Below, one piece after another: positions 1 through 64,000 of a stretch of DNA of 64,000 bases. The DNA is taken from positions 448,001 through 512,000 of the forward strand of contig OZ242008.1 of the NCBI GenBank assembly GCA_965204735.1. Reading direction: 5' to 3'. Position 1 is the stretch's first letter; the number at the start of each line of letters is the position of its first letter. Origin of the DNA: Longimicrobiales bacterium. Its GTDB lineage: Bacteria > Gemmatimonadota > Gemmatimonadetes > Longimicrobiales > Gaopeijiaceae. The notes beneath the pieces are model-generated. The model searched no databases and was not told the origin of the DNA. It worked only from the letters and a program-made list of their open reading frames with translations. The translations under genes and the position numbers were made by a program.

Positions 1-1061
1 TTGGGGTCGATGCGCAGCTGGCTGTAGTACATGGGGCGCTGGTTCAGGTCGTTGACCTTGCTCCACGACTCGCCCCGGTCCGTGGACTTGTACACGCCGC
101 CTTCCTCGGCTTCGACGATCGCCATGACCAGCGCCGGGGTTCGGCTGGAAACGGCCAAGCCGATCCTCCCCTTGTCGCCCTCGGGCAGCCCGTTCGTCAG
201 CTCGCGCCAAGTGGCGCCGCCGTCGGTCGTCTTGTGCACGCCGCTGCCGGGACCGCCGCCGACGAAGCCCCACGCCCGTCGCCGACGCTGGTAGGCCGCC
301 GCGTACAGCACCGAAGGGTCGGACGGGTCAATGGCCAGATCGACCACGCCGGTGTCGTCGTCCACGTGCAGGACCTTTTCCCAGGTGGCGCCACGGTCGA
401 CGGTCTTGTACACCCCCCGCTCGGCGTTCGGGCCGAAGAGGTGGCCCAGCGCGCCTACCCAGACCACGTCCGGGTTCGTGGGGTGCACCACGATCCTGCC
501 CACGTGCTTCGTCTCCTCCAGGCCGGCGAACCGCCACGTCTTGCCGCCGTCGGTGGAGTGGTATACGCCTGCGCCCCAGGGCGAGCTGTTCCGGTTGTTG
601 GCTTCTCCCGTCCCCACCCACACCTCCAGCGGGTCCGAAGGAGCTATTGCCATGTCCCCCACCGAGAGGTTGGCCGCGTCGTCCAACACCGGCGTCCACG
701 TGGTTCCGTGGTTATCGCTCTTCCACACCCCGCCCGAGGCCGTCCCGACGTAGACGAGCGACTGGCTGCCCGGCGCGACCTCCAAGTCGGTGATCCGTCC
801 GCCGGTCACCGCGGGTCCGATGGACCGCCACTTCAGCCCGGCCGCCAAGGGAGCCCGGGTCCGGGCGTCGGCCACGGCCTCCGACTGGGCGGCGAGGGGT
901 TGGGAAAGGAGGCCGGCGGCGATCGGGACGCCGAGACCGGCGGCCGGCAGGAATCCTCCGACGGCGACGGCGGTCGCGAAGCCGGCGGCCGAGGACCGGA
1001 CGCGGGCCCCGAAGCTGGAACAACGAGGCCGGGAGTGTGGACCGGAGGGACGGGACGTCAT
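1..1061 (-). CDS. Secreted VPS10/BNR-repeat (glycosyl hydrolase-like) beta-propeller protein, N-terminal part; runs off the window
   Basis: Not in the ORF track. Manual minus-strand translation from ATG 1061 gives a signal-like region, then WRSIGPAVTGGRITDLEV, GGVWKSDNHGTTW, GVYHSTDGGKTW and VYKSTDRGESW (Asp-box repeats). Open to position 1. Confidence 0.9.
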   Translation of the reverse strand, partial: MTSRPSGPHSRPRCSSFGARVRSSAAGFATAVAVGGFLPAAGLGVPIAAGLLSQPLAAQSEAVADARTRAPLAAGLKWRSIGPAVTGGRITDLEVAPGSQSLVYVGTASGGVWKSDNHGTTWTPVLDDAANLSVGDMAIAPSDPLEVWVGTGEANNRNSSPWGAGVYHSTDGGKTWRFAGLEETKHVGRIVVHPTNPDVVWVGALGHLFGPNAERGVYKTVDRGATWEKVLHVDDDTGVVDLAIDPSDPSVLYAAAYQRRRRAWGFVGGGPGSGVHKTTDGGATWRELTNGLPEGDKGRIGLAVSSRTPALVMAIVEAEEGGVYKSTDRGESWSKVNDLNQRPMYYSQLRIDP

Positions 1062-1395
1062 GGGCGTTCTCGCTGGGGTGGGCGGCGACAGTTGAGAGCG
1101 TCCAGCAACCTACTGTCCGGCGGACGGAACCGCACCAACAGCCGGCTGACACAGCACCGAACGACGGACCGCCACAACTCGGGCAGGGGTTGGCAACCGA
1201 CCGGGGGGCCGGAACACGCCCCATTCTGCCATGTTCCGGCCTCTTGGAACCTCGGGAGCCAGCGACGCAATGTCGCTCGCCACCTGTCCGGGGCTGCGCC
1301 CCCCCTCTTCCCAGTCGGCCGGGGCTTGTGTAGATTGTCAAGCGTTTCCCAGCAGAACGTGCTGGAGGAAGTGTACGAGCCTCCGCCGAACGACC

Positions 1396-2604
1396 ATGAC
1401 TGTAACGCAACGAAGCGACCTCACTTTCAAGCACAACGCTCGTCTTGGCCGCCATGGATGGCTTCGCCTTACGCCGGCTTACTCGGTTCGATTAGTTGAA
1501 GACGTGTTGTCATGTGCGCGTGGGCAGATTCGAGTCCTTGACCCGTTCTCCGGCACAGGGACGACGGGGCTGGCGTGCGCGGAACGAGGCTTTACGTGCG
1601 ACCTGCTGGAGATCAATCCATTTCTTGTTTGGTTTACTGAAGCCAAAGTCAGAGAGTATTCTGATGCTTCACTGCAACGCGCCAGAAAGCTAGTCGACGT
1701 TGTTGTACGCACTCCGGCAGCTGGCGAAGTCGAAGAGTGTTGGACTCCGCCGATCAGAAACGTCGAGCGATGGTGGTCGCCGGTTGCTGTGGACGCCCTC
1801 CGGTTGTTGTGGGCACGCCTCGCTTCGACAGGCGACGGCTGCGAACAAGTGATCGATCTGATCAAGATCGCATTCTGTCGGCAAGTGATCGCATGGTCGA
1901 ACGCGTCGTTTGGTCATCAGTCGATGTCGTTCAAGCGCTCTCAAGTCACTTTGCTCGATGCGCTGGACGGGGAGGACCTGCTTCAAGAGTTCAGGAGTTC
2001 GGCGTTGGCGGTGATCGACTCCGCACGTGGCGGCTTCGCTGGGTCTGCAACGGTCCGCCTGGCCGATTCGCGGACCGTGCCTCGTTTCGACCATCCGCAT
2101 GACCTGGTGATCACGTCGCCTCCTTATCCCAATCGCATGAGCTACGTCCGAGAACTGCGACCGTACATGTATTGGCTCGGGTACTTGGAAGAAGCTCGCG
2201 ACGCGGGGGACTTGGACTGGCAGGCGATCGGCGGCACGTGGGGAGCGGCGACAAGCCGAGTCGCCAAGTGGGAGGCCCCAGAGTCGGTGCCGAGCGCGGG
2301 GTTCGACGACTTGATCGAGCGCATTGCGGAGCGCAGTGAAACGCTCGCGAGATATGTTCACAAGTACTTCCACGACATGCACGTTCACGTTCGCTCTCTC
2401 GTGCCTCGTTTGGCGGCGGGCGCTTCGGTGCACTATGTGGTCGGCAACTCCAAGTTCTATGGATGGGTGGTGCCCGTACAGGACATATTTGCCGACATCT
2501 TTCGGGCAGAGGGTCTCCTTGGCGCAGAAAGCCGCGTCATCAGAAAACGCAATTCGAAAAAGGAGCTGTTCGAGTTCGTGGTCACGGCACGCAAGGAGTG
2601 CTGA
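1396..2604 (+). CDS. Orphan amino (N4-C/N6-A) DNA methyltransferase
   Basis: SAM-binding motif VLDPFSGTGTT precedes catalytic ITSPPY; C-terminal VVGNS. Start taken at MTVTQRSD (1396). Visibly lower GC than the flanks. Confidence 0.88.
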   Translation: MTVTQRSDLTFKHNARLGRHGWLRLTPAYSVRLVEDVLSCARGQIRVLDPFSGTGTTGLACAERGFTCDLLEINPFLVWFTEAKVREYSDASLQRARKLVDVVVRTPAAGEVEECWTPPIRNVERWWSPVAVDALRLLWARLASTGDGCEQVIDLIKIAFCRQVIAWSNASFGHQSMSFKRSQVTLLDALDGEDLLQEFRSSALAVIDSARGGFAGSATVRLADSRTVPRFDHPHDLVITSPPYPNRMSYVRELRPYMYWLGYLEEARDAGDLDWQAIGGTWGAATSRVAKWEAPESVPSAGFDDLIERIAERSETLARYVHKYFHDMHVHVRSLVPRLAAGASVHYVVGNSKFYGWVVPVQDIFADIFRAEGLLGAESRVIRKRNSKKELFEFVVTARKEC

Positions 2605-2845
2605 CCGGCGTTGCGCACGGGGCAACCGTCCCGTCGCCCTCGGAGGCCGAAGCCCACGGCCGTGCAGGCGAGCAGAGCGGCGGCTGTCGGGCGGCTCGAT
2701 GAGCGCCCGGGCCCGCGGCCGCGTAGGCGAGCAGTTGCAGTCTGCCGTCCAAGAGGTTCCGCGAAGCCGTGGGGCCCTGCGGGCTCGCGACCGACGGCTT
2801 GCGCCCAGCCTTATCATGGGGCAAATCAAACGTCGCCCCCCGACC

Positions 2846-2970
2846 TCGAAGCTGACCCCGGTGTCGAAGCTGACCCCGGTGTCGAAGCTGATCCCGGTGT
2901 CGAAGCTGACCCTGGCCTTGAAGCCCGATCCCGGCCTCGAAGCCCGATCCCGGCCTCGAAGCCCGATCCC
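2846..2970 (+). repeat. Intergenic tandem repeat: ~4 x 18 bp TCGAAGCTGACCCCGGTG followed by ~3 x 19 bp TCGAAGCCCGATCCCGGCC
   Basis: Read directly. Units are contiguous, with no spacers. Confidence 0.9.
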
Positions 2971-3021
2971 CGTCAAGGCGCCGGCCGCGCGCCGGCTGGC
3001 CATCACCCCAAGGGAGTCCCA

Positions 3022-6000
3022 ATGAGCCATTTCACCGCGCAGCTCCAGGCACCGAGCCGCCGACCGCCGCCCTGCCGCCCTCCGGCTTCCCGCGGCCTTC
3101 CCGCTCGGATGCCCGCGCCCTTCTCGGCCTTGCTGTTGGCATGGGCGCTGGTCGGACTCGCCGGCCTGTCGCCCCGACCGTCCCACGCCCTCCAGTCCGC
3201 CGCCGCGCGCCAAGCCGTCCAGGGGTTGGCTCTTCGGGAGATCGGCCCGGCGCTGATGGGCGGAAGGATCGCCGACATCGCCGTCCACCCCGACGACCCG
3301 ACCACTTGGTACCTGGCGGTGGGCTCCGGCGGCGTTTGGAAGACGACCAACGCGGGGACCTCGTGGACGCCCGTCTTCGACGACCAGCCGTCCTACTCCA
3401 TCGGCGCCGTGACGGTGGACCCCTCCGACCCGGCCGTCGTCTGGGCGGGCACGGGCGAGAACGTCAGCGGTCGCCACGTGGGATGGGGCGACGGCGTCTA
3501 CCGTAGCCTTGACGGAGGCGCCTCGTGGCAACGGATGGGGCTGGAGCGCTCCGAGCACGTCGGCAAGGTGCTGGTGGACCCTCGGGACGGCGCGACGGTG
3601 TTCGTGGCCGCCGAGGGACCCTTGTGGTCGGAGGGAGGCGACCGAGGCTTGTACAAGTCCACCGACCGAGGCGAAACGTGGCGCCCGGTGCTGCAAGTGG
3701 ACGACGACACGGGCGTCACCGATGTGGAGTTCGATCCCGTGGACCCGGACGTGATGTACGCCGCGACCTACCAGCGCCGACGGAGCGTCTGGTCGCTGCT
3801 CGCGGGCGGTCCGGGGTCGGGCGTCCACAAGTCGGTGGACGGCGGCGAGACGTGGCGAGAGGTCGTCGCGGGCCTGCCGAAGGGCGACATGGGCAAGATC
3901 GGCTTGGCCGTCTCCCGAGCCGACCGCAACGTCGTCTACGCCACCATCGAGGCCAAGCCCGACGAGGCGGGCTTCTACCGCTCCACCGATCGGGGCGAGA
4001 GCTGGGAGCGGCGCAACGGGTACATCTCCGGCGGAACCGGACCGCACTACTATCAGGAGATCGAGGCGTCGCCCCACGACCGCGACCTGGTCTATCAGAT
4101 GGACGTGTTCGTGCGCGTGACCCGGGACGGCGGCGCAACGTTCAACGTCTTGGGCACGGGTCGGGAGAAGCACAGCGACAACCACGCCTTCTGGATCGAT
4201 CTGGAGAACGGCAGGCACATCCTGGCGGGCACGGACGCGGGCTTGTACGAGACCTTCGACGAGGGCGCCACGTGGCGTCACTTCCCCAACTTGCCGATCT
4301 CCCAGTTCTACAAGCTCGCACTGAACAACGCCGAACCGTTCTACGAGATATTGGGCGGCGCGCAGGACCTGGGCACGCTGCTGGGGCCGTCGCGGACGAC
4401 GAACCGCGAGGGGGTGCGCAACCGCGACTGGTACGTGCCCCTGGGCGCCGACGGCTACGCCGCCGCCTTCGATCCCGCCGCCCCCGAGATTGCGTACATC
4501 CAGTCGCAGCAGGGCAACCTTCAACGGCTGGACCGACGCAGCGACGAACTCGTCAACATCCGTCCGCTGCCGGCCCCTGGCGACCCGCCCGAGCGCTGGA
4601 ACTGGGACTCGCCCGTGATCGCCAGCGTGCACGCGCCCGGGCGAATCTACTACGCCTCGCAGCGGCTTTGGCGCAGCGACGACCGGGGCGACTCGTGGCA
4701 GCCCGTCAGCGACGACCTGACTCGCAACCTCAACCGCTACGAGCTCGAGATGGACGGGCGAGTCCATAGCGTGGACGCACTCTACGGCAACACCGCCATG
4801 TCGTGGTACTCCACGATCGCCACGATCTCCGAGTCGCCGGTCGCGGAGGGCGTTCTCTACGCCGGGACCGACGACGGGCTGGTCCAGGTGAGCGAGGACG
4901 GCGGCGCCACGTGGCGGCGGGCGGCGCCCCTTCCGGGCGTGTCGGAGCGCGCCTTCATGAACGACGTGAAGGCGTCCCAGCACGACCCCGGCGCCGTCTT
5001 CGTCGCAGCCGACGCCCACAAGGAGGGGGACTACGCGCCGCACCTCTTCGCAAGCGCCGACTTCGGCCGCAGCTGGCGGCGGATCTCCGGCGACTTGCCC
5101 CACGGCGCCGTGGTCTGGTCGGTGGAGCAGGACCACGTGGAGCCGAACCTGCTCTTCGCCGGCGCCGAGTTCGGCGTCTTCGCCAGCCTCGACGGAGGCG
5201 GCAGCTGGACGCGGCTGAGCGGAGGCGTGCCGACGATCGCGTTCCGGGACTTGGAGCTGCAAAGAAGGGACGGCGACTTGGTGGGGGCCACCTTCGGCCG
5301 AGGCTTCTACGTGCTGGACGACTACTCTCCTCTGCGGGAGATCGCCGCCGGGGCGCTGGACGGGCCCGCGCAAGCGGTCGGCGACGGTCCCGAAGGCGCC
5401 CAAGGCGGCGCGGGCGACGAAGGCGCCGTCCTCTTCCCTGTCCGCGACGCCTGGTGGTACGTGCCCAGCGTGCCGATGCAGGCGCCCGGCCAGCCCACGC
5501 TGGGGACCACCGACTACACCGCGCCGAACCCCGACTTCGGCGCCGTCTTCACCTACTACTTGGCCGAGACCGTCCGGACCGCCCGCGACCGCCGCCACGC
5601 CGACGAAGCGGCGGCAAGGGAGCAAGGCGAGGACGTTCCCTTCCCCGGCTGGGAGCGGCTGGCCGAGGAGGCGTTGGAGGACGAGCCGCAGGTCGTGCTT
5701 CTCGTCCGCGACTCGGAGGGCGCTCCCGTCCGTCGCGTGACCGGTCCCGCGGTCGCAGGGCTCCACCGAGTCGCCTGGGACCTGCGCCGTCCTCCGCCGG
5801 ACCCGGTGGACCTGACCACGCCCGAGTTCGTGCCGCCGTGGGCGGGCGAGCCCCGGGGACCGCTGGCCCCGCCTGGGCGGTACCGGGTCGAGATGGCGCT
5901 GGTCGCGGAGGACGGGACCACGGCGCTGGGCGACATCCAGGAGTTCGAGGTGAAGCCCGTGCCCAACGCCGCGGACGGGACCGACTTCCAGGCGGTGGCG

Positions 6001-6450
6001 GCGTTCCAGGCCGAGACATGGGAGCTGCTGCGCCGGACGAGGGGCGCGGCCGCCGAGATCGGAGGCGCCCGGAACCGCCTTCGGCACATGCGCGCCGCGC
6101 TGGTCGAGACGCCCGGCGCCGGAACCGAGCTGTACGACAGCTTGGAGGAGGTCGAAGCGCAGCTGGAAGGGCTGGCCACCCGACTCCAGGGGGACCGGAC
6201 CCGGCGCCGCTACAACGAACCGTCGGCGCCGTCGATCGCAGGGCGCGCGGGACAGGTGGCGGGCGGTCACTGGGGCACGCGCCAAGCCCCGACACGGACG
6301 CAGCGGACCAGCCTGCGGATCGCCGCCGACGCCTTCGCCGCCCTGTCGACGGAGCTGACGGCTCTCTTGGACGGCCGGCTGGGGGACCTGGAGGCGGCGC
6401 TGGAAGCGGCAGGCGCGCCGTGGACTCCGGGGCGGCGGCTCCCCCGGTGA
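3022..6450 (+). CDS. Secreted VPS10/BNR-repeat glycosyl hydrolase-like protein
   Basis: LREIGPALMGGRIADIAV and many S-x-D-x-G-x-(T/S)-W Asp boxes; C-terminal helical region. GGGAG RBS before ATG 3022. Confidence 0.9.
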   Translation: MSHFTAQLQAPSRRPPPCRPPASRGLPARMPAPFSALLLAWALVGLAGLSPRPSHALQSAAARQAVQGLALREIGPALMGGRIADIAVHPDDPTTWYLAVGSGGVWKTTNAGTSWTPVFDDQPSYSIGAVTVDPSDPAVVWAGTGENVSGRHVGWGDGVYRSLDGGASWQRMGLERSEHVGKVLVDPRDGATVFVAAEGPLWSEGGDRGLYKSTDRGETWRPVLQVDDDTGVTDVEFDPVDPDVMYAATYQRRRSVWSLLAGGPGSGVHKSVDGGETWREVVAGLPKGDMGKIGLAVSRADRNVVYATIEAKPDEAGFYRSTDRGESWERRNGYISGGTGPHYYQEIEASPHDRDLVYQMDVFVRVTRDGGATFNVLGTGREKHSDNHAFWIDLENGRHILAGTDAGLYETFDEGATWRHFPNLPISQFYKLALNNAEPFYEILGGAQDLGTLLGPSRTTNREGVRNRDWYVPLGADGYAAAFDPAAPEIAYIQSQQGNLQRLDRRSDELVNIRPLPAPGDPPERWNWDSPVIASVHAPGRIYYASQRLWRSDDRGDSWQPVSDDLTRNLNRYELEMDGRVHSVDALYGNTAMSWYSTIATISESPVAEGVLYAGTDDGLVQVSEDGGATWRRAAPLPGVSERAFMNDVKASQHDPGAVFVAADAHKEGDYAPHLFASADFGRSWRRISGDLPHGAVVWSVEQDHVEPNLLFAGAEFGVFASLDGGGSWTRLSGGVPTIAFRDLELQRRDGDLVGATFGRGFYVLDDYSPLREIAAGALDGPAQAVGDGPEGAQGGAGDEGAVLFPVRDAWWYVPSVPMQAPGQPTLGTTDYTAPNPDFGAVFTYYLAETVRTARDRRHADEAAAREQGEDVPFPGWERLAEEALEDEPQVVLLVRDSEGAPVRRVTGPAVAGLHRVAWDLRRPPPDPVDLTTPEFVPPWAGEPRGPLAPPGRYRVEMALVAEDGTTALGDIQEFEVKPVPNAADGTDFQAVAAFQAETWELLRRTRGAAAEIGGARNRLRHMRAALVETPGAGTELYDSLEEVEAQLEGLATRLQGDRTRRRYNEPSAPSIAGRAGQVAGGHWGTRQAPTRTQRTSLRIAADAFAALSTELTALLDGRLGDLEAALEAAGAPWTPGRRLPR

Positions 6451-7439
6451 GCGCTCCAGCGACGACGACCGGCGCCCGCCCGCGCCCGATGAGGATCGCC
6501 GTCTACGGCGCGGGCGGCGTCGGCGGCTACTACGGCGCGGTCCTTGCCCGGGCCGGCCACGAAGTCGCCCTGATCGCCCGGGGCGCCCACCTGGCGGCGA
6601 TCCAGCGCTCGGGCCTGCGGGTCCGCTCGCCCGACGACGACTTCGTTGCCCGTCCGGCTCTGGCCACCTCCGACCCGGCGGATGCGGGCCCGATGGACGC
6701 CGTGATCGTGGCCGTCAAGTCCCTGGACCTGCCCCAGGCGGCGGAGCGGGCGAGACCGCTTCTCGGCGAAGACACCTTCGTGCTCCCCCTCTTGAACGGC
6801 GTGGACGCCCACGAGGTCCTGGCGGGCGCGGTCGGCAGGCGCCGGGTGGGCAAGGGAGCGACCCGCATCATCGGCCACGTCTCGGCGCCGGGAGAGATCA
6901 GCGTCGGGAAGTTGCAGCCGCATGTCGCAATGGCGGAGTGGGACGGCCAGGCGTCGGCCCGGACCCACGCGCTGGTGTCCGCCCTGCGCGCAGCCGGCGT
7001 AGAGGCCGAGGTCCCTCCCGACATCGACGCCGCCCTCTGGCAGAAGTTCGTGCTCGTCTGCCCGATGGGGGGTCTCTGCGCCGCCTGCCGCCAGCCCGTC
7101 GGCGTGGTCCGCTCGACTCCCGAGAGCCGCGAGCTGCTGCGCCGGGCGATGGAGGAGATCGTCGCCCTGGCCGTCGCCCGGGGCGTGGGGCTTTCCGACG
7201 AGGCAGTGACCGAGGGCATGGCCTTTGCGGACTCGGTCCCCGCCAACGCCGTCCCGTCTCTCCACAGGGACATCGCGGCAGGCTGGCCCTCGGAGCTCGA
7301 CGCATGGTCGGGCGCGGTGGTGCGCCTGGCCTCCGAAGCAGGAGTGCCGACGCCGGTTCACAACTTCCTGCACGCCGTCCTTCGCCCGGGAGAGGAAGCG
7401 GCCCGTCGGCGCTTCCACGGGAACCGTCGCGAAGTGTAG
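6447..7439 (+). CDS. panE: 2-dehydropantoate 2-reductase (ketopantoate reductase)
   Basis: MRIAVYGAGGVGG Rossmann motif, VAVKS, LLNG, LWQKF, PSLHRDI...SELD. GTG overlaps the upstream stop (alternative ATG at 6489). Confidence 0.9.
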   Translation: MSAPATTTGARPRPMRIAVYGAGGVGGYYGAVLARAGHEVALIARGAHLAAIQRSGLRVRSPDDDFVARPALATSDPADAGPMDAVIVAVKSLDLPQAAERARPLLGEDTFVLPLLNGVDAHEVLAGAVGRRRVGKGATRIIGHVSAPGEISVGKLQPHVAMAEWDGQASARTHALVSALRAAGVEAEVPPDIDAALWQKFVLVCPMGGLCAACRQPVGVVRSTPESRELLRRAMEEIVALAVARGVGLSDEAVTEGMAFADSVPANAVPSLHRDIAAGWPSELDAWSGAVVRLASEAGVPTPVHNFLHAVLRPGEEAARRRFHGNRREV

Positions 7440-7559
7440 ATTTGGCGTCGGGCCGAAGCGGCGGAGCGTCGGGGCGGACGCCGGGCGTCGAGGCGAACGC
7501 TGGACCGACCGCCGAAGCGGCGGAGCGTCGCGCGAAACGCTGGAAGAGGAGGATGAGCC

Positions 7560-8390
7560 GTGCTGATGACGCCCTGGGTTCAGCGACTGCTGGCGGTCAA
7601 CGTGATCGTGCACCTGCTTGCGCAGCTCCCGAGCCTCGACTTCGCCGGCCACTTCGCCCTCGCCCCCGCGGAGCTCCTCCAGCGCCCGTGGACGATCGTG
7701 ACGTACATGTTTCTCCACGGCGGCTTCATGCACCTGGCGTCGAACATGATCAGCCTCTTCTTCTTCGGCCCTCGCCTGGAAGAACGCCTCGGCAGCCGGC
7801 GCTTCCTGGTGCTGTACTTCCTCTGCGGAATCTGCGGCGCCCTCCTCTCGCTGGTCCTCTTCGCCGTTGCTCCGTTCGGGTCGATGGTCGGCGCGTCCGG
7901 GGCCGTGTTCGGCGTGCTCGTCGGGTTCGCCCGCTACTGGCCCGACGACGCCATATACATCATGGGAGTGCTGCCGGTCCGCGCCCGAACCCTGGCCATC
8001 GTGCTGATCGCTGCGAGCCTGTTCGCGGGGGCCACGGGCGTGGGCGGCAACATCGCCCACTTCGCGCACCTGGGCGGCGGCTTGGCGGGCTGGGCGTACT
8101 TGGTGGCCTGGGAGCGCCAGCGCATCGCCCTGATCAAGGAGATCGCGGGCGCTCCGCGGAAGTCGAGCGAACGTCGCGCGCCCCAGGCCCGTCGCAAGCC
8201 GCAAGCCGCTCGGGAAGCGGACTCCCTGGAGCGGTGGAAGGCGATCCCCAGGGACCGGCTCCACGAACTCAATCGCGAAGAGCTCGAGACCCTGCTGAGG
8301 AAGGCCGAGGAGGGCGGCGTGAAGGCGCTGACGGCCGCCGAGCGGGCGTTCCTGGACCGGATAGCCGACGCGACGCAGCCGGCGACGTAA
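7560..8390 (+). CDS. Rhomboid family intramembrane serine protease with C-terminal soluble tail
   Basis: PWTIVTYMFLHGG, HLASNM, GASG (catalytic Ser), AHFAHLGG (catalytic His). Confidence 0.93.
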   Translation: MLMTPWVQRLLAVNVIVHLLAQLPSLDFAGHFALAPAELLQRPWTIVTYMFLHGGFMHLASNMISLFFFGPRLEERLGSRRFLVLYFLCGICGALLSLVLFAVAPFGSMVGASGAVFGVLVGFARYWPDDAIYIMGVLPVRARTLAIVLIAASLFAGATGVGGNIAHFAHLGGGLAGWAYLVAWERQRIALIKEIAGAPRKSSERRAPQARRKPQAAREADSLERWKAIPRDRLHELNREELETLLRKAEEGGVKALTAAERAFLDRIADATQPAT

Positions 8391-8433
8391 GCCCTCGAGT
8401 CCAGCTGCGCCGCCCCTGCCGAGGGAGGAGCCC

Positions 8434-9753
8434 GTGGCCGAAACGAACGCCGGCGGACCGCCCACGCCGATGCGACGGAGCCCGTCGGACGGCGAGCGCG
8501 TGGAGCTCTACCAGCGGTTGCGCCGGGTGGCCAGAAAGTTCGAGCGCGCTCCGGCCGCGAAGAAGAGCGAGCTGGCGGCCGCCGCGGCCCAGGAGCTGGT
8601 GGGCCCGGCAGTCGCGGACCGCGTCTGCGCGGGCGTCCCGGAAGTGGACGGACTGGGCGAGCTGGACGCCTACGCCGTGGCGTACCTCTCCGGTCTCTTG
8701 GAGGGAACCGTGGGCGATTGGATCGTCGCGGACCAGGACACCCGGATCGACGGCTGCGCCCCGGAGATGGTGAGCATTCGCGGCCTCGTCCCTCGATACT
8801 CGGCCTCGTGGCGTTCCGTGCTGATCGTCGGGGAGCGGGGCAGCGGCAAGGGCCAGCTGATGCGGGCGACAGCAGCGGCGCGAGGGAAGCAGCCGCCGCT
8901 GACGATCAACTTGGCGGCCGTCTCCGAAGGTGTCGCCGACTCCGAGCTCTTCGGCCACGTTCGGGGCGCCTTCACGGGCGCGGAGCGCACCCGCAAGGGG
9001 ATCGTCAGGACGGCGAGCGAGAGCGAGGGCGCGCTCTACTTGGACGACGTTGCCGAGTGTCCCGAGCACATCCAGGTCCGTCTCCTCACCTGTCTGGACG
9101 ACGGGGTCATTCGGCCGGTCGGGTCCGACGAGATCGTGTCGGTGGGTCGCGGACGGAACCGGAAGTTCAGGGTGTTCTCGTCCAGCCAACCCGGCGCGCT
9201 GCACAAGCTCCGCCCCGACCTGCGGGACCGGCTGGCCGGCCTTCTGATCGTCCTTCCCCCGCTCAGGCAGATGAGCCTGGACATCCTCCTCCTTGCCGAC
9301 GTCGCGTTGCGGAGCCAAGCGGCCATAAGCTCCGAGGACGGCCGCAGAGTCCGGTTCTCAAGGGGCGCGCGCCGGGTCATGATGAGCTACTCGTGGCCCG
9401 GCAACATTCGTCAGCTGTTCAACCTGGTGGGTCGGGCTCTGGCAAAGGCAGCCGGGGCGCCCAGGATCGGCTCCGACGTCGTCAGGGCGTGCCTGCGCGA
9501 CGAGCAATGGCTGCAGAAGCTGAGCGCGCGCGACGGTGCCGACGACGAGCTCGGCGGGGGCGAGCCGGGCCGGCGGGGACGAGCGCCGTTCCCCACATTG
9601 GCCGAGGCGGAGGCCCGACTCGTCCAGGAGGCTCTGGCCTGGACCGGCGGGAACGTCACGCAGGCGGCAAGGCTCCTGGGGGTGGACCGCATGACCCTCC
9701 ACCGTCGCCGCAAGCGGATGTCCCAGGGCGAAGGATCGGCTGCTTCATCGTGA
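8434..9753 (+). CDS. Sigma-54-dependent transcriptional activator (bEBP, AAA+ plus Fis-type HTH) with an unrecognised N-terminal domain
   Basis: GERGSGKG Walker A, ELFGHVRGAFTGA, YSWPGNIRQL, and C-terminal GGNVTQAARLLGVDRMTLHRR HTH. Confidence 0.92.
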   Translation: MAETNAGGPPTPMRRSPSDGERVELYQRLRRVARKFERAPAAKKSELAAAAAQELVGPAVADRVCAGVPEVDGLGELDAYAVAYLSGLLEGTVGDWIVADQDTRIDGCAPEMVSIRGLVPRYSASWRSVLIVGERGSGKGQLMRATAAARGKQPPLTINLAAVSEGVADSELFGHVRGAFTGAERTRKGIVRTASESEGALYLDDVAECPEHIQVRLLTCLDDGVIRPVGSDEIVSVGRGRNRKFRVFSSSQPGALHKLRPDLRDRLAGLLIVLPPLRQMSLDILLLADVALRSQAAISSEDGRRVRFSRGARRVMMSYSWPGNIRQLFNLVGRALAKAAGAPRIGSDVVRACLRDEQWLQKLSARDGADDELGGGEPGRRGRAPFPTLAEAEARLVQEALAWTGGNVTQAARLLGVDRMTLHRRRKRMSQGEGSAASS

Positions 9754-9759
9754 CGAAAA

Positions 9760-9774
9760 GATGCATTATGCATC
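9760..9774. promoter_or_regulatory. Palindromic putative upstream activator site GATGCA-N3-TGCATC
   Basis: GATGCATTATGCATC, 128 bp upstream of a sigma-54 promoter. The same palindrome occurs at 21512. Confidence 0.65.
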
Positions 9775-9845
9775 ATGTGGTGTAACATAAATTGCACCAA
9801 TCTTATGTGACTCCAGTACGGCTCATTACCTCGTATCCTCTTTCC

Positions 9846-9858
9846 CTTCAACACTTTA
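9846..9858 (+). promoter_or_regulatory. IHF-like binding site
   Basis: CTTCAACACTTTA resembles WATCAANNNNTTR and lies between the UAS and the sigma-54 promoter. Confidence 0.4.
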
Positions 9859-9887
9859 GGCTTCTTCAGGACGAGTCGCCGGAACGA

Positions 9888-9903
9888 TGGCACGGATATT
9901 GCA
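9888..9903 (+). promoter_or_regulatory. Sigma-54 (-24/-12) promoter
   Basis: TGGCACGGATATTGCA matches the TGGCAC-N5-TTGC consensus, directly downstream of the bEBP gene. Confidence 0.88.
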
Positions 9904-9994
9904 GCAACGTGTCAGGACACCTATCCCCGCCGAGCCGTCCCTGGGCCGAGTCGCCTGGGTCGCGGCTCGAACGCCGATCACGAGGACGGAATCA

Positions 9995-11125
9995 GTGACC
10001 CGAATGACCAGCAAGACCTCGGCGGGGCCGTCAGCGTACTTGCTGGCTGTCTCCGCCGGCTTGGGGCTTCCGCTCTCTGCACAGTCCACTGGACCTGCGC
10101 TGATCCTAGAGGACAGCGTTGTTCTGCAAGAGACGGACGAGCACTTCCTCGGCAGGCCCATGGAGATGTTCATGGGCGACGACGGATCGTTCTTCGTCAT
10201 CGACGCTTTTGCCGAAGCCGTTCTGCGCTTCGACCAGTCCGGGCGGCATATCCGCACGTACGGAAAGCGAGGCAGAGGCCCGGGCGAGTTCTCCCACGTC
10301 GGAATCGGAGGGTTCGCCTCGGAGGTCCTCGGAGTGGCCGACGGGAATCCTCCACGTAATCAGGAGATTGAGTTGTTCGACCTGCAGTCCGGCGAGCATG
10401 TGGGTCGGGTCGGGGCCGCGGGCCTCGTGACGGCGTTGGCGGCACACGACGGCGAACTGTGGGTGGGGACAATCGACCCCGAGACCTGGAAGTCGTTGGC
10501 GGTGAAGCCGCTCGCGGCCCTGCTCGAGGGGTCGACGTCGATTGCGCCGGACCGGCTACCGGTTCCCAAGCCGTATGTGGTCAACGAACTGATCATGGGG
10601 ATGTTGGGAGTCGTGAGGCTGCATGTCGGCGAAGACGACTTGCTTGTGGGGTTCAGTGGCAGCCCGTTCGTGCTGCGAGTGACTCGCGACGGCGAGGTGC
10701 TCGACACCATCCCGTTGCTGGCCGCCGAGCGACGGGGCGTTCCCGGCGAAGACAGCTTCATCGAGTCGATGACACTTGATGAAGAAACTGCCTACGAGGA
10801 ACTCTTCAGCGTGGCATCGACGCTGGTCAACCTGTCCAGGAGCGGCGGCTACGTGTTCACTGTCCACGCGGACGGCGAACTCCACGGCCAGCAAGTGAGC
10901 ACCCGAATGTACGTGAGCAGCCTGAAGGAAGACGGTACGGAGCAGTGCCCCGACACGCCGATTCCCGCGTCCGACGTGGGGCGGGCTATTTCGGTGTTGC
11001 AAGGTTCCAGCCTGTTCGTCCTGGACCAGCGGATCGACGACGGTCCACAGCGTCTCCAGACTGTCGTGCGAAGGTTCACTGTGGACCCTCGCGACTGCAC
11101 CGGCCAAGTCCGCACGCGACGGTGA
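9995..11125 (+). CDS. Secreted 6-bladed beta-propeller (NHL/TolB-like) protein
   Basis: Signal-like N-terminus and the VLRFDQSGRHIRTYGKRGRGPGEF motif. GTG 9995 follows GAGG (alternative ATG 10004). Confidence 0.8.
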   Translation: MTRMTSKTSAGPSAYLLAVSAGLGLPLSAQSTGPALILEDSVVLQETDEHFLGRPMEMFMGDDGSFFVIDAFAEAVLRFDQSGRHIRTYGKRGRGPGEFSHVGIGGFASEVLGVADGNPPRNQEIELFDLQSGEHVGRVGAAGLVTALAAHDGELWVGTIDPETWKSLAVKPLAALLEGSTSIAPDRLPVPKPYVVNELIMGMLGVVRLHVGEDDLLVGFSGSPFVLRVTRDGEVLDTIPLLAAERRGVPGEDSFIESMTLDEETAYEELFSVASTLVNLSRSGGYVFTVHADGELHGQQVSTRMYVSSLKEDGTEQCPDTPIPASDVGRAISVLQGSSLFVLDQRIDDGPQRLQTVVRRFTVDPRDCTGQVRTRR

Positions 11126-13008
11126 AGCAGGTGGGCATCCGACGGCTCGCGACGGCGCTGTGGTTGGCGACGCTGGCCGCTGCGCCCTCCGCAGCCTCCG
11201 GCCAAGTAGTCTTGGGGCGGCTGGTGGAAGCCGGTCAGGGCAACGCCGTGGGCGGCGCCATGGCGGTGCTGGAGGACCGCTCGGGCCGAGGCCGGGCGCA
11301 AGCCCTCACCCGCACCGGCACCGGCCTCTTCCAGCTCGATGCGCCGGCCCCGGGCGAGTACCGAGTCCGAGCCGACCGGATCGGCTACGCGACCACCTAC
11401 TCGGAGTGGTTCCGCCTTGCCGCCGGCGACACCGTGTCGCTGCGCATTGAAGCCCCTTTGGAGGCTGTCTCGCTGAAAGGCGTCGTGGCGGAGGCGGATC
11501 GTCGCTGCCGAGTGCGGCCCCAGGAGGCCATGGCCGTCGGCCGGGTCTGGGAAGAGGCCCGCAAGGCGCTGGCCGCCGCGGCTTGGACCCAGAGCCGAGG
11601 GACGTACGAGTACAAGCTGCTGGGGTTCGTCCGGCAGCTGGACCGGGAGGGTCGCAAGGTCGAGTCGGAGAACCGTGCGCTGGCACAGGGTTGGGCGAAG
11701 GCGCCTTACGTCTCGCGCCCGACCGACTCGCTCACCGCCCACGGCTACGCCCGGGTCACAGGCGAAGGGTCCTGGTTCTGGGCGCCGGACGCCGAAGCCC
11801 TGCTGGCCGACTCGTTTCTTGACACGCACTGCTTCCGCGTCGTGGCGGGCGGCGACGACGCCCCGGGCTTGGTGGGTCTCGCCTTCGAGCCCGTCTCCGG
11901 CCGGTCGGTGCCCGACATAGCGGGTACGATGTGGCTGGACCCGTCCACGGCCCGTCTCCGTCGGCTCGAGTACCGCTACGAGCGGCTGGGCGTACCTCCC
12001 GCACTGCTGGCGGCGGAGCCAGGGGGCGCGGTCCGGTTCCGGGAGCTGCCCAACGGCACGTGGATCGTGGACTCGTGGAGCATCCGGATGTTCCGGGCCG
12101 GCGTCGTCGAGCATCCGCTGACCGGGCGTCCGGCGGCGACTCTCGACGGGGTCACGGTGCAGGGCGGCGAGGTGCTGCGGGTCCACGGACCCGGCGGCGT
12201 GGTCTTCGACGCCGGCCCGGGGCTCCGCATCGCCGGCGTGGTCCGGGACAGCGTAGGGGCCGGACTGGCCGGCGCCCGCGTGTTCGCGCCGGGCGAGGGC
12301 CTCGAAGCGACGACGGGGCCGGACGGCGGCTTCGAGCTGACCCATGTGGGACCGGGCGAGTATCAGGTCTCCTACAGCCACCCCTACCTGGACGAGCTGT
12401 GGTACGCGCCCGATCCCGCCGAAGTGAAGGTGGACGGCGACGGCGACGCCGAGCCGGCCTGGGTGGAGTTCACGGCCCCGGCGACCAGCAAGATCATGAA
12501 GGACGTGTGCCGGGGCATGGACCCTCCTCGGAGCGTGCTGATCGAGGTCTCGGCGCTCGTCCAGCGTTCGGAACTTGCGACGCACGCGGACGAGGATGCC
12601 CCGCCCTGGAAGATCGTGTGGCCCCGCGGCATCCTGATGGGACATGTCCGCGACGCCCAAGGGAAGCCTCTTGCCGACGCCACCGTGCGCGTCCTGTCCC
12701 ACGCCTACGACATGGCGGTTGCCACCAAGTTCGGCAGGGACAACCGCCACCCGGCGAAAGTATTGGAGAAGGAAGGCCAGCGGAGCGGCGTGGTAGTGAC
12801 GACCAACAGCTCGGGGTTCTACCGGGCGTGCTGGGTGCCGACCAACACGCCGCTGCGGGTTGCGGTGTTGGACGACGACGAGACGCTGGTCCCGGGGCAG
12901 GAAGACGAAGGACGGCTGATGGCGAACGTGGTCGCCGTCACCGAGCGAGTGATCACGATCTCCCTCCAGGAACCCCATGTGACGCTGGACTTGGGCAACG
13001 AGCGGTGA
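11122..13008 (+). CDS. Secreted protein with multiple carboxypeptidase-regulatory-like domains
   Basis: Signal peptide; GRLVEAG..PGEYRVRADRIGY, IAGVVRDSVGAGLAGARV..PGEYQVS, GHVRDAQGKPLADATV. GTGA overlap with the previous gene. Confidence 0.8.
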   Translation: MKQVGIRRLATALWLATLAAAPSAASGQVVLGRLVEAGQGNAVGGAMAVLEDRSGRGRAQALTRTGTGLFQLDAPAPGEYRVRADRIGYATTYSEWFRLAAGDTVSLRIEAPLEAVSLKGVVAEADRRCRVRPQEAMAVGRVWEEARKALAAAAWTQSRGTYEYKLLGFVRQLDREGRKVESENRALAQGWAKAPYVSRPTDSLTAHGYARVTGEGSWFWAPDAEALLADSFLDTHCFRVVAGGDDAPGLVGLAFEPVSGRSVPDIAGTMWLDPSTARLRRLEYRYERLGVPPALLAAEPGGAVRFRELPNGTWIVDSWSIRMFRAGVVEHPLTGRPAATLDGVTVQGGEVLRVHGPGGVVFDAGPGLRIAGVVRDSVGAGLAGARVFAPGEGLEATTGPDGGFELTHVGPGEYQVSYSHPYLDELWYAPDPAEVKVDGDGDAEPAWVEFTAPATSKIMKDVCRGMDPPRSVLIEVSALVQRSELATHADEDAPPWKIVWPRGILMGHVRDAQGKPLADATVRVLSHAYDMAVATKFGRDNRHPAKVLEKEGQRSGVVVTTNSSGFYRACWVPTNTPLRVAVLDDDETLVPGQEDEGRLMANVVAVTERVITISLQEPHVTLDLGNER

Positions 13009-14060
13009 CGGCGTGCGCGGTGAGCCTCGTCTTCGCGTCCACCGTTGCAGGACAGCCGGTCGGCGAGGTCTCGGGCGAGGTCTCCTGTCTCGATTGCCGA
13101 ATCACAATGGACACGGTCCTGACCCTTGAGGGATTCGACGGGCCTGGCAGCCATCTCGTCGACGACGCCTCGCGGGTCCTTGTGGACCATCGGGGACGGA
13201 TCCTCGTGACGACCACTCCGAGCCACGAGATTGCCGTCTTCGGTGCGGACGGGAGGTTTCTGCGCGAGATCGGCGGGGCGGGCGAGGGGCCGGGAGAGTA
13301 CATGGGAATCGCAGAGATCCACGTCGGCCCGAAGTATGTTCATGTGTTCGACATCAGCGGTCGCACCTTGCTGGACCCAGACCACGGCTTCGTCCGAAGA
13401 GACGGCTTTTGGGCTCAGAGCGGCTCGGCGACGGTCACGCAATCGGAGACGGTCGTCTTCGCGGGCGAGGTTCCCACGTCCGAGTCCTTCGGACACCACC
13501 TTCACATCCTGGACGAGGACGGCGCTCTGCGTTCGTACGGATGGGACGGGCGGGAAGCTCGCGGTCCAACGTGGCGATGGTTTGCAGTAGCGGCGAACGA
13601 CACCATGGCATGGATTGCCGATGCCCGTTCCGGCCGGATGGAGATGTGGGCTCTCGTCCCCGTGCCGAAGCTGTCCCGGATCTTGTATCGGAACTTCGAG
13701 GAGTTCGACCGGGAGGCGTCGGCGGGTCCGCTGTGGCCCGGCACCTTCAACATTCGCGCGCGCCTCGACGACCACGGGCTCTGGATTCTCTGGGGAGCCC
13801 CGGATCCCGATTGGTCGCTGCGCACCCGCGACCCGGAAACTGCGGAACAATGGTACCTCGAGGCGCCCGTGCAGGCGATTGAGGACGGGGTGCTGGACCT
13901 GATCGACCCGGCGACAGGACGGACTCTGGCCCGCCACCGCAGCGACCTGCCGCTGCCGGGGTTCGTCGACGGTTCGGACATGGTGACCGCCTACGAAGAG
14001 ACGAAGGCGGGCGTTCCCCGGCTTCACCTGTTGCGGCCGAACGTGCACGTCCGCTTCTAG
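13005..14060 (+). CDS. Secreted 6-bladed beta-propeller protein
   Basis: GEVSCLDCRITMDTV and IAVFGADGRFLREIGGAGEGPGEY. GTGA overlap. Confidence 0.75.
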   Translation: MTACAVSLVFASTVAGQPVGEVSGEVSCLDCRITMDTVLTLEGFDGPGSHLVDDASRVLVDHRGRILVTTTPSHEIAVFGADGRFLREIGGAGEGPGEYMGIAEIHVGPKYVHVFDISGRTLLDPDHGFVRRDGFWAQSGSATVTQSETVVFAGEVPTSESFGHHLHILDEDGALRSYGWDGREARGPTWRWFAVAANDTMAWIADARSGRMEMWALVPVPKLSRILYRNFEEFDREASAGPLWPGTFNIRARLDDHGLWILWGAPDPDWSLRTRDPETAEQWYLEAPVQAIEDGVLDLIDPATGRTLARHRSDLPLPGFVDGSDMVTAYEETKAGVPRLHLLRPNVHVRF

Positions 14061-14088
14061 CTGGGAGGACCGTCTGCGCTTGGGCGCC

Positions 14089-15006
14089 TCACGGCGGTCC
14101 CGGCGACGACCCGCCGGAGATCGCCAGCCGGCGGCTGCGGTACGTTGCCGAGCCGACGACGCCGTACCCGTTCCGCACGTTCTGGACGGGGTGGACTGCG
14201 TGCAGGTTGCCCCGGCTGCCAGTGGTCAGATACGCGTACAGGTGTCTGTCCATGGCGCCGACGTCCAGCATGGGACCCGGTCCCGCGCTGTCCACGGCCA
14301 AGTCGGGCACGTCGCCGGTGAAAGCTGGTTCATCCACGTCGGCGTACCAAGTCTCGACGCAGTTGATGCAGAATGCATGGCGCCGCCTGATCGCCACGAA
14401 GTAGCGATGAGCTGCAGTCGCGGGCGTCCAGCCGGCGGCCAGCGCATACGAGCCTCGGTTGCCCGAGAGGGACGCAACTTCGACTGCAAAGTTGCCGACC
14501 ACCGTCGTCTCGCCCGAGGCGGGAAGGCGGCCCTCTGCGGTCGCCTCGACCCGGTATGTGGCGCCCACCTCCAGCTTGGCTTCCGGCGTCATGCAGTACC
14601 TGCCGAAATCGCCGGGGCGGGCGACTACTCCGAAAGACTTCGCAGCCCACCCGTCGTTGTCGCGAATGCACTGCTTGTAGTCGGTCATGACCACGCCGGC
14701 CGCGGCGGCTCGTGCGGCGTCCCACTCGGCGACCAAGGTCCATTCGGGGCCGCCGGAAGCGGTGTTGCGACGATGGATCGTCACTCGGACGCCGGAGAGG
14801 TGGGGACGGGAGTAGTGGTCGGCCGCTGCCACTTCGATCACTTGGCGCGCCGAGTCGGCGTCGAGCACGGCGAACACGAACAGTCGGTCGTTGAGCGTCT
14901 CGGGGAAGTCGCTGGGCGCCGTGGGTTCGCCGCACGAACCCAGCAGAACCGTCGCAGCGGCAAAAACGGCAACGGCCTCAAGCCGGAAGGGCTGCTTCTT
15001 GGACAT
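14089..15006 (-). CDS. Lipoprotein, DUF4249-like partner of a TonB-dependent receptor (copy 1)
   Basis: Lipobox LLGSC; C-terminal NVRNGYGVVGS typical of DUF4249-like proteins; lies downstream of the TBDR. Confidence 0.7.
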   Translation of the reverse strand: MSKKQPFRLEAVAVFAAATVLLGSCGEPTAPSDFPETLNDRLFVFAVLDADSARQVIEVAAADHYSRPHLSGVRVTIHRRNTASGGPEWTLVAEWDAARAAAAGVVMTDYKQCIRDNDGWAAKSFGVVARPGDFGRYCMTPEAKLEVGATYRVEATAEGRLPASGETTVVGNFAVEVASLSGNRGSYALAAGWTPATAAHRYFVAIRRRHAFCINCVETWYADVDEPAFTGDVPDLAVDSAGPGPMLDVGAMDRHLYAYLTTGSRGNLHAVHPVQNVRNGYGVVGSATYRSRRLAISGGSSPGPP

Positions 15007-15025
15007 GGTGCGCCTCATGCGTTTT

Positions 15026-17319
15026 CTAGAACCGAAAGTCGATTCCGATGGAAGGGGAAAGGGGCATCTGCCTGCCCGGCTTGAAGGTGTAGGGTTCGTC
15101 GAGTTCGGTGAAGCCGGTGAAGTTGTACCGAAGGACGTTCTTCCTGTTGCCCGCGTTCACGACCGACAAGTAGGGAATCAGCTTCCAGGAACCCCAGCGA
15201 AAGGCGCGTCGCACCGACAGATCGAGGCGCGCGTAGACCGGAAGCCGTCCCTGTGCGTCCGACCAGATGATCATCACGTCCAGCTCGGTCAGGTACGATC
15301 CGAACGGATCTTCCTGGAGCAGCTGCTCGGGACCGAAGCGAAGCGCGTCGTACGCTCCAGCCGGGAACCAGAACGGTCCGCCGGTGCCCACTATGGTCCG
15401 GAACGACGCCTCGACGCCGCCGGCAGGTCGGTCGCCAGCAACCCGTCGAACTCGTGGCGTCGGTCCCACTGGGGAGCGTACTCCGCCCCGGAGGAGTCGA
15501 TGAACGCCGACTGCGCCCACTGGTACGACAGCCAGCCCCGCACCCGGCCCGAGTGCCGCTGCACCATGACTTCGAGGCCCCGCGCCCTGCCGTCGTGAAG
15601 CTCGACGCCGGAAGGGTCGCGCGAGAGGACCGGACGCCAGTGGGGCACCGACCTGAACCGCCGAGTCCAGACCCCCACCGACGCCGTCCACTCCTCGCCC
15701 CGCCAAGTGTCCACCGACACGCTGGTGCCGTCCGCCGCGCTGACGGGCGCGTCCCGGCCGTGCAGGAACCACATCGGAGCGCCCGGCTCCAGGGAGTAGG
15801 CGTCCCGCAGGACCGAGAGGAACTGGTACGTCCGGTCCACGCTGGCGCTCACCGCGAACGCGGAGGTCCGCAGCCGGACCGAGAACCGAGGCTCCAGGAA
15901 GCTGCGCCCGGAGCGGCGCTCGCTGCCGGCCCGAACGCCCGGCGCGATCCGAAGTGGCCCGGCCCAGCCCTCCAGCTCGGCGAACACGGAGAGGTGCTGG
16001 TAGGAGTCGGAGAGGTCGCCGTCCACGTAGCCGCCGATGCCGCCCGTGGTCCGCAGGGTCACCGGACCCGCCTCGAAGGCGACGCCGGCACGTCCTCCGA
16101 AGCGGTCGCCCCGGAGGGTGACCCCTGCGCGGAGTCCCGTCGCCGAGATGCGGTTCGTCGTCACGGGCGAGGTGGAGGTGCCCCCGCTGGTCCGCTCGCT
16201 GTCGTAGCGGCTGTAGTACGCGGTCACGTCGCTGGACATCCGGTGATCCGGCACCCACGACCAAGTGGCCGAAGTCGCCAGGTTCGCCCACTCGGAGGTG
16301 AACGAGTACTGGGTTCCGGACGACGAGAGGTCCCAGTCGAACACATCGTCCGATGCGAAGATCGAGAGGTGCAGCCGGTGCTCGTCCGCCGGATGGGCTT
16401 CGAGCCCGAAGTTCAGGTCGTGGAAGGAATACGGAACGTCGATCGTCGCAACGTCCACGAAGGCCTTCCGTCCGGCGGCCAGCCAGCGGAGTCCGCCCCA
16501 CGGCGCGCTCCCGTCGGCGGCGAACCGGACGCCCAGCAGGCTGACGCCGCCAGCGAAGTGGGTGTCGTCGGCGCTTCCCGTCTTCTGGCGGGCCGCCACC
16601 ACGCCGGAGAGCGCGCCGCCGTAGCGGGCGGGGATCGAGCCCCTGTAGAACTCGGTGGACTCGACGGCGTCGGCGTTGAAGGCGCCGAAGAGGCCGAACA
16701 TGTGGTACGGCGCGAAGACGGGCGCCCCGTCGATCAGCACGGCGACTTGGTCGCTGCCGCCGCCTCGCACGAAGAGCTCGCCGGAGTAGTCGTTGACGTT
16801 GGCGACGCCGGGGAGCGCCTGGAGGCTGCGAAGGACGTCGGTCGCGACCAACGGCGGCACGGCCTTGATCTCGGCCTGGGTCATCCCGACGGCTCCGACG
16901 GCGACCTCCCGGTCGAAGAGGCGTCGGTGCAGCTTGATGGAGGTCATGCGGCGCTCGGCCTCGACGGTGAGCGGCGGCAGTTCGACGGCGGAGCGTTCAA
17001 GGGCGAGCACGACGACACCGCCCGCCTTCGGGACGGCGACGAGCGTGTCCAAGTCGGCATAGCCCAGGCGCCGGGCGACGACGCGCACGGCGTGGCCTTC
17101 TCCATGTCCGTCCACGAGCCCTCGGTCGTTGGTGACCCCTCCCGCGCGGTGTTCCGGGAAGTCCACGAGGACGCCGCTCACCGGCTCGCCGCTGGGCCGG
17201 TCGACGGTTCGGACCGCCCAAGCCCTCGAGTCGGGAGCCTGGGCGGCGAACGTGGGGCACGGCGGGGCCGAGCTCGCCAGGGCGGCCAGCGCGGCGACGA
17301 AGACACTGGCGCGTCTCAT
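15026..17319 (-). pseudogene. TonB-dependent receptor (copy 1), frameshifted near 15422
   Basis: Near-identical to 18275-20578, but GG at 15422-15423 versus GGG at 18680-18682. The C-terminus (SIGIDFRF) lies in another frame. May be a sequencing error. Confidence 0.8.
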
Positions 17320-17345
17320 GGGAATCTCCTATGCGCTTCGGCGCC

Positions 17346-18257
17346 TCACGGCGGTCCCGGCGACGCCCCGCCGGAGATCGTCAGCCGGCGGCTGCGGTAC
17401 GTTGCCGAGCCGACGACGCCGTACCCGTTCCGCACGTTCTGGACGGGGTGCACCTCGTGCAGGTTGCCCCTGTTGCCGGTGGTCAGGTATGTGTATAGGT
17501 GCCGATCCATTGCGACGACATCCAGCATGGGGTCCGGTCCTGCGCTGTCGACGGCCAGATCGGGCACCTTGCCCGCGAATCCCGGTTCGTCCACGTCGGC
17601 GTACCAAGTCTCGACGCAGTTCATGCAGGACCGATAGCGTCGCCTGACGGCCACGAAGTACCGGTGCGCCTCGGTGCTCGGCGTCCATCCGGCGGAGAGC
17701 GCGTACGAGCCTCGGTCGCCCGAGAGGGCCGCGACCTCGACTGCGAAGTCGCCGACCACCGTCGTCACCCCCGAAGCGGGAAGGCGGCCGTCCGCGGTCG
17801 CTTGGACCCGGTACGTGGCGCCCACCTCCAGCTGGGCTTCCGGCGTCATGCAGTACCTGCCGTCGCCTGACCAGTTGATGTCTCCGAGAGACTTCTCGGC
17901 CCACCCGTCATGGTGGCGACGGCACTGCTCGTAGTCGGTCATGGACACGCCGGCGCCGGCGGCGCGCGCACTGTCCCACTCGGCGATCAGGGTCCACTCG
18001 GGTTCGCCGGGAGCGGTGTTGCGGCTATGGATCGTCACTCGGAGCTCGGAGAGGTAGGGGCGGGCAAAGTGGTCTGCCCCCGCCACCTCGATGACCTGGC
18101 GCGCCGAGTCGGCATCAAGCACGGCGAACACGATCAGTCGGTCGTTGAGGGCCTCGGGGAAGTGGCTGGGCGCCGCCGGGCTGCCGCACGAGCCCGGAAG
18201 CGTCGCGACCGCAAGAGCCGTTGCGGCCGACAGCGGGGAGAGCTTTGTCGTCGACAT
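17346..18257 (-). CDS. Lipoprotein, DUF4249-like (copy 2)
   Basis: MSTTKLSP..LPGSC; paralogue of 14089-15006. Confidence 0.7.
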   Translation of the reverse strand: MSTTKLSPLSAATALAVATLPGSCGSPAAPSHFPEALNDRLIVFAVLDADSARQVIEVAGADHFARPYLSELRVTIHSRNTAPGEPEWTLIAEWDSARAAGAGVSMTDYEQCRRHHDGWAEKSLGDINWSGDGRYCMTPEAQLEVGATYRVQATADGRLPASGVTTVVGDFAVEVAALSGDRGSYALSAGWTPSTEAHRYFVAVRRRYRSCMNCVETWYADVDEPGFAGKVPDLAVDSAGPDPMLDVVAMDRHLYTYLTTGNRGNLHEVHPVQNVRNGYGVVGSATYRSRRLTISGGASPGPP

Positions 18258-18274
18258 GGTTGGCCTCGTGCTTT

Positions 18275-20578
18275 CTAGAACCGAAAGTCGATTCCGATGG
18301 AAGGGAAGCGGGGCATCTGCCTGCCGGGCCCGAATTCGTAGGGCTTGTCGGGGCCGGTGAAGACCGTGAAGGGGTACTGAACGACGTTCTCCCGGTTCCC
18401 TGCGTTCACCACGGAGATGTAGGGGACCAACTCCCAGGAACCCCAGCGAAACGCACGTCGCACCGACAGATCGAGGCGAGCGTACACCGGAAGCCTCCCC
18501 TGCTTGTCCGACCAGATCGTCATCAGGTCGGAAGTCGTCAGGTACTTGCCATAGCGCAGCTGCTCGATCCCGTTGATACGTTGCACCGCACTGAAGCGCA
18601 GCGCTTCGTACTTGCCGGCCGGGAACCAGAACGGTCCGCCGGTGCCCACCGTGGTCCGGAACGACGCCTCGACGCCGCCGGGCAGGTCGGTCGCCAGCAG
18701 CCCGTCGAACTCGTGGCGTCGGTCCCACTGGGGAGCGTACTCCACCCCGGAGGCGTCGCTGAACGCCGTCCGCGCCCACTGGTACGACAGCCAGCCCCGC
18801 ACCCGGCCCGAGTGCCGCTGCACCATGACTTCGAGGCCCCGCGCCCCGCCGTCGTGAAGCTCTACGCCGGCGGGGTCCCGCGAGAGGACCGGACGCCAGT
18901 GGGGCACCGACCTGAACCGCCGAGTCCAGACCCCCACCGACGCCGTCCACTCCTCGCCCCGCCAAGTGTCCACCGACACGCTGGCGCCGTCCGCCGCGCT
19001 GACGGGCGTCTTCCGCCCATGCAGGAACCACATCGGGGCGCCCGGCTCGAGGGAGTGGGCGTCCCGCAGCACCGAGAGGAACTGGTACGTCCGGTCCACG
19101 CTGGCGCTCACCGCGAACGCGGAGGTCCGCAGCCGGACCGAGAACCGGGGCTCCAGGAAGTTGCGCCCGGAGCGCCGCTCGCTGCCGGCCCGAACGCCCG
19201 GCGCGATCCGAAGCGGACCGGCCCAGCCCTCCAGCTCGGCGAACGCGGAGAGGTGCTGGTAGGAGTCGGAGAGGTCGCCGTCCACGTAGCCGCCGATGCC
19301 GCCCGTGGTCCGCAGCGTCACCGGACCCGCCTCGAAGGCGACGCCGGCGCGTCCTCCGAAGCGGTCGCCCCGAAGGGTGACGCCTGCGCGGAGTCCCGTC
19401 GCCGAGATGCGGTTCGTCGTCACGGGCGAGGTGGAGGTGCCCCCGCTGGTCCGCTCGCTGTCGTAGCGGCTGTAGTACGCGGTCACGTCGCTGGACATCC
19501 GGTGATCCGGCACCCACGACCAAGTGGCCGAAGTCGCCAGGTTCGCCCACTCGGAGGTGAACGAGTACTGGGTGCCGGACGAGGCCATGTCCCAGTCGAA
19601 CACGTCGTCCGACGCGAAGACGGAGAGGCGCAGGCGGTGCTCGTCCGCCGGATGGGCTTCGAGCCCGAAGTTCAGGTCGTGGAAGGAATACGGAACGTCG
19701 ATCGTCGCAACGTTCACGAAGGCCTTCCGGCCGGCGGCCAGCCAGCGGAGTCCGCCCCACGGCGCGTTGCCGTCGGCGACGAACCGGACGCCCAGCACGC
19801 TGACGCCGCCGGCGAAGTGGGTGTCGTCGGCGCTTCCCGTCTTCTGGCGGGCCGCCACCACGCCGGAGAGCGCGCCGCCGTAGCGGGCGGGGATCGAGCC
19901 CCTGTAAAACTCGGTGGACTCGACGGCGTCGGCGTTGAAGGCGCCGAAGAGGCCGAACATGTGGTACGGCGCGAAGACGGGCGCGCCGTCGATCAGCACG
20001 GCGACTTGGTCGCTGCCGCCGCCCCGCACGAAGAGCTCGCCGGAGTAGTCGTTGACGTTGGCGACGCCGGGGAGCGCCTGGAGGCTGCGGAGGACGTCGG
20101 TCGCGACCAGCGGCGGCACGGCTTTGATCTCGGCCTGGGTCATCCCGACGGCTCCGACGGCGACCTCGCGGTCGAAGAGGCGTCGGTGCAGCTTGATGGA
20201 GGTCATGCGGCGCTCGGCCTCGACGGTGAGCGGCGGCAGCTCGACGGCGGAGCGTTCGAGGGCGAGCACGACGACACCGCCTGCCTTCGGGACGGCGACG
20301 AGCGTGTCCAAGTCGGCGTAGCCCAACCGCCGGGCGACGACGCGGACGGCGTGGCCTTCTCCATGTCCATCCACGAGCCCCCGGTCGTTGGTGACCCCGC
20401 CCGCGCGGTGTTCCGGGAAGTCCACGAGGACGCCGCTCACCGGCTCGCCGCTGGGCCGGTCGACGGTTCGGACCGCCCAGGCCCCCGAGTCGGGAGCCTG
20501 GGCGGCGAACGTGGGGCACGGCGGGGCCGAGCTCGCCAGGGCGGCCAGCGCGGCGACGAAGATGCTGGTGCGTTTCAT
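18275..20578 (-). CDS. TonB-dependent receptor with N-terminal carboxypeptidase-like domain (copy 2, intact)
   Basis: Plug motif DVLRSLQALPGV..LFVRGGGSDQ..IDGAPV, FYRGSIPARYGGALSGVV; C-terminal Phe. Confidence 0.88.
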   Translation of the reverse strand: MKRTSIFVAALAALASSAPPCPTFAAQAPDSGAWAVRTVDRPSGEPVSGVLVDFPEHRAGGVTNDRGLVDGHGEGHAVRVVARRLGYADLDTLVAVPKAGGVVVLALERSAVELPPLTVEAERRMTSIKLHRRLFDREVAVGAVGMTQAEIKAVPPLVATDVLRSLQALPGVANVNDYSGELFVRGGGSDQVAVLIDGAPVFAPYHMFGLFGAFNADAVESTEFYRGSIPARYGGALSGVVAARQKTGSADDTHFAGGVSVLGVRFVADGNAPWGGLRWLAAGRKAFVNVATIDVPYSFHDLNFGLEAHPADEHRLRLSVFASDDVFDWDMASSGTQYSFTSEWANLATSATWSWVPDHRMSSDVTAYYSRYDSERTSGGTSTSPVTTNRISATGLRAGVTLRGDRFGGRAGVAFEAGPVTLRTTGGIGGYVDGDLSDSYQHLSAFAELEGWAGPLRIAPGVRAGSERRSGRNFLEPRFSVRLRTSAFAVSASVDRTYQFLSVLRDAHSLEPGAPMWFLHGRKTPVSAADGASVSVDTWRGEEWTASVGVWTRRFRSVPHWRPVLSRDPAGVELHDGGARGLEVMVQRHSGRVRGWLSYQWARTAFSDASGVEYAPQWDRRHEFDGLLATDLPGGVEASFRTTVGTGGPFWFPAGKYEALRFSAVQRINGIEQLRYGKYLTTSDLMTIWSDKQGRLPVYARLDLSVRRAFRWGSWELVPYISVVNAGNRENVVQYPFTVFTGPDKPYEFGPGRQMPRFPSIGIDFRF

Positions 20579-20603
20579 CGGAGTTCTCCTATGGGCGTCC
20601 AGA

Positions 20604-21230
20604 TCAACGCTGGTCGCCGTCGCCTGCGTCCTGGATCACTGGTCCCGGCACGTCGGCTTGGCGGTCGATCCGAGTTCCCCAATTCTCCTGCGGGCGGATC
20701 AGGAACAAGGCGTCGTACGCTGCGAGCGTGTTCACCGTGGTAGCCCTTCGACGGTCCCCGTCGGGTTCGTGGACGATCAGGTCCAGCTTGTCGGAGTCCC
20801 ACGCGCCGGCGACTCCGATGTGGGCCGTACCCCGCCAGCTGATCCGGTGTTCCCTCAGGGGAATCGCGATCGCAAGCTCGATGTCTCCCGAGACCTCCTC
20901 AACCCGGGCGAGGAGTTCGTCCTCGTCGATGTCGAGAGCGGCGGCGCTGCCTGTCAGCAGCCCGGCGCCTTCCGGGCTCCGCAGGTAGTCGGCCAGCAGC
21001 AGGCGGTGCTCGACCGCCGTAGAGGCTCTCATGGCCGCCAGGATGCTGTGCCGGACGGCGGGAGCGCCCAAGGCCGCGGCGGCAGCCCGCGCCAGCTGGG
21101 AGATGCCCTGGTCCGCCTGCGCGACGATCGGCGGCTCGGGCTCGTCGGTGGGGGCGACGGGACGCGAGGTCTCGTCGCACGCGGTCAGCGCCAGGGCTGC
21201 CGCGATGAGGAACTGCTTGGCGTATGTCAT
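20604..21230 (-). CDS. Hypothetical lipoprotein, first gene of the TBDR cluster
   Basis: Lipobox LALTAC; GAGGAGAAG RBS upstream. Confidence 0.7.
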   Translation of the reverse strand: MTYAKQFLIAAALALTACDETSRPVAPTDEPEPPIVAQADQGISQLARAAAAALGAPAVRHSILAAMRASTAVEHRLLLADYLRSPEGAGLLTGSAAALDIDEDELLARVEEVSGDIELAIAIPLREHRISWRGTAHIGVAGAWDSDKLDLIVHEPDGDRRRATTVNTLAAYDALFLIRPQENWGTRIDRQADVPGPVIQDAGDGDQR

Positions 21231-21375
21231 GCTGCTTCTCCTCTGCGGGGCGTCTCGGGCGCCTGCCCCGTCGGTTCGTCCGGGGGCCGGATCGGGCCGG
21301 CCCGCTCGTGCCCGTACTTCTTGCTACTCCGGTCGGCCCCCAAGGTTCCCGGAAGGGTTCCCGCGGCGGCGCAGG

Positions 21376-21500
21376 CGGGCTGACCAAGAACGAGCTCGCA
21401 AGGCCACCGAGAGGTGCCGAAGCCCGTTGCCGCAGAGCCCAGCGCATGACGGTCCATCGTCGCCGGAAGCGGATGCACCCGGCGAAAACCAAAGCTACTC
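21376..21500 (+). pseudogene. Remnant of the 3' end (HTH) of a sigma-54 activator gene
   Basis: GCATGACGGTCCATCGTCGCCGGAAGCGGATG (RMTVHRRRKRM) matches 9689-9720 (RMTLHRRRKRM). No upstream AAA domain. Confidence 0.65.
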
Positions 21501-21511
21501 ATGAGATAAAC

Positions 21512-21548
21512 GATGCATATTGCATCATATGACGCATCATATTGCATC
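21512..21548. promoter_or_regulatory. Putative UAS GATGCA-TAT-TGCATC plus a partial repeat
   Basis: Same palindrome as 9760, 143 bp upstream of the second sigma-54 promoter. Confidence 0.65.
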
Positions 21549-21654
21549 ATTATGCTAGTGAGCCTGATGAAGCCGCAAGAGTCGGCCAAGTACCTCACTC
21601 ATATCTCTTTCCCATCAACGCCTAGGCCCCCTTCGCAACGAGTCGCTGGCATGA

Positions 21655-21670
21655 TGGCACGAATATTGCC
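21655..21670 (+). promoter_or_regulatory. Sigma-54 (-24/-12) promoter
   Basis: TGGCACGAATATTGCC matches the consensus and is homologous to 9888-9903. Confidence 0.85.
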
Positions 21671-21749
21671 AGCTGTACGTTCAGCTGTACGTTGTAGTTG
21701 ACCGAGGCCGCACTGGGCCCGCAAACGCCGATGACGAGGATGGAGTCAA

Positions 21750-22949
21750 ATGGCGACAATCCGGCAGAGGACCAAGTTCCTCCTGGGCATCACTGCCCTC
21801 TTACTGGTGGGTGTCGCGTCTGCGCCGGAGCGCTTGGCCGGGGCTCCCGTGTTCCAGTCGCGGCCAATGGCCGACACGCTGCAGCACCACTGGACCCGGG
21901 CGGAGTTCAACGGCGTTCCTTTGGTTCGGCCCACGGTCTTGCTGGTCACCAGCTGGGACGAGATTTGGGTCACGGATGGGGGAGATCGAACAGTGTACAG
22001 GTGGTCCGTCGACGGAAAAGAACTGTCTTCGATCGGCCGAAACGGCGCTGGCCCCGGAGAGTACCTGAGTCCAGGCCTGTTGGTGGAACTAGATGAAGAC
22101 TCCGTGGGCGTCTGGGATCGCCAGTTGCAGCGCATGAGCTTCTTTGACAAAGTCGGCCGATTCCTGAGCTACCGGGAAATCGCCTTGTCGAGTGACTCTC
22201 ACGGCTTCATGACATCGGTGGGACTTCGGAACGACACGTCGTTGGTCATGTCGATTCGCTACCCTGGCCTAGAACCAAGCCCGGTCGACAATCGAGTCGT
22301 CCTATGGAGGTTCGTCGGCAACGGCCTTCGAGCGGACTCTCTTCTCTCCATGCCCGGCACACATATGGCAACCTTTCGACAAGACAACTACAGGACACGC
22401 TACCTGTCTCCCTTTACCCCTCATGCCTATGCCTTCATGACTCCCGACCGCCGTACCATCATAGGCTGGGGTGGACGTAGCAAGCTAGTCGTCTACGATT
22501 CCACCATGCAGCAGTCCAAAGTGGTGCCCTTGGGATTGCCCACGTTGCCCGTCACAAGGGAAAACAGAGACGCCTTTGCGGATTCCTTGTCGGTTGCTCT
22601 TGAACAAAACATAACCCGGTCCGGTGCTGGGCCGTCGGATCGCGCAGTAATGAGAACTATGCACCAGAGGGTACTTCGCGAGTTGAAGTTCCCAAGTGAT
22701 CACCCCCGCTACACCGACGCCTTCCTGGGTGTGGACGATCTCCTCTGGGTCCGACTCCCCGCAGACGCACACGCAAAGCACCTCGAGTGGCGAGCCTACG
22801 ACATGGATGGTTTCGGTCATGTCAGGACCGCATACATCCCTGCCGACGGATTGTTTCTGAACACGCGCACGGACGGTTCATCGTTTTTTGTTACCAAGCA
22901 GGACGAGCTGGGCCAGTCGTACTTGGCACAATACGGCCTTCGGCTCTGA
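21750..22949 (+). CDS. Secreted 6-bladed beta-propeller protein
   Basis: Signal peptide; SIGRNGAGPGEY and VGVWDRQLQRMSFFD. Visibly lower GC. Confidence 0.82.
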   Translation: MATIRQRTKFLLGITALLLVGVASAPERLAGAPVFQSRPMADTLQHHWTRAEFNGVPLVRPTVLLVTSWDEIWVTDGGDRTVYRWSVDGKELSSIGRNGAGPGEYLSPGLLVELDEDSVGVWDRQLQRMSFFDKVGRFLSYREIALSSDSHGFMTSVGLRNDTSLVMSIRYPGLEPSPVDNRVVLWRFVGNGLRADSLLSMPGTHMATFRQDNYRTRYLSPFTPHAYAFMTPDRRTIIGWGGRSKLVVYDSTMQQSKVVPLGLPTLPVTRENRDAFADSLSVALEQNITRSGAGPSDRAVMRTMHQRVLRELKFPSDHPRYTDAFLGVDDLLWVRLPADAHAKHLEWRAYDMDGFGHVRTAYIPADGLFLNTRTDGSSFFVTKQDELGQSYLAQYGLRL

Positions 22950-23015
22950 AGCTGGCCGCGATCGTCTCGAGTCGCGCCCGGAGCGCCGCTCGCTGCCGGC
23001 CCGACCGCCGTCAGG

Positions 23016-24362
23016 TCAGGAGATCGCTCGTCTGCGGAAGAGTCGATCCGCCAGCACGGCGGCTGCAGGGGCGGCGACGGCGGCCATGACGAGCCCGATG
23101 GCCCGGGAGCCGGCGAACCCGTCCTCTTCGCTCGTAAGGGCCAGGACGACGCCGGGCGCCGACATGACGGCGTTGGCCACGGCGTTCTTCCATGCGCTGC
23201 CGGAGGACAAGCTGGTGCGTCCCGCCCTGCCTACGGCGAACCCCACGCCGACGGACGGGCCCAGATACAGGACCAGTCGAGCGCCGGCGTTGGCTGCGGT
23301 TCCGCACTTGGGCTTGGAGAAGTGGCGAGCGAGGCCGTCGAAGTCGAGGCAGCGGCGGGACACGGCGTAGCCGACCAGCAGTCCGGCGGTGTTGGCTGCC
23401 GAGGCGGCGGCCATGGCCCGCCCCCAACCGTAGGGTCGGGACTCGAGCGACCAGTCGTAGGTGCGGCCGAAGGAAGTGCCGCGGCTGTCGGGGAACGAGG
23501 CGCCGGAGAACGTCTCGATCACCACCACCCCGAACCTGGAGTCGGTTCCGTAGCGGACGCCGGCCTCTCCGGGCGGCACAGCCTCCACGCTTCTCACGTC
23601 CGTGATGGGAAGCGTGTTGAGCGTCAGCAGGCCGTTGGCCTGGCGGACGTTGTCCACGACGACCACGGGCGCCAGGCACCCGCTGCCTGCGAGGGCGAAG
23701 GGACTGCGGAACTCCACGCAGACCATCTCGCCGGGCTGGCTGCGACCGCTGCGGACCCGCATCCCGGGCAGCAGCTGGGCAAGGGCGTTGATCAGGTGGG
23801 CGCCGGTTCGTGCAACGGGGGCGAGCTCCTCGGCGGTGATCCTGTGGCGCGCCGTTCCCCGCGCTCGATCCAGGCGCGCTTCCCGGGTGGGGACCTCCAC
23901 GACCACGGGGCTCAATGCAATGGTCGAACGGGACAAGGCGATCCGCAGGGCGATGGGCTCCCCGTCCGCCAGCGCGAGCTCTTCGCTGAAAGCGCCGTAT
24001 GCAAGGTGGGCGACGGCGACTTCGTACCGGCCGTCGGGCGCGCGCTCGACTCGGAAGAGGCCGGAGGGAGTGGTCTCGACTTCGATCCGGGAGTGGCCGG
24101 CGTCGTCGCGGGCCCGGTTCTCGACGGCGCCTTCGGCGGCCTCCACGAGGACCAATTCGACCACTGCGCCTTCGATCCCCCGGCCGGTTTCCGCGTCCAC
24201 GACCCGCCCGGAGATTCGCGGCGGCCGTTCGCGTTCCTGGGGCGCGGCAAGGCCGTCGAGGGGCGTCGAGCCCGCTGCCGCCGAGCCCAGTGCGAGCCCC
24301 AGCGCCGCCGCCAGCCGCAACGCCTCGCGGCGCCGGCCGGCGGCCTTCCACCGCGCTACCAA
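23016..24362 (-). CDS. Carboxypeptidase-regulatory-like domain + TonB plug-like domain protein with hydrophobic C-terminus
   Basis: ISGRVVDAETGRGIEGAVV, GRYEVAVAHLAY, VRSVEAVPPGEAGVRYGT. Start uncertain (TTG overlapping the upstream stop). Confidence 0.65.
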   Translation of the reverse strand: MVARWKAAGRRREALRLAAALGLALGSAAAGSTPLDGLAAPQERERPPRISGRVVDAETGRGIEGAVVELVLVEAAEGAVENRARDDAGHSRIEVETTPSGLFRVERAPDGRYEVAVAHLAYGAFSEELALADGEPIALRIALSRSTIALSPVVVEVPTREARLDRARGTARHRITAEELAPVARTGAHLINALAQLLPGMRVRSGRSQPGEMVCVEFRSPFALAGSGCLAPVVVVDNVRQANGLLTLNTLPITDVRSVEAVPPGEAGVRYGTDSRFGVVVIETFSGASFPDSRGTSFGRTYDWSLESRPYGWGRAMAAASAANTAGLLVGYAVSRRCLDFDGLARHFSKPKCGTAANAGARLVLYLGPSVGVGFAVGRAGRTSLSSGSAWKNAVANAVMSAPGVVLALTSEEDGFAGSRAIGLVMAAVAAPAAAVLADRLFRRRAIS

Positions 24363-27300
24363 TCGATTCGCCAGATCCGTCCTCCTTCTCCCGCCGCCCA
24401 GCCCACCCGCCCTTCGGGAGCGAAGGCCACCGCCCAGGCGCTCACGCCGGGGATCGGCTGCCAGCTTCGGCCCGAGTCGGCGGTGTAGGCCGCGCCCGGC
24501 GGCGCCACCGCGACCACGCGCCTGCCCGCCGACGAGACGGCGACCGCGCTTCCGTACACCGCCCCCGGGACGGGAACGGGCGCCGCTTCGGTCCAGCTCG
24601 TGCCGCCGTCGGGCGTAGCTGCCGCGTTGGCGACGACTTGGTCCTGGGCCCTCAAGTCGCCCCCCAGCGCCATTGCAAGTTCCCCGCCCCCGGCAGCAAG
24701 CGTGAACGCGCCCGCGGCCGGTCCCGCCGGAAGGGGAAGGGCGGTCGCGGTCCAGCGGCGGCCGTAGTCCCGGGTGACCAGGAGACGGGCGGCGTCGCCG
24801 GCGCCGGTTCCGATCCAGCCTTGCCCCGACGGCCCCGCAAGCGCGCACGTGCCGCTGGCGGCGAAGCCCCCCTCCGAGCCGGCCGCCGGGGGCAGGTCGC
24901 GAGGCAAGACGCGGCTCCAGCGCTTCCCCCCGTCGCCGGTGACGAGGACGTAGGGGACGCCGTCGAACGAGTCCCCGTAGGCGAAGCCTCTGTCGGCGTC
25001 CCAGAAGTCGAGGCAGTCCAGGAAGCCGTCCGGCTCGTCCATGAGGAAGTCCAAGCGCCACGACTCGCCGCCGTCCCTGGTGGCGTAGATGCGGGACGAG
25101 GGGCCGCTGCCCGAGGTCATCGCCACCGCCGACTCCCAGGAGAAGGCGTGCACGTCGCGGAACTGCAGGGAGTCGCCTCCGGGAGCCGAGACTCGGCGCC
25201 ACGAGCCGCCGCCGTCGTCGGTGCGAAGCAGGACCCCGCCGTGTCCGCCTGCCCACGCCACCTCCTCGGAAACGACGCTGACCGCCTGGAGGACCATTGC
25301 GACGCCCGACTCCTGCTCGGCGACGATGGGGTCGGCGCCCCCCGCGCCTTCGGTCGCGTCGCCCTCGGCCCCCGCGCCTCTGTCCGTCCCGGCGGCTCGT
25401 CCCGCCTCTGGGTCGCCGCCGGCCTCTGGGTTGCCGCCCGCGTCTTCGCCTCCGCCCGCTTCCAGGTCGCCGCCCGCTTCCGCGCCTCCGCCCGCTTCCG
25501 CGCCCCGTCGCCGGTAGATCTGCCGCGCCTCCTCGAACTGGGCGAAGACGTGCTCCTTCTCCCGCTCGGAACGCCATCCGGGCCACTCCCGAGCCATCGC
25601 TTCCAGCTTGTCGATCCATCGGACGGCGTAGTCGGCGGCGGCGGCGCTGCGCACGGGCCGGCCCGCCACGCGCACCCACACCGGGTTGGTGAACGCCTGG
25701 GGGTAGGTCGTGTCCAGCGGCCAGCGGTCCTCCCGCCGTCCTTCGACCCGCAGGTGGAACCACCCGCTCCCGGGCACGGCGACCCGTTCGTCCATGGACA
25801 GTTCGCGCCGGTTCCCGTCGAACGCCCACTCCCGCACCACCTCGCCGTTGAAGACCAGCTCCGCCCGGTCCAGCGCCACTACGCTCCACACCCTCCCGCG
25901 CACCGACACTTGGCCGGGAGCATCCAGCTCCACGTCGCCTCCCGGCCCTCGGCCGTCCACCGAGAACTCGATCAGCGGCCCGGAGCTCGCGTACGCCCGG
26001 CCCGCCCGCAGCCCAGCGAACCAACCGTCCATGGACAGGCCCCCGTCGCGAGTGCGCACGTAGGTCCGCATGGAACCCACCAACGGCGTCGCGTGAAGGC
26101 TGGAGATCGAGTCCTCGCCGCCGACTGCGGCCACCCGGAACCCATTGTTCCACACGGCGTAGAGGGGAGGCCAGCCGTCTTGCGGCGTGGACCACTCCAC
26201 CGCGTCGGCGGCCGCCAGCGCCGCGTCCACGATGAAGCCCTTGGCGCCGCCCAGGTTCCCCTCCAGCGGGTCGCCCGAGTAGAACGAGTGCACGTATCCA
26301 GTCGTCGCCCCTTGAGCCTTCGCCTTCCGCAGCATGTCGGTGTTGCTGGGGTACAGGCTCTCTATTGCGGTGCCCTCGTACCCGGTGGCGTAGGGCGCGA
26401 TCAGGTGGTCCCGGTGTCCGAACATGAACACGTGCCCGTAGAAGGGCGGGCGGTACTCCTGGCCCACCACCAGCATCCGCTCGGGCTCGGAGAGCGGGTG
26501 CGCGCCCCCGCCGGGAACCCAGTACTGGTGGTCGAGGACGCGGTTGTCCTTGTTGGCCACCTGCTCGTTCACGACGTCCTGGTCCTCGGCGGCCGACATC
26601 ATCATCAAGTTGGACAAGGAGTTGCGCAGGTTGCCGGCGTAGTTCATGTGCACGTGGGTGGAGCCGGAGAACCACCCGTCGTCCGACACGTCCGACACCT
26701 CTTCCAGCACCACGGCCAGGGCGGCGACCTCGCCTTCGCGGATCTCCACCTGCCGGGTGTCGGGACGTGTCTCGAAGCCCCGAACCACCGTGATTCGGGC
26801 GGGGCCCACGGGCAGCTCGACGGTGAAGGAACCGGGGTGGTGGAAGACCCTGTCGCCCTCGCGGCTGACTCGGGCGTAGGCGTCGGCGGGGGCGTAGAAC
26901 TTGCCGTCCGCCGCCTCCAGGTGGACCCGCGTGGCCATTGCCCGGCCCGCTTGGTCCAACGTCGCGACCGAGAGGGTTCCCATGGGCCGGGCCCAGCGTC
27001 GCTCGGTGATTTCGACCTTCCGCAGGGCGCCGCCGTTGGTCTCCAGAAGGTGGAGGTGGGGAAGGCCGTCCCCGCCGCCGTCCCCGTGAGCGCCCGCCGA
27101 GGCTTCTCCGTTGGCCACGAAGGCGATCCATTCGGCGTCTGGAGACCAGCGGGGGTGAAAGGCGTCGTGCCGGAAGAAGGTGAGCTTGTACGGTTCGCCG
27201 CCGACCGTCGGCTGCACGTAGAGGTTCTGGAACTGATCGGCGGCCCCCGCCGTGGAAGAGTAGACGAAGCGCTTGCCGTCGTACGCCACGTCGGGCTGGG

Positions 27301-28219
27301 TGCGGTACAGCGTCTGTTCGTCCAGGACGACTCGGCGCTCCTCGATGCCGCCGGCCTTCGCGGGCACGCGATAGACGTTGCCGCTGCCCAGGGCCACGTC
27401 CCGGTTGGAGACCAGCAGCAGCTCGTCGCCCCCCGGAAGCCACGCCGGCGAGATGTGCATGTCCCACGAACCGAAGTAGAGTCGGTCGCGCCCGAAGGAG
27501 TTGTCCTCGGTGACCGCTTCGGGCGGGCCGGTCCAGCGACCGTCGGCGAAGGGGCGGACGTAGACGTTGAAGTATCCGCTGGGCGCCGTGGAGACGTACG
27601 CGATCCGGCTCCCGTCCGGCGAGAAGCGGGGGTCGGCATGAACGTGGCGGGGGTCGCCGGGGCTGGTCGGGCCGGGGCTGGTCGGGTTGCCGGGACTGGT
27701 CGGGTTGCCTGGGTCGGTCGGGTCGTCGGGGTTGGCCAACTCGCCGGGGCCGGTCAGAGACAGACGCTCGCCGGTGGCGGTGTTCATGACCTCGAGGGCT
27801 ATTGCGCCGCCCCCGTCGTCGGCGGTGTAGACGAGCCACTCGCCGCTTGGGGAGTAGTTGGGGGACGAGTAGTAGTCGGCGCCGTGGACGACCTCCACGG
27901 CCGTGCCCGTGGCCGGGTCCACTTCCCAGATCGAGCCGCTCATCGACACGGCGATCCTCTCGCCGTCGGGACGCCACTCCGGATACCAGGGGGACGAGGC
28001 CGGGGCGGGGGGAAGGTAGAAGTTGTGCATGTAGTTGCCGCCGTGGGCGGCCGCGGGGTAGGCGCGCTGGGCGGCCGCGGCGGCGGTCGGCAGGACCGAA
28101 GCGAAGACCGAGGCCAGGACCAGGACGGCCGGCAAGGCCGAGCAGGCGGGCGGGAGCTTCGCGGCGCGGGTCCCGGCGGAACCGGCGGGAGACCAAGGAT
28201 GGAAGGAATGGCGGGTCAT
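24356..28219 (-). CDS. Fusion: PD40/TolB repeats + CehA/McbA-family (PHP-like) metallohydrolase + BNR/Ycf48-like propeller
   Basis: PEWRPDG/PRFSPDG/PRWSPD repeats; WFSGSTHVHMNY, GQEYRPPFYGH, GGEDS, AFTNPVWV; then LLRTDDGGGSW/YATRDGGESW Asp boxes. Confidence 0.82.
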   Translation of the reverse strand: MTRHSFHPWSPAGSAGTRAAKLPPACSALPAVLVLASVFASVLPTAAAAAQRAYPAAAHGGNYMHNFYLPPAPASSPWYPEWRPDGERIAVSMSGSIWEVDPATGTAVEVVHGADYYSSPNYSPSGEWLVYTADDGGGAIALEVMNTATGERLSLTGPGELANPDDPTDPGNPTSPGNPTSPGPTSPGDPRHVHADPRFSPDGSRIAYVSTAPSGYFNVYVRPFADGRWTGPPEAVTEDNSFGRDRLYFGSWDMHISPAWLPGGDELLLVSNRDVALGSGNVYRVPAKAGGIEERRVVLDEQTLYRTQPDVAYDGKRFVYSSTAGAADQFQNLYVQPTVGGEPYKLTFFRHDAFHPRWSPDAEWIAFVANGEASAGAHGDGGGDGLPHLHLLETNGGALRKVEITERRWARPMGTLSVATLDQAGRAMATRVHLEAADGKFYAPADAYARVSREGDRVFHHPGSFTVELPVGPARITVVRGFETRPDTRQVEIREGEVAALAVVLEEVSDVSDDGWFSGSTHVHMNYAGNLRNSLSNLMMMSAAEDQDVVNEQVANKDNRVLDHQYWVPGGGAHPLSEPERMLVVGQEYRPPFYGHVFMFGHRDHLIAPYATGYEGTAIESLYPSNTDMLRKAKAQGATTGYVHSFYSGDPLEGNLGGAKGFIVDAALAAADAVEWSTPQDGWPPLYAVWNNGFRVAAVGGEDSISSLHATPLVGSMRTYVRTRDGGLSMDGWFAGLRAGRAYASSGPLIEFSVDGRGPGGDVELDAPGQVSVRGRVWSVVALDRAELVFNGEVVREWAFDGNRRELSMDERVAVPGSGWFHLRVEGRREDRWPLDTTYPQAFTNPVWVRVAGRPVRSAAAADYAVRWIDKLEAMAREWPGWRSEREKEHVFAQFEEARQIYRRRGAEAGGGAEAGGDLEAGGGEDAGGNPEAGGDPEAGRAAGTDRGAGAEGDATEGAGGADPIVAEQESGVAMVLQAVSVVSEEVAWAGGHGGVLLRTDDGGGSWRRVSAPGGDSLQFRDVHAFSWESAVAMTSGSGPSSRIYATRDGGESWRLDFLMDEPDGFLDCLDFWDADRGFAYGDSFDGVPYVLVTGDGGKRWSRVLPRDLPPAAGSEGGFAASGTCALAGPSGQGWIGTGAGDAARLLVTRDYGRRWTATALPLPAGPAAGAFTLAAGGGELAMALGGDLRAQDQVVANAAATPDGGTSWTEAAPVPVPGAVYGSAVAVSSAGRRVVAVAPPGAAYTADSGRSWQPIPGVSAWAVAFAPEGRVGWAAGEGGRIWRIDW

Positions 28220-28356
28220 GGCGTCTGGGCAGCTCGGGAAGCGGCGGGCGCGACAGGTGAACGTTTGCCGCCCGGTGATCGTACCGCTGCACAAGCGATC
28301 GCACCAACGCCCACGAACGCACCAACGCCCACGAACGACGAGAGGAACCGGCTGAA

Positions 28357-28908
28357 ATGACTGAAGCCGCCGAGACCGAAGACCGAAGCGGCGCTCTCGC
28401 GTCGCAGGACGCGACCGACAACGAGCAGGACGCGACCGACCAGGATCGGCGCCCCAGGGACCGGCTTCCCGAGGGCCCGCGCCCGTTCGGCGTCGATCGC
28501 TTGCCCCCGCTCGCGGGGTGGCCCCGGCGTCCGCTGCTGCGGTGGACCTGCGGCGGCGCGGCGGCGGTGGCGGCCGTCGTCCTTCCGTTCTTGCTGGGAC
28601 GAGCCTTCGGACCGGCGCTGCGCGGAGCGGCCATGGTGACCACCGCGACCAGCCCGGCGGCTTCGGTGGTCGCGTTCGACGACGCTTCCCGGACCGCCGC
28701 CGCGTTCATGGCGGGCAGGGACACCGCCACGGTGAGGGTGCGCCGGCCGACGACGGCCCGCGAACTCCTCCGCCTCTACCACCTGGAGAACAACCTTTCG
28801 GCCCGGGCCGCGCTCCTGGAACAGCTTGGGGTTGCGGACCTGGAGACCGTGCTGCCCGAGGGCTCTTCCTTCTCCTTCGTGCTCTCGCCGGAACGCCTGG
28901 AACCGTGA
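28357..28908 (+). CDS. Single-TM hypothetical protein with possible LysM-like C-terminal domain (operon gene 1)
   Basis: TM AAAVAAVVLPFLLG; tail VRVRRPTTARELLRLYHL...LPEGSSFSF resembles the LysM pattern. GAGAGG RBS. Confidence 0.6.
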   Translation: MTEAAETEDRSGALASQDATDNEQDATDQDRRPRDRLPEGPRPFGVDRLPPLAGWPRRPLLRWTCGGAAAVAAVVLPFLLGRAFGPALRGAAMVTTATSPAASVVAFDDASRTAAAFMAGRDTATVRVRRPTTARELLRLYHLENNLSARAALLEQLGVADLETVLPEGSSFSFVLSPERLEP

Positions 28909-29525
28909 GCGGGAGGGACAGGCGCGCGCAGGACGGGCAGGAACGCGAGCAGGTGCTGTACGAGCGCGAGCAGGAGCTGACGAAGCTGTACCGCCAGGTC
29001 CTGGAGGCGGTCCGCGAGGACGCCGAGGAGGCGATCGGGGAAGCAGTGCGAAGCGCGGCGCCGACGGCGGCCGACTGGGAAGGGATCGTGCGGCGCGTGG
29101 TGCGGGAGGAGATGGCGGGGGTCGCGCCCGCCGGAGCCGAGGGGGCCGGTTCGGCGCCCGCGCGCAAACCGGCTTCGAAGCTGTGGCCGACGTGGGCTGC
29201 GGCCGGCGTGGGCGCCGTGGGGGCGGCGATGCTCGTGGGAGCGGGGTGGTGGATGGGAAGGCTGTCGGGACCGTGGCCGGAGAGGGCGACGGACGCGGGC
29301 GGCGTTCCAGCGGTCGCGACGGACACGACGGCTCCGTCCGTGGACGCGACGCCGGACGGAGCGGCGGACACGGCGGCGGGCGTGAGGACGGACACTCTGA
29401 TGGACATTACGACGGACACAATGGGCGCAAACGGCAATCTTTTGCAGGTCGTTCCGCCGGACACGACACCGGACAGTGCAAGGGACATTTTGGGCCTCGA
29501 AATCTTGCCGAAAGGTGTCCCGTGA
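28905..29525 (+). CDS. Single-TM hypothetical protein: N-terminal helical region, low-complexity T/D/A tail (gene 2)
   Basis: GTGA overlap; TM WAAAGVGAVGAAMLVGAGWW. Confidence 0.65.
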   Translation: MSGRDRRAQDGQEREQVLYEREQELTKLYRQVLEAVREDAEEAIGEAVRSAAPTAADWEGIVRRVVREEMAGVAPAGAEGAGSAPARKPASKLWPTWAAAGVGAVGAAMLVGAGWWMGRLSGPWPERATDAGGVPAVATDTTAPSVDATPDGAADTAAGVRTDTLMDITTDTMGANGNLLQVVPPDTTPDSARDILGLEILPKGVP

Positions 29526-31615
29526 CCGTGGCGGGGTCGGGCGCGAGCGGTTGCGGGGCGCAGCGCCGGCGCCTGGACCGCCACCTCTTCGCGTCCAACG
29601 TCTCCGCCTACAACTCGGCGTGGGAGACCTACGGCTGGACCGAGGGGCTGGACCGGGTCCGGGCGGGACGGCTGGAGGAGCGGGTGCCGTGGGGCGCCGA
29701 GCTGGCGGAGTCGGCCGATCCGCCGACGCTCGTTCATGGAGGCGCCCCTGGCCGAGGCGCCGCGTCGCAAGACCCCGCCCTGGGGCCGATAGGACTGCCG
29801 GAAGCCTTCCTGCCGCTGGACGGCCGCCTCGGCTTCTGCCTGTCGGGCATCGTGCGGCCTTCGCACGACGGAGCGCCCGCCCGTCGGCCTCGCATCGCAA
29901 CCCATACGCTCCTCTTCCACGAGTCCCTCTTCCGGGAGATCGACGGCTTTCCGCAGGGTCTCCACCTGGACTTGCCGGCGACCACGGACGGCGCGGAGGC
30001 GAGTTGGTTCGCCCAGCTCCGCCGCTCCGCGCCGGCGGCTCCGGGAGTGCTGGCCGAGCCTCGGTACGCGCCGAATCCGCAGGGGTTCCGCCGCGCCCGG
30101 CTGCAAGAGGTGGCGAGACTGGCGCGGGCCGCAGTCGCCGCGCTTGGAGCCCATCCGGCCCGGGAAGCTCTGGAGGAGGTGTACCGCGCCGTCGGCGGAG
30201 TGCTCGAACCAGCCGGCGACGCAGGGCGGGGGAAGGTCTCCGCCGGAGGTCCCGTCCGGGTGGCAGGAGGACGGCGCGGGGCCTGCCTTCTCATGCGCCT
30301 GGCTTGGCTGTCGCTGCCGCTGGCGGATCGCGCCCGCGTCTTCTACTCGATCCTCGACCTTCGGGGACGGCATCCGACTCCCTGCCTGGTTCCCGGGGCC
30401 GGGGCGCCCGCGTCTGCCCCGGGCACCGCACTGGACCCGCGCACCGCACCGGCCTCCCGCGCCGCACTGGCCGACTCGGGCGGGCCGGACCCCCTGGGCG
30501 CATGGGCCGCGCTGGTTCTCGGGGCGCCGAAGGAGTACGCCCGCGTCGGCGCCAGGATCGACGCGAGGGGCATGTCTCTCTATCGGCGGGAGAGCGAGCC
30601 CTATGTCGTCCACTGGGCGCCGGCGCGGCTCGGGGCGGTCGATCTGCTGGAGCGGGCCCGCCTCGAATCTCGGGGCGCCGGGCGGTGGCGAGGGCTTGGC
30701 CGGCTGGCGGCGGCGGACTTGGGCGCGCGGTCGCCGGACCGACCGGCGGAGTGGGTCGAGGCCGTGCCTCGCGACCCGCTCCTGGCGAACAACCGCCGCT
30801 TTCACGAGGGACTGGTTCGCGGGCTCGGCGGCAGGCTTCCCGTCGCCGGCGAAGCGGGACCGCCCGAAGCGCGGGTCGCGACGGCGCGCTTGGCCGTCTT
30901 GGCAGGCACCCGCGCCCGCCGTCGGGAGGACGACGTACCCGGCGGCCCGACTGTTGACTCGGGCCAGGTCTTGGCGGACACGCGCGCCCGCCGTCGGGAG
31001 GACGACAGACTGGCGCTGCTGGTCAAGGGGATGCGGTCCTTGGCGGAAGCCGGCGCCGACGCCGGCGAGCTCGGGGCCGCCGTCCGAGGAACGCAAGAGC
31101 ACGACGGGGACGAGGCGGTCGGGCTGGCGGGCATCGCCGCCCAGATTCTTGGGTCCCTGGGCCGGGGCACCGACGTCCCGACGATGGTGGCGGCCGCCGG
31201 CCTCCCGGATCCGATCGCCCCCGCCTTGGCCCGGGACTTGGTCGAGGTGTTCCTGGCCGGGTCCAATCGAGCGCGTTCGTCTTGGCAGGCCCTGCTGGAA
31301 AGGGTCTGGACGAGCGCCGCGGCTTCCCGTGCGACAGGCTCGGACCCCTCGGACCCCGGCCATGCGGAGTTGGAAGCGCTTCAGCGGCTGGCGTGGATCG
31401 AACGGCGCAGGTGGGGCTCCACGCCCCTAGTCTCCCTGGCGGCGAAGGGCCGACCCGGAGCCCTCGCCTTGGCGCGCCGTCTCATGGAACACGAACCCGG
31501 GCCGCCGCTCTCCGTGTTCCTGGCGCTGAGGGCGGTCGTGGTGCGCCGCCCGGCTGGGGCCCGCCGTTCCTTGGCACGAGGGCGCTCCTCCCGCAACACG
31601 GCCGGCTCGGCATGA
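29522..31615 (+). CDS. Hypothetical protein with GAP1-N-like (GTPase-associated protein 1) N-terminal domain (gene 3)
   Basis: GTGA overlap. N-terminal RHLFAS..YGWTEGL and HDGAPARRPRIATHTLL resemble the GAP1-N D..GR....H pattern. Directly upstream of a GTPase. Confidence 0.55.
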   Translation: MTVAGSGASGCGAQRRRLDRHLFASNVSAYNSAWETYGWTEGLDRVRAGRLEERVPWGAELAESADPPTLVHGGAPGRGAASQDPALGPIGLPEAFLPLDGRLGFCLSGIVRPSHDGAPARRPRIATHTLLFHESLFREIDGFPQGLHLDLPATTDGAEASWFAQLRRSAPAAPGVLAEPRYAPNPQGFRRARLQEVARLARAAVAALGAHPAREALEEVYRAVGGVLEPAGDAGRGKVSAGGPVRVAGGRRGACLLMRLAWLSLPLADRARVFYSILDLRGRHPTPCLVPGAGAPASAPGTALDPRTAPASRAALADSGGPDPLGAWAALVLGAPKEYARVGARIDARGMSLYRRESEPYVVHWAPARLGAVDLLERARLESRGAGRWRGLGRLAAADLGARSPDRPAEWVEAVPRDPLLANNRRFHEGLVRGLGGRLPVAGEAGPPEARVATARLAVLAGTRARRREDDVPGGPTVDSGQVLADTRARRREDDRLALLVKGMRSLAEAGADAGELGAAVRGTQEHDGDEAVGLAGIAAQILGSLGRGTDVPTMVAAAGLPDPIAPALARDLVEVFLAGSNRARSSWQALLERVWTSAAASRATGSDPSDPGHAELEALQRLAWIERRRWGSTPLVSLAAKGRPGALALARRLMEHEPGPPLSVFLALRAVVVRRPAGARRSLARGRSSRNTAGSA

Positions 31616-32979
31616 GCGAAGAGCGCTCCGAGAGCCAAGTCGCCCGGATTCTGGAGCGGCTTCGGAACGAGGTCATGCGGGAGAGGGCCGGCGACGCGCC
31701 CGCTGCCGAGGTTGCCCCCGCCGCCGAAGACGCGGCGGCCGCGGAAGACGGGCCGGAATCGGCGCATCCGGCGTCGCCAGCCCAGGGGTTCCCGGCTCCG
31801 CCGCCCGATGGTTCGCCGCCTGCGTTTCCGACTCCCGTCGCCCGGACGCCCGACGAGCGGTCGGCGGACGAGCTCCGCCCACGGGCTACCCGCGCCGGTC
31901 GCCGTCGCGGCTCCCCAGGCCTGCACAGCAAGCGGGTGCAGGCGGCGGACCGCTCCGCATCCTCCACCGCCGTCGAGGAGCTCGTGGAGCACCGTCGCCG
32001 GAGGCGGGGCAAGCTCTTCGGCATCGCCGGACTTCCCCGCCACGGCAAGACGACCCTGGCCGACCGCCTGCGGGAGCGCGCCGCCGATCGACCGGGGGCC
32101 GACCTGCGCTACAACAAGACCGAGCGGGGCGACGTCAACATCTACTACCTGCCCGGCAGGCGGGACCACCACGTCCTGGTGGACATGGCGGGCGAGGACT
32201 ACCAAGTGCTGGGGGACTACGAACGGGAGCTGCCCCAACTCATGGAGGCGTTCCTCTGGCCGGTCCTCCAGCGGCTGGACGGATTGGCGCTTCTCATGGC
32301 GCTGCCCGTCGTCTGGTCGGGCTGGAACCGCGGCGACGATCCGCGCCGCCGGGCGCCCTCGTCCGACGAGCAAGAAGAGATGGCCGCGGCCGCGGAACGC
32401 ATGGCGAACGCCCACAAGATGCTGCTGAAGTACGCGGTGGTGGCGCTGAAGTCGAAGGCGGCCCGCCCTCCCACCCGGGACCAGGTGGACGACGCCTTCA
32501 AGCGGGCGCCCAAGTACGACCGACCGGTCGCAGTCGTGCTCTCCAAGGCCGACCTCTACACCGGCCGCGCGCGGGACCGCCTTCACACCCCCGACCTGCC
32601 CCGGCTGGGCCACCGGACGCCCGTCGGGCTGCGGCCGGGCGTGTCGGAGCCCCTGCTGACGGCCGCCGCCCACTTCCCCGACTTCCTGGAGTTCCTGGAG
32701 CGCCGAGTGCGGTGCTTCAAGTGGTCGTTCTGCCAGGCGCTGGAAGACCGAAGCCCCGAACCGGACCCCTTGGACGCGGCGGGCGACGCGGAACCGGGCA
32801 CGAACACTCTGATCGGCGGCGACGGGGTGGTGGACTTCCTGGCCCGCCATCCGTGGCGGGCGCCCGGCCTGTCGTCGGCCATGGCGATCCGGCTGGACCG
32901 GCGCATCAGGCGCGAAGCGTGGAGCCGACTCGGGCAAGAGCGGCGGTCGGCCCCGAATCCCGCCGGGCGCGAGGGCTGA
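31612..32979 (+). CDS. TRAFAC-class GTPase, double-GTPase-like (gene 4)
   Basis: G1 GLPRHGKT (32029), G2 NKT, G3 DMAGE (32182), G4 SKAD (32542). Long disordered N-terminus; ATGA overlap. Confidence 0.82.
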   Translation: MSEERSESQVARILERLRNEVMRERAGDAPAAEVAPAAEDAAAAEDGPESAHPASPAQGFPAPPPDGSPPAFPTPVARTPDERSADELRPRATRAGRRRGSPGLHSKRVQAADRSASSTAVEELVEHRRRRRGKLFGIAGLPRHGKTTLADRLRERAADRPGADLRYNKTERGDVNIYYLPGRRDHHVLVDMAGEDYQVLGDYERELPQLMEAFLWPVLQRLDGLALLMALPVVWSGWNRGDDPRRRAPSSDEQEEMAAAAERMANAHKMLLKYAVVALKSKAARPPTRDQVDDAFKRAPKYDRPVAVVLSKADLYTGRARDRLHTPDLPRLGHRTPVGLRPGVSEPLLTAAAHFPDFLEFLERRVRCFKWSFCQALEDRSPEPDPLDAAGDAEPGTNTLIGGDGVVDFLARHPWRAPGLSSAMAIRLDRRIRREAWSRLGQERRSAPNPAGREG

Positions 32980-32980
32980 G

Positions 32981-35008
32981 GTGGGCTGGGCGACGGTCTT
33001 CGGCGTCGGCGCCCGCCGGGTGGCGCCGGACGGCCCGGCGCGGTGGGTTCTGCTCGGGACGTGCGTCGCCGTGGGCGCGGCCTGCGCTTGGATGGGCCGG
33101 TCGCTGCTCGGGTCGGCGCCGGCCGAGGACACGCTGGCCAGCGCGCACCGGTTCCTGGACCAGCCCCTGCGGCTGGGGCGAGCACTGGACGTGTCGTGGC
33201 GCTTCGCGGTGAGGGACGGCGGCGGGATGGCCGGGCGCGTGGACGACCTGCTCGCTCCGCCCCTGCCTCCCTTCCTGTGCTCGGCGAGGTGGCCCGGCGC
33301 GAGGGCCGACGAGGCCCGCGTGCTCGATCGGACGATCCGCCAAGCCCAGCAAGCCGCAGCGGCCGACAGTCGCGCCGGTCTCGCGAACGCGGTCGAGTCG
33401 CTCGAGAACCAAGTCGCAGCCGCGTCCGCCGCCGCCGAGCCCTTGGCTCTCTACGCCGTTGCGCGGGCAAGGGCCGCCGGCGGGGACTGGTCCGGCGCCG
33501 CCCGCGCGCTCGAGCTGGTCCCCCTCGTGCAGCGCGGAGGCGGGCCGCTGCCGGTGGTGCCTCGCTCCGCCGCCGCACAGGGCGTCGGGTCGGCGGGCGC
33601 GCCGCGCTCCCTGGCGGTTCTGGCCTTCCACGCGCGCTACCTGGCGGGCAGGGCGGCTCACGGCCGAGGCCGTCCGGAAGACGCGATCGGTCACTTCCGC
33701 CGCGCTCTCAACGCGGTCCGCTACGTCCTGGACGGCTCTCGCGGAGCCGGACCTGGAGGGCACTTCCGGCGAATCGAGATGCGGCCCGGGGTCCTCTCCT
33801 GCTCCGGCGCCGCGCAACCCGGCCTCACGTCGCTGGACGCCTACTCCGGGCTGGTGGCGGCCTACTTGGCGGCCCCGGAGTTCCGCGACCCGGAGGGCTT
33901 GGCCGGCGAAGTCGCCCGCCGTCGTCTGGAGATGGACCCGGGCGACCCGCTGGCGCCTCTGGTTCGGTACGCCCAGCAAGCGGCCGCCGACGCTCGGCCA
34001 GCCCAAGGCTCGATCCCCGAGAACGTCCTCTGGGCGGCGTCCAACTTGCAGCGGGTCTACCACTACAACCGACTGCGCCCGGACCCTCGGCTTGCCGCCG
34101 GCAGGGCCGTCCTGACTTGGCAGGTGCTCGACCGCCCGGAATGGACGCGGGCGCTGGAGCTGAACGCGCCGGCGCAGTGCGAGATGCTCGCCGGCGTGGC
34201 CGCCGGAGTGGGACGGGAGGGCGGGACCATCGGCGGTCCGGCGGGCTCGGCGGCAGCCGGCGACAGCGCCTGGGCGGCCGTGGCGGTCCACACCTTCGCC
34301 CGCCTGGAAGAGCGGTGTCCCGAGGGAGCGGACGAACCTGTGGCCGAATCGGTCCGAGAGCGATGGCTGGACAGATCGGGAGGGTTCATTCACGGGGGAG
34401 TGGTGGTCCGCTACGAGGCGCGGCGGCGAGAGCTGGAGGCCGGAGGGAGAGGCGTCGGGCTTTCGGGCGGAGCCGCGACGGGAGCGGGCGAGGTCCTGGA
34501 CGAGGCTCGAAGCCACGTTCGGACGTTCTGCCAGGGCGCGGTGCCGCCGGACCTGAGCGCAGGGATCGATCCCCGCGCGGCGTGCGAGTTCGTGTCGGCG
34601 TGGAGGCGGGCCGTCTTCCACGACGTGGCCGACCAGATGGTCCAGCAGGTGCGCGGCGGCGGCGTCCCCGCGGCCCGGGACGCGGCAGAGTACGTGCGGA
34701 CGGTGGAGGCCGCCGTCGCCCATGCGGGCCTTCGTCCGTCCGATGTGTACGGCGTCGAGGAAGTGGCCCCGCTGCTTCGGTCGCAGGGGGGCGTCCGCGC
34801 CTGGAGCGGAAGGCTGCGCCATGCCGCCCGGAACCGGCCCGCGACCGCCGTGGCGGCGCTGGCGTTGCTGGGCGTCGCCGGGGTCTCGCTGGCTGTGCTG
34901 GCCTTCGTGAGCTGGTGGCGGTTCTTCCTGCTGACGCGAACGGACTTCTACGCCGACGAGGCCGCCGAGCGGAGAGCCCGCGGGCACGCCCGGGAGCTGG
35001 GTCCGTGA
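32981..35008 (+). CDS. Membrane protein with two TM segments flanking a large helical/TPR-like domain (gene 5)
   Basis: N-terminal TM WVLLGTCVAVGAACAW; TPR-like ARYLAGRAAHGRGRPEDAIGHFRRAL; C-terminal TM AVAALALLGVAGVSLAVLAFVSWW. Confidence 0.7.
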   Translation: MGWATVFGVGARRVAPDGPARWVLLGTCVAVGAACAWMGRSLLGSAPAEDTLASAHRFLDQPLRLGRALDVSWRFAVRDGGGMAGRVDDLLAPPLPPFLCSARWPGARADEARVLDRTIRQAQQAAAADSRAGLANAVESLENQVAAASAAAEPLALYAVARARAAGGDWSGAARALELVPLVQRGGGPLPVVPRSAAAQGVGSAGAPRSLAVLAFHARYLAGRAAHGRGRPEDAIGHFRRALNAVRYVLDGSRGAGPGGHFRRIEMRPGVLSCSGAAQPGLTSLDAYSGLVAAYLAAPEFRDPEGLAGEVARRRLEMDPGDPLAPLVRYAQQAAADARPAQGSIPENVLWAASNLQRVYHYNRLRPDPRLAAGRAVLTWQVLDRPEWTRALELNAPAQCEMLAGVAAGVGREGGTIGGPAGSAAAGDSAWAAVAVHTFARLEERCPEGADEPVAESVRERWLDRSGGFIHGGVVVRYEARRRELEAGGRGVGLSGGAATGAGEVLDEARSHVRTFCQGAVPPDLSAGIDPRAACEFVSAWRRAVFHDVADQMVQQVRGGGVPAARDAAEYVRTVEAAVAHAGLRPSDVYGVEEVAPLLRSQGGVRAWSGRLRHAARNRPATAVAALALLGVAGVSLAVLAFVSWWRFFLLTRTDFYADEAAERRARGHARELGP

Positions 35009-38000
35009 CCGTCCTGGTTCTGGGGCTGGCGACGCTCCTCGGCGCGGGCTGGATGGCGCGCCGATCGACGCCCGGCCGCCGCTCGTGTCTTTGGGTCCTC
35101 GCCATCGGCGCCTTGACGGCGGGGCAGACGTGCTGGCAGCGCGACCGCTTGGCGTCGTACCAGGTGAGGCTGCTGGGCCAGCGCTTCCAGCCGGGGAGCG
35201 ATGGCTTGGTCGCCGAGGTGTCGGGCGACAGGGACCGGGCGGACTACTACCTGCCCGGCGCCGGGAACGATCCCGTGGCCGTCCTGCAGCTCGACTCGGC
35301 GGGCGGGGTCGCGGTGCGGGCGCCCGCGCCGACCTCGGCGGCAGCCGTCGCCGTGGTGACTACGCCTCGTCGCTGGAGGGGCGGAGATCGGGTCGTGCTG
35401 GGCTCCGTGCCCGTGGAGCCGGGAGATCGGATTTGGGTCGGCGGCGAGGGCGCGACCGAGGTGTTCACCTTCGCGCGGTCGAGGGTCTCCCTGCTCCAGA
35501 GGGCGAGGATCGGGGGGACGCGGGACCAGCTGGCGCTCGGAAGCGGCGACGCCGGGGACGCGGGGGGTCCAGCGGCGATCGTGCCCTACCCGGAAGGCGC
35601 CGGAGTCCTGGGGCTCCTGCCACGGCGCCCCGGCGTCTACCAACGCACCTATCCGCTGGCCGAGCTGGCGGCCGCAGGAGGATTCGACGGGCTGGGCGTG
35701 GCGGGCCTCCGCTCCTTTCTCTACTACCGCGAAGGCTCGGCTCGCTTGGCGGTCCTGGACGACCTGGTCGAGGTGCTCTCGCCCGACGGGACGGCCAAGA
35801 CGCCGGTCGAGAGCGCTTCCGCATGGCCGGGGAGCGGGCGAACGCCGGTGGTGACCGTGGCGGGCTTGCCGTACCGGGACTTCCCCGACCCGGGGCTCGC
35901 GGCCGGCGAGCGGTACGGGGCGAGGCCGCTCCGCAGCTTCCGCGCCCGAGTGGACGGAGAGTGGATCACGGTGCAGGGCGCGCGGGCGGAAGTGCACTCC
36001 GTCGAGACGGCCGGGCTGCCTCCCGCAACCCTCGCCCCCTCGGCCCTGGCGGGCGGGTCTGGAGGCGGTTCGATGCTTCACTTGGTCCGCCTGGCGGTCG
36101 GAGACGCGCCCGAAGGACCCGCGGGGCTGACCCTCGCATCCCCTGCCAACGTGTTCGCGGCGGCGGGAGAGGCGGTCCTGCGGCTTCCCCAAGCTCCGTC
36201 CGCCGGATGGTTCGAGCTCCTGTCCCCCTCGGGTCAAGCCCGCTGGGAGACCGGACGACCCTTCACCTTGAGCGACGGGGAGAAGGGGTTGCTGCTGCGG
36301 GTCGACGGGCTGGCCGCCTCCTGGTCGTTCCTGCTGCTGCTGACGCTGCTCTTCCTCTTGGCGGCGGCTCCGTTCGCGCTGGTCGAGACCACGGGCGTGG
36401 TGCGGGGCTTGGCCCTGGCCGCCCTGGGAATCGCCGCGCTCCGCGTGCTCCTCTCCCTCTCCGCCATGGCGCGCTACCCCTTCGTGGACGAAGGCCACCA
36501 GATCGGCCTCTGGCTGGTCCCGGCGCTGCCTTGGTTCGTGTGCGCTCTTGGACGCAAGCGCGGCGAGACGTGGGCTGCGGACGGGGCCGGGCTCGCCCCC
36601 GCCGCCCGCGCCCCCGCCATGGCGCCGCCCGGCGCGGGGCGTCGAGACGTTCGGCCTTCAGCCCCGTGGAGCGCGCGGGCCGACCTTGCCGCGGCAGCGC
36701 TCGGCGCGCCGCTGGTCTTCCTGGCGGCCGCCCTCTTCCCGACCACTCCCGCCAAGTCGCTTGTGCTCTCCGCCGCCGTCGTCTGCGCGGCGGTGGTCGC
36801 CCTGCTGCCCATGGAACGCACCTTGCTGGCCTTCGGGCGCAGCGCGGCCCGGCTGCGCCGCCTGGCCAAGGCGCTTCCCGCCCGGCTTCGGAAGACGGCC
36901 GCCAGCTGGCCGGGCGCGGTGGCGGGAGTGGCGATCGTGGCGGGCCGGGTCGTGCTGGACGCGGCGGGGTTCAGGGAGCAGATCGCCTTGGGCGGCACCC
37001 GAATCGGCCTTTCCGTGCTGCACACCCCGGTCGCCCTGATCGCCTTCGCCCTCCTGGCGTCGGCTCACCACCGGCGTGTCGCCCGTGCGGGACGTGGCCG
37101 GGTCGCCGGTGTGGGACGCGCTCGCGTCGCCCCGGCGGAAGACGGCCGCGCCACCCCCACGGAAGACGCCCGCGCCACCCCGACGGAAGACGCTCGCGTC
37201 GCCTCGGCGGAAGACGGCCGCGTCACGGAAGACGGTCTCGCCGCCCTGGCGGAAGACGCCCGCGCCACCCCCACGGAGCGCGCCGGTTGGGGCCGCACCG
37301 CCGGTCGCTCGCTGATCGACCTGTGCGCCTTCCTAGCCTTCGCCTATGTCGGCACAAGCGTGGCGGTCTCCGACTTCGGAGTCGCCTTCACCACCCTGCC
37401 GGGTCCCCTCGTCGTCCTTGCCCTGGTCGGTGCGTGGTGGGCAAGAGCGCGAGCCCAGGGCCGGGCCGACGGCGGCGGCAAGCGCACAGAGAGCATCCGC
37501 GCCGCCCCCGGCAGCTGGTGGCAGGCCAAGGGCGTCGACCGCAGGGCGGCTCTGCTGGCCGCGCTGCCGCTGATCTTGTTCGCGACGCTCCAGGCGGCCC
37601 CCGGCTTGCTCCGTCCCTTCTTGCCCGACACGGAGGGTCCCAGGTCCGGGCTGGAGGAGTGGAGCCGCAACGAGCTCCTGCTGCTGGAGCGGGGCGACCC
37701 CGACGCCCTGCGGCTCATCGGCGAGAGCCGGAGCGAGGCCCTGGCGGTGATGCGCGAGACGATGCGTTCCTACACCCGTGGCAACTGGTTGGGACAGGGG
37801 TTCCTGGAGGGCCGCGTGTCGTCGCAGATACGCACCACGGCGACCCGCGAGCACGTGGTCACCGGGTTGCTGGCCAGTCAGTGGGGAGCGCCTGGGACGC
37901 TCGGCCTTCTGGCCCTCCTGGCTGCGGTCCTTCGCCCGCTGGCGTCGGCGGCTCGTCCCTGGTCGAGCCGCGCCCACTTCGTCTCGGCGACGGCTCTTCT

Positions 38001-38220
38001 GACCTTCTCGACGGCCGGCGTCTACATGGTCTTCGCCAACTACGGCTGGGCCATGTTCACGGGCAAGAACGTCTACCTGCTGGGGCTCGACTCCCTGGGC
38101 GACACCCTTGAAGCCCTGGCCTTGCTGGGAGTGGCGGCGGCCGCGCTGGCCCGGCCGGAATCGGCGGACCGGAGTCCTCCCGGCGCCCCGCTTCTCCCAG
38201 CCCCCGGAGGCTCGGCATGA
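35005..38220 (+). CDS. Divergent SEDS (FtsW/RodA/SpoVE-like) polytopic membrane protein with large N-terminal beta-rich domain (gene 6)
   Basis: Many TM helices with SEDS-like landmarks in order: SDFG, GNWLGQG, TATREHVVTGLLASQWG, FTGKNVYLLGLDS. Adjacent to a PBP; GTGA overlap. Confidence 0.65.
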   Translation: MTVLVLGLATLLGAGWMARRSTPGRRSCLWVLAIGALTAGQTCWQRDRLASYQVRLLGQRFQPGSDGLVAEVSGDRDRADYYLPGAGNDPVAVLQLDSAGGVAVRAPAPTSAAAVAVVTTPRRWRGGDRVVLGSVPVEPGDRIWVGGEGATEVFTFARSRVSLLQRARIGGTRDQLALGSGDAGDAGGPAAIVPYPEGAGVLGLLPRRPGVYQRTYPLAELAAAGGFDGLGVAGLRSFLYYREGSARLAVLDDLVEVLSPDGTAKTPVESASAWPGSGRTPVVTVAGLPYRDFPDPGLAAGERYGARPLRSFRARVDGEWITVQGARAEVHSVETAGLPPATLAPSALAGGSGGGSMLHLVRLAVGDAPEGPAGLTLASPANVFAAAGEAVLRLPQAPSAGWFELLSPSGQARWETGRPFTLSDGEKGLLLRVDGLAASWSFLLLLTLLFLLAAAPFALVETTGVVRGLALAALGIAALRVLLSLSAMARYPFVDEGHQIGLWLVPALPWFVCALGRKRGETWAADGAGLAPAARAPAMAPPGAGRRDVRPSAPWSARADLAAAALGAPLVFLAAALFPTTPAKSLVLSAAVVCAAVVALLPMERTLLAFGRSAARLRRLAKALPARLRKTAASWPGAVAGVAIVAGRVVLDAAGFREQIALGGTRIGLSVLHTPVALIAFALLASAHHRRVARAGRGRVAGVGRARVAPAEDGRATPTEDARATPTEDARVASAEDGRVTEDGLAALAEDARATPTERAGWGRTAGRSLIDLCAFLAFAYVGTSVAVSDFGVAFTTLPGPLVVLALVGAWWARARAQGRADGGGKRTESIRAAPGSWWQAKGVDRRAALLAALPLILFATLQAAPGLLRPFLPDTEGPRSGLEEWSRNELLLLERGDPDALRLIGESRSEALAVMRETMRSYTRGNWLGQGFLEGRVSSQIRTTATREHVVTGLLASQWGAPGTLGLLALLAAVLRPLASAARPWSSRAHFVSATALLTFSTAGVYMVFANYGWAMFTGKNVYLLGLDSLGDTLEALALLGVAAAALARPESADRSPPGAPLLPAPGGSA

Positions 38221-40814
38221 ACACACGAACCGCGACGGGGGTCGTCTCCGGCCTGTCCGTCTTGATCGTCGTCGCGTCCCTTCAGGAGGAGCCGGCCGGG
38301 TACTGGGCGCCGGAAGGCTTCGTGAGCCGGTCGGACGACATTGTGGCCAAGGGCGGGCTGGAGCTCATTTGCGGCGCGCGCGACTCAATCGTGGTCCGCT
38401 TGGAGCCGGACAGCCCCGACGAACGCTTCTTCCGGTCCAGCTACCTGCGGGCCGACGTGCGACGCTTCAACGCCGACCCTTCCGCCGCCCGCTCGCCGTT
38501 CCTGGTGGATGGTTGCCGCCTCTTGGGCGTGGACCCCTTCTACCATCGGGTCGACCTGCCCTACAACCGCGTTCCCCAGTGGACGGGACCCGTCCGCTTC
38601 GCCCAGGCCAGCCGAAGCGCCGCCTTCCGCGGCGGGCGGGACCAGCGCCTGCAGGTGGTCCATCCCCTGGAAAGCTTGGACGCAAGCACGAGCGAGCGGG
38701 TGGGGCTGGCTCGCCGACGGGCCTCTGCGCGCACCGAATTCCTTCGCTTCGAGGCGCCCCGCAGCCCGGAAGTGCTGGCGGAGGCGTACTTCGTGGGCGA
38801 CGAAGCGCCCGTGCTGGCGGACCGTCGGGACGTGGGCGCGCCCTCCATGCTGCGGCTGAACGGGTTCGCCGTGCCGCCGGGCCGGATCGCCCGGCTGGAG
38901 ACGGGGGACTGGGTCCAGCTGCAGCACCGGGAAGAAGTCTTCACCTACTTGGTGGACGGTTCGGACCGAGCCGGGCTGGTGTCGACGGCGTCGGCGGCGA
39001 ACGGGGGGACGCGACGGTACCTGGTCCCCCACCTGGCGCCTTTCGTGAGCGACTTGGCCCGGGCCCTGGAGGGCGGCCTCCACTCCACGCCCTCGGCCCG
39101 GGACGGCGGACCCGTCTCCCGCATGGAGGTACGCCTGGCCCTCGACCGGGAGCTGGAGACGACGACCCAGGCGCTGGTGGACGAGTGGTGCGAGCGGCAG
39201 CGCCTGCCCCGCCGTCCCCGAGCGGTTTCGGCGCTGGTCATGGACGCCTTTCGAGGAGACGTGCTGGCGATGCCCACCTGTCCCGGCGAGGCGGTCCTGG
39301 AAGACTACGGCCAGCTCTCGCGCCGCCTCCGGTCCCGCTACCTGCGCAACCAGAACCTGGTCCTGCACCCGGGCGGCTCGGCGCTGAAGCCGTTCTGGGC
39401 CGCCTCGATCGCCACGGCCTACCCCGGACTGCTGGACCTGGAGATTCCGGAGCACCCGCCCGGCGGCGTGGAGGACGTGTTCGGCTGCGCCTTGACCGTG
39501 CCCTACGGGTCCGGCGGACACGAGGGATGGGAAGGGTTGGAGGCGTTCCTGCGCACCTCGTGCAACCGCTACATGGTGGAGGCGGCCACGGCGGCGCTCC
39601 TGGCCGGCGCTGGGAGCCTGCCCGAGGGCTTGGCGCAAGGGTTGCCCGGACGGAACTCGCCCGGACGCGGCCCGCCCGGCCAGGGTTCGCCCGGACGCCT
39701 GCTCGCGGACGGCTCTCCCGCGCCCAGCGGCGCCAAGCGGGAAGTGCGCTTCTGCGACCAAGTGGTCGAAGTGGCGCTCGCCGACGGCCTGCCTTTCACC
39801 GGCGGTTCGTGCGAGGACCTTCGCCTTCTCGGCGAACGCTTCGCCCCCGGGCTTTCCTTCGAGCAGGTGACCGGCGCGGCCGTCTACCGCGATCGGGCGC
39901 CGGCCGCCGCTGCCGCCGGGGCCGAAGCCGCCAGCTTGGACGACGCCTACCGAGCGGGACGCTACCGGCTGGACCTCTGGCGCGGTCCCCTCGACGCCCT
40001 GCGGGTCGCCGGGGACACGGCGAACCCCGTGCACACGCGCCTGCGCTTCTCCGCCGTGTCGCCCCAGGTCACCAACTTGGCCCTCAACACCGTCGAGGAG
40101 CTGCGCCGGGACTGGGTGAACCTGCTCCTGGGCGGCGAGAACTCGCGCTGGAGCAACTTTCAGCTGGCCGAGGCCATGTCGCGCCTCATGACCGGCCGGG
40201 ACGTGCGGGGTCGGTTCGTCGTCTCTCCCACTGCGTGGGGAAGGGAGGCGGTCGGGTCCGCCGAGCCCCTGCCGGAAGACGCCCTGCACCCAGGCGCGCG
40301 CCGCCGGGTGCTCCACGCGATGGAACGGGTCGTTGGTCCCGGCGGCACCGCGGTCCGCCTTGCCCCGGCTGCGCGCCGTCTCGAGTCCGTGCTGCGCTCC
40401 GTGCCCGGCGCCGAGGACCACGACGTCTACGTCTTCGCCAAGACCGGAACGCCTGCCGTGTCCGTGCCCCTGCGAGACGGCCCCTTGACCCGGGAGGGGT
40501 CGGTGCTGGTCCTGGGCGTGCTCGTCGTGCCCCCGGAGGCGGGCCGCCGGGCCTCTCGCCGCCAGCCGGAGTGGATATCCGCGTGCCCGCTGGCGCCGGA
40601 CCTTCGGGCAGGCGTGCTGGGCGTGCCCCCTGTCGACTTCCTGGGCGACAGCTCTGGGCCGGGCGCCGCGCCGATGGGCTTCTCGGTCGCGTTCTTCCTG
40701 GACGACCTGGACCCTCGGGGCGGCGACGCGTCTGCGACGGAGCTGGCTGCCGACTTCCTGGAACCCTTGGCCAACTACGCCGCCCAGCGACTGGAACGGC
40801 AGCTTCGCAGGTAA
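38217..40814 (+). CDS. Penicillin-binding transpeptidase-domain protein (class B-like) with possible FHA-like N-terminal region (gene 7)
   Basis: VRLALDRELE, ALVMDAFRGDVLAM, SxxK = SALK (39378), SxN = SCN (39558), KTG (40440). Confidence 0.85.
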   Translation: MNTRTATGVVSGLSVLIVVASLQEEPAGYWAPEGFVSRSDDIVAKGGLELICGARDSIVVRLEPDSPDERFFRSSYLRADVRRFNADPSAARSPFLVDGCRLLGVDPFYHRVDLPYNRVPQWTGPVRFAQASRSAAFRGGRDQRLQVVHPLESLDASTSERVGLARRRASARTEFLRFEAPRSPEVLAEAYFVGDEAPVLADRRDVGAPSMLRLNGFAVPPGRIARLETGDWVQLQHREEVFTYLVDGSDRAGLVSTASAANGGTRRYLVPHLAPFVSDLARALEGGLHSTPSARDGGPVSRMEVRLALDRELETTTQALVDEWCERQRLPRRPRAVSALVMDAFRGDVLAMPTCPGEAVLEDYGQLSRRLRSRYLRNQNLVLHPGGSALKPFWAASIATAYPGLLDLEIPEHPPGGVEDVFGCALTVPYGSGGHEGWEGLEAFLRTSCNRYMVEAATAALLAGAGSLPEGLAQGLPGRNSPGRGPPGQGSPGRLLADGSPAPSGAKREVRFCDQVVEVALADGLPFTGGSCEDLRLLGERFAPGLSFEQVTGAAVYRDRAPAAAAAGAEAASLDDAYRAGRYRLDLWRGPLDALRVAGDTANPVHTRLRFSAVSPQVTNLALNTVEELRRDWVNLLLGGENSRWSNFQLAEAMSRLMTGRDVRGRFVVSPTAWGREAVGSAEPLPEDALHPGARRRVLHAMERVVGPGGTAVRLAPAARRLESVLRSVPGAEDHDVYVFAKTGTPAVSVPLRDGPLTREGSVLVLGVLVVPPEAGRRASRRQPEWISACPLAPDLRAGVLGVPPVDFLGDSSGPGAAPMGFSVAFFLDDLDPRGGDASATELAADFLEPLANYAAQRLERQLRR

Positions 40815-41005
40815 GCGGTCCGGCGCCCATCTTGCCCCCGGGGCGCCCGACGTGGAACGCCGCCGGCGCTGCCGTGTCGTCCGTTTTCGGTCCGCCCATC
40901 TTGCCCCCGGGCCTCTCGACGCTTCACCTTGTCGCCTGGAGCGCAAGCCGTTGCCCACGAGCGCAAGCACCGGCGCAAGCCAAGCGTCACTTCCCGGAGG
41001 ACCTC

Positions 41006-43051
41006 ATGCTCAACTTCCGCCCCGCCTTCCCCCTCGCCGCCGCCTCCGTCGCGGTCGCACTCGCCGCGTCCGTCTTCTCGTCGCCCGCCGCGGCCCAGGA
41101 CGAGCCCGACGGCGTTCTCAAGCTGGCGACCTACCTGGACTGGGAGTGGGTCGCGAACCCCCAGCTCTCCCCCGACGGCAGCCAAGTCCTCTACACGAAG
41201 TCGTGGGTGGACAAGATCAACGACCGTCGCGAGTCCTCGATCTACCTGATGAACGCCGACGGCACCCGGAAGCGCTTCCTGGTGGACGGCTCGTCGCCCA
41301 AGTGGTCTCCCTCCGGCGACCGGATCGCCTACACCGCTTCCGGCGAGCCCAGCGGCAGCCAGATCTTCGTGCGCTGGATGGACGACGAGGGCGCCGTCAC
41401 CCAAGTCACCCGCGTGACCAAGGGTCCCGGCAACGTCGAGTGGTCGCCCGACGGAACCCAGATTGCCTTCACCATGTCGGTGTCGTCGGACAACCCGTGG
41501 CCGATCTCGCTGCCCGGCCGGCCCGAGGGCGCCAAGTGGACCGAATCGCCCAAGGTCGTGGATCGCCTCCAGTACAGACGCGACCGGCGCGGGTACATAG
41601 ACGAGGGGTACACGCACCTCTTCGTCGTTCCGGCGGAAGGCGGGACCGCCCGGCAGCTCACCGACGGCGACTGGAACCACAACGGCGTCGCCTGGACCCC
41701 GGACGGCCGCGAGATCCTCTTCACCTCCTTGCGGGTGGAGGACGCGGAACACGAGTGGCGCCAGTCCGACATCTACTCGGTGACGGTGGCCACGGGCGAC
41801 ATTGCGCGGCTCACCGACCGCTCCGGTCCGGACGGCTCCCCCGTGCCTTCTCCCGACGGCCGGCTGATCGCCTACACCGGCAACGACCTCACCACCGACA
41901 CCTACATCACACGCAAGCTCTACGTGATGAACCGCGACGGCTCGGGCTCGCGCATGATCAGTCAGGGGTTCGACCGTCAGCCCAGCGGCCTGCTCTGGGC
42001 CGAGGACGGGAGCGGCTTGTACATGAACGTCAGGAACGAGGGGACGAGCAACGTCTGGTTCGCCTCGGTGGACGGCGGCGTCGAGCAGGTGACCGAGGGC
42101 AATCACATGCTGTCGGCGTCGTCGATCGAGGGCGACATGGCGGTGGGCACGCTCTCGGCCTACCACAAGCCCGGCGACGTGGTCGCGTTCTCGTTGCGCA
42201 GCCCGGGCGACATGACCCAGCTCACCGACGTGAACGCCGACGTGCTGGCGGGCGTCTCGCTGGGCGAAGTCGAGGAGGTGTGGTACAAGTCCGTCGAGGA
42301 CTACGACATCCAGGGTTGGATCATCAAGCCGCCGGACTTCGATCCGTCGCGCAAGTACCCCATGATCCTGGCGATCCACGGCGGACCCCACGGCATGTAC
42401 AACGTGGGCTTCAACTTCGGCTGGCAGAACCACGCCGCCAACGGCTACGTCGTGCTCTACACCAACCCCCGGGGCTCGTCGGGCTACGGCAGCGCCTTCG
42501 GCAACTCGATCAAGAACGCCTACCCCGGCAAGGACTTCGACGACCTGATGGCGGGCGTGGACTTGGTGATCGAGCAGGGCTACGTGGACGAGGACAACCT
42601 GTTTGTGTACGGGTGTTCCGGCGGGGGCGTGCTCACGTCGTGGGTGGTGGGCCACACGGACCGCTTCGCCGCCGCGTCGGCCAACTGTCCCGTCACCAAC
42701 TGGCTGTCGTTCGTGGGCACCACCGACGGCGCGAGCTGGTACCGCAACTTCGAGAAGTTCCCCTGGGACGACCCGTCGGAGCACCTGCGCCGCTCGCCCC
42801 TCATGTACGTGGGCAACGTGACCACGCCCACCATGCTCATGACGGGCGAAGGCGACCTGCGCACGCCCATGCCCCAGACCGAGGAGTACTACCAGGCGCT
42901 GCGGGTGCTCAAGGTCCCCACGGCCATGGTGCGCTTCAAGAACGAGTGGCACGGCACCAGCTCCACGCCGTCCAACTTCCTGCGGACCCAGATATACCTG
43001 CGCGAGTGGTTCCAGAAGCACGGCCGGGGAGGGTCGGTCACGGAGGAGTAG
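41006..43051 (+). CDS. S9 family (prolyl oligopeptidase/acylaminoacyl) peptidase with PD40 propeller
   Basis: Signal peptide; IHGGPH, NPRGSSGYG, nucleophile GCSGGG, GEGDLRTP, NEWH. GGAGG RBS. Confidence 0.93.
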   Translation: MLNFRPAFPLAAASVAVALAASVFSSPAAAQDEPDGVLKLATYLDWEWVANPQLSPDGSQVLYTKSWVDKINDRRESSIYLMNADGTRKRFLVDGSSPKWSPSGDRIAYTASGEPSGSQIFVRWMDDEGAVTQVTRVTKGPGNVEWSPDGTQIAFTMSVSSDNPWPISLPGRPEGAKWTESPKVVDRLQYRRDRRGYIDEGYTHLFVVPAEGGTARQLTDGDWNHNGVAWTPDGREILFTSLRVEDAEHEWRQSDIYSVTVATGDIARLTDRSGPDGSPVPSPDGRLIAYTGNDLTTDTYITRKLYVMNRDGSGSRMISQGFDRQPSGLLWAEDGSGLYMNVRNEGTSNVWFASVDGGVEQVTEGNHMLSASSIEGDMAVGTLSAYHKPGDVVAFSLRSPGDMTQLTDVNADVLAGVSLGEVEEVWYKSVEDYDIQGWIIKPPDFDPSRKYPMILAIHGGPHGMYNVGFNFGWQNHAANGYVVLYTNPRGSSGYGSAFGNSIKNAYPGKDFDDLMAGVDLVIEQGYVDEDNLFVYGCSGGGVLTSWVVGHTDRFAAASANCPVTNWLSFVGTTDGASWYRNFEKFPWDDPSEHLRRSPLMYVGNVTTPTMLMTGEGDLRTPMPQTEEYYQALRVLKVPTAMVRFKNEWHGTSSTPSNFLRTQIYLREWFQKHGRGGSVTEE

Positions 43052-43131
43052 GGGGTGCTCCGTCGGGGAGGCGGCGTCGGCGGCTGAGGCGGACCGGCCA
43101 GCCGTCTACCCCGACGGGGCCGACGCCACCC
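43052..43131. terminator. GC-rich imperfect hairpin between convergent genes
   Basis: CCGTCGGGGAGGCGGC pairs with GCCGTCTACCCCGACGG. No U-tract. Confidence 0.3.
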
Positions 43132-43250
43132 CGTCCGCCGGTGTGCCACCGCTGGCGGAAGCGGACGCCCAGCCCCTTGGCAGATTTCTACCCCCTGAAA
43201 TGTCCGTCGCGGTGTCCCGGTTTTGACGCTCGAGCTGTCCGGGCTGTGGG

Positions 43251-45488
43251 CTACGCCGAACCGAAGAGGTCGGCGGCGTAGTCGTCCTTGTCCAGGAACT
43301 CGCTCCGACGTCCGTAGCTGAGCACCAGCAGCTCCTTCTTGGCGCGGGTGGCGGCCACGTACACCAGGGCGCGCTCGCCCGTTTCCGCCGACTCGCGGGC
43401 CGCGTCGTCGCCGGTCTCGCGGAGCGCTGCGGAGAGCGGCACCAAGCGACGGTTGACGCTGGCGATCAGCACGCGGTCGAACTCCAATCCCTTCACGCGG
43501 TGCATCGTCGCCAAGCGGACGCAATCGTCGTGTTCGTGGTCCGGGTTGGCGTGTTCCAAGACATGGACTTCCACGTCCCTGTCCCGTAGTCCGTCGGCCA
43601 GTGCGTCGCGCTCGCTCCGCGTCCTGGTGACGACGCACGCGCCGCGCAGCGGCTCGTCGCGCTGCGACATCTTGTCCAGGTACTGGGCGATCCAGTTCGC
43701 TTGCTCGCTCCGGCTGCCGAAGTGGCGCAAGCGCGGTTCGGGGCCGTGTGTGAGGGACTTGAAGTCGCGGTTGTCGTCCCGGCCGCCGTCCAGGTCGTCG
43801 ATCTCGCGGTCTTCCAGCAGTCCGACGGCCCAGGCGCGGGTCTCCTCGGTGGTGCGGTAGCCCAGCCGCAACTTGCGCGACCGGCCTCGGATGTTGATGC
43901 CGCACCGTCCCAGCACGACATTGCTCCGCCCGTAGATGCGCTGGTGCCCGTCGCCCACCACGAACAGGTCGTCCTTGCCCTCGGGGACGATGTTGCGGAT
44001 CAGCTTGAATGCGGGCGCGCCCAGGTCCTGGGCCTCGTCGACGATCACGGAGGCGTAGTCCGCGCCTGGAGTGTTCCGTTCGCGCTGGAGGAGCGCGGCC
44101 GCGTCGCGGTAGGCGTCGTCCACTTCCTTGATCCTGCGCTCCGCCAGCTGCGCCCGGTACTCCGCGAAGACGGGCCAAACCTTGGCCCTGGCGTTGCGGC
44201 CGAGCCGTGTGCCCCGGCCGGCGCGGAAGACGCGCAAGTACTCGTCTTCGGTCTCGATTCCGTGGGCCTGCACGACGTGCTGCCACTCCTCTGCGTAGAA
44301 GGCGTCGGCGTACTCCAAGGCGGGGTCCCGAAGGGTCATGGCGTGGTCCCACGCGGCCCGTGCGTGCTCGTCCCGGTCCTTGTCGTAGGCGATCTGGAAA
44401 TCGTACCCCTGGCGGCGCAGGAACCCGACGACCCACCGGTCCAGGTTGGTCACCTCGATCCGCTCCATCGCCTCGGGCGAGCAGATCGAGCGCAAGTTGT
44501 TCTCGATGTCGGCGGCCAAGTTGCGGGTGAAGGTGACAAAGAGAATGCGCCTGCGCGCACCGTCCGTTCGGGTCCCGCCGTTGTCGCTGTCGCAGTCCGG
44601 GTCCGCCATCTGCCGAGCCAGCCAGCGCGCCCGGTGCATGGCCACGACCGTCTTGCCGGTGCCTGCGCCGCCCAGCACGCGAACGGGACCGTTCCAGCGT
44701 CGCTCCACCAGCCTGCGTTGCGATGGATGCAAGAAGACTCGCCACCGCTCCAAAGGCGCGTTGAGCACTTGCTGGAGAGCCGCCTCGTCGTCCGCCACGA
44801 CGAATCGAGCACGCGATTCGTCCCGGCCCAAGGCCGTCTCGAAGTCGTCGGTGTCGACCGTTTTGCTGGGAGCCTCGCGTTCGAGGATCAGCTCCTCGTA
44901 GGAGTCGCCGGCCAGAAAGTAGAAGAGCGATTCGTAGGCGTCGTTCGGCAGGCGTTCCTGCATCGCTTCGAGGTCTGCGTCGTCGCGGACCGTTCGGACT
45001 TCCTCGAGCATTGCCTGCGGAACTCCCAAGCGCACAAGTTGGCGGTCCTTGAGCTGGTCGAAGGCGGACGGGTCCGACGGGGTCGCCGCCGCGCTGGGTG
45101 ATGCGGCCGAGCTCTGGCCGGAGTTGGCGGGCTGTGACGCGAAGACCTGCACGGTGCCGGTTTCGGGGTTGACGGCGCAATCCTTGCGCATGGCCCAGGC
45201 GTACGCGTCGTCGTGCTTGGCCGCCCAGAGAAGAAGGTGGAGCCCGCCCTGCCCGGTGTCGTAGACGATCGCGCGGTAGGCTTGGTCGAGCCGCACCGAG
45301 CGCATCTTCGGGCTCCGCGCATTGCGGATGCGTTCGTAATTCAGCCCGGGCGCCGTGGGGTTCTCCCTCAGCTTGTGAATAAGTCTGTCGACCCGTTGCT
45401 GCTGTGCTCTCGGCAACTTTGCGAAGGCGCCGAAGAAGCTGTCCGAGATTGCGAGCTTGTAGTGTCCCCTCGCGACGCGTCCCCTCAC
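43251..45488 (-). CDS. UvrD-like SF1 helicase with N-terminal RelE/ParE-like domain
   Basis: GGAGTGKT, IVDEAQD, GDGHQRIY, TMHRVKGLEF, YVAATRAK. N-terminal SVRLDQAYRAIV..HDDAY. GTGA overlap. Confidence 0.88.
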   Translation of the reverse strand: MRGRVARGHYKLAISDSFFGAFAKLPRAQQQRVDRLIHKLRENPTAPGLNYERIRNARSPKMRSVRLDQAYRAIVYDTGQGGLHLLLWAAKHDDAYAWAMRKDCAVNPETGTVQVFASQPANSGQSSAASPSAAATPSDPSAFDQLKDRQLVRLGVPQAMLEEVRTVRDDADLEAMQERLPNDAYESLFYFLAGDSYEELILEREAPSKTVDTDDFETALGRDESRARFVVADDEAALQQVLNAPLERWRVFLHPSQRRLVERRWNGPVRVLGGAGTGKTVVAMHRARWLARQMADPDCDSDNGGTRTDGARRRILFVTFTRNLAADIENNLRSICSPEAMERIEVTNLDRWVVGFLRRQGYDFQIAYDKDRDEHARAAWDHAMTLRDPALEYADAFYAEEWQHVVQAHGIETEDEYLRVFRAGRGTRLGRNARAKVWPVFAEYRAQLAERRIKEVDDAYRDAAALLQRERNTPGADYASVIVDEAQDLGAPAFKLIRNIVPEGKDDLFVVGDGHQRIYGRSNVVLGRCGINIRGRSRKLRLGYRTTEETRAWAVGLLEDREIDDLDGGRDDNRDFKSLTHGPEPRLRHFGSRSEQANWIAQYLDKMSQRDEPLRGACVVTRTRSERDALADGLRDRDVEVHVLEHANPDHEHDDCVRLATMHRVKGLEFDRVLIASVNRRLVPLSAALRETGDDAARESAETGERALVYVAATRAKKELLVLSYGRRSEFLDKDDYAADLFGSA

Positions 45489-47182
45489 GACTCGTTCCCC
45501 GGCGGATTGAGCGTCTTTCCGATGACGTCCAGCTTCTGGATCACCTCTGGATGAATCTCCTCGGGCGTCATGGCGGCGGCCAGCAGGAAGAGATCGCGCT
45601 TGGGAGTCGGTGCGCCGACCTCCTCCAGCAACGGCACCAGAAACTCGTTGCTTGCCTTGACCCGCGACAGCGCCGGATGGTCGCCGAAGTAGTCGGTGCC
45701 GACGGGAATCTGTCTGTCGAAGGCGTTCCGCACAAGCTTCCGGTGCAGAGGAAGGCCGACGAAGCGCCCGACGCTCTCCGGCTGGAGCAGGTAGTTCTCG
45801 ATCTCGTAGCGTCGCCAGCGGAGCACCTTCATGCCGGCCCTGGTCGTCTCGGCGTCCGGCTTGTTCTTGTTGTCGCCGTCCAGAAGGCACGCCGCCCGGA
45901 TATGCGGAAACGCCGCCCGCAAAGCGAAGAAGTGGTTCTTGGCGTCCCTGATGCTGCTGCCCGCCAAGTGGTGGACGAAGGGGCGCGCAAGGAAGCGGCG
46001 GGAGGGATGCTCCAAGGTGTCCGCCCACTCCTTCAAGATGCGTTCGTCCGACTCGTTCTCGACGTAGAGGACGGCCCCGACCTCCTGTCCCAGCAGCAGA
46101 TCGGTGGTCGTCAGTCGCTTGAGGGCCTCGCGAAGCTGGTCGCTTTCGGTGGGCGTCGTCAGCGCGCGATACTGGTCGCCGTAGAAGCTGAGCACTCGTT
46201 CTGGAGCCGTGGCGTCCAGGACGACTTCGGAGTGAGTGGCCAGGACGACTTGCCCGCCGCGCTCGCGAGCCACCTTGCGGAGCAGGCCGTACACTTGTTT
46301 CTGCAGGACGATGTGCTGGTGCGCATCGGGTTCGTCGAGCAGGATCACCGACGCCGGGCGCGCATGGAGAAACGCCAGCAGAAGGACGACCTGGAGGGTG
46401 CCGCTGCCGGCGTTGGCCAAGTCCAGGGGGCGACCCGCTACCTTCGGCTCGTCGTATTCGCACAAGATGTAGGGCTGGGCCGGCGAGTAGACCGGCTTCC
46501 GGATGACGATCCCGAACAGGTCGCGGACGTGTCCGACCAGGGCGTCCCAATCGCCGTTCTCCTTTTGGGCCGCTTCCAGCAAGAGGTTGCGCAAGATGCC
46601 GCCGGCCTGCCCCTGTCCTACAAGCAGGTCCTGCATCCCTTTGTCCAAGCGGGGCTCGTCCCGCTGCACGCCGACCAGCGGCGGGACGTGCACGACCTCC
46701 AGGTCGGCGGCTTGATGCGGCGGAAAGTCGCGAATGCTCTCGCGGTCGAGCTTCTTTGCGCCCCGGGGCCGCACGTACACCATCTCCGGGTTCGCGTACT
46801 GGAACTCCAGGCCGCACTCCCAGGGGGCCTCCCCGCCCCCTTCCAGCACGATCTCGATCAGCCTGGGCGTGCCCGGCGGCCTTCCTTTCTTGGTTGTCCG
46901 CGTGACTCGGCGGTCGCGCCAAAGCAGGTTCATCTCCCGAAGCGGCGTCGCCGTCAGCTCGCCCCGCGTGATCGAGACGCCGGACCGCTTGACCGCGCTG
47001 CTGGCGCTGCCCGCCCCACGCCGGACGGCCCAGCGGTCCATGCCCATCTTCCATGTCGCAATCGCCTGAAGCAGGGTGGACTTCCCGGCGTTGTTGGGTC
47101 CCGCCAGCACCACCGAGTCGGCAAGCTCGAACGTCTGCTCTTCGAAGCGCTTGAAGTTGCGGACCGTGACGCGACGGATCAT
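45485..47182 (-). CDS. ABC-type ATPase + TOPRIM-like domain (OLD-family-like ATP-dependent nuclease)
   Basis: VRNFKRF, GPNNAGKST, AGSG signature, LLDEPDAH, ATHS; C-terminal YVENESD..LLDGD..EIENY. Confidence 0.8.
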   Translation of the reverse strand: MIRRVTVRNFKRFEEQTFELADSVVLAGPNNAGKSTLLQAIATWKMGMDRWAVRRGAGSASSAVKRSGVSITRGELTATPLREMNLLWRDRRVTRTTKKGRPPGTPRLIEIVLEGGGEAPWECGLEFQYANPEMVYVRPRGAKKLDRESIRDFPPHQAADLEVVHVPPLVGVQRDEPRLDKGMQDLLVGQGQAGGILRNLLLEAAQKENGDWDALVGHVRDLFGIVIRKPVYSPAQPYILCEYDEPKVAGRPLDLANAGSGTLQVVLLLAFLHARPASVILLDEPDAHQHIVLQKQVYGLLRKVARERGGQVVLATHSEVVLDATAPERVLSFYGDQYRALTTPTESDQLREALKRLTTTDLLLGQEVGAVLYVENESDERILKEWADTLEHPSRRFLARPFVHHLAGSSIRDAKNHFFALRAAFPHIRAACLLDGDNKNKPDAETTRAGMKVLRWRRYEIENYLLQPESVGRFVGLPLHRKLVRNAFDRQIPVGTDYFGDHPALSRVKASNEFLVPLLEEVGAPTPKRDLFLLAAAMTPEEIHPEVIQKLDVIGKTLNPPGNES

Positions 47183-47195
47183 CGTGGCGCGCCTC

Positions 47196-50100
47196 TCATC
47201 GATCATGGGGTCTCGGGGAGCCGGCGAGGGCTTGGGCAAGCGTGTCGACGAGGGCACCGGCCACTCCCTCCGGTTCCGCCGTCAAGACCTGCCAGCCCGA
47301 TCTCTCGTAGTGCATCCTGTGGTGTTCCTGGTCGGGGAGCAACACCGCGATCCGCCAGCCGGGCCAAGCCAGCTCCGCATGGGCCACGACCTTGCCGGCG
47401 TCGTCGGCCAGCTCGTGGCCGGGTTCGGGAGCGGGAAGGTCGCGTCCGGCAAGCTGGCGCAACAGCGGCCGAAGTTGGGGCGCGACGAAGCGGTGGGCGT
47501 CGTCCTGCGTGGTCTCGGTGTCCGGGCCGTGGTGCGGGTCGTCCTTCGCAAAGTCGCCATCTCGGCCATGAAGGACGTGCGTCGGCGCCAGCTCGGGGTA
47601 GAGGCCGCTGTAGACGCCTGTCCGAGTGGTCCACCAAGCCTGGGGCAGGAACTGGAGGATGTTGAAGAGGCGCAACACGCCGTTCCAGTCGCTACGGTAT
47701 TGCTTCGTCCTTGCGTTCTGGGCGTTGCTCCCGGCGGTGGCATCGGCGTTGGTCTCGGTTCCGGCATTGGCCTCCGCGTCCGCGTCGTCGAAGTGCACGG
47801 CCACGACAACGCCCGCTGGATCGGGGTCTTGGACGGCGGCAAGGGGCAGGGCTGCGAAGAGGGAAGCGGCCGACCGAGGCGCTGCGGGCGTCGCGGTGTT
47901 ACGGGCTGCCGCCGTGCTCGGGCCGTCGCCTGCTCCCGAGACCCACGGCCCGAAGCCGCCGACCACGACAGGCTGGGCAAGGTCGTCCATGGCCTCCCGC
48001 CCTTGGCCGGGCTGGGCAAGGTCGTCCACGGCCTCCAGCGCTTGGCTGGGCAAGGCGTCGCTTGCGGCGGCGTCGAAGCGGGCGCGCAACGTTGGAGTGG
48101 TCATCTGCTCCTGGTCGAAGACCCCGAGCAGCTCGACGAAGACGGCTCGGCGCCACTTCGCGGTATCGGGGTTGGCCAAGTAGTGCAGGAGCAGGTCGAA
48201 CGAGGGCGCGCCCAGCCGCGAGCGAAGCTCCCGCGTGTCCCACTGCGCGTCCCAGCGCTTGTCCAGGGCGGCTTGGACGGCGGTCTGGGTCGTGCCATGG
48301 TCCGCCAAGAAGTTCGGTGCGCGGGGCACGCCCCCGAAGGCGCCCTCCAAGTCGTCCCACGTCAGCGACCACACCAGGAACCCGGCCCGGGCCAAGCTCA
48401 TCCGCTTCGCCGAATCGTCGCCGGTCCGGTCCCGATGGTACTCGAAGCCGTCGAGGAAGACGGCGACGGCGGGCCCGCCCTGCGGCAGTCTGGTCCCCTC
48501 CGACGGCCCCGCGCGCTCCGACGGCCCGGCGCCCGGCCCCCGTTCCGGCCAGATCGCAAAGTCGGGCCTGCTGGGGACCGCCACGCCGTCTCCCATGTCA
48601 AAGTCCACCTGCGGCTCCACGAGATACTTGTTGCCGCCGACCGACAGGGCGTAGCCGGGCTTGCCCCGCACCTGCGCGCTGCCAACCTCGACCGTGGGCG
48701 CATCCGCCGGTGCAGAACCATCCGCCGCTCTGGCGCCGTCCGCCGACGGCTTTGCGGCCCGCTGTCGCAACGCCTCGACGAACCTGTCCTCCAGTTCGCT
48801 CTCGGTCAGGACGTTGGCGGCGACGCCGGTCAGCCCCTCCACGACCTCCAGCTCCGACCAGCGCTCCAGAGTGGCCGCCACCAGCCGTTCGGCCGCCTTG
48901 CGCGACGTGGTGGGCATGTCGCGGCTCCGGCGGTAGGCGAAGACGCAACGGTAGCAGCCGTCCTTCTCCGGGTCCCGGACGCAGGCGCACTCGCGCAACG
49001 CCGCCTGCGCAGCCTCGAAGATCGAGCGCAGCTTGTCGGGGTCGGTCATGCGGTCCTTCAGATAGCCGGTCCCCCCGGGCACGGTGTCGTACAACAGCAA
49101 GTACCTTCGCATTCGACCCGTCTCGGGAATCGGATACGGGCACTCCATCGTGCGCAGGTGTCCGATCTCGCCGCCGAACTTGCGCCGCAGTCCCAAGTCC
49201 AACGCGGCCACGAACGAGTGCATGTTGAGGTCCGGCGTCAGTCCGCCGACTCCGGGCACAAGCATCCGAATCGCCTCCGACTCGAACTCCCGATACAGGT
49301 AGATGCACTCGGCGGTCGCGTCGGCGCCCGAGCCGCCTCCTCGCCGTCGCACCAGCGGACAGGTTCGGGTGTGCACCGTCGCGTCGTTGTCTGCGGACGG
49401 CGGCTGCACCTTGCCGCATCGCCTGCATATGCGGAAGCCGCCCCGAGGAAGTTGCAGACCTGCCACCAGCGTCGGCTCGGTCTGGTCCGCGTGATGGCCG
49501 AAGTTCATCTCCCGGAAGGTCGCCGACGGGATGTACTCGAAGCCGAACGGGGTCCCGGCAGCAACAAAGGCTGTCCTGGCTGCGTCGGGATCGAAGTCGG
49601 CCACCAGGTGACGAGTGTAGAACCTCGGTTGCCGCTGGTCGTTTTCGTCGCCGATGCGGCTCTTCTTGTCTTGCGTCGTGGCGTGCACCATGCGCAGCGG
49701 AAGCATCTCCCTGCGCTGCCCCACGTCGCCCCACCGGGACTCGCCGCAACGAGGGCACAGCGTGCGGCCGTCCACCGAGTCCACGCGCTCGCAGTAGACG
49801 CAAGCCGGACAAAGCCGCCACTGCTCCAGCTTCGACGTCTCCAGGTCCACCCGGTCTATGTTCACCCGGCGCGCGCCGGCGTAGAAGCTGTTCTCCGGGG
49901 CAAGCTCGCTCAACGCGGCCGCCGCCGGCCGTTCGTACTCGAACACCTCGTGGTCGGACCGGAGGCCCGCCTTGCCGTCGCTTCCGTCGCCCCTGTCGAT
50001 CTTGCGCAAGATCACCGAGCGGAGCATGACGCCCTTCTCCGGGAAGGCGTAGTTGGGGACCAGCCCCTCGTCCGTGAGGAAGTTGTACGTCTCGCGGTCG

Positions 50101-53100
50101 TTGATCTTGCGCAAAACGCCTTGAAGCCCGCGCCGCTCGCCTTCGACCTCGTTGATCTCGGCCTTTGTGCTTTCGTCCTGCGGACCCCGCTTCAGCGCCC
50201 CGGCGCGCCTCTGCAACGCCTGAGCCTCGCGGCGAATCGACTTGCGCTCCCTGGCCACCTCGGCGAAGCGGTCCAGAAGGCGATGAACGAGCGGCCGGCG
50301 GTGAAGCCGGGAGCCGGCAACCGCTTCGGCGTCGGCGCCGGCTTCGGCCGTGTTCGAGTCGGGGACGTCGCCGAGCACGAACTTCGACAGCGCCTTCTTG
50401 TTGGCATCGCTCAAGTCCTTGTCGAACGCGGCCAAGAACGACGCGGCAAGCTCGCGGGCATGTTCGCCCACGAAGTCGAAGAACGGATACGGAAACCGAG
50501 ACAACCTCTTCCGCTCCACGTTGGCGAGCACCTCGCGCATCGTCTTGGGCACGGCGCGCTCGTCCACGCCCGAGGCTGCCCAGCTGTCCAGGCAGTACGC
50601 GATCATCTGCCTTTCCAGCACGGCGGTCGCGTTCAGGAAGACGCCGGGCGGCTCGACCTTGCCGGCCAGCATGTCCAAGGGCTGTTCGTAGTAGTAGAGG
50701 TCGTGGGGCCGTCCGGCGGCCAGGGACAAGTTGAAGGCGTTGCCGTCGCGTCGCCCCGCTCGACCCGTCCGCTGCACGTAGTTGGCGGGCTCCGGAGGGA
50801 CCGAGCAGAGCATGACCGTGGAGAGGTCGCCGATGTCGATCCCCAGCTCAAGCGTGGGCGTTGCCGACAAGACGTTGGGGCTCCAAGGTCGGTAGCCCTT
50901 CGTCGCGAACCGCTTCTCAAGGTGTTCGCGTTCTTTGCGCGGCAAGAGCGCCGTGTGCTCGGCGGCGACGATGCGGCGGACCTGCATGTCGCGGTAGAGG
51001 CGCCCGAACCAAGTGGGGCGAGCGACTTCGCGACGGTCGTACGCGCCTGGGGCTGGCAAGTCGAGGCTCGGCACGCCCTGCCACAGCTTCGCCTCCCGAC
51101 GGGGGACGACCAGCGGGCGGCCCGCGCCGCTTCGCACCTCGGCAACCTCCGTGGCGACGTAGAGGCGGTCGGGCGCCAAGCCCCATGCGTGTTGTCCCTT
51201 GCCGATCTCCGCCTTCTGCACAAGTCCCGCGGCGTCCATCGCCCGGAGCACGATCTCGAGCACGACATCGGAATCGTGGACTGCCAGGGCCAGGTCTGCG
51301 TGGTCCAGAACCTTCCGCGTCCACTTCTGATACCAGGACTTGCCCTTGCTGCCGGAGCCACGCAGTGCTTCCACGCCCGACTTGCCCGTGGCCTTGGTTC
51401 CGGGGAAGACGGGCACCGTGGAGCGGTCCGTTCCGAAGTCGGGCAAGGCGTTGTCGCTTCGCAGCACGAAGGGGTTGCCTCCGCTGGCCAAGTAGCCGGT
51501 CGTCAGATCGGTCAGGATCGCGCCCCGGTCCTTCATGCGCCGGACGATGCCGAGCACCAGCCAGCGGGCCGTTTCGCCGGGGGCAGTGCGCATGTCCTCG
51601 AGCTCTTCGCGAAGCCGAACCGTCGCTGTCTTGCAGGCTTTGTCCAGCGTGGCGCGGTCCACGCCCACGGCGGCAGTCCGCGTATTCTCCAGCGTTCGTC
51701 CGATGGCGGAGCGCTGGCCGAACTCGGCGAGGGTGTTCCACCGCATTCGCCGCTCCACAAGCGCCGGCAGCTTCGAGTTCCGGGGCAAGCGGCCGGTTTC
51801 CTCCAGCTTGCGAAAGTCGTTGAGCCATCGGCGGTCGGGAGCGATGAACTCGCCCACGAAGCGCGCCAAGTCCGGTGTGGTGTCGTCGTCGCCGCTTGCG
51901 TTCCGCCAGTGGTTGCGCCAGCGAGCGACGACCTGTTCGGACAGCTCCTTCAGCGACGAGCCGTCGTGCGCGGCGACGGTCTGGGCGATCGCCGCCCGCA
52001 TGTTGGCGCTCCACGTTCGGGCCGACACGAAGCCGGCGCGGTGAGCGGCGTCCTGCACATTGTCGGAGAACGCGATCACCTTCGGGTCGTCGTTGTGGCG
52101 CGACGACACCGTCTGGTTGAGCGCAACGGCGAGCAGGCTGGCGGCCCGGGCGCCCAAGACCACCATGGCGTCCCGAGCGTTGCAGTACGGACAGTCCTTG
52201 GAGAGCCTGGGCTTGGCACCTCTCGACGAAGCGCGCCGCTGCGTCACGACCACTGGCCTGTAGACCTTGACCAGCGCGTTGCCGGGGCAGGTGCAGATGT
52301 CGTTGGGCTTGCTGGAATCGGCGTGGGCGCTGGGGTCGGCGGGGTCGTCGGCCTCGTCGCGGTCGCCGGCATCGTTCGCCAAGACGCCGCACGTCCCGCA
52401 CAGCAGCGAGCGCACGGCTTTGCCGGGGTCCGTGCTCTCCGATGCACTTGTCGGGCCGTCGGCCCCAGCTCTTGGGAAGAGGAAGACCGCATCGACGTCG
52501 CCGCCGAAGAACGCGCCGTAGATGTCCTTCAATCCGTCCTTCACGCGGGGCGACAAGACCTTGGGTCTGGCGCCTCTCGTCGCGGGAAGCTTGGTGACCC
52601 ACCCCGTGACGCGGCACTCCCTGCATTGGACCAGCGGCAGGTGCACGAACAGCTCGTCGGCCTTCAGGTCGTCGGAGTGGCGCAGGCGGAACCGCGAGCC
52701 GTTCTTGTCGCCGACGTAGCTGTCGCCGACGTTGCTGTCGCCCACGCTGCACACCATGCGCCGCAGCTCGCGCACCCACAGGTGCACGCCGACGTGCAGG
52801 AAGGGCAGCGGCGCCTCGTTGCCGTCGTCGCTCGGGGCCGGCCGCCGACGGGACGCCGAGATCAACGCGCACAACCCGTTCAGCACGCCGAGGGCTTCCT
52901 TGTCGTTGGAGACGGGCAAGCTGCCCTGCAACCGCTTCGCCAGCTCGGGCAATGGCTGGGGACGACCGTCCAGCGCGCGCAGCAAGTTCACGAAGACGAC
53001 GTGCTGCCGCAGCCCTTCGCCCAGCGCCACCCGCCACTCCGCGGCCTTGAAGTCCCCCTCGATAGGCGTCCCCAGAAAGAGCTCGTGCTGTGCGCGAAGG

Positions 53101-54092
53101 TACGCCTCCGCCGTGGCGTAGCGGCGAGCGTCCACGACCTTGGCCAACTCCTGGGTGGGCAGCAGGTGGCGGCGGATCAGCGCGTCGCCCAGAAAGGCGT
53201 CGATCGTTTGGCGCGCTTCGCCGACGATCGATTCCGCGTCGAACTCCTGGTCGAAGATGCGCGACGCGTACTCCCGAGGGTCGCCGCCCAGCGTCGCCGA
53301 CGTGCCGGCGCACACCAGCTTCTCCGCCGGCGTGCCCAGCCGCATTCGCAGGCGACGGATCAGGCACGCCAAATCCGTGCCCTGGGCGCCGTCGAAGGTG
53401 TGGAGCTCGTCCACGACCAGGTACCGCAGCGTGTCGGGCTGGTTGTGGCGCCAGAGCCGCCGGTCTCGGGGCCGGATCATCAGGTAGTCCAGCATCTTGT
53501 AGTTGGTGAGCAGGATGTCCGGCGGGCGTTCGCGCATCGCCTTGCGATCCGTGATCACGGTGTCCGGTCCCATCCGGTTGCGGGGCGACCCCACGGCTTG
53601 TCCGATGAAAAGCCCGGCCGTCACCCGGCCCCGCAGCGACGGCGTGTCGTGGACGATCCGCGCGATGCGCCGCGCCTGGTCCGACGCCAAGGCGTTCATG
53701 GGGTAGACGACGACCGCCTTGACGCCCGGCTTGCCCGCCTGCCGACGACAGTGCTCCAGCACCGGGTACAGGAAGCACTCGGTCTTACCGGAACCCGTCC
53801 CTGTTGCGATCACCGTGGAGCGCCCCGCGTCCGGCGACAGCCGCTCCATCGCCGCGCGCTGGTGCTTGTATGGCGTGAAACCCAGCGGGATGTGCGGGAA
53901 CGGCTCGCCGCCCTCCGCAGCATGCTCGAAGGGAAGCGCGATCGACAGGTACGGCCCCTTGGCCAAGTTGTCCGGGTCGGCCAGAAAGTCGTCCACGACC
54001 CCGGAGAGCTCGGGGTTGGAGGGTCCGAATCCGGTTTTGAGGAAGTCGTGGAGGGCGACGAGGGCTTCGGACGCGACGACGGTGGGGATCAT
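47196..54092 (-). CDS. Large DEAD/DEAH-box helicase with Zn-finger inserts, DUF1998 and C-terminal restriction-endonuclease-like domain
   Basis: TGTGSGKTE, YPMNALA, DELH, SAT, ATPTLELGIDIG, QRTGRAGR; LYDTVPGGTGYL..CAC..GCYRC (DUF1998); RPDF..VFLDGFEYH. Confidence 0.9.
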   Translation of the reverse strand: MIPTVVASEALVALHDFLKTGFGPSNPELSGVVDDFLADPDNLAKGPYLSIALPFEHAAEGGEPFPHIPLGFTPYKHQRAAMERLSPDAGRSTVIATGTGSGKTECFLYPVLEHCRRQAGKPGVKAVVVYPMNALASDQARRIARIVHDTPSLRGRVTAGLFIGQAVGSPRNRMGPDTVITDRKAMRERPPDILLTNYKMLDYLMIRPRDRRLWRHNQPDTLRYLVVDELHTFDGAQGTDLACLIRRLRMRLGTPAEKLVCAGTSATLGGDPREYASRIFDQEFDAESIVGEARQTIDAFLGDALIRRHLLPTQELAKVVDARRYATAEAYLRAQHELFLGTPIEGDFKAAEWRVALGEGLRQHVVFVNLLRALDGRPQPLPELAKRLQGSLPVSNDKEALGVLNGLCALISASRRRPAPSDDGNEAPLPFLHVGVHLWVRELRRMVCSVGDSNVGDSYVGDKNGSRFRLRHSDDLKADELFVHLPLVQCRECRVTGWVTKLPATRGARPKVLSPRVKDGLKDIYGAFFGGDVDAVFLFPRAGADGPTSASESTDPGKAVRSLLCGTCGVLANDAGDRDEADDPADPSAHADSSKPNDICTCPGNALVKVYRPVVVTQRRASSRGAKPRLSKDCPYCNARDAMVVLGARAASLLAVALNQTVSSRHNDDPKVIAFSDNVQDAAHRAGFVSARTWSANMRAAIAQTVAAHDGSSLKELSEQVVARWRNHWRNASGDDDTTPDLARFVGEFIAPDRRWLNDFRKLEETGRLPRNSKLPALVERRMRWNTLAEFGQRSAIGRTLENTRTAAVGVDRATLDKACKTATVRLREELEDMRTAPGETARWLVLGIVRRMKDRGAILTDLTTGYLASGGNPFVLRSDNALPDFGTDRSTVPVFPGTKATGKSGVEALRGSGSKGKSWYQKWTRKVLDHADLALAVHDSDVVLEIVLRAMDAAGLVQKAEIGKGQHAWGLAPDRLYVATEVAEVRSGAGRPLVVPRREAKLWQGVPSLDLPAPGAYDRREVARPTWFGRLYRDMQVRRIVAAEHTALLPRKEREHLEKRFATKGYRPWSPNVLSATPTLELGIDIGDLSTVMLCSVPPEPANYVQRTGRAGRRDGNAFNLSLAAGRPHDLYYYEQPLDMLAGKVEPPGVFLNATAVLERQMIAYCLDSWAASGVDERAVPKTMREVLANVERKRLSRFPYPFFDFVGEHARELAASFLAAFDKDLSDANKKALSKFVLGDVPDSNTAEAGADAEAVAGSRLHRRPLVHRLLDRFAEVARERKSIRREAQALQRRAGALKRGPQDESTKAEINEVEGERRGLQGVLRKINDRETYNFLTDEGLVPNYAFPEKGVMLRSVILRKIDRGDGSDGKAGLRSDHEVFEYERPAAAALSELAPENSFYAGARRVNIDRVDLETSKLEQWRLCPACVYCERVDSVDGRTLCPRCGESRWGDVGQRREMLPLRMVHATTQDKKSRIGDENDQRQPRFYTRHLVADFDPDAARTAFVAAGTPFGFEYIPSATFREMNFGHHADQTEPTLVAGLQLPRGGFRICRRCGKVQPPSADNDATVHTRTCPLVRRRGGGSGADATAECIYLYREFESEAIRMLVPGVGGLTPDLNMHSFVAALDLGLRRKFGGEIGHLRTMECPYPIPETGRMRRYLLLYDTVPGGTGYLKDRMTDPDKLRSIFEAAQAALRECACVRDPEKDGCYRCVFAYRRSRDMPTTSRKAAERLVAATLERWSELEVVEGLTGVAANVLTESELEDRFVEALRQRAAKPSADGARAADGSAPADAPTVEVGSAQVRGKPGYALSVGGNKYLVEPQVDFDMGDGVAVPSRPDFAIWPERGPGAGPSERAGPSEGTRLPQGGPAVAVFLDGFEYHRDRTGDDSAKRMSLARAGFLVWSLTWDDLEGAFGGVPRAPNFLADHGTTQTAVQAALDKRWDAQWDTRELRSRLGAPSFDLLLHYLANPDTAKWRRAVFVELLGVFDQEQMTTPTLRARFDAAASDALPSQALEAVDDLAQPGQGREAMDDLAQPVVVGGFGPWVSGAGDGPSTAAARNTATPAAPRSAASLFAALPLAAVQDPDPAGVVVAVHFDDADAEANAGTETNADATAGSNAQNARTKQYRSDWNGVLRLFNILQFLPQAWWTTRTGVYSGLYPELAPTHVLHGRDGDFAKDDPHHGPDTETTQDDAHRFVAPQLRPLLRQLAGRDLPAPEPGHELADDAGKVVAHAELAWPGWRIAVLLPDQEHHRMHYERSGWQVLTAEPEGVAGALVDTLAQALAGSPRPHDR

Positions 54093-54105
54093 GGAGCGAG
54101 CTGCT

Positions 54106-55062
54106 TCATAGCGGCGCTCTTTTCCCCAGCAAGCCTTGCTTCCATAGTGCGCCCAGCGAGTCTCCGTGCTTGATCAGGTCGCGGAGCAGCTGGGACTCGC
54201 CCGCAGCGTGGGCGACGGAAAAGCCCTCGTTCTTGACCAGCCAGTATACTTCGTCAAGCTCCACGCCATCGAGAAAATCCGGCGAGTACGTTGATATGAA
54301 GACCTGCCCTCCGTTCCTTGCGTACAAGCGAAACTCTTCCGACAGCTCGCGCAACCGATCGGGATACGGCTGGCTCTCGGGCCTTTCCATGACTAGCAAC
54401 GGATGCGGCTTCGAGTCGTGTTTCGCGAACCAGGCTTCAACGCCCGAGCGAGCCTCCAACATGGGAGAATCCGATATGCGCCAGTTGTCGATCACGCGTC
54501 GAAGCTGGGCGACCACTCGAAACTTCTCGAGCTGGCCAAGGGCGGCGATCGCAAGGACATTGGGGCTTGTGAGCGTGTACTCTTCCCACTCCTGCTGAAC
54601 ACCTGTGCGGTCCCACTCCGCCTCGTTCGTGATGGCCTTGCCGGAGCCGCGACGGAAGTCGACGAAGTGCCATGGCCTATCGTACTCGCCTCTTCGACAG
54701 CGAAGCACTTCCCGGTCTACGACGGTTCCCTCGGATTCGTCGAGGCCCACGGACAGCATGTACGTTGCCTGTCGCCCCGTGCGCTCTCCAAACTTGATCT
54801 CGATCTCGATAGGACCGTTCTGGCCACGGCTCACGAGATTACGGAAGCCTCCACGCCAGGAAACAGCAAACTCGACACCGTGATTGAGCGCGTCTTGAAG
54901 GAACGAAAACACGTCGAAGAGCGTGCTCTTCCCGGTCCCGTTCGCACCGATGACGACCACTAGCCTTGGCAGGCCGGAGAGGGTGACATCCTTGAACAAG
55001 CGGTAGTTCTTGATGTCGATCTGTTTGATTCGCACTTTGGTTGCCCCTGTGTCTTCTATCAT
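54106..55062 (-). pseudogene. AAA_21-type ABC ATPase, internally deleted and degenerate
   Basis: IKNYRLF and GANGTGKST are intact. No SDG signature region; Walker B reads LLVMERPE; H-loop reads ISTYS. Confidence 0.65.
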
Positions 55063-55482
55063 CGAACGGATCGTTCTGCCGCGCGACCTTGTGTGACCTC
55101 GGAACGCCGTCTGAAGGTGGGCATGACGACGGGCGTAGCGCAACCATGGAAGGATGGACAGGCTTGGAGCCAAGTCCCCGGGCGGTCCCGTCTGGGCAAC
55201 CCACTCGCATGGTCGGCTCTGCCCAAAATCCGACATGAGATTTCGGGGCCATAGAATGTCCAAGCCGATGTCCCATTTTTAGGTCACGAGTGTCCAGTGA
55301 CCTTCGGGACCTTGGGCGGCTCCGGTCCCTGGTCCGCCAGATCGGCCCGGAGTACCCTGTTGACCGCCCCGTTACGTTCCTTCCCCGATCTTCCGACCGG
55401 CGCATGGCACGCTGGCCTCCTGGGTGTGTCCAGCTCCGCCCGGACGGAGCACGCAGCCAACCAAGCGAAGAGGCGGACACCC

Positions 55483-57678
55483 GTGGCCATCGCTATCATC
55501 CGCGGCACCAGCGACAAGCCAGCCACCAGCGACCTGCTGTGCGCGACGGTCGACAATTGGGCGCACGCCTGTCCCGTTGCGTCCGGCAAACTGTATATCG
55601 GCTACCCGGTCATACCGACTCCTGGCGGCCCAAGGCGGATCGACGCCCTCCTGGCCTCCGAGACCTACGGGCTTGTCGCGATCGACCTTGTTCAAGACGA
55701 CTGCATAGCGGGCTACCAAGCGAGACAGGACGACTTTGCGAACGCCATCCAGTCCAAGCTCTGGACCCAAAGCAACCTGGTACGGAGGAGCAACGGGCGA
55801 CGGGAGCTCGTAGTCCCGGTGCATTCAGTCTCGTTTGCTCCTGCTGTCTCCAAGCCGCCCGATGACGGAGACTACCCCGTCGTCGACGAGAGCACGTTGG
55901 GCGGCTTTCTCGACGCCCTCGACGGATCGGCCTCCGAGCGGGACGCGTCGTCCCGTCTTCGTCGCCGAGATGCGTTTGCATCCGCCGTCTCGCTGCTGGA
56001 GTCCATGTCGGCTGTTCGCCAGTCTCGCGTGTCCAGGCCGCCGACTACGCCGCAGTCCCGCGGTGCGAAGTTGCGCGATCTCGAACGGAAGGTGGCGATC
56101 CTTGACCACCAGCAGGCCCGGGCCGCGATCGAGATGGCCGACGGCGTGCAGCGGCTGAGGGGTCTGGCGGGATCGGGAAAGACCGTCGTCCTGGCCTGGA
56201 AGGCCGCTTATCTCCACGCCATGCATCCGGATTGGCGCATCGCCGTAACCTTCTCCACGCGTTCCGTGAAGGAGTCCTTCCGCCACCTTGTCGCCAGGTT
56301 CCACGTCTCCCAGACGACCGAGATCCCGGACTGGGACAAGCTTCGGATCGCACATGCATGGGGCGGTCGCGGAGGTCCCGAGGACAGTGGCATCTACCGA
56401 GACTTCTGCGTCGCAAACGGCGCGACGTACCTGGACTTCGCTGCCGCGAGTTCTCTGGCCGGGCCGTCAAGGGCGTTCCATGCAGCCTGTCGTCAAGCCC
56501 TTGAAGAAGTGGAGACGCCGAAAGCGTCGTTCGACGCCATTCTCATCGACGAGGCTCACGACCTGCCGCCCGAGTTCCTTGCCATCTGCTACCGTTCTCT
56601 GACGACGGAGAAGCGCTTGGTCTATGCCTACGATGAACTACAGAACTTGGGTTCCGCCCCTGTGAAGGCCCCTTGCGACATCTTCGGCCCTGACGTCCGT
56701 TGGGACGAGGACGTAGCCGAAAGCGACATCGTATTGCCCAGATGCTATCGCAACTCTCGGCCGATCCTGACGACTGCTCACACCCTCGGTTTCGGCATTC
56801 ACCGGAAGGCCGGCGACGGAGAGAGCAGCGGTCTTGTCCAGATGTTCGATGATGTTCGAATGTGGCGGGGCGTCGGCTACGAGGCGCCTGATGGCGCGAT
56901 TCGCGAGGGCGCGCCGGTCGTGCTCCGTCGGACGGACGTGACAAGCCCACGGTTTCTTGAGGATCATTCTCCTGTCGATGATCTCGTGGTGTTCAAGGCG
57001 TTCTCCGATGCCAATGAACAAGACCAATGGCTCGTGGAGCAGATTTGCAAGAACTTGAACCAGGAGGAACTGCGTCCCGAGGACATCGTTGTAGTCAATC
57101 CCGATCCGGCGTCGACGCTCAGGATGACGGCTTCGATCAGGGCAGGACTGCTCGAGAAGGGCATCCATAATCACCTAGCAGGCATGAGCGCGAAGGCCGA
57201 CGAGTTTCGCCGGGACGGCTCCGTGACCTTCACTGGAATACACGGTGCCAAAGGCCACGAAGCCGGAATGTTGTATGTCGTCAATGCGGACGCCTGCTAT
57301 TCTGCACCTCATGGTCTAGCCCGCTTGCGGAACGTGCTTTTCTCTGCGATAACAAGAAGCAAGGCATGGGTGCGCGTCTGCGGCGTCGGCGAACCCATGG
57401 AAGAACTGGCCAAGGAACACGCCTCGCTGAAAGACGATGACTACAAGCTCCGGTTTCGGTATCCGACAAAGGAGGAATTGACGATGATGAAATCGCTCCA
57501 TCAAGATAATCGCGGTGACGAGACCACATTGATCGACCATCACAAGACCAATCTGCGGCGATTGATGGACGATATCGAGAACAAGCAAGTGTATGTCGAG
57601 GACATCGCGGAACTCAAGCCGGCGTTGTGGCAGCTGTTGACCGTTAGAGAAGGAACGCGGCGCCGTGGCGATCGCTGA
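55483..57678 (+). CDS. Superfamily I DNA/RNA helicase (Helicase-DUF2290 system)
   Basis: GLAGSGKT, LIDEAHD, AYDELQ, CYRN, GIHGAKGHEA, FSAITRSK. Coupled to DUF2290. Confidence 0.88.
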   Translation: MAIAIIRGTSDKPATSDLLCATVDNWAHACPVASGKLYIGYPVIPTPGGPRRIDALLASETYGLVAIDLVQDDCIAGYQARQDDFANAIQSKLWTQSNLVRRSNGRRELVVPVHSVSFAPAVSKPPDDGDYPVVDESTLGGFLDALDGSASERDASSRLRRRDAFASAVSLLESMSAVRQSRVSRPPTTPQSRGAKLRDLERKVAILDHQQARAAIEMADGVQRLRGLAGSGKTVVLAWKAAYLHAMHPDWRIAVTFSTRSVKESFRHLVARFHVSQTTEIPDWDKLRIAHAWGGRGGPEDSGIYRDFCVANGATYLDFAAASSLAGPSRAFHAACRQALEEVETPKASFDAILIDEAHDLPPEFLAICYRSLTTEKRLVYAYDELQNLGSAPVKAPCDIFGPDVRWDEDVAESDIVLPRCYRNSRPILTTAHTLGFGIHRKAGDGESSGLVQMFDDVRMWRGVGYEAPDGAIREGAPVVLRRTDVTSPRFLEDHSPVDDLVVFKAFSDANEQDQWLVEQICKNLNQEELRPEDIVVVNPDPASTLRMTASIRAGLLEKGIHNHLAGMSAKADEFRRDGSVTFTGIHGAKGHEAGMLYVVNADACYSAPHGLARLRNVLFSAITRSKAWVRVCGVGEPMEELAKEHASLKDDDYKLRFRYPTKEELTMMKSLHQDNRGDETTLIDHHKTNLRRLMDDIENKQVYVEDIAELKPALWQLLTVREGTRRRGDR

Positions 57679-58327
57679 GGCCATTGCCGCCGAGATTCGC
57701 GGCCTGACGGTGCATCTGCTCGATGCGGCCATCACTCGGGACTACCACTGGCCGACGACGCGCCGACATAGGTCAATGGCGACCGTTTCGTTCGACAATG
57801 ACCAATATGTCGCTGACGCGATGAAGCTCGGAGCATACACGCGCGTGTATGCGCACCTTGCGGGCGGGCGCGCGTACAACATCATGATGCTCGACGGCGC
57901 CATCGTGCAGTTCATGTATCGATTCGAACGACGTCGCTTGACAGGCCATCGGTTGGCCTACTTGCCAGCGGCCGATGCCCGCCAACTGCATGACGTGTTC
58001 GGCAAGTATGGCGATGGTCACCTGGCGGCCGTCCCAGATCGACGCGCCGTTCCCGTGCCACTACGGGTCGACTACGACGTCAGCGATGGGCGCCACCGCC
58101 CACGGACTCATCCGAAGTGCCATCTGACGCTGGGCGAGCATCGGAGCTGTCGGATACCAGTCTCATCGCCGCTGACGCCATGCCGGTTTATGGACTTCCT
58201 TCTGCGAAACTTCTACGACGACGGAGAGCGGGGTTACGCAAACCACCTGCCGAAGAGCAGGTGTCAGTTCCTCGCGTCGATTCATACCGAAGAGAGGCAG
58301 ATCGTGCACGTGGTTGTTCCGGGGTAG
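57665..58327 (+). CDS. DUF2290 domain protein
   Basis: YNIMMLDGAIVQFMYRF, HRLAYLP, PLRVDYD, HPKCHLTLGEHRSCRIPVSSPLTP..F..F.LRNFY. Confidence 0.82.
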   Translation: MAIAEAIAAEIRGLTVHLLDAAITRDYHWPTTRRHRSMATVSFDNDQYVADAMKLGAYTRVYAHLAGGRAYNIMMLDGAIVQFMYRFERRRLTGHRLAYLPAADARQLHDVFGKYGDGHLAAVPDRRAVPVPLRVDYDVSDGRHRPRTHPKCHLTLGEHRSCRIPVSSPLTPCRFMDFLLRNFYDDGERGYANHLPKSRCQFLASIHTEERQIVHVVVPG

Positions 58328-58342
58328 CATGCCGCCCGGGCG

Positions 58343-58408
58343 CAGGTCGAGTCGGTGAAGGCGTACCGCGCCTTCGTGGCCGGCGTGGTCGCTCGCCGCA
58401 ACGCCCGC
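58343..58408 (+). mobile_element. Possible short istA (IS21 transposase) fragment
   Basis: Translates QVESVKAYRAFVAGVVARRNAR, resembling the IstA segment F.sl.aYr.Fv..vv.RRNAR. An orphan istB lies 1.3 kb downstream. Confidence 0.5.
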
Positions 58409-58577
58409 GGGAGCTTTTCTCCCGACCCGGCGATCCGCGGCTCTTGACTCACGGGTCCACGAGGGTAGCTTACTTGATTGATCGCTTGGTGGGCCGCCGC
58501 CCTTCCCTGCAAGGCGCGTGCGTCCACGACTCGACGCCACCACGTACGGGGCCGATCCGCCCGGGAGTTGCGCAACG

Positions 58578-59678
58578 ATGTTCACGAGGCTGTGGGTGGA
58601 CAACTACAAGAGTCTGGTCAACTTCGAACTCCGCCTGCGCGAGATGTCACTTCTTCTGGGGCCGAACGGGTCAGGTAAGACGTCCGTTCTGGACATGGTG
58701 CGTGCGTTGCGGCAGCTTCTGTCGGGAAAGGTGCGCGTCACGGATCCCGGCGTGTTTCCGACGCGCACCTTGACCCGCTGGGACAGCCGCGACCTTCAGG
58801 TTGCCGAGGTGGAGGTGGCGCTGGCGGACGAAGTGCTGCGATACCACCTGGAGATTGAGCATGAGCGGGCGACCAAGCGAGCCCGAATCCGTCTGGAAGA
58901 GCTTGTCGATGCAAGCGGCGATGCGCTGTTCAGGTGCGACATGGGCACCGTGCAGCTGTACCACGACGACGGCTCCGCGGGTGCCGAGTACCATGTGGAC
59001 TGGACGGAGTCCGCACTGGCCCGCGTGGCTCCGAGATCCGACAATCGGCGGCTGACGGCCTTCCTCGAGTTCTTCGGGCGAGTTGTAGTGTGCGGCCTGA
59101 TCCCGCCTGCATACCGTGCCGAGTCCGTCCGAGAGTCCGAGCAGCTCTCGCCGGACGGCCGCGACTTCGCCGATTGGTATCGGCACGCGATTCAGGAACA
59201 TCCCGATCGCGTACAGCCGTTCGTCGCAGATCTTCAGAACGCGATCGGCGGCTTCAGGGGAATTCGCTTGGAGAAGGTCGGGCAGGAGGCTCGTTCCGTG
59301 ATGATCATGCAGGAGAACAACGGCACGCGCTACGACATGCGGCTCGACGAGGCTTCCGACGGCGAGCGGGCGCTTGCGACGCTTTACGCCTTGTTGCACC
59401 TGGGGCAGGGAAGCACGCTGCTGCTGGACGTACCCGACAACTATGTCGGTCTACCCGAGATTCAACCCTGGCTGCTCGCCCTTTCCGACGCGTGCGGAAG
59501 CTCTGTGCCGCAAGCCGTTCTTTGCTCGCATCACCCCGAAGCGATCGACTACCTGGGAATTCACAGCGGCATCTTTCTGCGTCGTGAGAGTTCGGGCGTG
59601 ACCACTGCGCACTACGGGCTGCGACCGGGGGCGGCGAAGCCCGGTTTTAAGTTGTCGGAGCTGGTCGCAAGAGGATGA
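58578..59678 (+). CDS. AAA_21-type ABC ATPase with atypical Walker B
   Basis: VDNYKSL, GPNGSGKTS, ASDGER signature, LLLDVPDN (Glu replaced by Val), CSHHP. Confidence 0.8.
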   Translation: MFTRLWVDNYKSLVNFELRLREMSLLLGPNGSGKTSVLDMVRALRQLLSGKVRVTDPGVFPTRTLTRWDSRDLQVAEVEVALADEVLRYHLEIEHERATKRARIRLEELVDASGDALFRCDMGTVQLYHDDGSAGAEYHVDWTESALARVAPRSDNRRLTAFLEFFGRVVVCGLIPPAYRAESVRESEQLSPDGRDFADWYRHAIQEHPDRVQPFVADLQNAIGGFRGIRLEKVGQEARSVMIMQENNGTRYDMRLDEASDGERALATLYALLHLGQGSTLLLDVPDNYVGLPEIQPWLLALSDACGSSVPQAVLCSHHPEAIDYLGIHSGIFLRRESSGVTTAHYGLRPGAAKPGFKLSELVARG

Positions 59679-60472
59679 GCCCCAAGCAGCCCTTCGTCGT
59701 GGACGACGCCGAGGTGGACCGGATGCTCAAGGAACTGGGCATGCCCACCATGAAGGACATGTGGCGGCCGTTCGCCGACCGGGCACAGCGCGAAGGATGG
59801 TCCCACGACCGGTACCTGGCCGAGCTGGCCGAGCAGGAACTGGCCGACCGGGCGCACCGACGCTTCGAGCGCCACCGCGCCGAGGCCAAGCTGCCCCCCG
59901 GCAAGACGCTCGACAACTTCGACTTCGGCCGCCTGCCTGGACTGTCCGAGCCGCTCGTCCGCGTCCTCGCCAAGGGAGGCGACTGGATCGACGACGGCCA
60001 CAACATCGTCGTCCTCGGCCCGCCCGGCGCCGGCAAGAGCCATCTCGCCGCCGGGATCGGCCTCGCCCTCGTCGAGCGCGGCTACCGCGTCCTCTACGCC
60101 CGAGCCACCGACTTGGTGCAGAAGCTCCAGGCAGCGCGCCGCGACCTGGCCCTCGAAGCGGCGATCCGGCGGCTCCACAAGTTCCACCTCGTCATCCTCG
60201 ACGACATCACTTACGTCGACAAGGACCGCAACGAGACCAGCGCGCTCTACGAGCTTATCGGCACGCGCTACGAGTACCGCTCGCTCATGGTCACCACCAA
60301 CCAGCCGTTCAGCGCCTGGGAGCGCATCTTCGCCGACAAGGCCATGACGATCGCCGCCGTCGACCGTCTCGTCCACCACGCCCACATCCTCACCCTCGAA
60401 GGCGAGAGCTACCGCCGACAAGCCGCCTTCGAACGCGGCGCCAACGCCGCAGGAGCCGACGACAAGAAGTAG
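59675..60472 (+). mobile_element. istB: IS21-family helper ATPase IstB, no intact istA
   Basis: EAKLPPGKTLDNFDF, GPPGAGKSHLA, VILDDITY, TTNQPFSAW, AAVDRLVHH, GESYRR. Confidence 0.93.
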
Positions 60473-60535
60473 CCGCCCGGCTGCTCGGCACATCGCCCGC
60501 GCCGACGCCGGACGACCTGAGCGAACGGGAACGGC

Positions 60536-63500
60536 TCATTCCAAGCCCTCCATGATGGCCCACACGTGCCGATAGCTGGAACCGCGATTCCCCAGGGCGG
60601 ATTGCCACGTGCCAGCGTCTGCTTCGCGTAGCTTCTGGCGCGTCAAGTGCAAAGGATCGGATGGCCGCACGTTGAGTTCGCGGGCGAGTGGAGTGGCCGC
60701 CGTTCGCGGCACGCCGAGAAGGCGCATGGCGATGGCCTCGTCGGAATTCACCCCGTAATAGACTCGGGCGGGGAGGTTGCGCAGCGTCCGCTGTTCATCC
60801 GGCGAGAGTTTGTCCAAATCGCGCATGGTGAGCGACTGGAGGGCGGCCAAGCCCCAAGATGCCGATTGTGCCAGCTTGCCGAAGACGGTTTGGCAACACC
60901 GCGTCATGGCCTTGGTCGCGTCCGTGCTGGCGTCGTCCCGACCACCGGAGCCGGAACCGGCCGCGAAGTGCGCGCGGGCCATCTCGGCCAGCGGCCGCTC
61001 GTGAACCCAGTCGCAGATGACCCGGGCCACGGCGTCCCGTCCGAGGGCCGCCTCCGCTGCGACTCTGCCCAGCGACCCGTTCAGCTCCGGGACCTTGAGC
61101 AGCAGTCCGACCATCCGCTCCAAGTCGTTCCGGCGTGCGCCGAACAGGTCCGGCGTCCAAACCGCGTCGTGCACTTCCGCCCGGCTCAGGCCAGCCAACG
61201 TTCGGGCCACGGACTCCCACGAGAACCCCGTCGCATCGACGAGGCCCAGCGGCTTCCCCTTGATCCGCTCCGAATACTGTTGGACTCCCGAAACCAGCTT
61301 GCCGGCCCAGCCCTCGTGGCTCGCGCGCAGGGCCCGGAAGCCGAGTGTTCCGCGAAGCACCTGCTCGATCTGCATCGCGAACCTGTCGTGATCGCCGACT
61401 TGTCGGTAGGTGTGGGCAAGGTACTGCAGGAAGGCCGACCACTCGGGCCGCCATGCAAGCCGTTCAAGGCGCAGGAGGTCGGTCTTGTCGTCGATGTCGT
61501 GAATCATGTCGATCAACGTCGAATTGAGTTCTCCGACTGATCGGCCGACGTATTCGCGAAGCTGTGCGACCTTCGCGTCGTCGCAACCCGCCAGCGCAAT
61601 GATTCCCAGGTCGTCCTGATCCACGCGACCCGCGCGTCCGCAAATGTTCCAGAAGTCCTCGGGCGGCATTTCGCGGCCGTACGGATACTGGTGATTCTGG
61701 AATACGACGCCCGACACTGGAAAGTTCACGCCTTGCGCAATGGTCGTGGTCGCCACCATCGCCCGGAGGTCGCCTTGCTCGGCCAACCATTCCACGATCG
61801 CCCGGGCATCCTCGGAGAGCCCCGAGTGGTGCACGCCGATTCCGCGTTCCAGCAACGACACCAAAGGAAAATCGGCGCCCATCTCGTCTTCCAGGAACCC
61901 GCACAGCTGGCGTATGCGGTTGCTCGTCGCCGCCGGGACATTCTCCGCCCGCTTCAAAGTCTCAGCGATCCCCCAGCAATGTGCCGGCCGGGACGCCAGG
62001 ACGATCACGGTGCCTCGGCGCTCCAGGAGATGGGCGGCGGCCGCAGCCAGCTTGCCGGGCGACCGGGAGACTGCGGACCAAGGCAATCCCAGCGGACGCC
62101 GCTTGCCGACATTGAGAGTGTCCGGGATTTCGATCGTCTTCGCAGTCGTGTGCAACGTCGTGAAGTCGATCGTGAAGTCCCCGCGAGCTTCGCCTCTACG
62201 GGGCTGCGCTATGGCAACTACGCGATCGTTGGGGACCCAGTCGACGCCGAAGTCAATGCTTGTCGCGCTGCCGGGCGCAAGCCACTGGGCGATCTTCTCC
62301 GCGTTGGGGACGAAGGGCGTGAGCAACAAGAACTGCGCGTACCTGCATTCCCTGTTGATGGTCGCCAGCAGCAGCTCGAGCCGAAAGCCGCGCTCGCTGG
62401 CGCCGATGCCGTGAGCTTCGTCCACCACAACCAGCGTCAGAGGCCGTCCCGTCTTCTCCTCCCACCCGCCTCGCAACATCAGGTCGAGCTTCTCGGGAGT
62501 CGAGACGAGGACTCGAAACTGGCGCGCCGCGTCGGCCTCCGACAGCATGTCGGACTCGACCCCGTCGACCTCCAGCGCGGGACTGACCTTCTCCACCACG
62601 ATGCCAAGGTCCGCGAAGTCGCGGCGCAACCTGCGGGCCAGCTGGCCGACCAAGGCTCTGGTGGGCGCCAGATACGCCACCCACCCGCGCTCGCGGTCGA
62701 ACTGGTTCAGGGCTTGCAGCATTCTGAACTGGGCAAGCAAGGTCTTCCCGCTCGACGTCGGCAGGTTCACGACGACTGCACGGTGTCCCGCGCTCAAGAG
62801 GCCTGCCTCGCGAAGGGCCCGACGCTGGGGCGGCAGGACCTCGAAGATCGGCCGCGGCCGGTCCCTGGAAGTCATTGTGGCGACGAACTCTTCGACCCGG
62901 CTGTTCACGGCGCGGGCGACCGACCAGATGGAGCTGTCCACCAGGGAGCGGGCGGTGCGGGCGAGCAAGCGCACCAAGGCTTCCTGCCGCACGAGTCCCC
63001 CGTGCGAGGCGGCGGCCACGGCCCGGTCGAACTGCGCATCGAGTTGTTCGCCCACGTCGTAGTGGCCGTCGGCGCTTCCCTGCGTCTGGTGCATTCCCAC
63101 GATCTCCGCGGCCTTCGCCACGTGATAGCACCAAATCAGGTTCCATGCCGGAGCGGCATCCTTGTTGGCGGCGGCGTCCTGCAGGAACCCCGGCTCCAGG
63201 TCGGTCTGGTCTCGACGCAAGGCGGCAACGTGCTCCTGCACCGCGTTGAGGTCGTCCCACCCGTGCTTGCGAAAGAGCAGCAGCCAGACATGCAGCACGG
63301 TCGCCCACACGCGGTTCCCCCAGTGGGCGGCATGTGGACGAAGCCCGGCCAGGTCCTCGTCGCGGAGGACTCGCTGCACGTCGGCGCCCCGGTCGCCGAG
63401 GATGCCCAGGCACCCCAGCCTGACGAGCGCTTCGGCTTTCTCCGTGGGCGACTCGGGAAGATCAAGCACCCGTGCTATCTGGAACGCCGAAGCCGCTGAG

Positions 63501-63712
63501 CGCCTCAGTCTGGGCAGGTCGTCGTCGCCGATGGCGTCAAGCACGTCGAGTTCCAGCGCGTTTGCCGCGAATCGAAGGCGGTCGTCGGCGTGCGTGGCCT
63601 CGGGCGGGGAGTCACGAAGGGCTGACCAAAGCCGCCGCCGAGCCGCCTCGGTGGCAGCCTCCTGGAGCCTGTCGGTTCCCAGGCTGTCGACGATCCAGGA
63701 ATGGTCGCTCAT
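60536..63712 (-). CDS. Ski2-like SF2 DEAH helicase (Hachiman HamB-like)
   Basis: LPTSSGKT, APTRAL, DEAH, HHSGLS, ATTTIAQGVNFP, NICGRAGR. Start MSDHSW overlaps the upstream stop. Confidence 0.82.
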   Translation of the reverse strand: MSDHSWIVDSLGTDRLQEAATEAARRRLWSALRDSPPEATHADDRLRFAANALELDVLDAIGDDDLPRLRRSAASAFQIARVLDLPESPTEKAEALVRLGCLGILGDRGADVQRVLRDEDLAGLRPHAAHWGNRVWATVLHVWLLLFRKHGWDDLNAVQEHVAALRRDQTDLEPGFLQDAAANKDAAPAWNLIWCYHVAKAAEIVGMHQTQGSADGHYDVGEQLDAQFDRAVAAASHGGLVRQEALVRLLARTARSLVDSSIWSVARAVNSRVEEFVATMTSRDRPRPIFEVLPPQRRALREAGLLSAGHRAVVVNLPTSSGKTLLAQFRMLQALNQFDRERGWVAYLAPTRALVGQLARRLRRDFADLGIVVEKVSPALEVDGVESDMLSEADAARQFRVLVSTPEKLDLMLRGGWEEKTGRPLTLVVVDEAHGIGASERGFRLELLLATINRECRYAQFLLLTPFVPNAEKIAQWLAPGSATSIDFGVDWVPNDRVVAIAQPRRGEARGDFTIDFTTLHTTAKTIEIPDTLNVGKRRPLGLPWSAVSRSPGKLAAAAAHLLERRGTVIVLASRPAHCWGIAETLKRAENVPAATSNRIRQLCGFLEDEMGADFPLVSLLERGIGVHHSGLSEDARAIVEWLAEQGDLRAMVATTTIAQGVNFPVSGVVFQNHQYPYGREMPPEDFWNICGRAGRVDQDDLGIIALAGCDDAKVAQLREYVGRSVGELNSTLIDMIHDIDDKTDLLRLERLAWRPEWSAFLQYLAHTYRQVGDHDRFAMQIEQVLRGTLGFRALRASHEGWAGKLVSGVQQYSERIKGKPLGLVDATGFSWESVARTLAGLSRAEVHDAVWTPDLFGARRNDLERMVGLLLKVPELNGSLGRVAAEAALGRDAVARVICDWVHERPLAEMARAHFAAGSGSGGRDDASTDATKAMTRCCQTVFGKLAQSASWGLAALQSLTMRDLDKLSPDEQRTLRNLPARVYYGVNSDEAIAMRLLGVPRTAATPLARELNVRPSDPLHLTRQKLREADAGTWQSALGNRGSSYRHVWAIMEGLE

Positions 63713-63924
63713 GTCGGCTCTCCCACCAGCGCGGGCCAACGGTCGATCGGGGTCGGTAGGTACCATGCGACAAGATCGACGGAGCCCGGAGCCGCGGCCA
63801 GCCGGCGGGAGAGGGCTTCGGCGGGGTGGCGAAGGTCGCGTTCGTCCGGGGTGGTGTCTCGCAACAGGACTCCGGCCAGCATGAAGCTCTGGCCTCCAGA
63901 CTCCAGGTACCGACGAGCGGGCAC
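63709..63924 (-). pseudogene. C-terminal fragment of the helicase partner gene (HamA-like position)
   Basis: RRYLESGG..LAGVLLRDTTPDERDL..AWYLPTPIDRWP ends in an ATGA overlap with the helicase. In-frame TGA at 63925-63927 immediately upstream. Confidence 0.5.
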
Positions 63925-64000
63925 TCACCCGTGCGTGCCGATCACCACCGCCGCGATCCGTCCCCGTCGTCGTCGAACGGCGTCTCTCGGGCGAGCTGCG

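Follow-up and report, generated by a model that had tools for sequence, protein, structure and literature searches.

What would a bacterium that already carries the usual machinery for building its wall do with a further, predicted peptidoglycan synthase, encoded in one operon with a GTPase and a set of membrane proteins? The question is raised by a locus in a 64,000-nucleotide stretch of a Longimicrobiales genome (hereafter the window), which an earlier note on the same DNA had taken for a GTPase-switched machine of cell-wall synthesis or remodelling.

A coupled operon apart from the division and elongation genes

Seven open reading frames on the forward strand, spanning positions 28357-40814, make up one coupled operon: five of their junctions are 4-nt overlaps and one is a 1-nt gap, an arrangement already described in the earlier note and in agreement with the ORF coordinates. 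The DNA here is 74% GC and rich in shadow ORFs, so it matters that every operon ORF has a coding-type composition (GC3 of 0.84-0.88 versus GC2 of 0.54-0.61). Gene order is kept in related genomes. None of the seven proteins scored above cut-off in a Pfam and NCBIfam scan. A weak terminator-like hairpin (40864..40889, forward strand) lies 50 nt past the end of gene 7, in a region where two such hairpins were observed and 4.3 are expected by chance; a sigma-70 promoter scan gave no match for the operon, no tRNA was found within the 64-kb window, and no RNA holder was listed for the operon.

The view that fts genes are absent nearby also stands, in that the genome's FtsW/RodA and PBP family matches lie at 1.39, 1.76 and 2.58 Mb, as against 0.45-0.51 Mb for the window. 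Ordinary FtsW-FtsI and RodA-PBP2 pairs are to be found in this genome, away from the operon, which makes the operon synthase a third pair.

The SEDS-fold protein and its transpeptidase partner

SEDS-PBP pairs are core wall polymerases and antibiotic targets. Gene 6 (1071 aa; 35005..38220, forward strand) is predicted to encode a glycosyltransferase whose SEDS fold occupies about residues 458-1056; additional membrane helices lie at the N-terminus, and a beta-rich domain of 390 aa is predicted to point outwards. Lack of a SEDS fold had been named beforehand as a result that would count against the proposal, and the predicted model (pLDDT 82.3, pTM 0.86) has the fold of RodA and FtsW: two RodA structures and FtsW gave Z scores of 17.6, 16.4 and 16.0 over 311-314 residues, with the next match at 8.9. 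The best of these was 8tj3_B (Z 17.6, rmsd 4.2, 312 aligned), and the top Foldseek rows were FtsW. At the position of the catalytic Asp the protein has E949 (conserved in 54/55 close homologues) and at the DxG position D790 (55/55); throughout the 19 aligned family rows the former is D or E and DxG is retained. According to the part of the source drawn on here (PMC10449877), both Asp262 and Asp159 are important in the RodA of E. coli. We predict on this basis that gene 6 folds as RodA and FtsW do and that its catalytic position is acidic.

In sequence the protein is far from its canonical counterparts. Direct profile similarity to canonical SEDS proteins is weak (E 0.0017), gene 6 has no match to Pfam PF01098 (the best family member reaches 21.5 against a 26.4-bit cut-off), its alignment found nothing among PDB sequences, and the outer domain drew no usable match from the ESM Atlas. 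In a tree, gene 6 and its relatives form a clade separate from 23 canonical Gemmatimonadota RodA/FtsW proteins and two acidobacterial fusions (support 100/100).

Gene 7 (865 aa; 38217..40814, forward strand) had been called a PBP transpeptidase, and this assignment is borne out by three intact motifs and by profile matches to PBP2/FtsI structures (best E 1.3e-4). It appears as a class-B-like penicillin-binding transpeptidase that is anchored in the membrane, has an N-terminal outer domain peculiar to the family and carries the motifs S388-x-x-K391, S448-x-N450 and K742-T-G. The four numbered residues of the first two motifs are present in 51/51 homologues and KTG in 48-49/51, and SxxK, SxN and KTG are all retained in 13/13 cross-clade PBP rows. 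Relatives pass the PF00905 cut-off; the single sequence found nothing among PDB sequences. The N-terminal anchor is present, and PBP_dimer, the pedestal domain, was detected in 0/51. Judged by its sequence, gene 7 encodes a transpeptidase in which none of the three active-site motifs is missing. Short stretches of genes 6 and 7 have an FHA-like look by eye, and no FHA family was matched.

The two proteins thus resemble the SEDS-class B PBP pairs (RodA-PBP2, FtsW-FtsI, SpoVE-SpoVD) in the SEDS fold with its acidic catalytic position and DxG, in the membrane-anchored transpeptidase with SxxK/SxN/KTG, and in having adjacent or fused genes. They differ in that gene 6 is about three times longer than a canonical SEDS protein, with its outer beta domain and Glu in place of Asp, and in that the pair is invisible to Pfam, has no detected PBP_dimer, lies outside division and elongation clusters and is patchily distributed.

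These departures leave some room for a different chemistry, in which the substrate of the SEDS-fold protein would be some lipid-linked glycan different from lipid II, as it is for the related ligase WaaL, and the PBP would attach that polymer or a protein to the wall. Such a role would suit a strongly divergent clade of its own with an Asp-to-Glu change and large novel outer domains, and WaaL does appear in the fold lists (Z 8.7). RodA and FtsW, however, score twice as high as WaaL; moreover, the PBP gene adjoins the SEDS-fold gene or is fused to it (L041, L048, L051 and L106) wherever the flanks allowed inspection, and the family's operons showed no gene for sugar synthesis or for a flippase. 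We consider this chemistry improbable. By analogy with known SEDS-PBP chemistry, gene 6 would probably polymerise lipid II and gene 7 crosslink the strand.

The GTPase, its putative regulator and the membrane partners

Gene 4 (455 aa; 31612..32979, forward strand) encodes a TRAFAC-type GTPase of the DO-GTPase kind, with G1 GLPRHGKT, G3 DMAGE and G4 SKAD. The earlier assignment to the TRAFAC class holds, since G140, G145, K146, D191, G194 and E195 are invariant in 21/21 cross-phylum rows; E195, the Walker B Glu of DxxGE that is conserved in DO-GTPases, is also invariant in a further set of 52/52 rows. Gene 4 has no Pfam DO-GTPase match and its alignment found nothing among PDB sequences. Its orthologues match below cut-off; relatives from the same operon family match DO-GTPase1/2, one of them above cut-off, namely the second GTPase of locus L101 (37.2 versus 27 bits). 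The label of a double-GTPase system does not carry over to this genome, whose operon has one GTPase, not two.

Immediately upstream, gene 3 (697 aa; 29522..31615, forward strand) encodes a soluble GAP1-N2/GAP1-M-like protein, in which residues 12-340 are predicted to form a longin-DENN-like module that is followed by a variable region. That it is GAP1-N-like, as first suggested, is supported by the top ESM Atlas matches (GAP1-N2, 0.93; the family common to 10/10), by GAP1-M matches in 11/45 homologues, all below cut-off, and by a 96% profile link to an orthologue scoring above the cut-off for GAP1-N2. The protein itself had no match in Pfam, and GAP1-C was not matched in the 45 homologues, where divergence could hide it. 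A profile search of 1.84 billion proteins returned 46 relatives and did not clearly reach canonical GAP1. GAP1-M was above cut-off in 0/301 Gemmatimonadota genomes, so that these offer no canonical GAP1 alignment to compare with gene 3 directly. Profile links to the candidates at L041 and L053 were non-significant, and the direct link to the alphaproteobacterial set is weak (E 9.5e-4); via Acidobacteriota it is 85%.

The structure model of gene 3 (pLDDT 84.7) suggests how this protein might act. Residues 12-340 align with DENND10 (Z 8.3, 241 aligned, rmsd 4.2) and with the exchange-factor domain of DENND1A (Z 7.1, 232 aligned, rmsd 4.8), both scores falling in the tool's middling range; the alignments cover the whole module, and the rows below them are taken up by longin-type GTPase regulators. 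With Foldseek nothing matched at E < 0.001. What gene 3 shares with eukaryotic DENN modules, longin-type regulators, T6SS TagF and MglA-MglB is a predicted longin plus DENN-like arrangement of about 330 residues and a gene beside a small GTPase; it differs from the DENN modules in its 6-8% identity and Z of only 7-8, and an exchange-factor role is a prediction. In the part of the 2012 DENN survey drawn on here, only the longin part is traced to prokaryotes, and longin/roadblock domains are described as acting on MglA-like GTPases (PMC3521125). Going by the fold, it is reasonably likely that gene 3, through its longin-DENN-like head, acts on gene 4 as an exchange factor or a GAP and so determines which nucleotide the GTPase carries.

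The remaining genes encode predicted membrane proteins. Gene 1 (183 aa; 28357..28908, forward strand) had been described as TM/LysM-like: the membrane part stands, with one span predicted by hydropathy (about 63-81), and the LysM part does not, as no homologue had a Pfam LysM match and a profile comparison with four LysM-bearing tails gave E 0.027, leaving a likeness by eye only. Homologues of gene 6 likewise had no Pfam match to LysM. Gene 1 ends in a small C-terminal outer domain and is conserved across seven aligned homologues; neither it nor they matched Pfam. Gene 2 (206 aa; 28905..29525, forward strand) has an acidic helical N-terminus, the single membrane span expected of it and a low-complexity tail. 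Its homologues of 265-292 aa have a conserved outer domain with Cys, absent here, for which there was no Pfam or PDB match; a peptidoglycan-binding look of the family's tail was unsupported by Pfam and PDB-sequence searches. The PDB-sequence searches with gene 1 and gene 2 domains found nothing. Gene 5 (675 aa; 32981..35008, forward strand) fits its description as a 2-TM TPR-like protein, with two spans predicted by hydropathy (about 20-38 and 625-643) around a large outer domain whose TPR matches are below the Pfam cut-off. It has orthologues in Acidobacteriota (profile link 98.8%); links of genes 1, 2 and 5 to alphaproteobacterial counterparts were non-significant.

At L029, L048 and L051 the GTPase has a membrane span of its own and a TPR-like tail, which at L029 shows weak homology to gene 5 (E 0.03). 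From topology and such gene fusions we infer, at about an even chance, that gene 5 may act as a relay that links the GTPase in the cytoplasm to the outer domains of genes 6 and 7 while genes 1 and 2 anchor or place the complex, the whole replacing MreBCD or FtsA/Z/QLB as activator.

Distribution and likely purpose

Strong matches to the GTPase and to the PBP mark the identical 5/401 Gemmatimonadota genomes, where the two genes share a strand at a distance of 6-8 kb; another 87 GTPase matches were weak (E 1e-6 to 1e-3), being short P-loop or low-complexity hits, and were set aside. Acidobacteriota and Alphaproteobacteria have the gene set too, in altered order and with fusions, so that co-occurrence of the GTPase/GAP1 and SEDS/PBP genes, on which the earlier proposal depended, is now found in three phyla. 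Among the 37 loci with enough flank, from all three, the GTPase is present at 29 despite changed gene order. The other eight have the synthase pair without it: four carry a PP2C-LysM and a weakly kinase-like protein, three no evident switch and one two unknown genes. To call the pair 'dedicated' is therefore too strong at family level. These eight loci would also suit an arrangement in which a synthase pair that works alone and a GAP1/GTPase module, neither directly controlling the other, are merely transcribed together to serve one stress response. Such independence, which we regard as very unlikely, is at odds with the translational coupling, with the retention of both through gene-order changes across three phyla and with the exact co-occurrence in 5/5 genomes for this clade.

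Kinase/phosphatase-linked SEDS-PBP operons of the PknB-PstP-RodA-PbpA type exist, and resemble ours in co-encoding an accessory pair with a signalling switch. L109 and L110 are ordinary loci of that type; their SEDS proteins exceed the Pfam cut-off by a wide margin and fall among the canonical ones. In our operon the putative switch is a GTPase, and four loci of the present family have a PP2C-LysM partner.

GAP1-N2 GTPase-centric systems (Kaur, Burroughs, Iyer, Aravind 2020, PMC7159879) are also among the nearest known counterparts. They too have a TRAFAC GTPase with a Glu after Walker B, an adjoining gene for a GAP1-like protein with N and M domains, membrane components and mobile neighbourhoods, and some relatives of our operon share their zinc ribbons and second GTPases. 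Tubulin, HSP70 and kinase/PP2C are their variable themes in that paper, whose main text has 0 mentions of FtsW, transpeptidase or penicillin and two of whose supplements have 0 of FtsW, RodA, PBP or transpeptidase. The present operon differs in its one GTPase and in its hosts (Gemmatimonadota, Acidobacteriota and Alphaproteobacteria), and an FNIII component (or GASH, of the N1 type) had no Pfam match among the seven genes or the scanned neighbours. We found no description of such an operon in the literature and no characterised system that matched it, in keeping with its presentation as undescribed.

DO-GTPase/GAP1 systems are predicted conflict systems that deploy effectors against invaders (PMC7159879), and by this token the sensing of an invader might lead the GTPase to unleash a synthase that uses up lipid II or makes faulty wall, so that growth stops or the cell dies. 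Some loci do adjoin stress- or conflict-type genes: a Ter cluster follows the Sphingosinicella-type loci, and L053 has a CHAT/TPR protein. Both enzymes, however, look intact and constructive within a large scaffold of membrane partners, and most relatives have ordinary genes on either side; an abortive role seems to us doubtful, though a little less so than the alternative chemistry considered above. PADLOC models gave no match beyond a generic GTPase-type one, and a plasmid search gave none for the operon. Set against 332 windows of the genome, the operon has the highest GC content and is no low-GC island. Typical conflict systems have variable effectors, which the operon lacks.

The spread of the family is patchy (5/61, 11/401, 13/301 and 2/201), which fits a conditional function. 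One congener, 98% complete, has an empty site with no evident repeat, and one relative has a frameshifted PBP gene. The canonical pairs elsewhere in the genome and this empty site mark the synthase as accessory.

As a rule, SEDS-PBP pairs make wall of a defined shape under the direction of an organiser in the cytoplasm, and the operon might accordingly be a morphogenetic machine, in which the GTPase/DENN-like pair is a positional switch (compare MglA-MglB polarity) that directs the synthase to a local structure such as a bud, stalk, tube, cell-cell junction or resting-cell wall. The action of longin/roadblock domains on MglA-like GTPases, a stable gene content without hypervariable effectors and the lack of a match to defence models would agree with this. 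Gain or loss between congeners at one site, and a frequency of 1-4% per sampled group, would nonetheless be unusual for a body-plan trait, and we know of no morphology common to the carriers. We judge morphogenesis unlikely overall, if the most serious of the alternatives. Our best explanation, which we hold at somewhat less than even confidence, is an accessory peptidoglycan synthase, likely switched locally by the GTPase, that patches or thickens the wall upon envelope damage or attack. Its weakest step is the purpose: repair or fortification rather than morphogenesis is a choice that we regard as evenly balanced. The patchy spread and the predicted conflict role of DO-GTPase/GAP1 systems speak for this explanation. 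Against it count the eight loci without a GTPase, the Glu in place of Asp and the weak profile similarity to canonical SEDS proteins, the middling DENN scores and the Foldseek result, the want of a specific PADLOC match, the ordinary flanks, the high GC content, the lack of variable effectors, the frameshifted PBP gene and the weak homology of the L029 tail to gene 5.

To our knowledge, the SEDS-PBP pairs known so far are all activated by the MreB or FtsZ machineries. Here a SEDS-PBP clade wholly missed by standard annotation is linked to a predicted GTPase switch, which gives the DO-GTPase/GAP1 family, whose function is predicted, a measurable output in lipid II polymerisation, penicillin binding and wall labelling. 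The operon also offers a way to ask whether bacteria use a DENN-like exchange factor, and one of the carriers, Sphingosinicella sp. YJ22 (locus L033), bears a strain name and not that of a metagenome bin. Tentatively, and again at a little under an even chance, it may represent a third wall-building machine beside the elongasome and the divisome. In place of MreB or FtsZ, a small-GTPase switch and its DENN-like regulator of bacterial type would run the deep-branching SEDS-PBP synthase, following the logic of eukaryotic Rab-controlled membrane traffic, and the whole would have moved as one cassette across at least three phyla and swapped to a kinase/phosphatase switch in one lineage.

Operon structure and genomic setting

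The seven genes at window positions 28357-40814 (+) form a coupled same-strand run, as the earlier note had described: all reading frames are open, with five 4-nt overlaps and one 1-nt gap, and codon-position GC is of the coding type in each. Pfam and NCBIfam gave nothing above cut-off for any of genes 1-7, PADLOC gave no specific match for the operon, and the nearest named relatives belong to Longimicrobiales (Gemmatimonadota). The operon is present in five of 61 near relatives with gene order kept. In a congener whose genome is 98% complete, the two flanking genes lie side by side with a few hundred bases between them and no operon; no repeat was evident at this empty site, and no plasmid copy of the operon was found. 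Operon GC exceeds that of all 332 genome windows compared, and this is therefore not a recent low-GC arrival. The operon is real, conserved and accessory.

The left flank gene (24356-28294, -) encodes a WD40-like propeller protein; the BNR/YCF48-like domain appended to it is missing from the congener copy in locus L008. A helicase/ATPase cluster starts 2.4 kb right of the operon, and one congener has it next to the operon as well; the flanks of other relatives differ. This likely defence or mobile cluster (43251-54092, -, and 55297-63928) encodes a UvrD-like helicase, an AAA ATPase, a 2298-aa DEAD helicase with an MrfA Zn-binding domain, an IstB transposition ATPase and a further DEAD/ResIII helicase, and GC falls to 0.60 at 54-58 kb.

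A divergent SEDS-PBP pair

The predicted model of gene 6 is confident (pLDDT 82.3, pTM 0.86) and, in agreement with the SEDS-like label, closest to RodA/FtsW structures: against 48,161 solved chains, E. coli RodA came first (Z 17.6, rmsd 4.2, 312 aligned), followed by a second RodA (16.4) and FtsW (16.0), with the next match at 8.9. Foldseek also ranked FtsW top, though with an E value of just 0.005. By profile comparison, gene 6 connects to a sister clade (97%), which in turn connects to canonical SEDS proteins (96%); a direct comparison gives a weak match (E 0.0017) in which E949 falls on the catalytic Asp in HTDF. All 19 family rows have D or E at the catalytic position, and a DxG motif is likewise found in 19/19. 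In E. coli RodA, Asp262Ala inactivates and Asp159Val reduces activity (PMC10449877). Lys/Arg counts in alternate loops suggest that a 390-aa beta domain of gene 6 shares the outer side with the catalytic loop. In a 44-row tree with long branches and a midpoint root, the family is a single clade of 19 members (support 100/100), separate from 23 canonical RodA/FtsW proteins and two acidobacterial fusions.

Three motifs and class B PBP profile matches bear out gene 7 as a penicillin-binding transpeptidase. S388, K391, S448 and N450 are invariant among 51 homologues (KTG in 48-49), all three motifs are retained in 13/13 rows from distant clades, and the family profile aligns with class B PBP structures (E 1.3e-4) over a region that includes the SxxK serine. 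The missing PBP annotation is explained by the Pfam transpeptidase model, which even at E 0.1 catches only 1/51 close members. Since the same genome holds ordinary FtsW-FtsI and RodA-PBP2 loci, together with one additional PBP, all distant from the window, genes 6-7 would be a third SEDS-PBP pair. By analogy with known pairs they would act on peptidoglycan; that they handle a different glycan is very unlikely. In locus L054 (genome G345, about 13100-15600) the PBP gene is split across frames, by decay or assembly error, and the rest of the operon is intact.

The GTPase, its partner and the membrane proteins

Gene 4 (31612-32979) has the G1, G3 and G4 motifs of the TRAFAC GTPase it was taken to be, and the Glu following the Walker B glycine, which defines DO-GTPases (PMC7159879, section 27), is invariant. 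In several relatives there are CxxC pairs at the N-terminus or there is a second GTPase, and one of these second GTPases exceeds the DO-GTPase2 cut-off. The GAP1-like assignment of gene 3 (29522-31615) also holds: GAP1-M is matched at the same place in 11/45 homologues, all below cut-off (best 23.2 vs 24 bits), GAP1-N2 clusters come first in the ESM Atlas (0.93), and the gene 3 profile matches acidobacterial orthologues at 96%, one of them narrowly over the GAP1-N2 cut-off. A model of residues 1-340 (pLDDT 84.7) aligns end-to-end with DENND10 at Z 8.3 and with the exchange-factor domain of DENND1A at Z 7.1, both middling scores; next come an archaeal longin, TagF, FLCN-FNIP2, C9orf72-SMCR8 and other longin-type regulators; Foldseek gave no match under E 0.001. 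A DENN-like fold is credible because the match list is consistent and a GTPase gene adjoins. DENN modules serve as Rab exchange factors, and longins are related to MglB-type GAPs (PMC3521125). The type VI secretion regulator TagF, the top Foldseek row, aligned across the whole module (29522-30541; Z 5.8), hinting at an architecture common to TagF, GAP1 and DENN.

Genes 1, 2 and 5 each have predicted membrane spans. LysM in gene 1 was unsupported; the spans proposed for gene 5 are among those predicted and its TPR matches are weak. Gene 5 has orthologues in Acidobacteriota, and gene 2 lacks a conserved outer domain that most homologues have. In L029:3571-6714 a GTPase is fused to a membrane span, a TPR-like region and a second span, the layout of genes 4 and 5 in one chain; the sequence link of its tail to gene 5 is weak.

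Distribution and proposed function

The pairing of the two modules recurs in other genomes. Of 401 Gemmatimonadota genomes, the five that have a strong GTPase match (E below 1e-100) are also the five with a strong PBP match, 6-8 kb away; these five are kin and not independent trials. Each of the nine metagenome loci recovered with the GTPase shows another operon gene next to it, although the contigs are short. Scanning genomes with the PBP yielded 30 loci, Alphaproteobacteria and Acidobacteriota among them, and a broader profile found 13/301 Acidobacteriota (two, ordinary fusions, were left out) and 2/201 Caulobacterales. Among 48 family loci, 29 have a same-strand GTPase, eight have none and 11 are too short, a count rather than a blind test because the GTPase profile was drawn largely from those same loci. 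We count three phyla, because the one locus that bears the label Wenzhouxiangella has the Gemmatimonadota type of operon and is perhaps mis-binned. Gene order varies among clades; SEDS and PBP are fused in four loci and two GTPases occur in four.

Four of the eight GTPase-less loci (L102-L105, Acidobacteriota; Pfam scan of two) pair the divergent SEDS-PBP genes with a PP2C-TM-LysM protein and a membrane protein that weakly resembles kinases, and by sequence the switch appears swapped, these two standing in place of GTPase and GAP1. Around the sister-clade pairs in Gemmatimonadota (L049, L050, L052), about 7-10 kb is free of GTPase genes; a coiled-coil protein is additionally encoded at L048 and L049. 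At L106:4398-7970 SEDS and PBP are fused; two large proteins without a Pfam match come after the fusion, and there is no GTPase. Downstream of the PBP, the operons of Alphaproteobacteria finish with genes for a small membrane protein and for a degenerate kinase that has a PPC or SH3 tail; in L032, L035, L038 and L040 a Ter stress cluster comes next.

Motifs and predicted folds show what the enzymes are. Gene coupling, fusions and topology suggest that the GTPase controls the synthase, and mere co-transcription of the two modules is highly improbable. We found no description of such coupling in the literature searched, which lay largely outside subscription journals: SEDS/PBP terms are absent from the main text and two of the supplements of PMC7159879, and FtsW, SEDS, transpeptidase and GAP1 from the passages covered of bioRxiv 10.64898/2026.10.19.760177. 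The operon is apparently undescribed so far. It differs from GAP1-N2-type GTPase systems in having no recognised FNIII component, and both on this point and on Pfam thresholds it falls outside strict membership. It is a variant of these systems that carries a hidden clade of peptidoglycan synthases as its payload. A morphogenetic switch is a rather unlikely purpose, and an abortive effector considerably less likely again. The preferred reading, at a little under even odds, is a GTPase-gated accessory synthase, for which patchy spread and family background suggest a role in local wall repair or fortification.

Follow-up and report, generated by a model that had tools for sequence, protein, structure and literature searches.

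The g6 operon

The gene g6 lies within a conserved seven-gene operon in the window (the whole 64,000-nt stretch of DNA that was analysed), whose other genes encode, among others, a TPR protein, a GTPase, a GAP1-like product and a PBP-like protein of class B. The genes are as follows.

28357..28908, + strand: g1, up to 183 aa, start uncertain; a small C-terminal domain is conserved, and there is one hydrophobic segment
28905..29525, + strand: g2, 206 aa, coiled-coil-like, with a single hydrophobic segment
29522..31615, + strand: g3, 697-aa GAP1-like protein, a weak assignment
31612..32979, + strand: g4, P-loop GTPase (GxxxxGK[TS], D-x-AGE, SKxD) that resembles DO-GTPases
32981..35008, + strand: g5, 675 aa, with hydrophobic segments close to both termini; its TPR matches fall below the curated cut-offs
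35005..38220, + strand: g6, 1071-aa protein with a divergent predicted SEDS fold and 15 predicted membrane helices (model DSSP and hydropathy)
38217..40814, + strand: g7, PBP-like transpeptidase of class B, 865 aa, carrying S388-x-x-K391, S448-C-N450 and K742-T-G

The reading frame that an earlier note, made from the sequence, had put at about 1070 aa is real and encodes 1071 aa. It begins with a GTG codon that overlaps the stop of the upstream gene, and the start of g7 overlaps the g6 stop. Because 59 homologues match g6 at E ≤ 0.001 among 8000 candidates scored, and 257 were retrieved from a 50%-identity representative library, g6 is more than a chance reading frame. A search for a sigma-70 promoter gave no match, and terminator matches were no better than those in shuffled sequence. 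A search of mostly open-access literature found no description of the g6 family or of any Glu-type SEDS protein.

Pfam gave no family assignment for g1 or g2 and no match for the window copy of g3. GAP1-M appears in g3 homologues from loci L011 and L013 with E-values of 0.00094 and 0.018, both below the cut-off, and BLASTP found no significant match between g3 and its positional counterpart in L019. The D-x-AGE motif is present in 11/11 aligned g4 rows, and the neighbouring GTPase of L016 matches DO-GTPase2 with an E-value of 8.1e-6 and 26.1 bits against a cut-off of 27. The transpeptidase motifs are well kept across g7 homologues (SxxK 51/51, SxN 51/51, and K-T-G 48, 49 and 49 of 51), and pattern matching finds the same three motif types in all nine PBP neighbours of D-, EH- and EN-type loci. 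A PBP-like gene follows the SEDS-like gene in 16 of 18 related loci, including L020 from the unpublished genome G405; in L016, the EH-type gene has no adjacent PBP within the DNA examined. Members of the Asp and Glu types share the same operon type. Ordinary FtsW and RodA are present elsewhere in the genome. About 2.4 kb past g7 there is a Druantia-like island, which we place outside the operon because PADLOC found no match among the five operon proteins scanned.

Predicted SEDS fold of the membrane core

AlphaFold2 produced a full-length model of g6 with a pLDDT of 86.8 and a pTM of 0.89. By a DSSP and hydropathy reading, its helices comprise two at the N-terminus, one after the beta domain, ten equivalent to those of SEDS proteins, and two that are inserted. 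Two features are relevant here.

36376..38166, + strand: SEDS-fold membrane core, aa 458-1054, from comparison of the model with RodA/FtsW
37078..37285, + strand: tandem repeats of 24 nt that encode a cytoplasmic insert modelled with low confidence (aa about 692-760)

The structural comparison with RodA and FtsW supports the SEDS-like label given to this protein in the earlier note. The five best VIA-align rows are all RodA/FtsW (Z of 18.9-20.5, rmsd of 3.7-4.6, 320-328 residues aligned) and cover the whole SEDS chain; among the individual matches, RodA (8tj3_B) gives a Z of 20.5 with an rmsd of 4.4 over 328 residues and FtsW (8p1u_A) a Z of 19.3 with an rmsd of 4.2 over 323. The ligase WaaL (7tpg_B) reaches a Z of 9.6 (rmsd of 5.1, 325 aligned), and unrelated helical proteins reach 7.6 or less. 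Aligned with 11 canonical SEDS proteins using hhalign, the g6 family profile gives a probability of 92.9 and an E-value of 3.6e-7, and it also picks up a canonical FtsW when a genome is searched (L033, E = 4.2e-6). ESM features of g6 likewise point to PF01098 with a score of 0.93.

Other searches are silent. Pfam and NCBIfam find no match in g6, a Pfam scan finds PF01098 in 0/48 homologues (with one stray YrhC match at E = 0.023), and PDB sequence searches return no SEDS match, whether started from g6 itself or from a profile of 132 rows. The family profile against the single FtsW of its own genome is not significant (probability of 0.5). With neither the full model nor the N-domain does Foldseek reach a match at E ≤ 0.001, and its E-values between the model and SEDS chains are 0.03-0.26. 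Taken together, the structural comparison supports, as a prediction, a SEDS fold for the g6 membrane domain, including the ten helices, the hairpin on the periplasmic side and the long outer loop. The alternative raised earlier, a non-SEDS fold such as one resembling O-antigen ligase, is not what was found, since the predicted fold and the profile match both indicate SEDS.

N-terminal beta domain

35155..36312, + strand: beta-rich domain, aa 51-436, containing a probable FHA/SMAD-type sandwich with large insertions, predicted periplasmic

As described in the earlier note, a beta-rich domain precedes the membrane core, and in the AlphaFold2 model residues 51-436 are almost all-beta (pLDDT of 91.6 for the domain). 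Two membrane helices precede it, and it is predicted to be extracytoplasmic, not cytoplasmic. Its description as partly FHA-like probably holds for the fold, with Z up to 7.7, and fails for the motifs. The best match aligns 89 residues discontinuously with an rmsd of 3.0, and its Z of 7.7 falls short of the tool's caution level of 8. Among the 50 matches listed for the domain, most carry an FHA title or are FHA-like domains of secretion systems; no library fold spans the whole N-domain. The GR and SxxH motifs of phosphothreonine-binding FHA domains are missing: G74 is followed by D (72/132), S or A and not by R, and columns 81-99 of the family alignment hold no conserved Ser or His. A cytoplasmic phospho-sensing FHA domain was rejected in view of the predicted topology and these missing motifs.

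Residue at the catalytic position

37849..37851, + strand: Glu949, putative catalytic base and RodA Asp262 equivalent, from alignments and conservation

The catalytic loop reads TATREHVVTGLLASQWG, with T945 starting at 37837, E949 at 37849-37851 and H950 at 37852-37854. The earlier note had placed His or Glu at the position of the canonical Asp. Judging from the aligned sequences, the residue that stands for the catalytic Asp is most likely Glu949 and not His950. Column 949 is acidic in 166/166 homologues (E in 121, D in 45) and holds E in 75 and D in 56 of the 131 rows of a dereplicated set, so the acid is conserved and the Asp itself is not kept in g6. His950 follows the Glu in 118/121 E-type homologues and is found in 119/166 homologues overall. 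Since 44/45 Asp-type members have N, F, L, Y or S at this position, His is not a family-wide base. Both hhalign and MAFFT L-INS-i place E949 over the catalytic D; MAFFT --auto sets the canonical D over His950, so that a plain alignment is ambiguous by one residue. The equivalence of His950 with the Asp, as given by MAFFT --auto and by an ungapped reading against RodA, was put aside: hhalign, L-INS-i, the pattern of conservation and a D-F motif that one branch of the family carries are all in favour of 949.

On a tree built without the motif columns, starred branches force at least four D/E exchanges at this position. In approximately unbiased (AU) tests, a tree with all E rows in one clade is rejected (p = 6.1e-13), and so is one whose EH clade has no D rows nested within it (p = 7.2e-6). 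Repeated exchange between Asp and Glu in a column that is always acidic argues against a pseudo-enzyme. A Glu at the base position has a precedent in BP-Pol families that belong to clan GT-C1, a clan that includes SEDS (PMC10920833).

Other residues of the predicted active site

37372..37374, + strand: Asp790 in the D-[FL]-G motif, corresponding to Asp159 of RodA
37666..37692, + strand: helix with Arg888, Leu892 and Arg896; Leu at the RodA Arg210 column, with an Arg one turn either side
38059..38070, + strand: T-G-K-N loop, aa 1019-1022, replacing the canonical TG-x-x-LP loop

The loops predicted to line the SEDS cavity are the best conserved regions of the family (0.75, 0.58, 0.55 and 0.54, against 0.35 for the beta domain). 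The DLG Asp and Gly, the GxG and the TG motifs of SEDS proteins are kept: Asp790 is D in 129/129 grouped rows, G792 is present in 118/118 family rows, and G930, G932 and G1020 are nearly or fully invariant. The TG motif pointed out earlier was located as FTGKNVYLLGLDS at residues 1018-1030, and the T-G-K-N loop lies in the most conserved region of the family.

The RW, QPSE..K and SYGG motifs, and the LP ahead of the catalytic loop, are replaced in D- and E-type members alike. By a mapping of site numbers to motifs that was checked by spacing only, the columns replaced family-wide include those of RodA Trp102, Arg101, Glu114, Lys117 and Pro257 and of FtsW Gln147, Pro196 and Gly381. These same residues of RodA and FtsW are reported as important in E. 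coli (PMC10449877 and PMC8765783). Glu658, which is E in 77/77 family rows, stands where canonical rows have Arg or Ser, a charge reversal, and the residues K/R1021, N1022, S1030 and D1033 are invariant and specific to the family. A point absent from the earlier note is that the change from Asp to Glu is one of many active-site changes that run through the whole family, Asp-type members included.

The column of RodA R210 is Arg in 43/43 D-type, 6/6 EN-type and 46/69 EH-type rows, and Leu in g6 and in 23/69 EH-type rows. Arg896 occurs in 22/23 rows without Arg892 and in 5/46 rows with it, and the donor-site Arg appears to be shifted by one helix turn in the g6 clade. Because the 23 Leu rows look like one clade, this compensation is possibly a single event.

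Possible function of g6

On our best reading, g6 is an accessory peptidoglycan synthase whose active site has been remodelled to a Glu type and which is likely gated by the GTPase. We consider it reasonably probable that g6 is a SEDS-fold glycosyltransferase that uses Glu949 as its base and likely polymerises lipid II, with g7 likely cross-linking the product and the GTPase likely acting as a switch. In this mechanism, lipid II would enter the periplasm-facing cavity, where Arg888/Arg896 on the donor side, together with the family-specific basic residues Arg480, Arg648, Arg657 and Lys1021, would hold its pyrophosphates. Glu949 would then deprotonate the 4'-OH of the acceptor, the role proposed for Asp262 in RodA; the longer side chain of Glu may go with the segment after 949, which in this family, Asp-type members included, has one extra residue. 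The strands would be cross-linked by g7 via Ser388. The predicted periplasmic FHA-fold domain would serve as a scaffold or docking surface, not as a phosphothreonine reader, and on the cytoplasmic side the GTPase/GAP1-like pair would gate assembly or activity, so that wall could be made locally when required. GTPase control of g6 is likely, as read purely from gene order.

There is a smaller chance that g6 is an active GT-C transferase other than a plain lipid II polymerase. The Glu, or a Glu-His pair reminiscent of the WaaL His base, would then transfer lipid II in a modified form or a different undecaprenyl-PP glycan, or would join or cap strands that g7 attaches to the wall. The family-wide loss of canonical acceptor-side residues, the charge reversal at Glu658 and the new invariant residues all fit such a change of substrate, as do the His that nearly always follows the Glu in E-type homologues and the position of WaaL as the next structural neighbour; clan GT-C1 moreover spans ligases and polymerases of many glycans (PMC10920833). 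Against it, the partner transpeptidase g7 has kept its three motifs, an indication that the substrate is a peptidoglycan stem peptide, and 0/7 operon genes match a sugar-synthesis or flippase family in Pfam or NCBIfam. The lack of His950 in nearly all Asp-type homologues and a Z to SEDS about twice that to WaaL also speak against it.

Less likely still is a pseudo-enzyme or lipid II sensor, a protein that would bind either lipid II or undecaprenyl-PP, keep hold of g7 and pass a signal to the cytoplasmic GTPase, for example during envelope stress or conflict. Many residues essential in canonical proteins are gone, the g6 clade has Leu at the Arg210 column, the neighbours resemble DO-GTPase/GAP1 conflict systems, and a Druantia-like island is nearby. 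Catalysis by g6 would also be unneeded for growth, because the genome has normal FtsW and RodA. A dead site, however, is not expected to stay D or E in 166/166 and 131/131 rows through at least four exchanges, nor does it agree with the frequent pairing of Arg896 with the loss of Arg892; the island, for its part, lies outside an operon whose five scanned proteins drew no PADLOC match. Among the options set out in the earlier note, on the sequence evidence a Glu-using polymerase would fit best and a pseudo-enzyme or sensor worst, because the column is acidic in all homologues compared, the D and E types share an operon type and the transpeptidase is intact. That the SEDS likeness reflects a common helical arrangement in an unrelated membrane protein is very improbable and largely refuted: the failure of Pfam to see PF01098 in g6 and its 48 homologues, the PDB searches and the modest Foldseek E-values favour it, and the gap in Z to unrelated helical proteins, the profile and ESM results and the pairing with a bPBP-like gene oppose it.

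SEDS polymerases are antibiotic targets, and their chemistry has been pinned on one essential Asp and a few conserved cavity residues. As the g6 family keeps the fold and the acid with most other residues replaced, its natural Asp and Glu versions offer a ready-made test of what SEDS catalysis needs. The family also indicates that a class of probable accessory wall synthases, possibly under GTPase control, escapes annotation. Asp-type copies occur in the cultured strains Acanthopleuribacter pedis KCTC 12899 and Pseudoduganella umbonata CECT 7753, which makes the system testable. More tentatively, this Pfam-invisible SEDS branch, with its rebuilt site and repeated switch of base between Asp and Glu, could be a GTPase-switched wall machine, perhaps one that works with lipid II of a non-standard kind or builds a local, dedicated structure in the wall, with partners docked via the periplasmic FHA-fold domain.

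Comparison with known systems

WaaL (GT121) and the Wzy-type polymerases of clan GT-C1 (e.g. GT126) have the GT-C(B) fold in common with the g6 model, and the base position in this clan is His, Asp or Glu (PMC10920833). The structural match of g6 to them is much weaker than to SEDS proteins, its partner is a transpeptidase, and no polysaccharide synthesis genes are seen in its operon. We rejected g6 as an O-antigen ligase, with 949 always acidic, 950 His in only part of the family, and a Z of 9.6 for WaaL against about 20 for SEDS.

With the DO-GTPase/GAP1 systems (Kaur et al. 2020, PMC7159879), the operon shares the Glu after the Walker B glycine of g4, the weak GAP1-M of g3 homologues, the near-cut-off DO-GTPase2 of L016 and membrane-bound components. 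A term search of that account, covering its main text and two supplement files, finds no FtsW, RodA, PBP or transpeptidase component; in the g6 operon, Pfam recognises no GASH or FNIII gene, and g3 and g4 miss its models.

FHA-SEDS fusions of about 490 aa (an ESM Atlas cluster with PF01098 and PF00498, mostly Bacillota; its score of 0.88 is a lead only) have an FHA-type fold N-terminal to the SEDS core, as g6 probably does. Their FHA domain is detectable by Pfam, whereas the g6 sandwich is broken by inserts, predicted periplasmic and without phosphothreonine motifs.

The closest comparison is with the SEDS-class B PBP synthases (RodA-PBP2, FtsW-FtsI and SpoVE-SpoVD; PF01098, CAZy GT119). Canonical SEDS proteins are about 400 aa long and belong to the core genome, whereas g6, of about 1070 aa, has five more predicted membrane helices as well as a probable FHA-fold domain of 390 aa that is predicted to be periplasmic, and is accessory and patchy in an operon with GTPase, GAP1-like and TPR genes. 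The canonical Asp is Glu in g6, with one extra residue after the acid; the cavity Trp, Glu, Lys and Pro are replaced, and the PF01098 match is missing. What g6 shares with these synthases is the predicted 10-helix core and beta-hairpin loop, D-[LF]-G, GxG, an acid at the catalytic column and TG in the last outer loop, and it likewise adjoins a bPBP-like gene with SxxK, SxN and KTG.

Gene organization and distribution

The 1071-aa SEDS-like protein (g6) is a real feature that the earlier note described largely correctly. Its GTG start overlaps the stop of the preceding gene and its stop the ATG of the following one, and the motifs quoted in that note are present, with T945 at 37837, E949 at 37849, H950 at 37852, and FTGKNVYLLGLDS at residues 1018–1030. 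The features of the region are as follows.

24356–28294, minus strand, 1312-aa PD40/BNR beta-propeller protein flanking the operon
28357–40814, seven genes head to tail (g1–g7)
35005–38220, plus strand, g6, open frame of 1071 codons with a GTG start
37078–37285, 24-nt tandem repeats in g6, up to 4.5 copies
40967–43051, plus strand, S9 peptidase flanking the operon
43251–54092, minus strand, defence-like island ~2.4 kb past g7, with a UvrD-like helicase, an OLD/GajA-like ATPase, and a 2298-aa DruE-like helicase (PADLOC E 3.9e-95)

Among the related loci, an S9 peptidase also lies near the operon in L004 and in no other, and G+C drops to ~0.60–0.62 at 54–58 kb of the window.

Five of 18 related loci (L004, L005, L007, L008, and L010) have the full seven-gene set in order, and in four others every gene but g2, or but g1 and g2, was detected. 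A PBP-like gene (g7 in the window) comes next in 16 of the 18, or 15 of 17 when L020, from an unpublished genome, is set aside; L014 stops at a contig edge, and the DNA examined at L016 (2757–10876) holds no adjacent PBP gene. The L016 gene, which has E-H at columns 949–950 (EH-type), is preceded by a small homologue of g1 and two P-loop genes, one of them scoring close to the DO-GTPase2 cut-off and bearing Cys pairs that suggest a zinc ribbon. The Asp-type homologues of A. pedis and P. umbonata likewise lie between an upstream P-loop gene and a downstream PBP gene. In Pseudoduganella umbonata (L021:4252–7008) a GTPase joined to a membrane segment and an extended C-terminal region stands where the window has separate GTPase (g4) and weak TPR (g5) genes.

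The match of g7 to PBP structures is weak (best E 0.0091, with SxxK aligned in another row); its features match PF00905 clusters (0.92), and one homologue reaches the Transpeptidase cut-off. All 51 rows of the g7 family have SxxK and SxN, and the K, T, and G occur in 48, 49, and 49, respectively. Because a conserved L-E-T-G-D-W-V stretch in its N-terminal part (38217–39300) resembles the L-x-x-G-D-x-I of the g6 N-terminal domain, g7 may carry a similar FHA-fold domain. Homologues of g3 give sub-threshold GAP1-M matches. The g4 protein has GTPase motifs, with a Glu following the Walker B Gly in 11/11 rows, a feature described for DO-GTPases (PMC7159879).

Scoring of 8000 candidates returned 59 homologues of g6, and a representative library contains 257 (the best 150 listed). 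Close relatives with names belong to Gemmatimonadota, and the farther ones comprise Acidobacteriota and a single Pseudoduganella. Besides g6, the window's genome (G000) carries FtsW and RodA of the ordinary kind, both with the usual catalytic loop, and g6 is therefore an extra gene. With only two candidates scored per genome, 12 of 401 sampled genomes matched in the window's phylum (five EH-type, G000 included, six EN-type with E-N at columns 949–950, and one canonical FtsW), as did 14 of 401 in the phylum of G401, two weakly. The system is rare among the genomes sampled.

Predicted structure of g6

Pfam returned no family for g6 at E ≤ 1, and NCBIfam a single match at E 0.34. An AlphaFold2 model built from a 77-row alignment (pLDDT 86.8, pTM 0.89) gave nothing in Foldseek at E ≤ 0.001, with probabilities of 0.89–0.99 for five SEDS chains. 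When VIA-align was run on Foldseek's top chains (976 aligned), the five best rows were RodA and FtsW chains, namely 8tj3_B (Z 20.5, rmsd 4.4, 328 aligned), 6pl6_A (19.5), 8p1u_A (19.3), 8bh1_A (19.1), and 6pl5_A (18.9), against 9.6 for WaaL, the next, and at most 7.6 for unrelated helical proteins. The match spans the entire SEDS chain, at model residues 458–1054. Independently, a profile built on the family's membrane portion matches one of 11 canonical SEDS from fetched loci (probability 92.9, E 3.6e-7), and an ESM Atlas feature search returns PF01098 clusters (0.93). The ranking, the profile match, and the feature search together make a SEDS fold for the membrane core a well-supported prediction, and the structural alignment supports the SEDS-like identity first proposed.

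From DSSP and hydropathy we read 15 membrane helices, with Lys/Arg-rich loops (19–26, 516–553, 601–635, and 816–845) alternating with the SEDS outer loops. The tandem repeats encode an insert, modelled at low confidence, in one of the predicted cytoplasmic loops. As the first SEDS helix starts in the cytoplasm and an extra helix (440–459) precedes it, residues 51–436 are predicted to lie outside; the basic loop linking the two N-terminal helices agrees with this placement. Folded alone (pLDDT 91.6) and compared with 48,161 representative chains, this N-terminal domain matches FHA or FHA-like chains in most of the 50 rows listed, all discontinuously, the best at Z 7.7 (rmsd 3.0, 89 aligned) and none reaching 8. 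It probably forms an FHA-type sandwich carrying large inserts, as the note's "partly FHA-like" had it, but the likeness stops at the fold. FHA domains bind phosphothreonine through GR and SxxH; in the 132 rows of the g6 family, Asp follows G74 in 72 and no conserved Ser or His lies downstream. These residues are not conserved, and a phospho-sensor role is unlikely.

An acidic residue at the presumed catalytic column

RodA Asp262 is essential in E. coli, where its proposed role is deprotonation of the acceptor (PMC10449877). E949 sits over this Asp in hhalign and MAFFT L-INS-i; MAFFT --auto instead aligns H950 with it, because family members carry an extra residue between this acid and the Gly after it. 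Among 189 proteins, 176 matched the C-terminal model and 166 covered it; in these, column 949 is Glu in 121 and Asp in 45, with H, N, F, L, Y, or S at column 950; one branch has R-D-F, matching the canonical T-D-F. Dereplication at 62% identity kept 136 of 220 rows, and after five short rows were dropped, all 131 had Asp or Glu. The Glu/Asp conservation check proposed earlier thus finds an acid in every row. The note had placed His/Glu at the Asp position; a non-Asp residue is confirmed, and conservation favours 949 over 950 as the catalytic position. A site that shifts only between Asp and Glu is being selected for a carboxylate. In families of the same clan, the base position holds Glu in BP-Pol and His in WaaL (PMC10920833).

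With motif columns removed, the FastTree tree needs four Asp/Glu changes, all forced by starred branches, and IQ-TREE on a 32-row subset needs five. AU tests on that subset reject one Glu clade (p 6.1e-13), an EH clade without nested Asp rows (p 7.2e-6), and one shared origin for the EH and EN groups (p 0.007). Separate EH and EN origins are tentatively suggested, since the groups were defined with the first tree in view and the model was a simple one.

Within Gemmatimonadota, the EN group makes up a second lineage with Glu (L027–L032, from G267, G080, G094, G045, G356, and G162). This distant lineage, which also includes L080 and L082, has a T-G-Q-N loop, and a PBP-like gene with intact motifs comes next in 2/3 regions fetched. 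Apparent Glu-to-Asp reversions within the EH clade occur in P0115, P0130, P0136, P0153, P0124, L065, L066, and L078; in the larger of them the adjoining His is altered too (E-H to E-Y to D-F).

The rest of the active site and its interpretation

The placement of E. coli residue numbers on motifs is presumptive here, with spacing as its only check. The most conserved parts of g6 are four loops lining the SEDS cavity. The DLG Asp (D790) is present in 129/129 grouped rows; G792, G930, G932, T1019, and G1020 vary little or not at all, and E658, R480, R648, K/R1021, N1022, S1030, and D1033 are family-specific invariants. Column 892 (RodA Arg210) is Arg in 43/43 Asp-type, 6/6 EN-type, and 46/69 EH-type rows. 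The other 23 EH-type rows, g6 among them, have Leu there, with R888 in all 23 and R896 in 22, each one helix turn away; R896 occurs in 5 of the 46 that retain R892. The Leu892 rows appear to form one clade, and so possibly reflect one event. The active site has been rebuilt rather than lost.

We somewhat favour g6 as an accessory SEDS–bPBP synthase that polymerises lipid II, in which Glu949 would act as the base. Counting against a polymerase, the columns of RodA Arg101, Trp102, Glu114, Lys117, and Pro257 and of FtsW Gln147, Pro196, and Gly381, which matter in E. coli (PMC10449877, PMC8765783), are replaced family-wide, Asp-type members included. A changed substrate is conceivable, and an active transferase with altered substrate or chemistry is a less probable though appreciable alternative. 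A sensor or pseudo-enzyme is distinctly unlikely: column 949 moves only between Asp and Glu, as expected of a catalytic base and unlike a decayed site. With RodA and FtsW leading the structural ranking, an unrelated protein is very improbable.

The literature searched yielded no description of this family or of any Glu-type SEDS, and the main text and two supplement files of the DO-GTPase account (PMC7159879) list no SEDS or PBP components. That Asp and Glu have replaced each other repeatedly at the catalytic position of SEDS, in a rebuilt site, is surprising and directly testable. The g6–g7 pair resembles RodA–PBP2 in predicted fold and gene pairing, whereas profile score, the catalytic Asp, and several motifs set g6 outside PF01098/GT119, and for these reasons we file it as a variant rather than a member.
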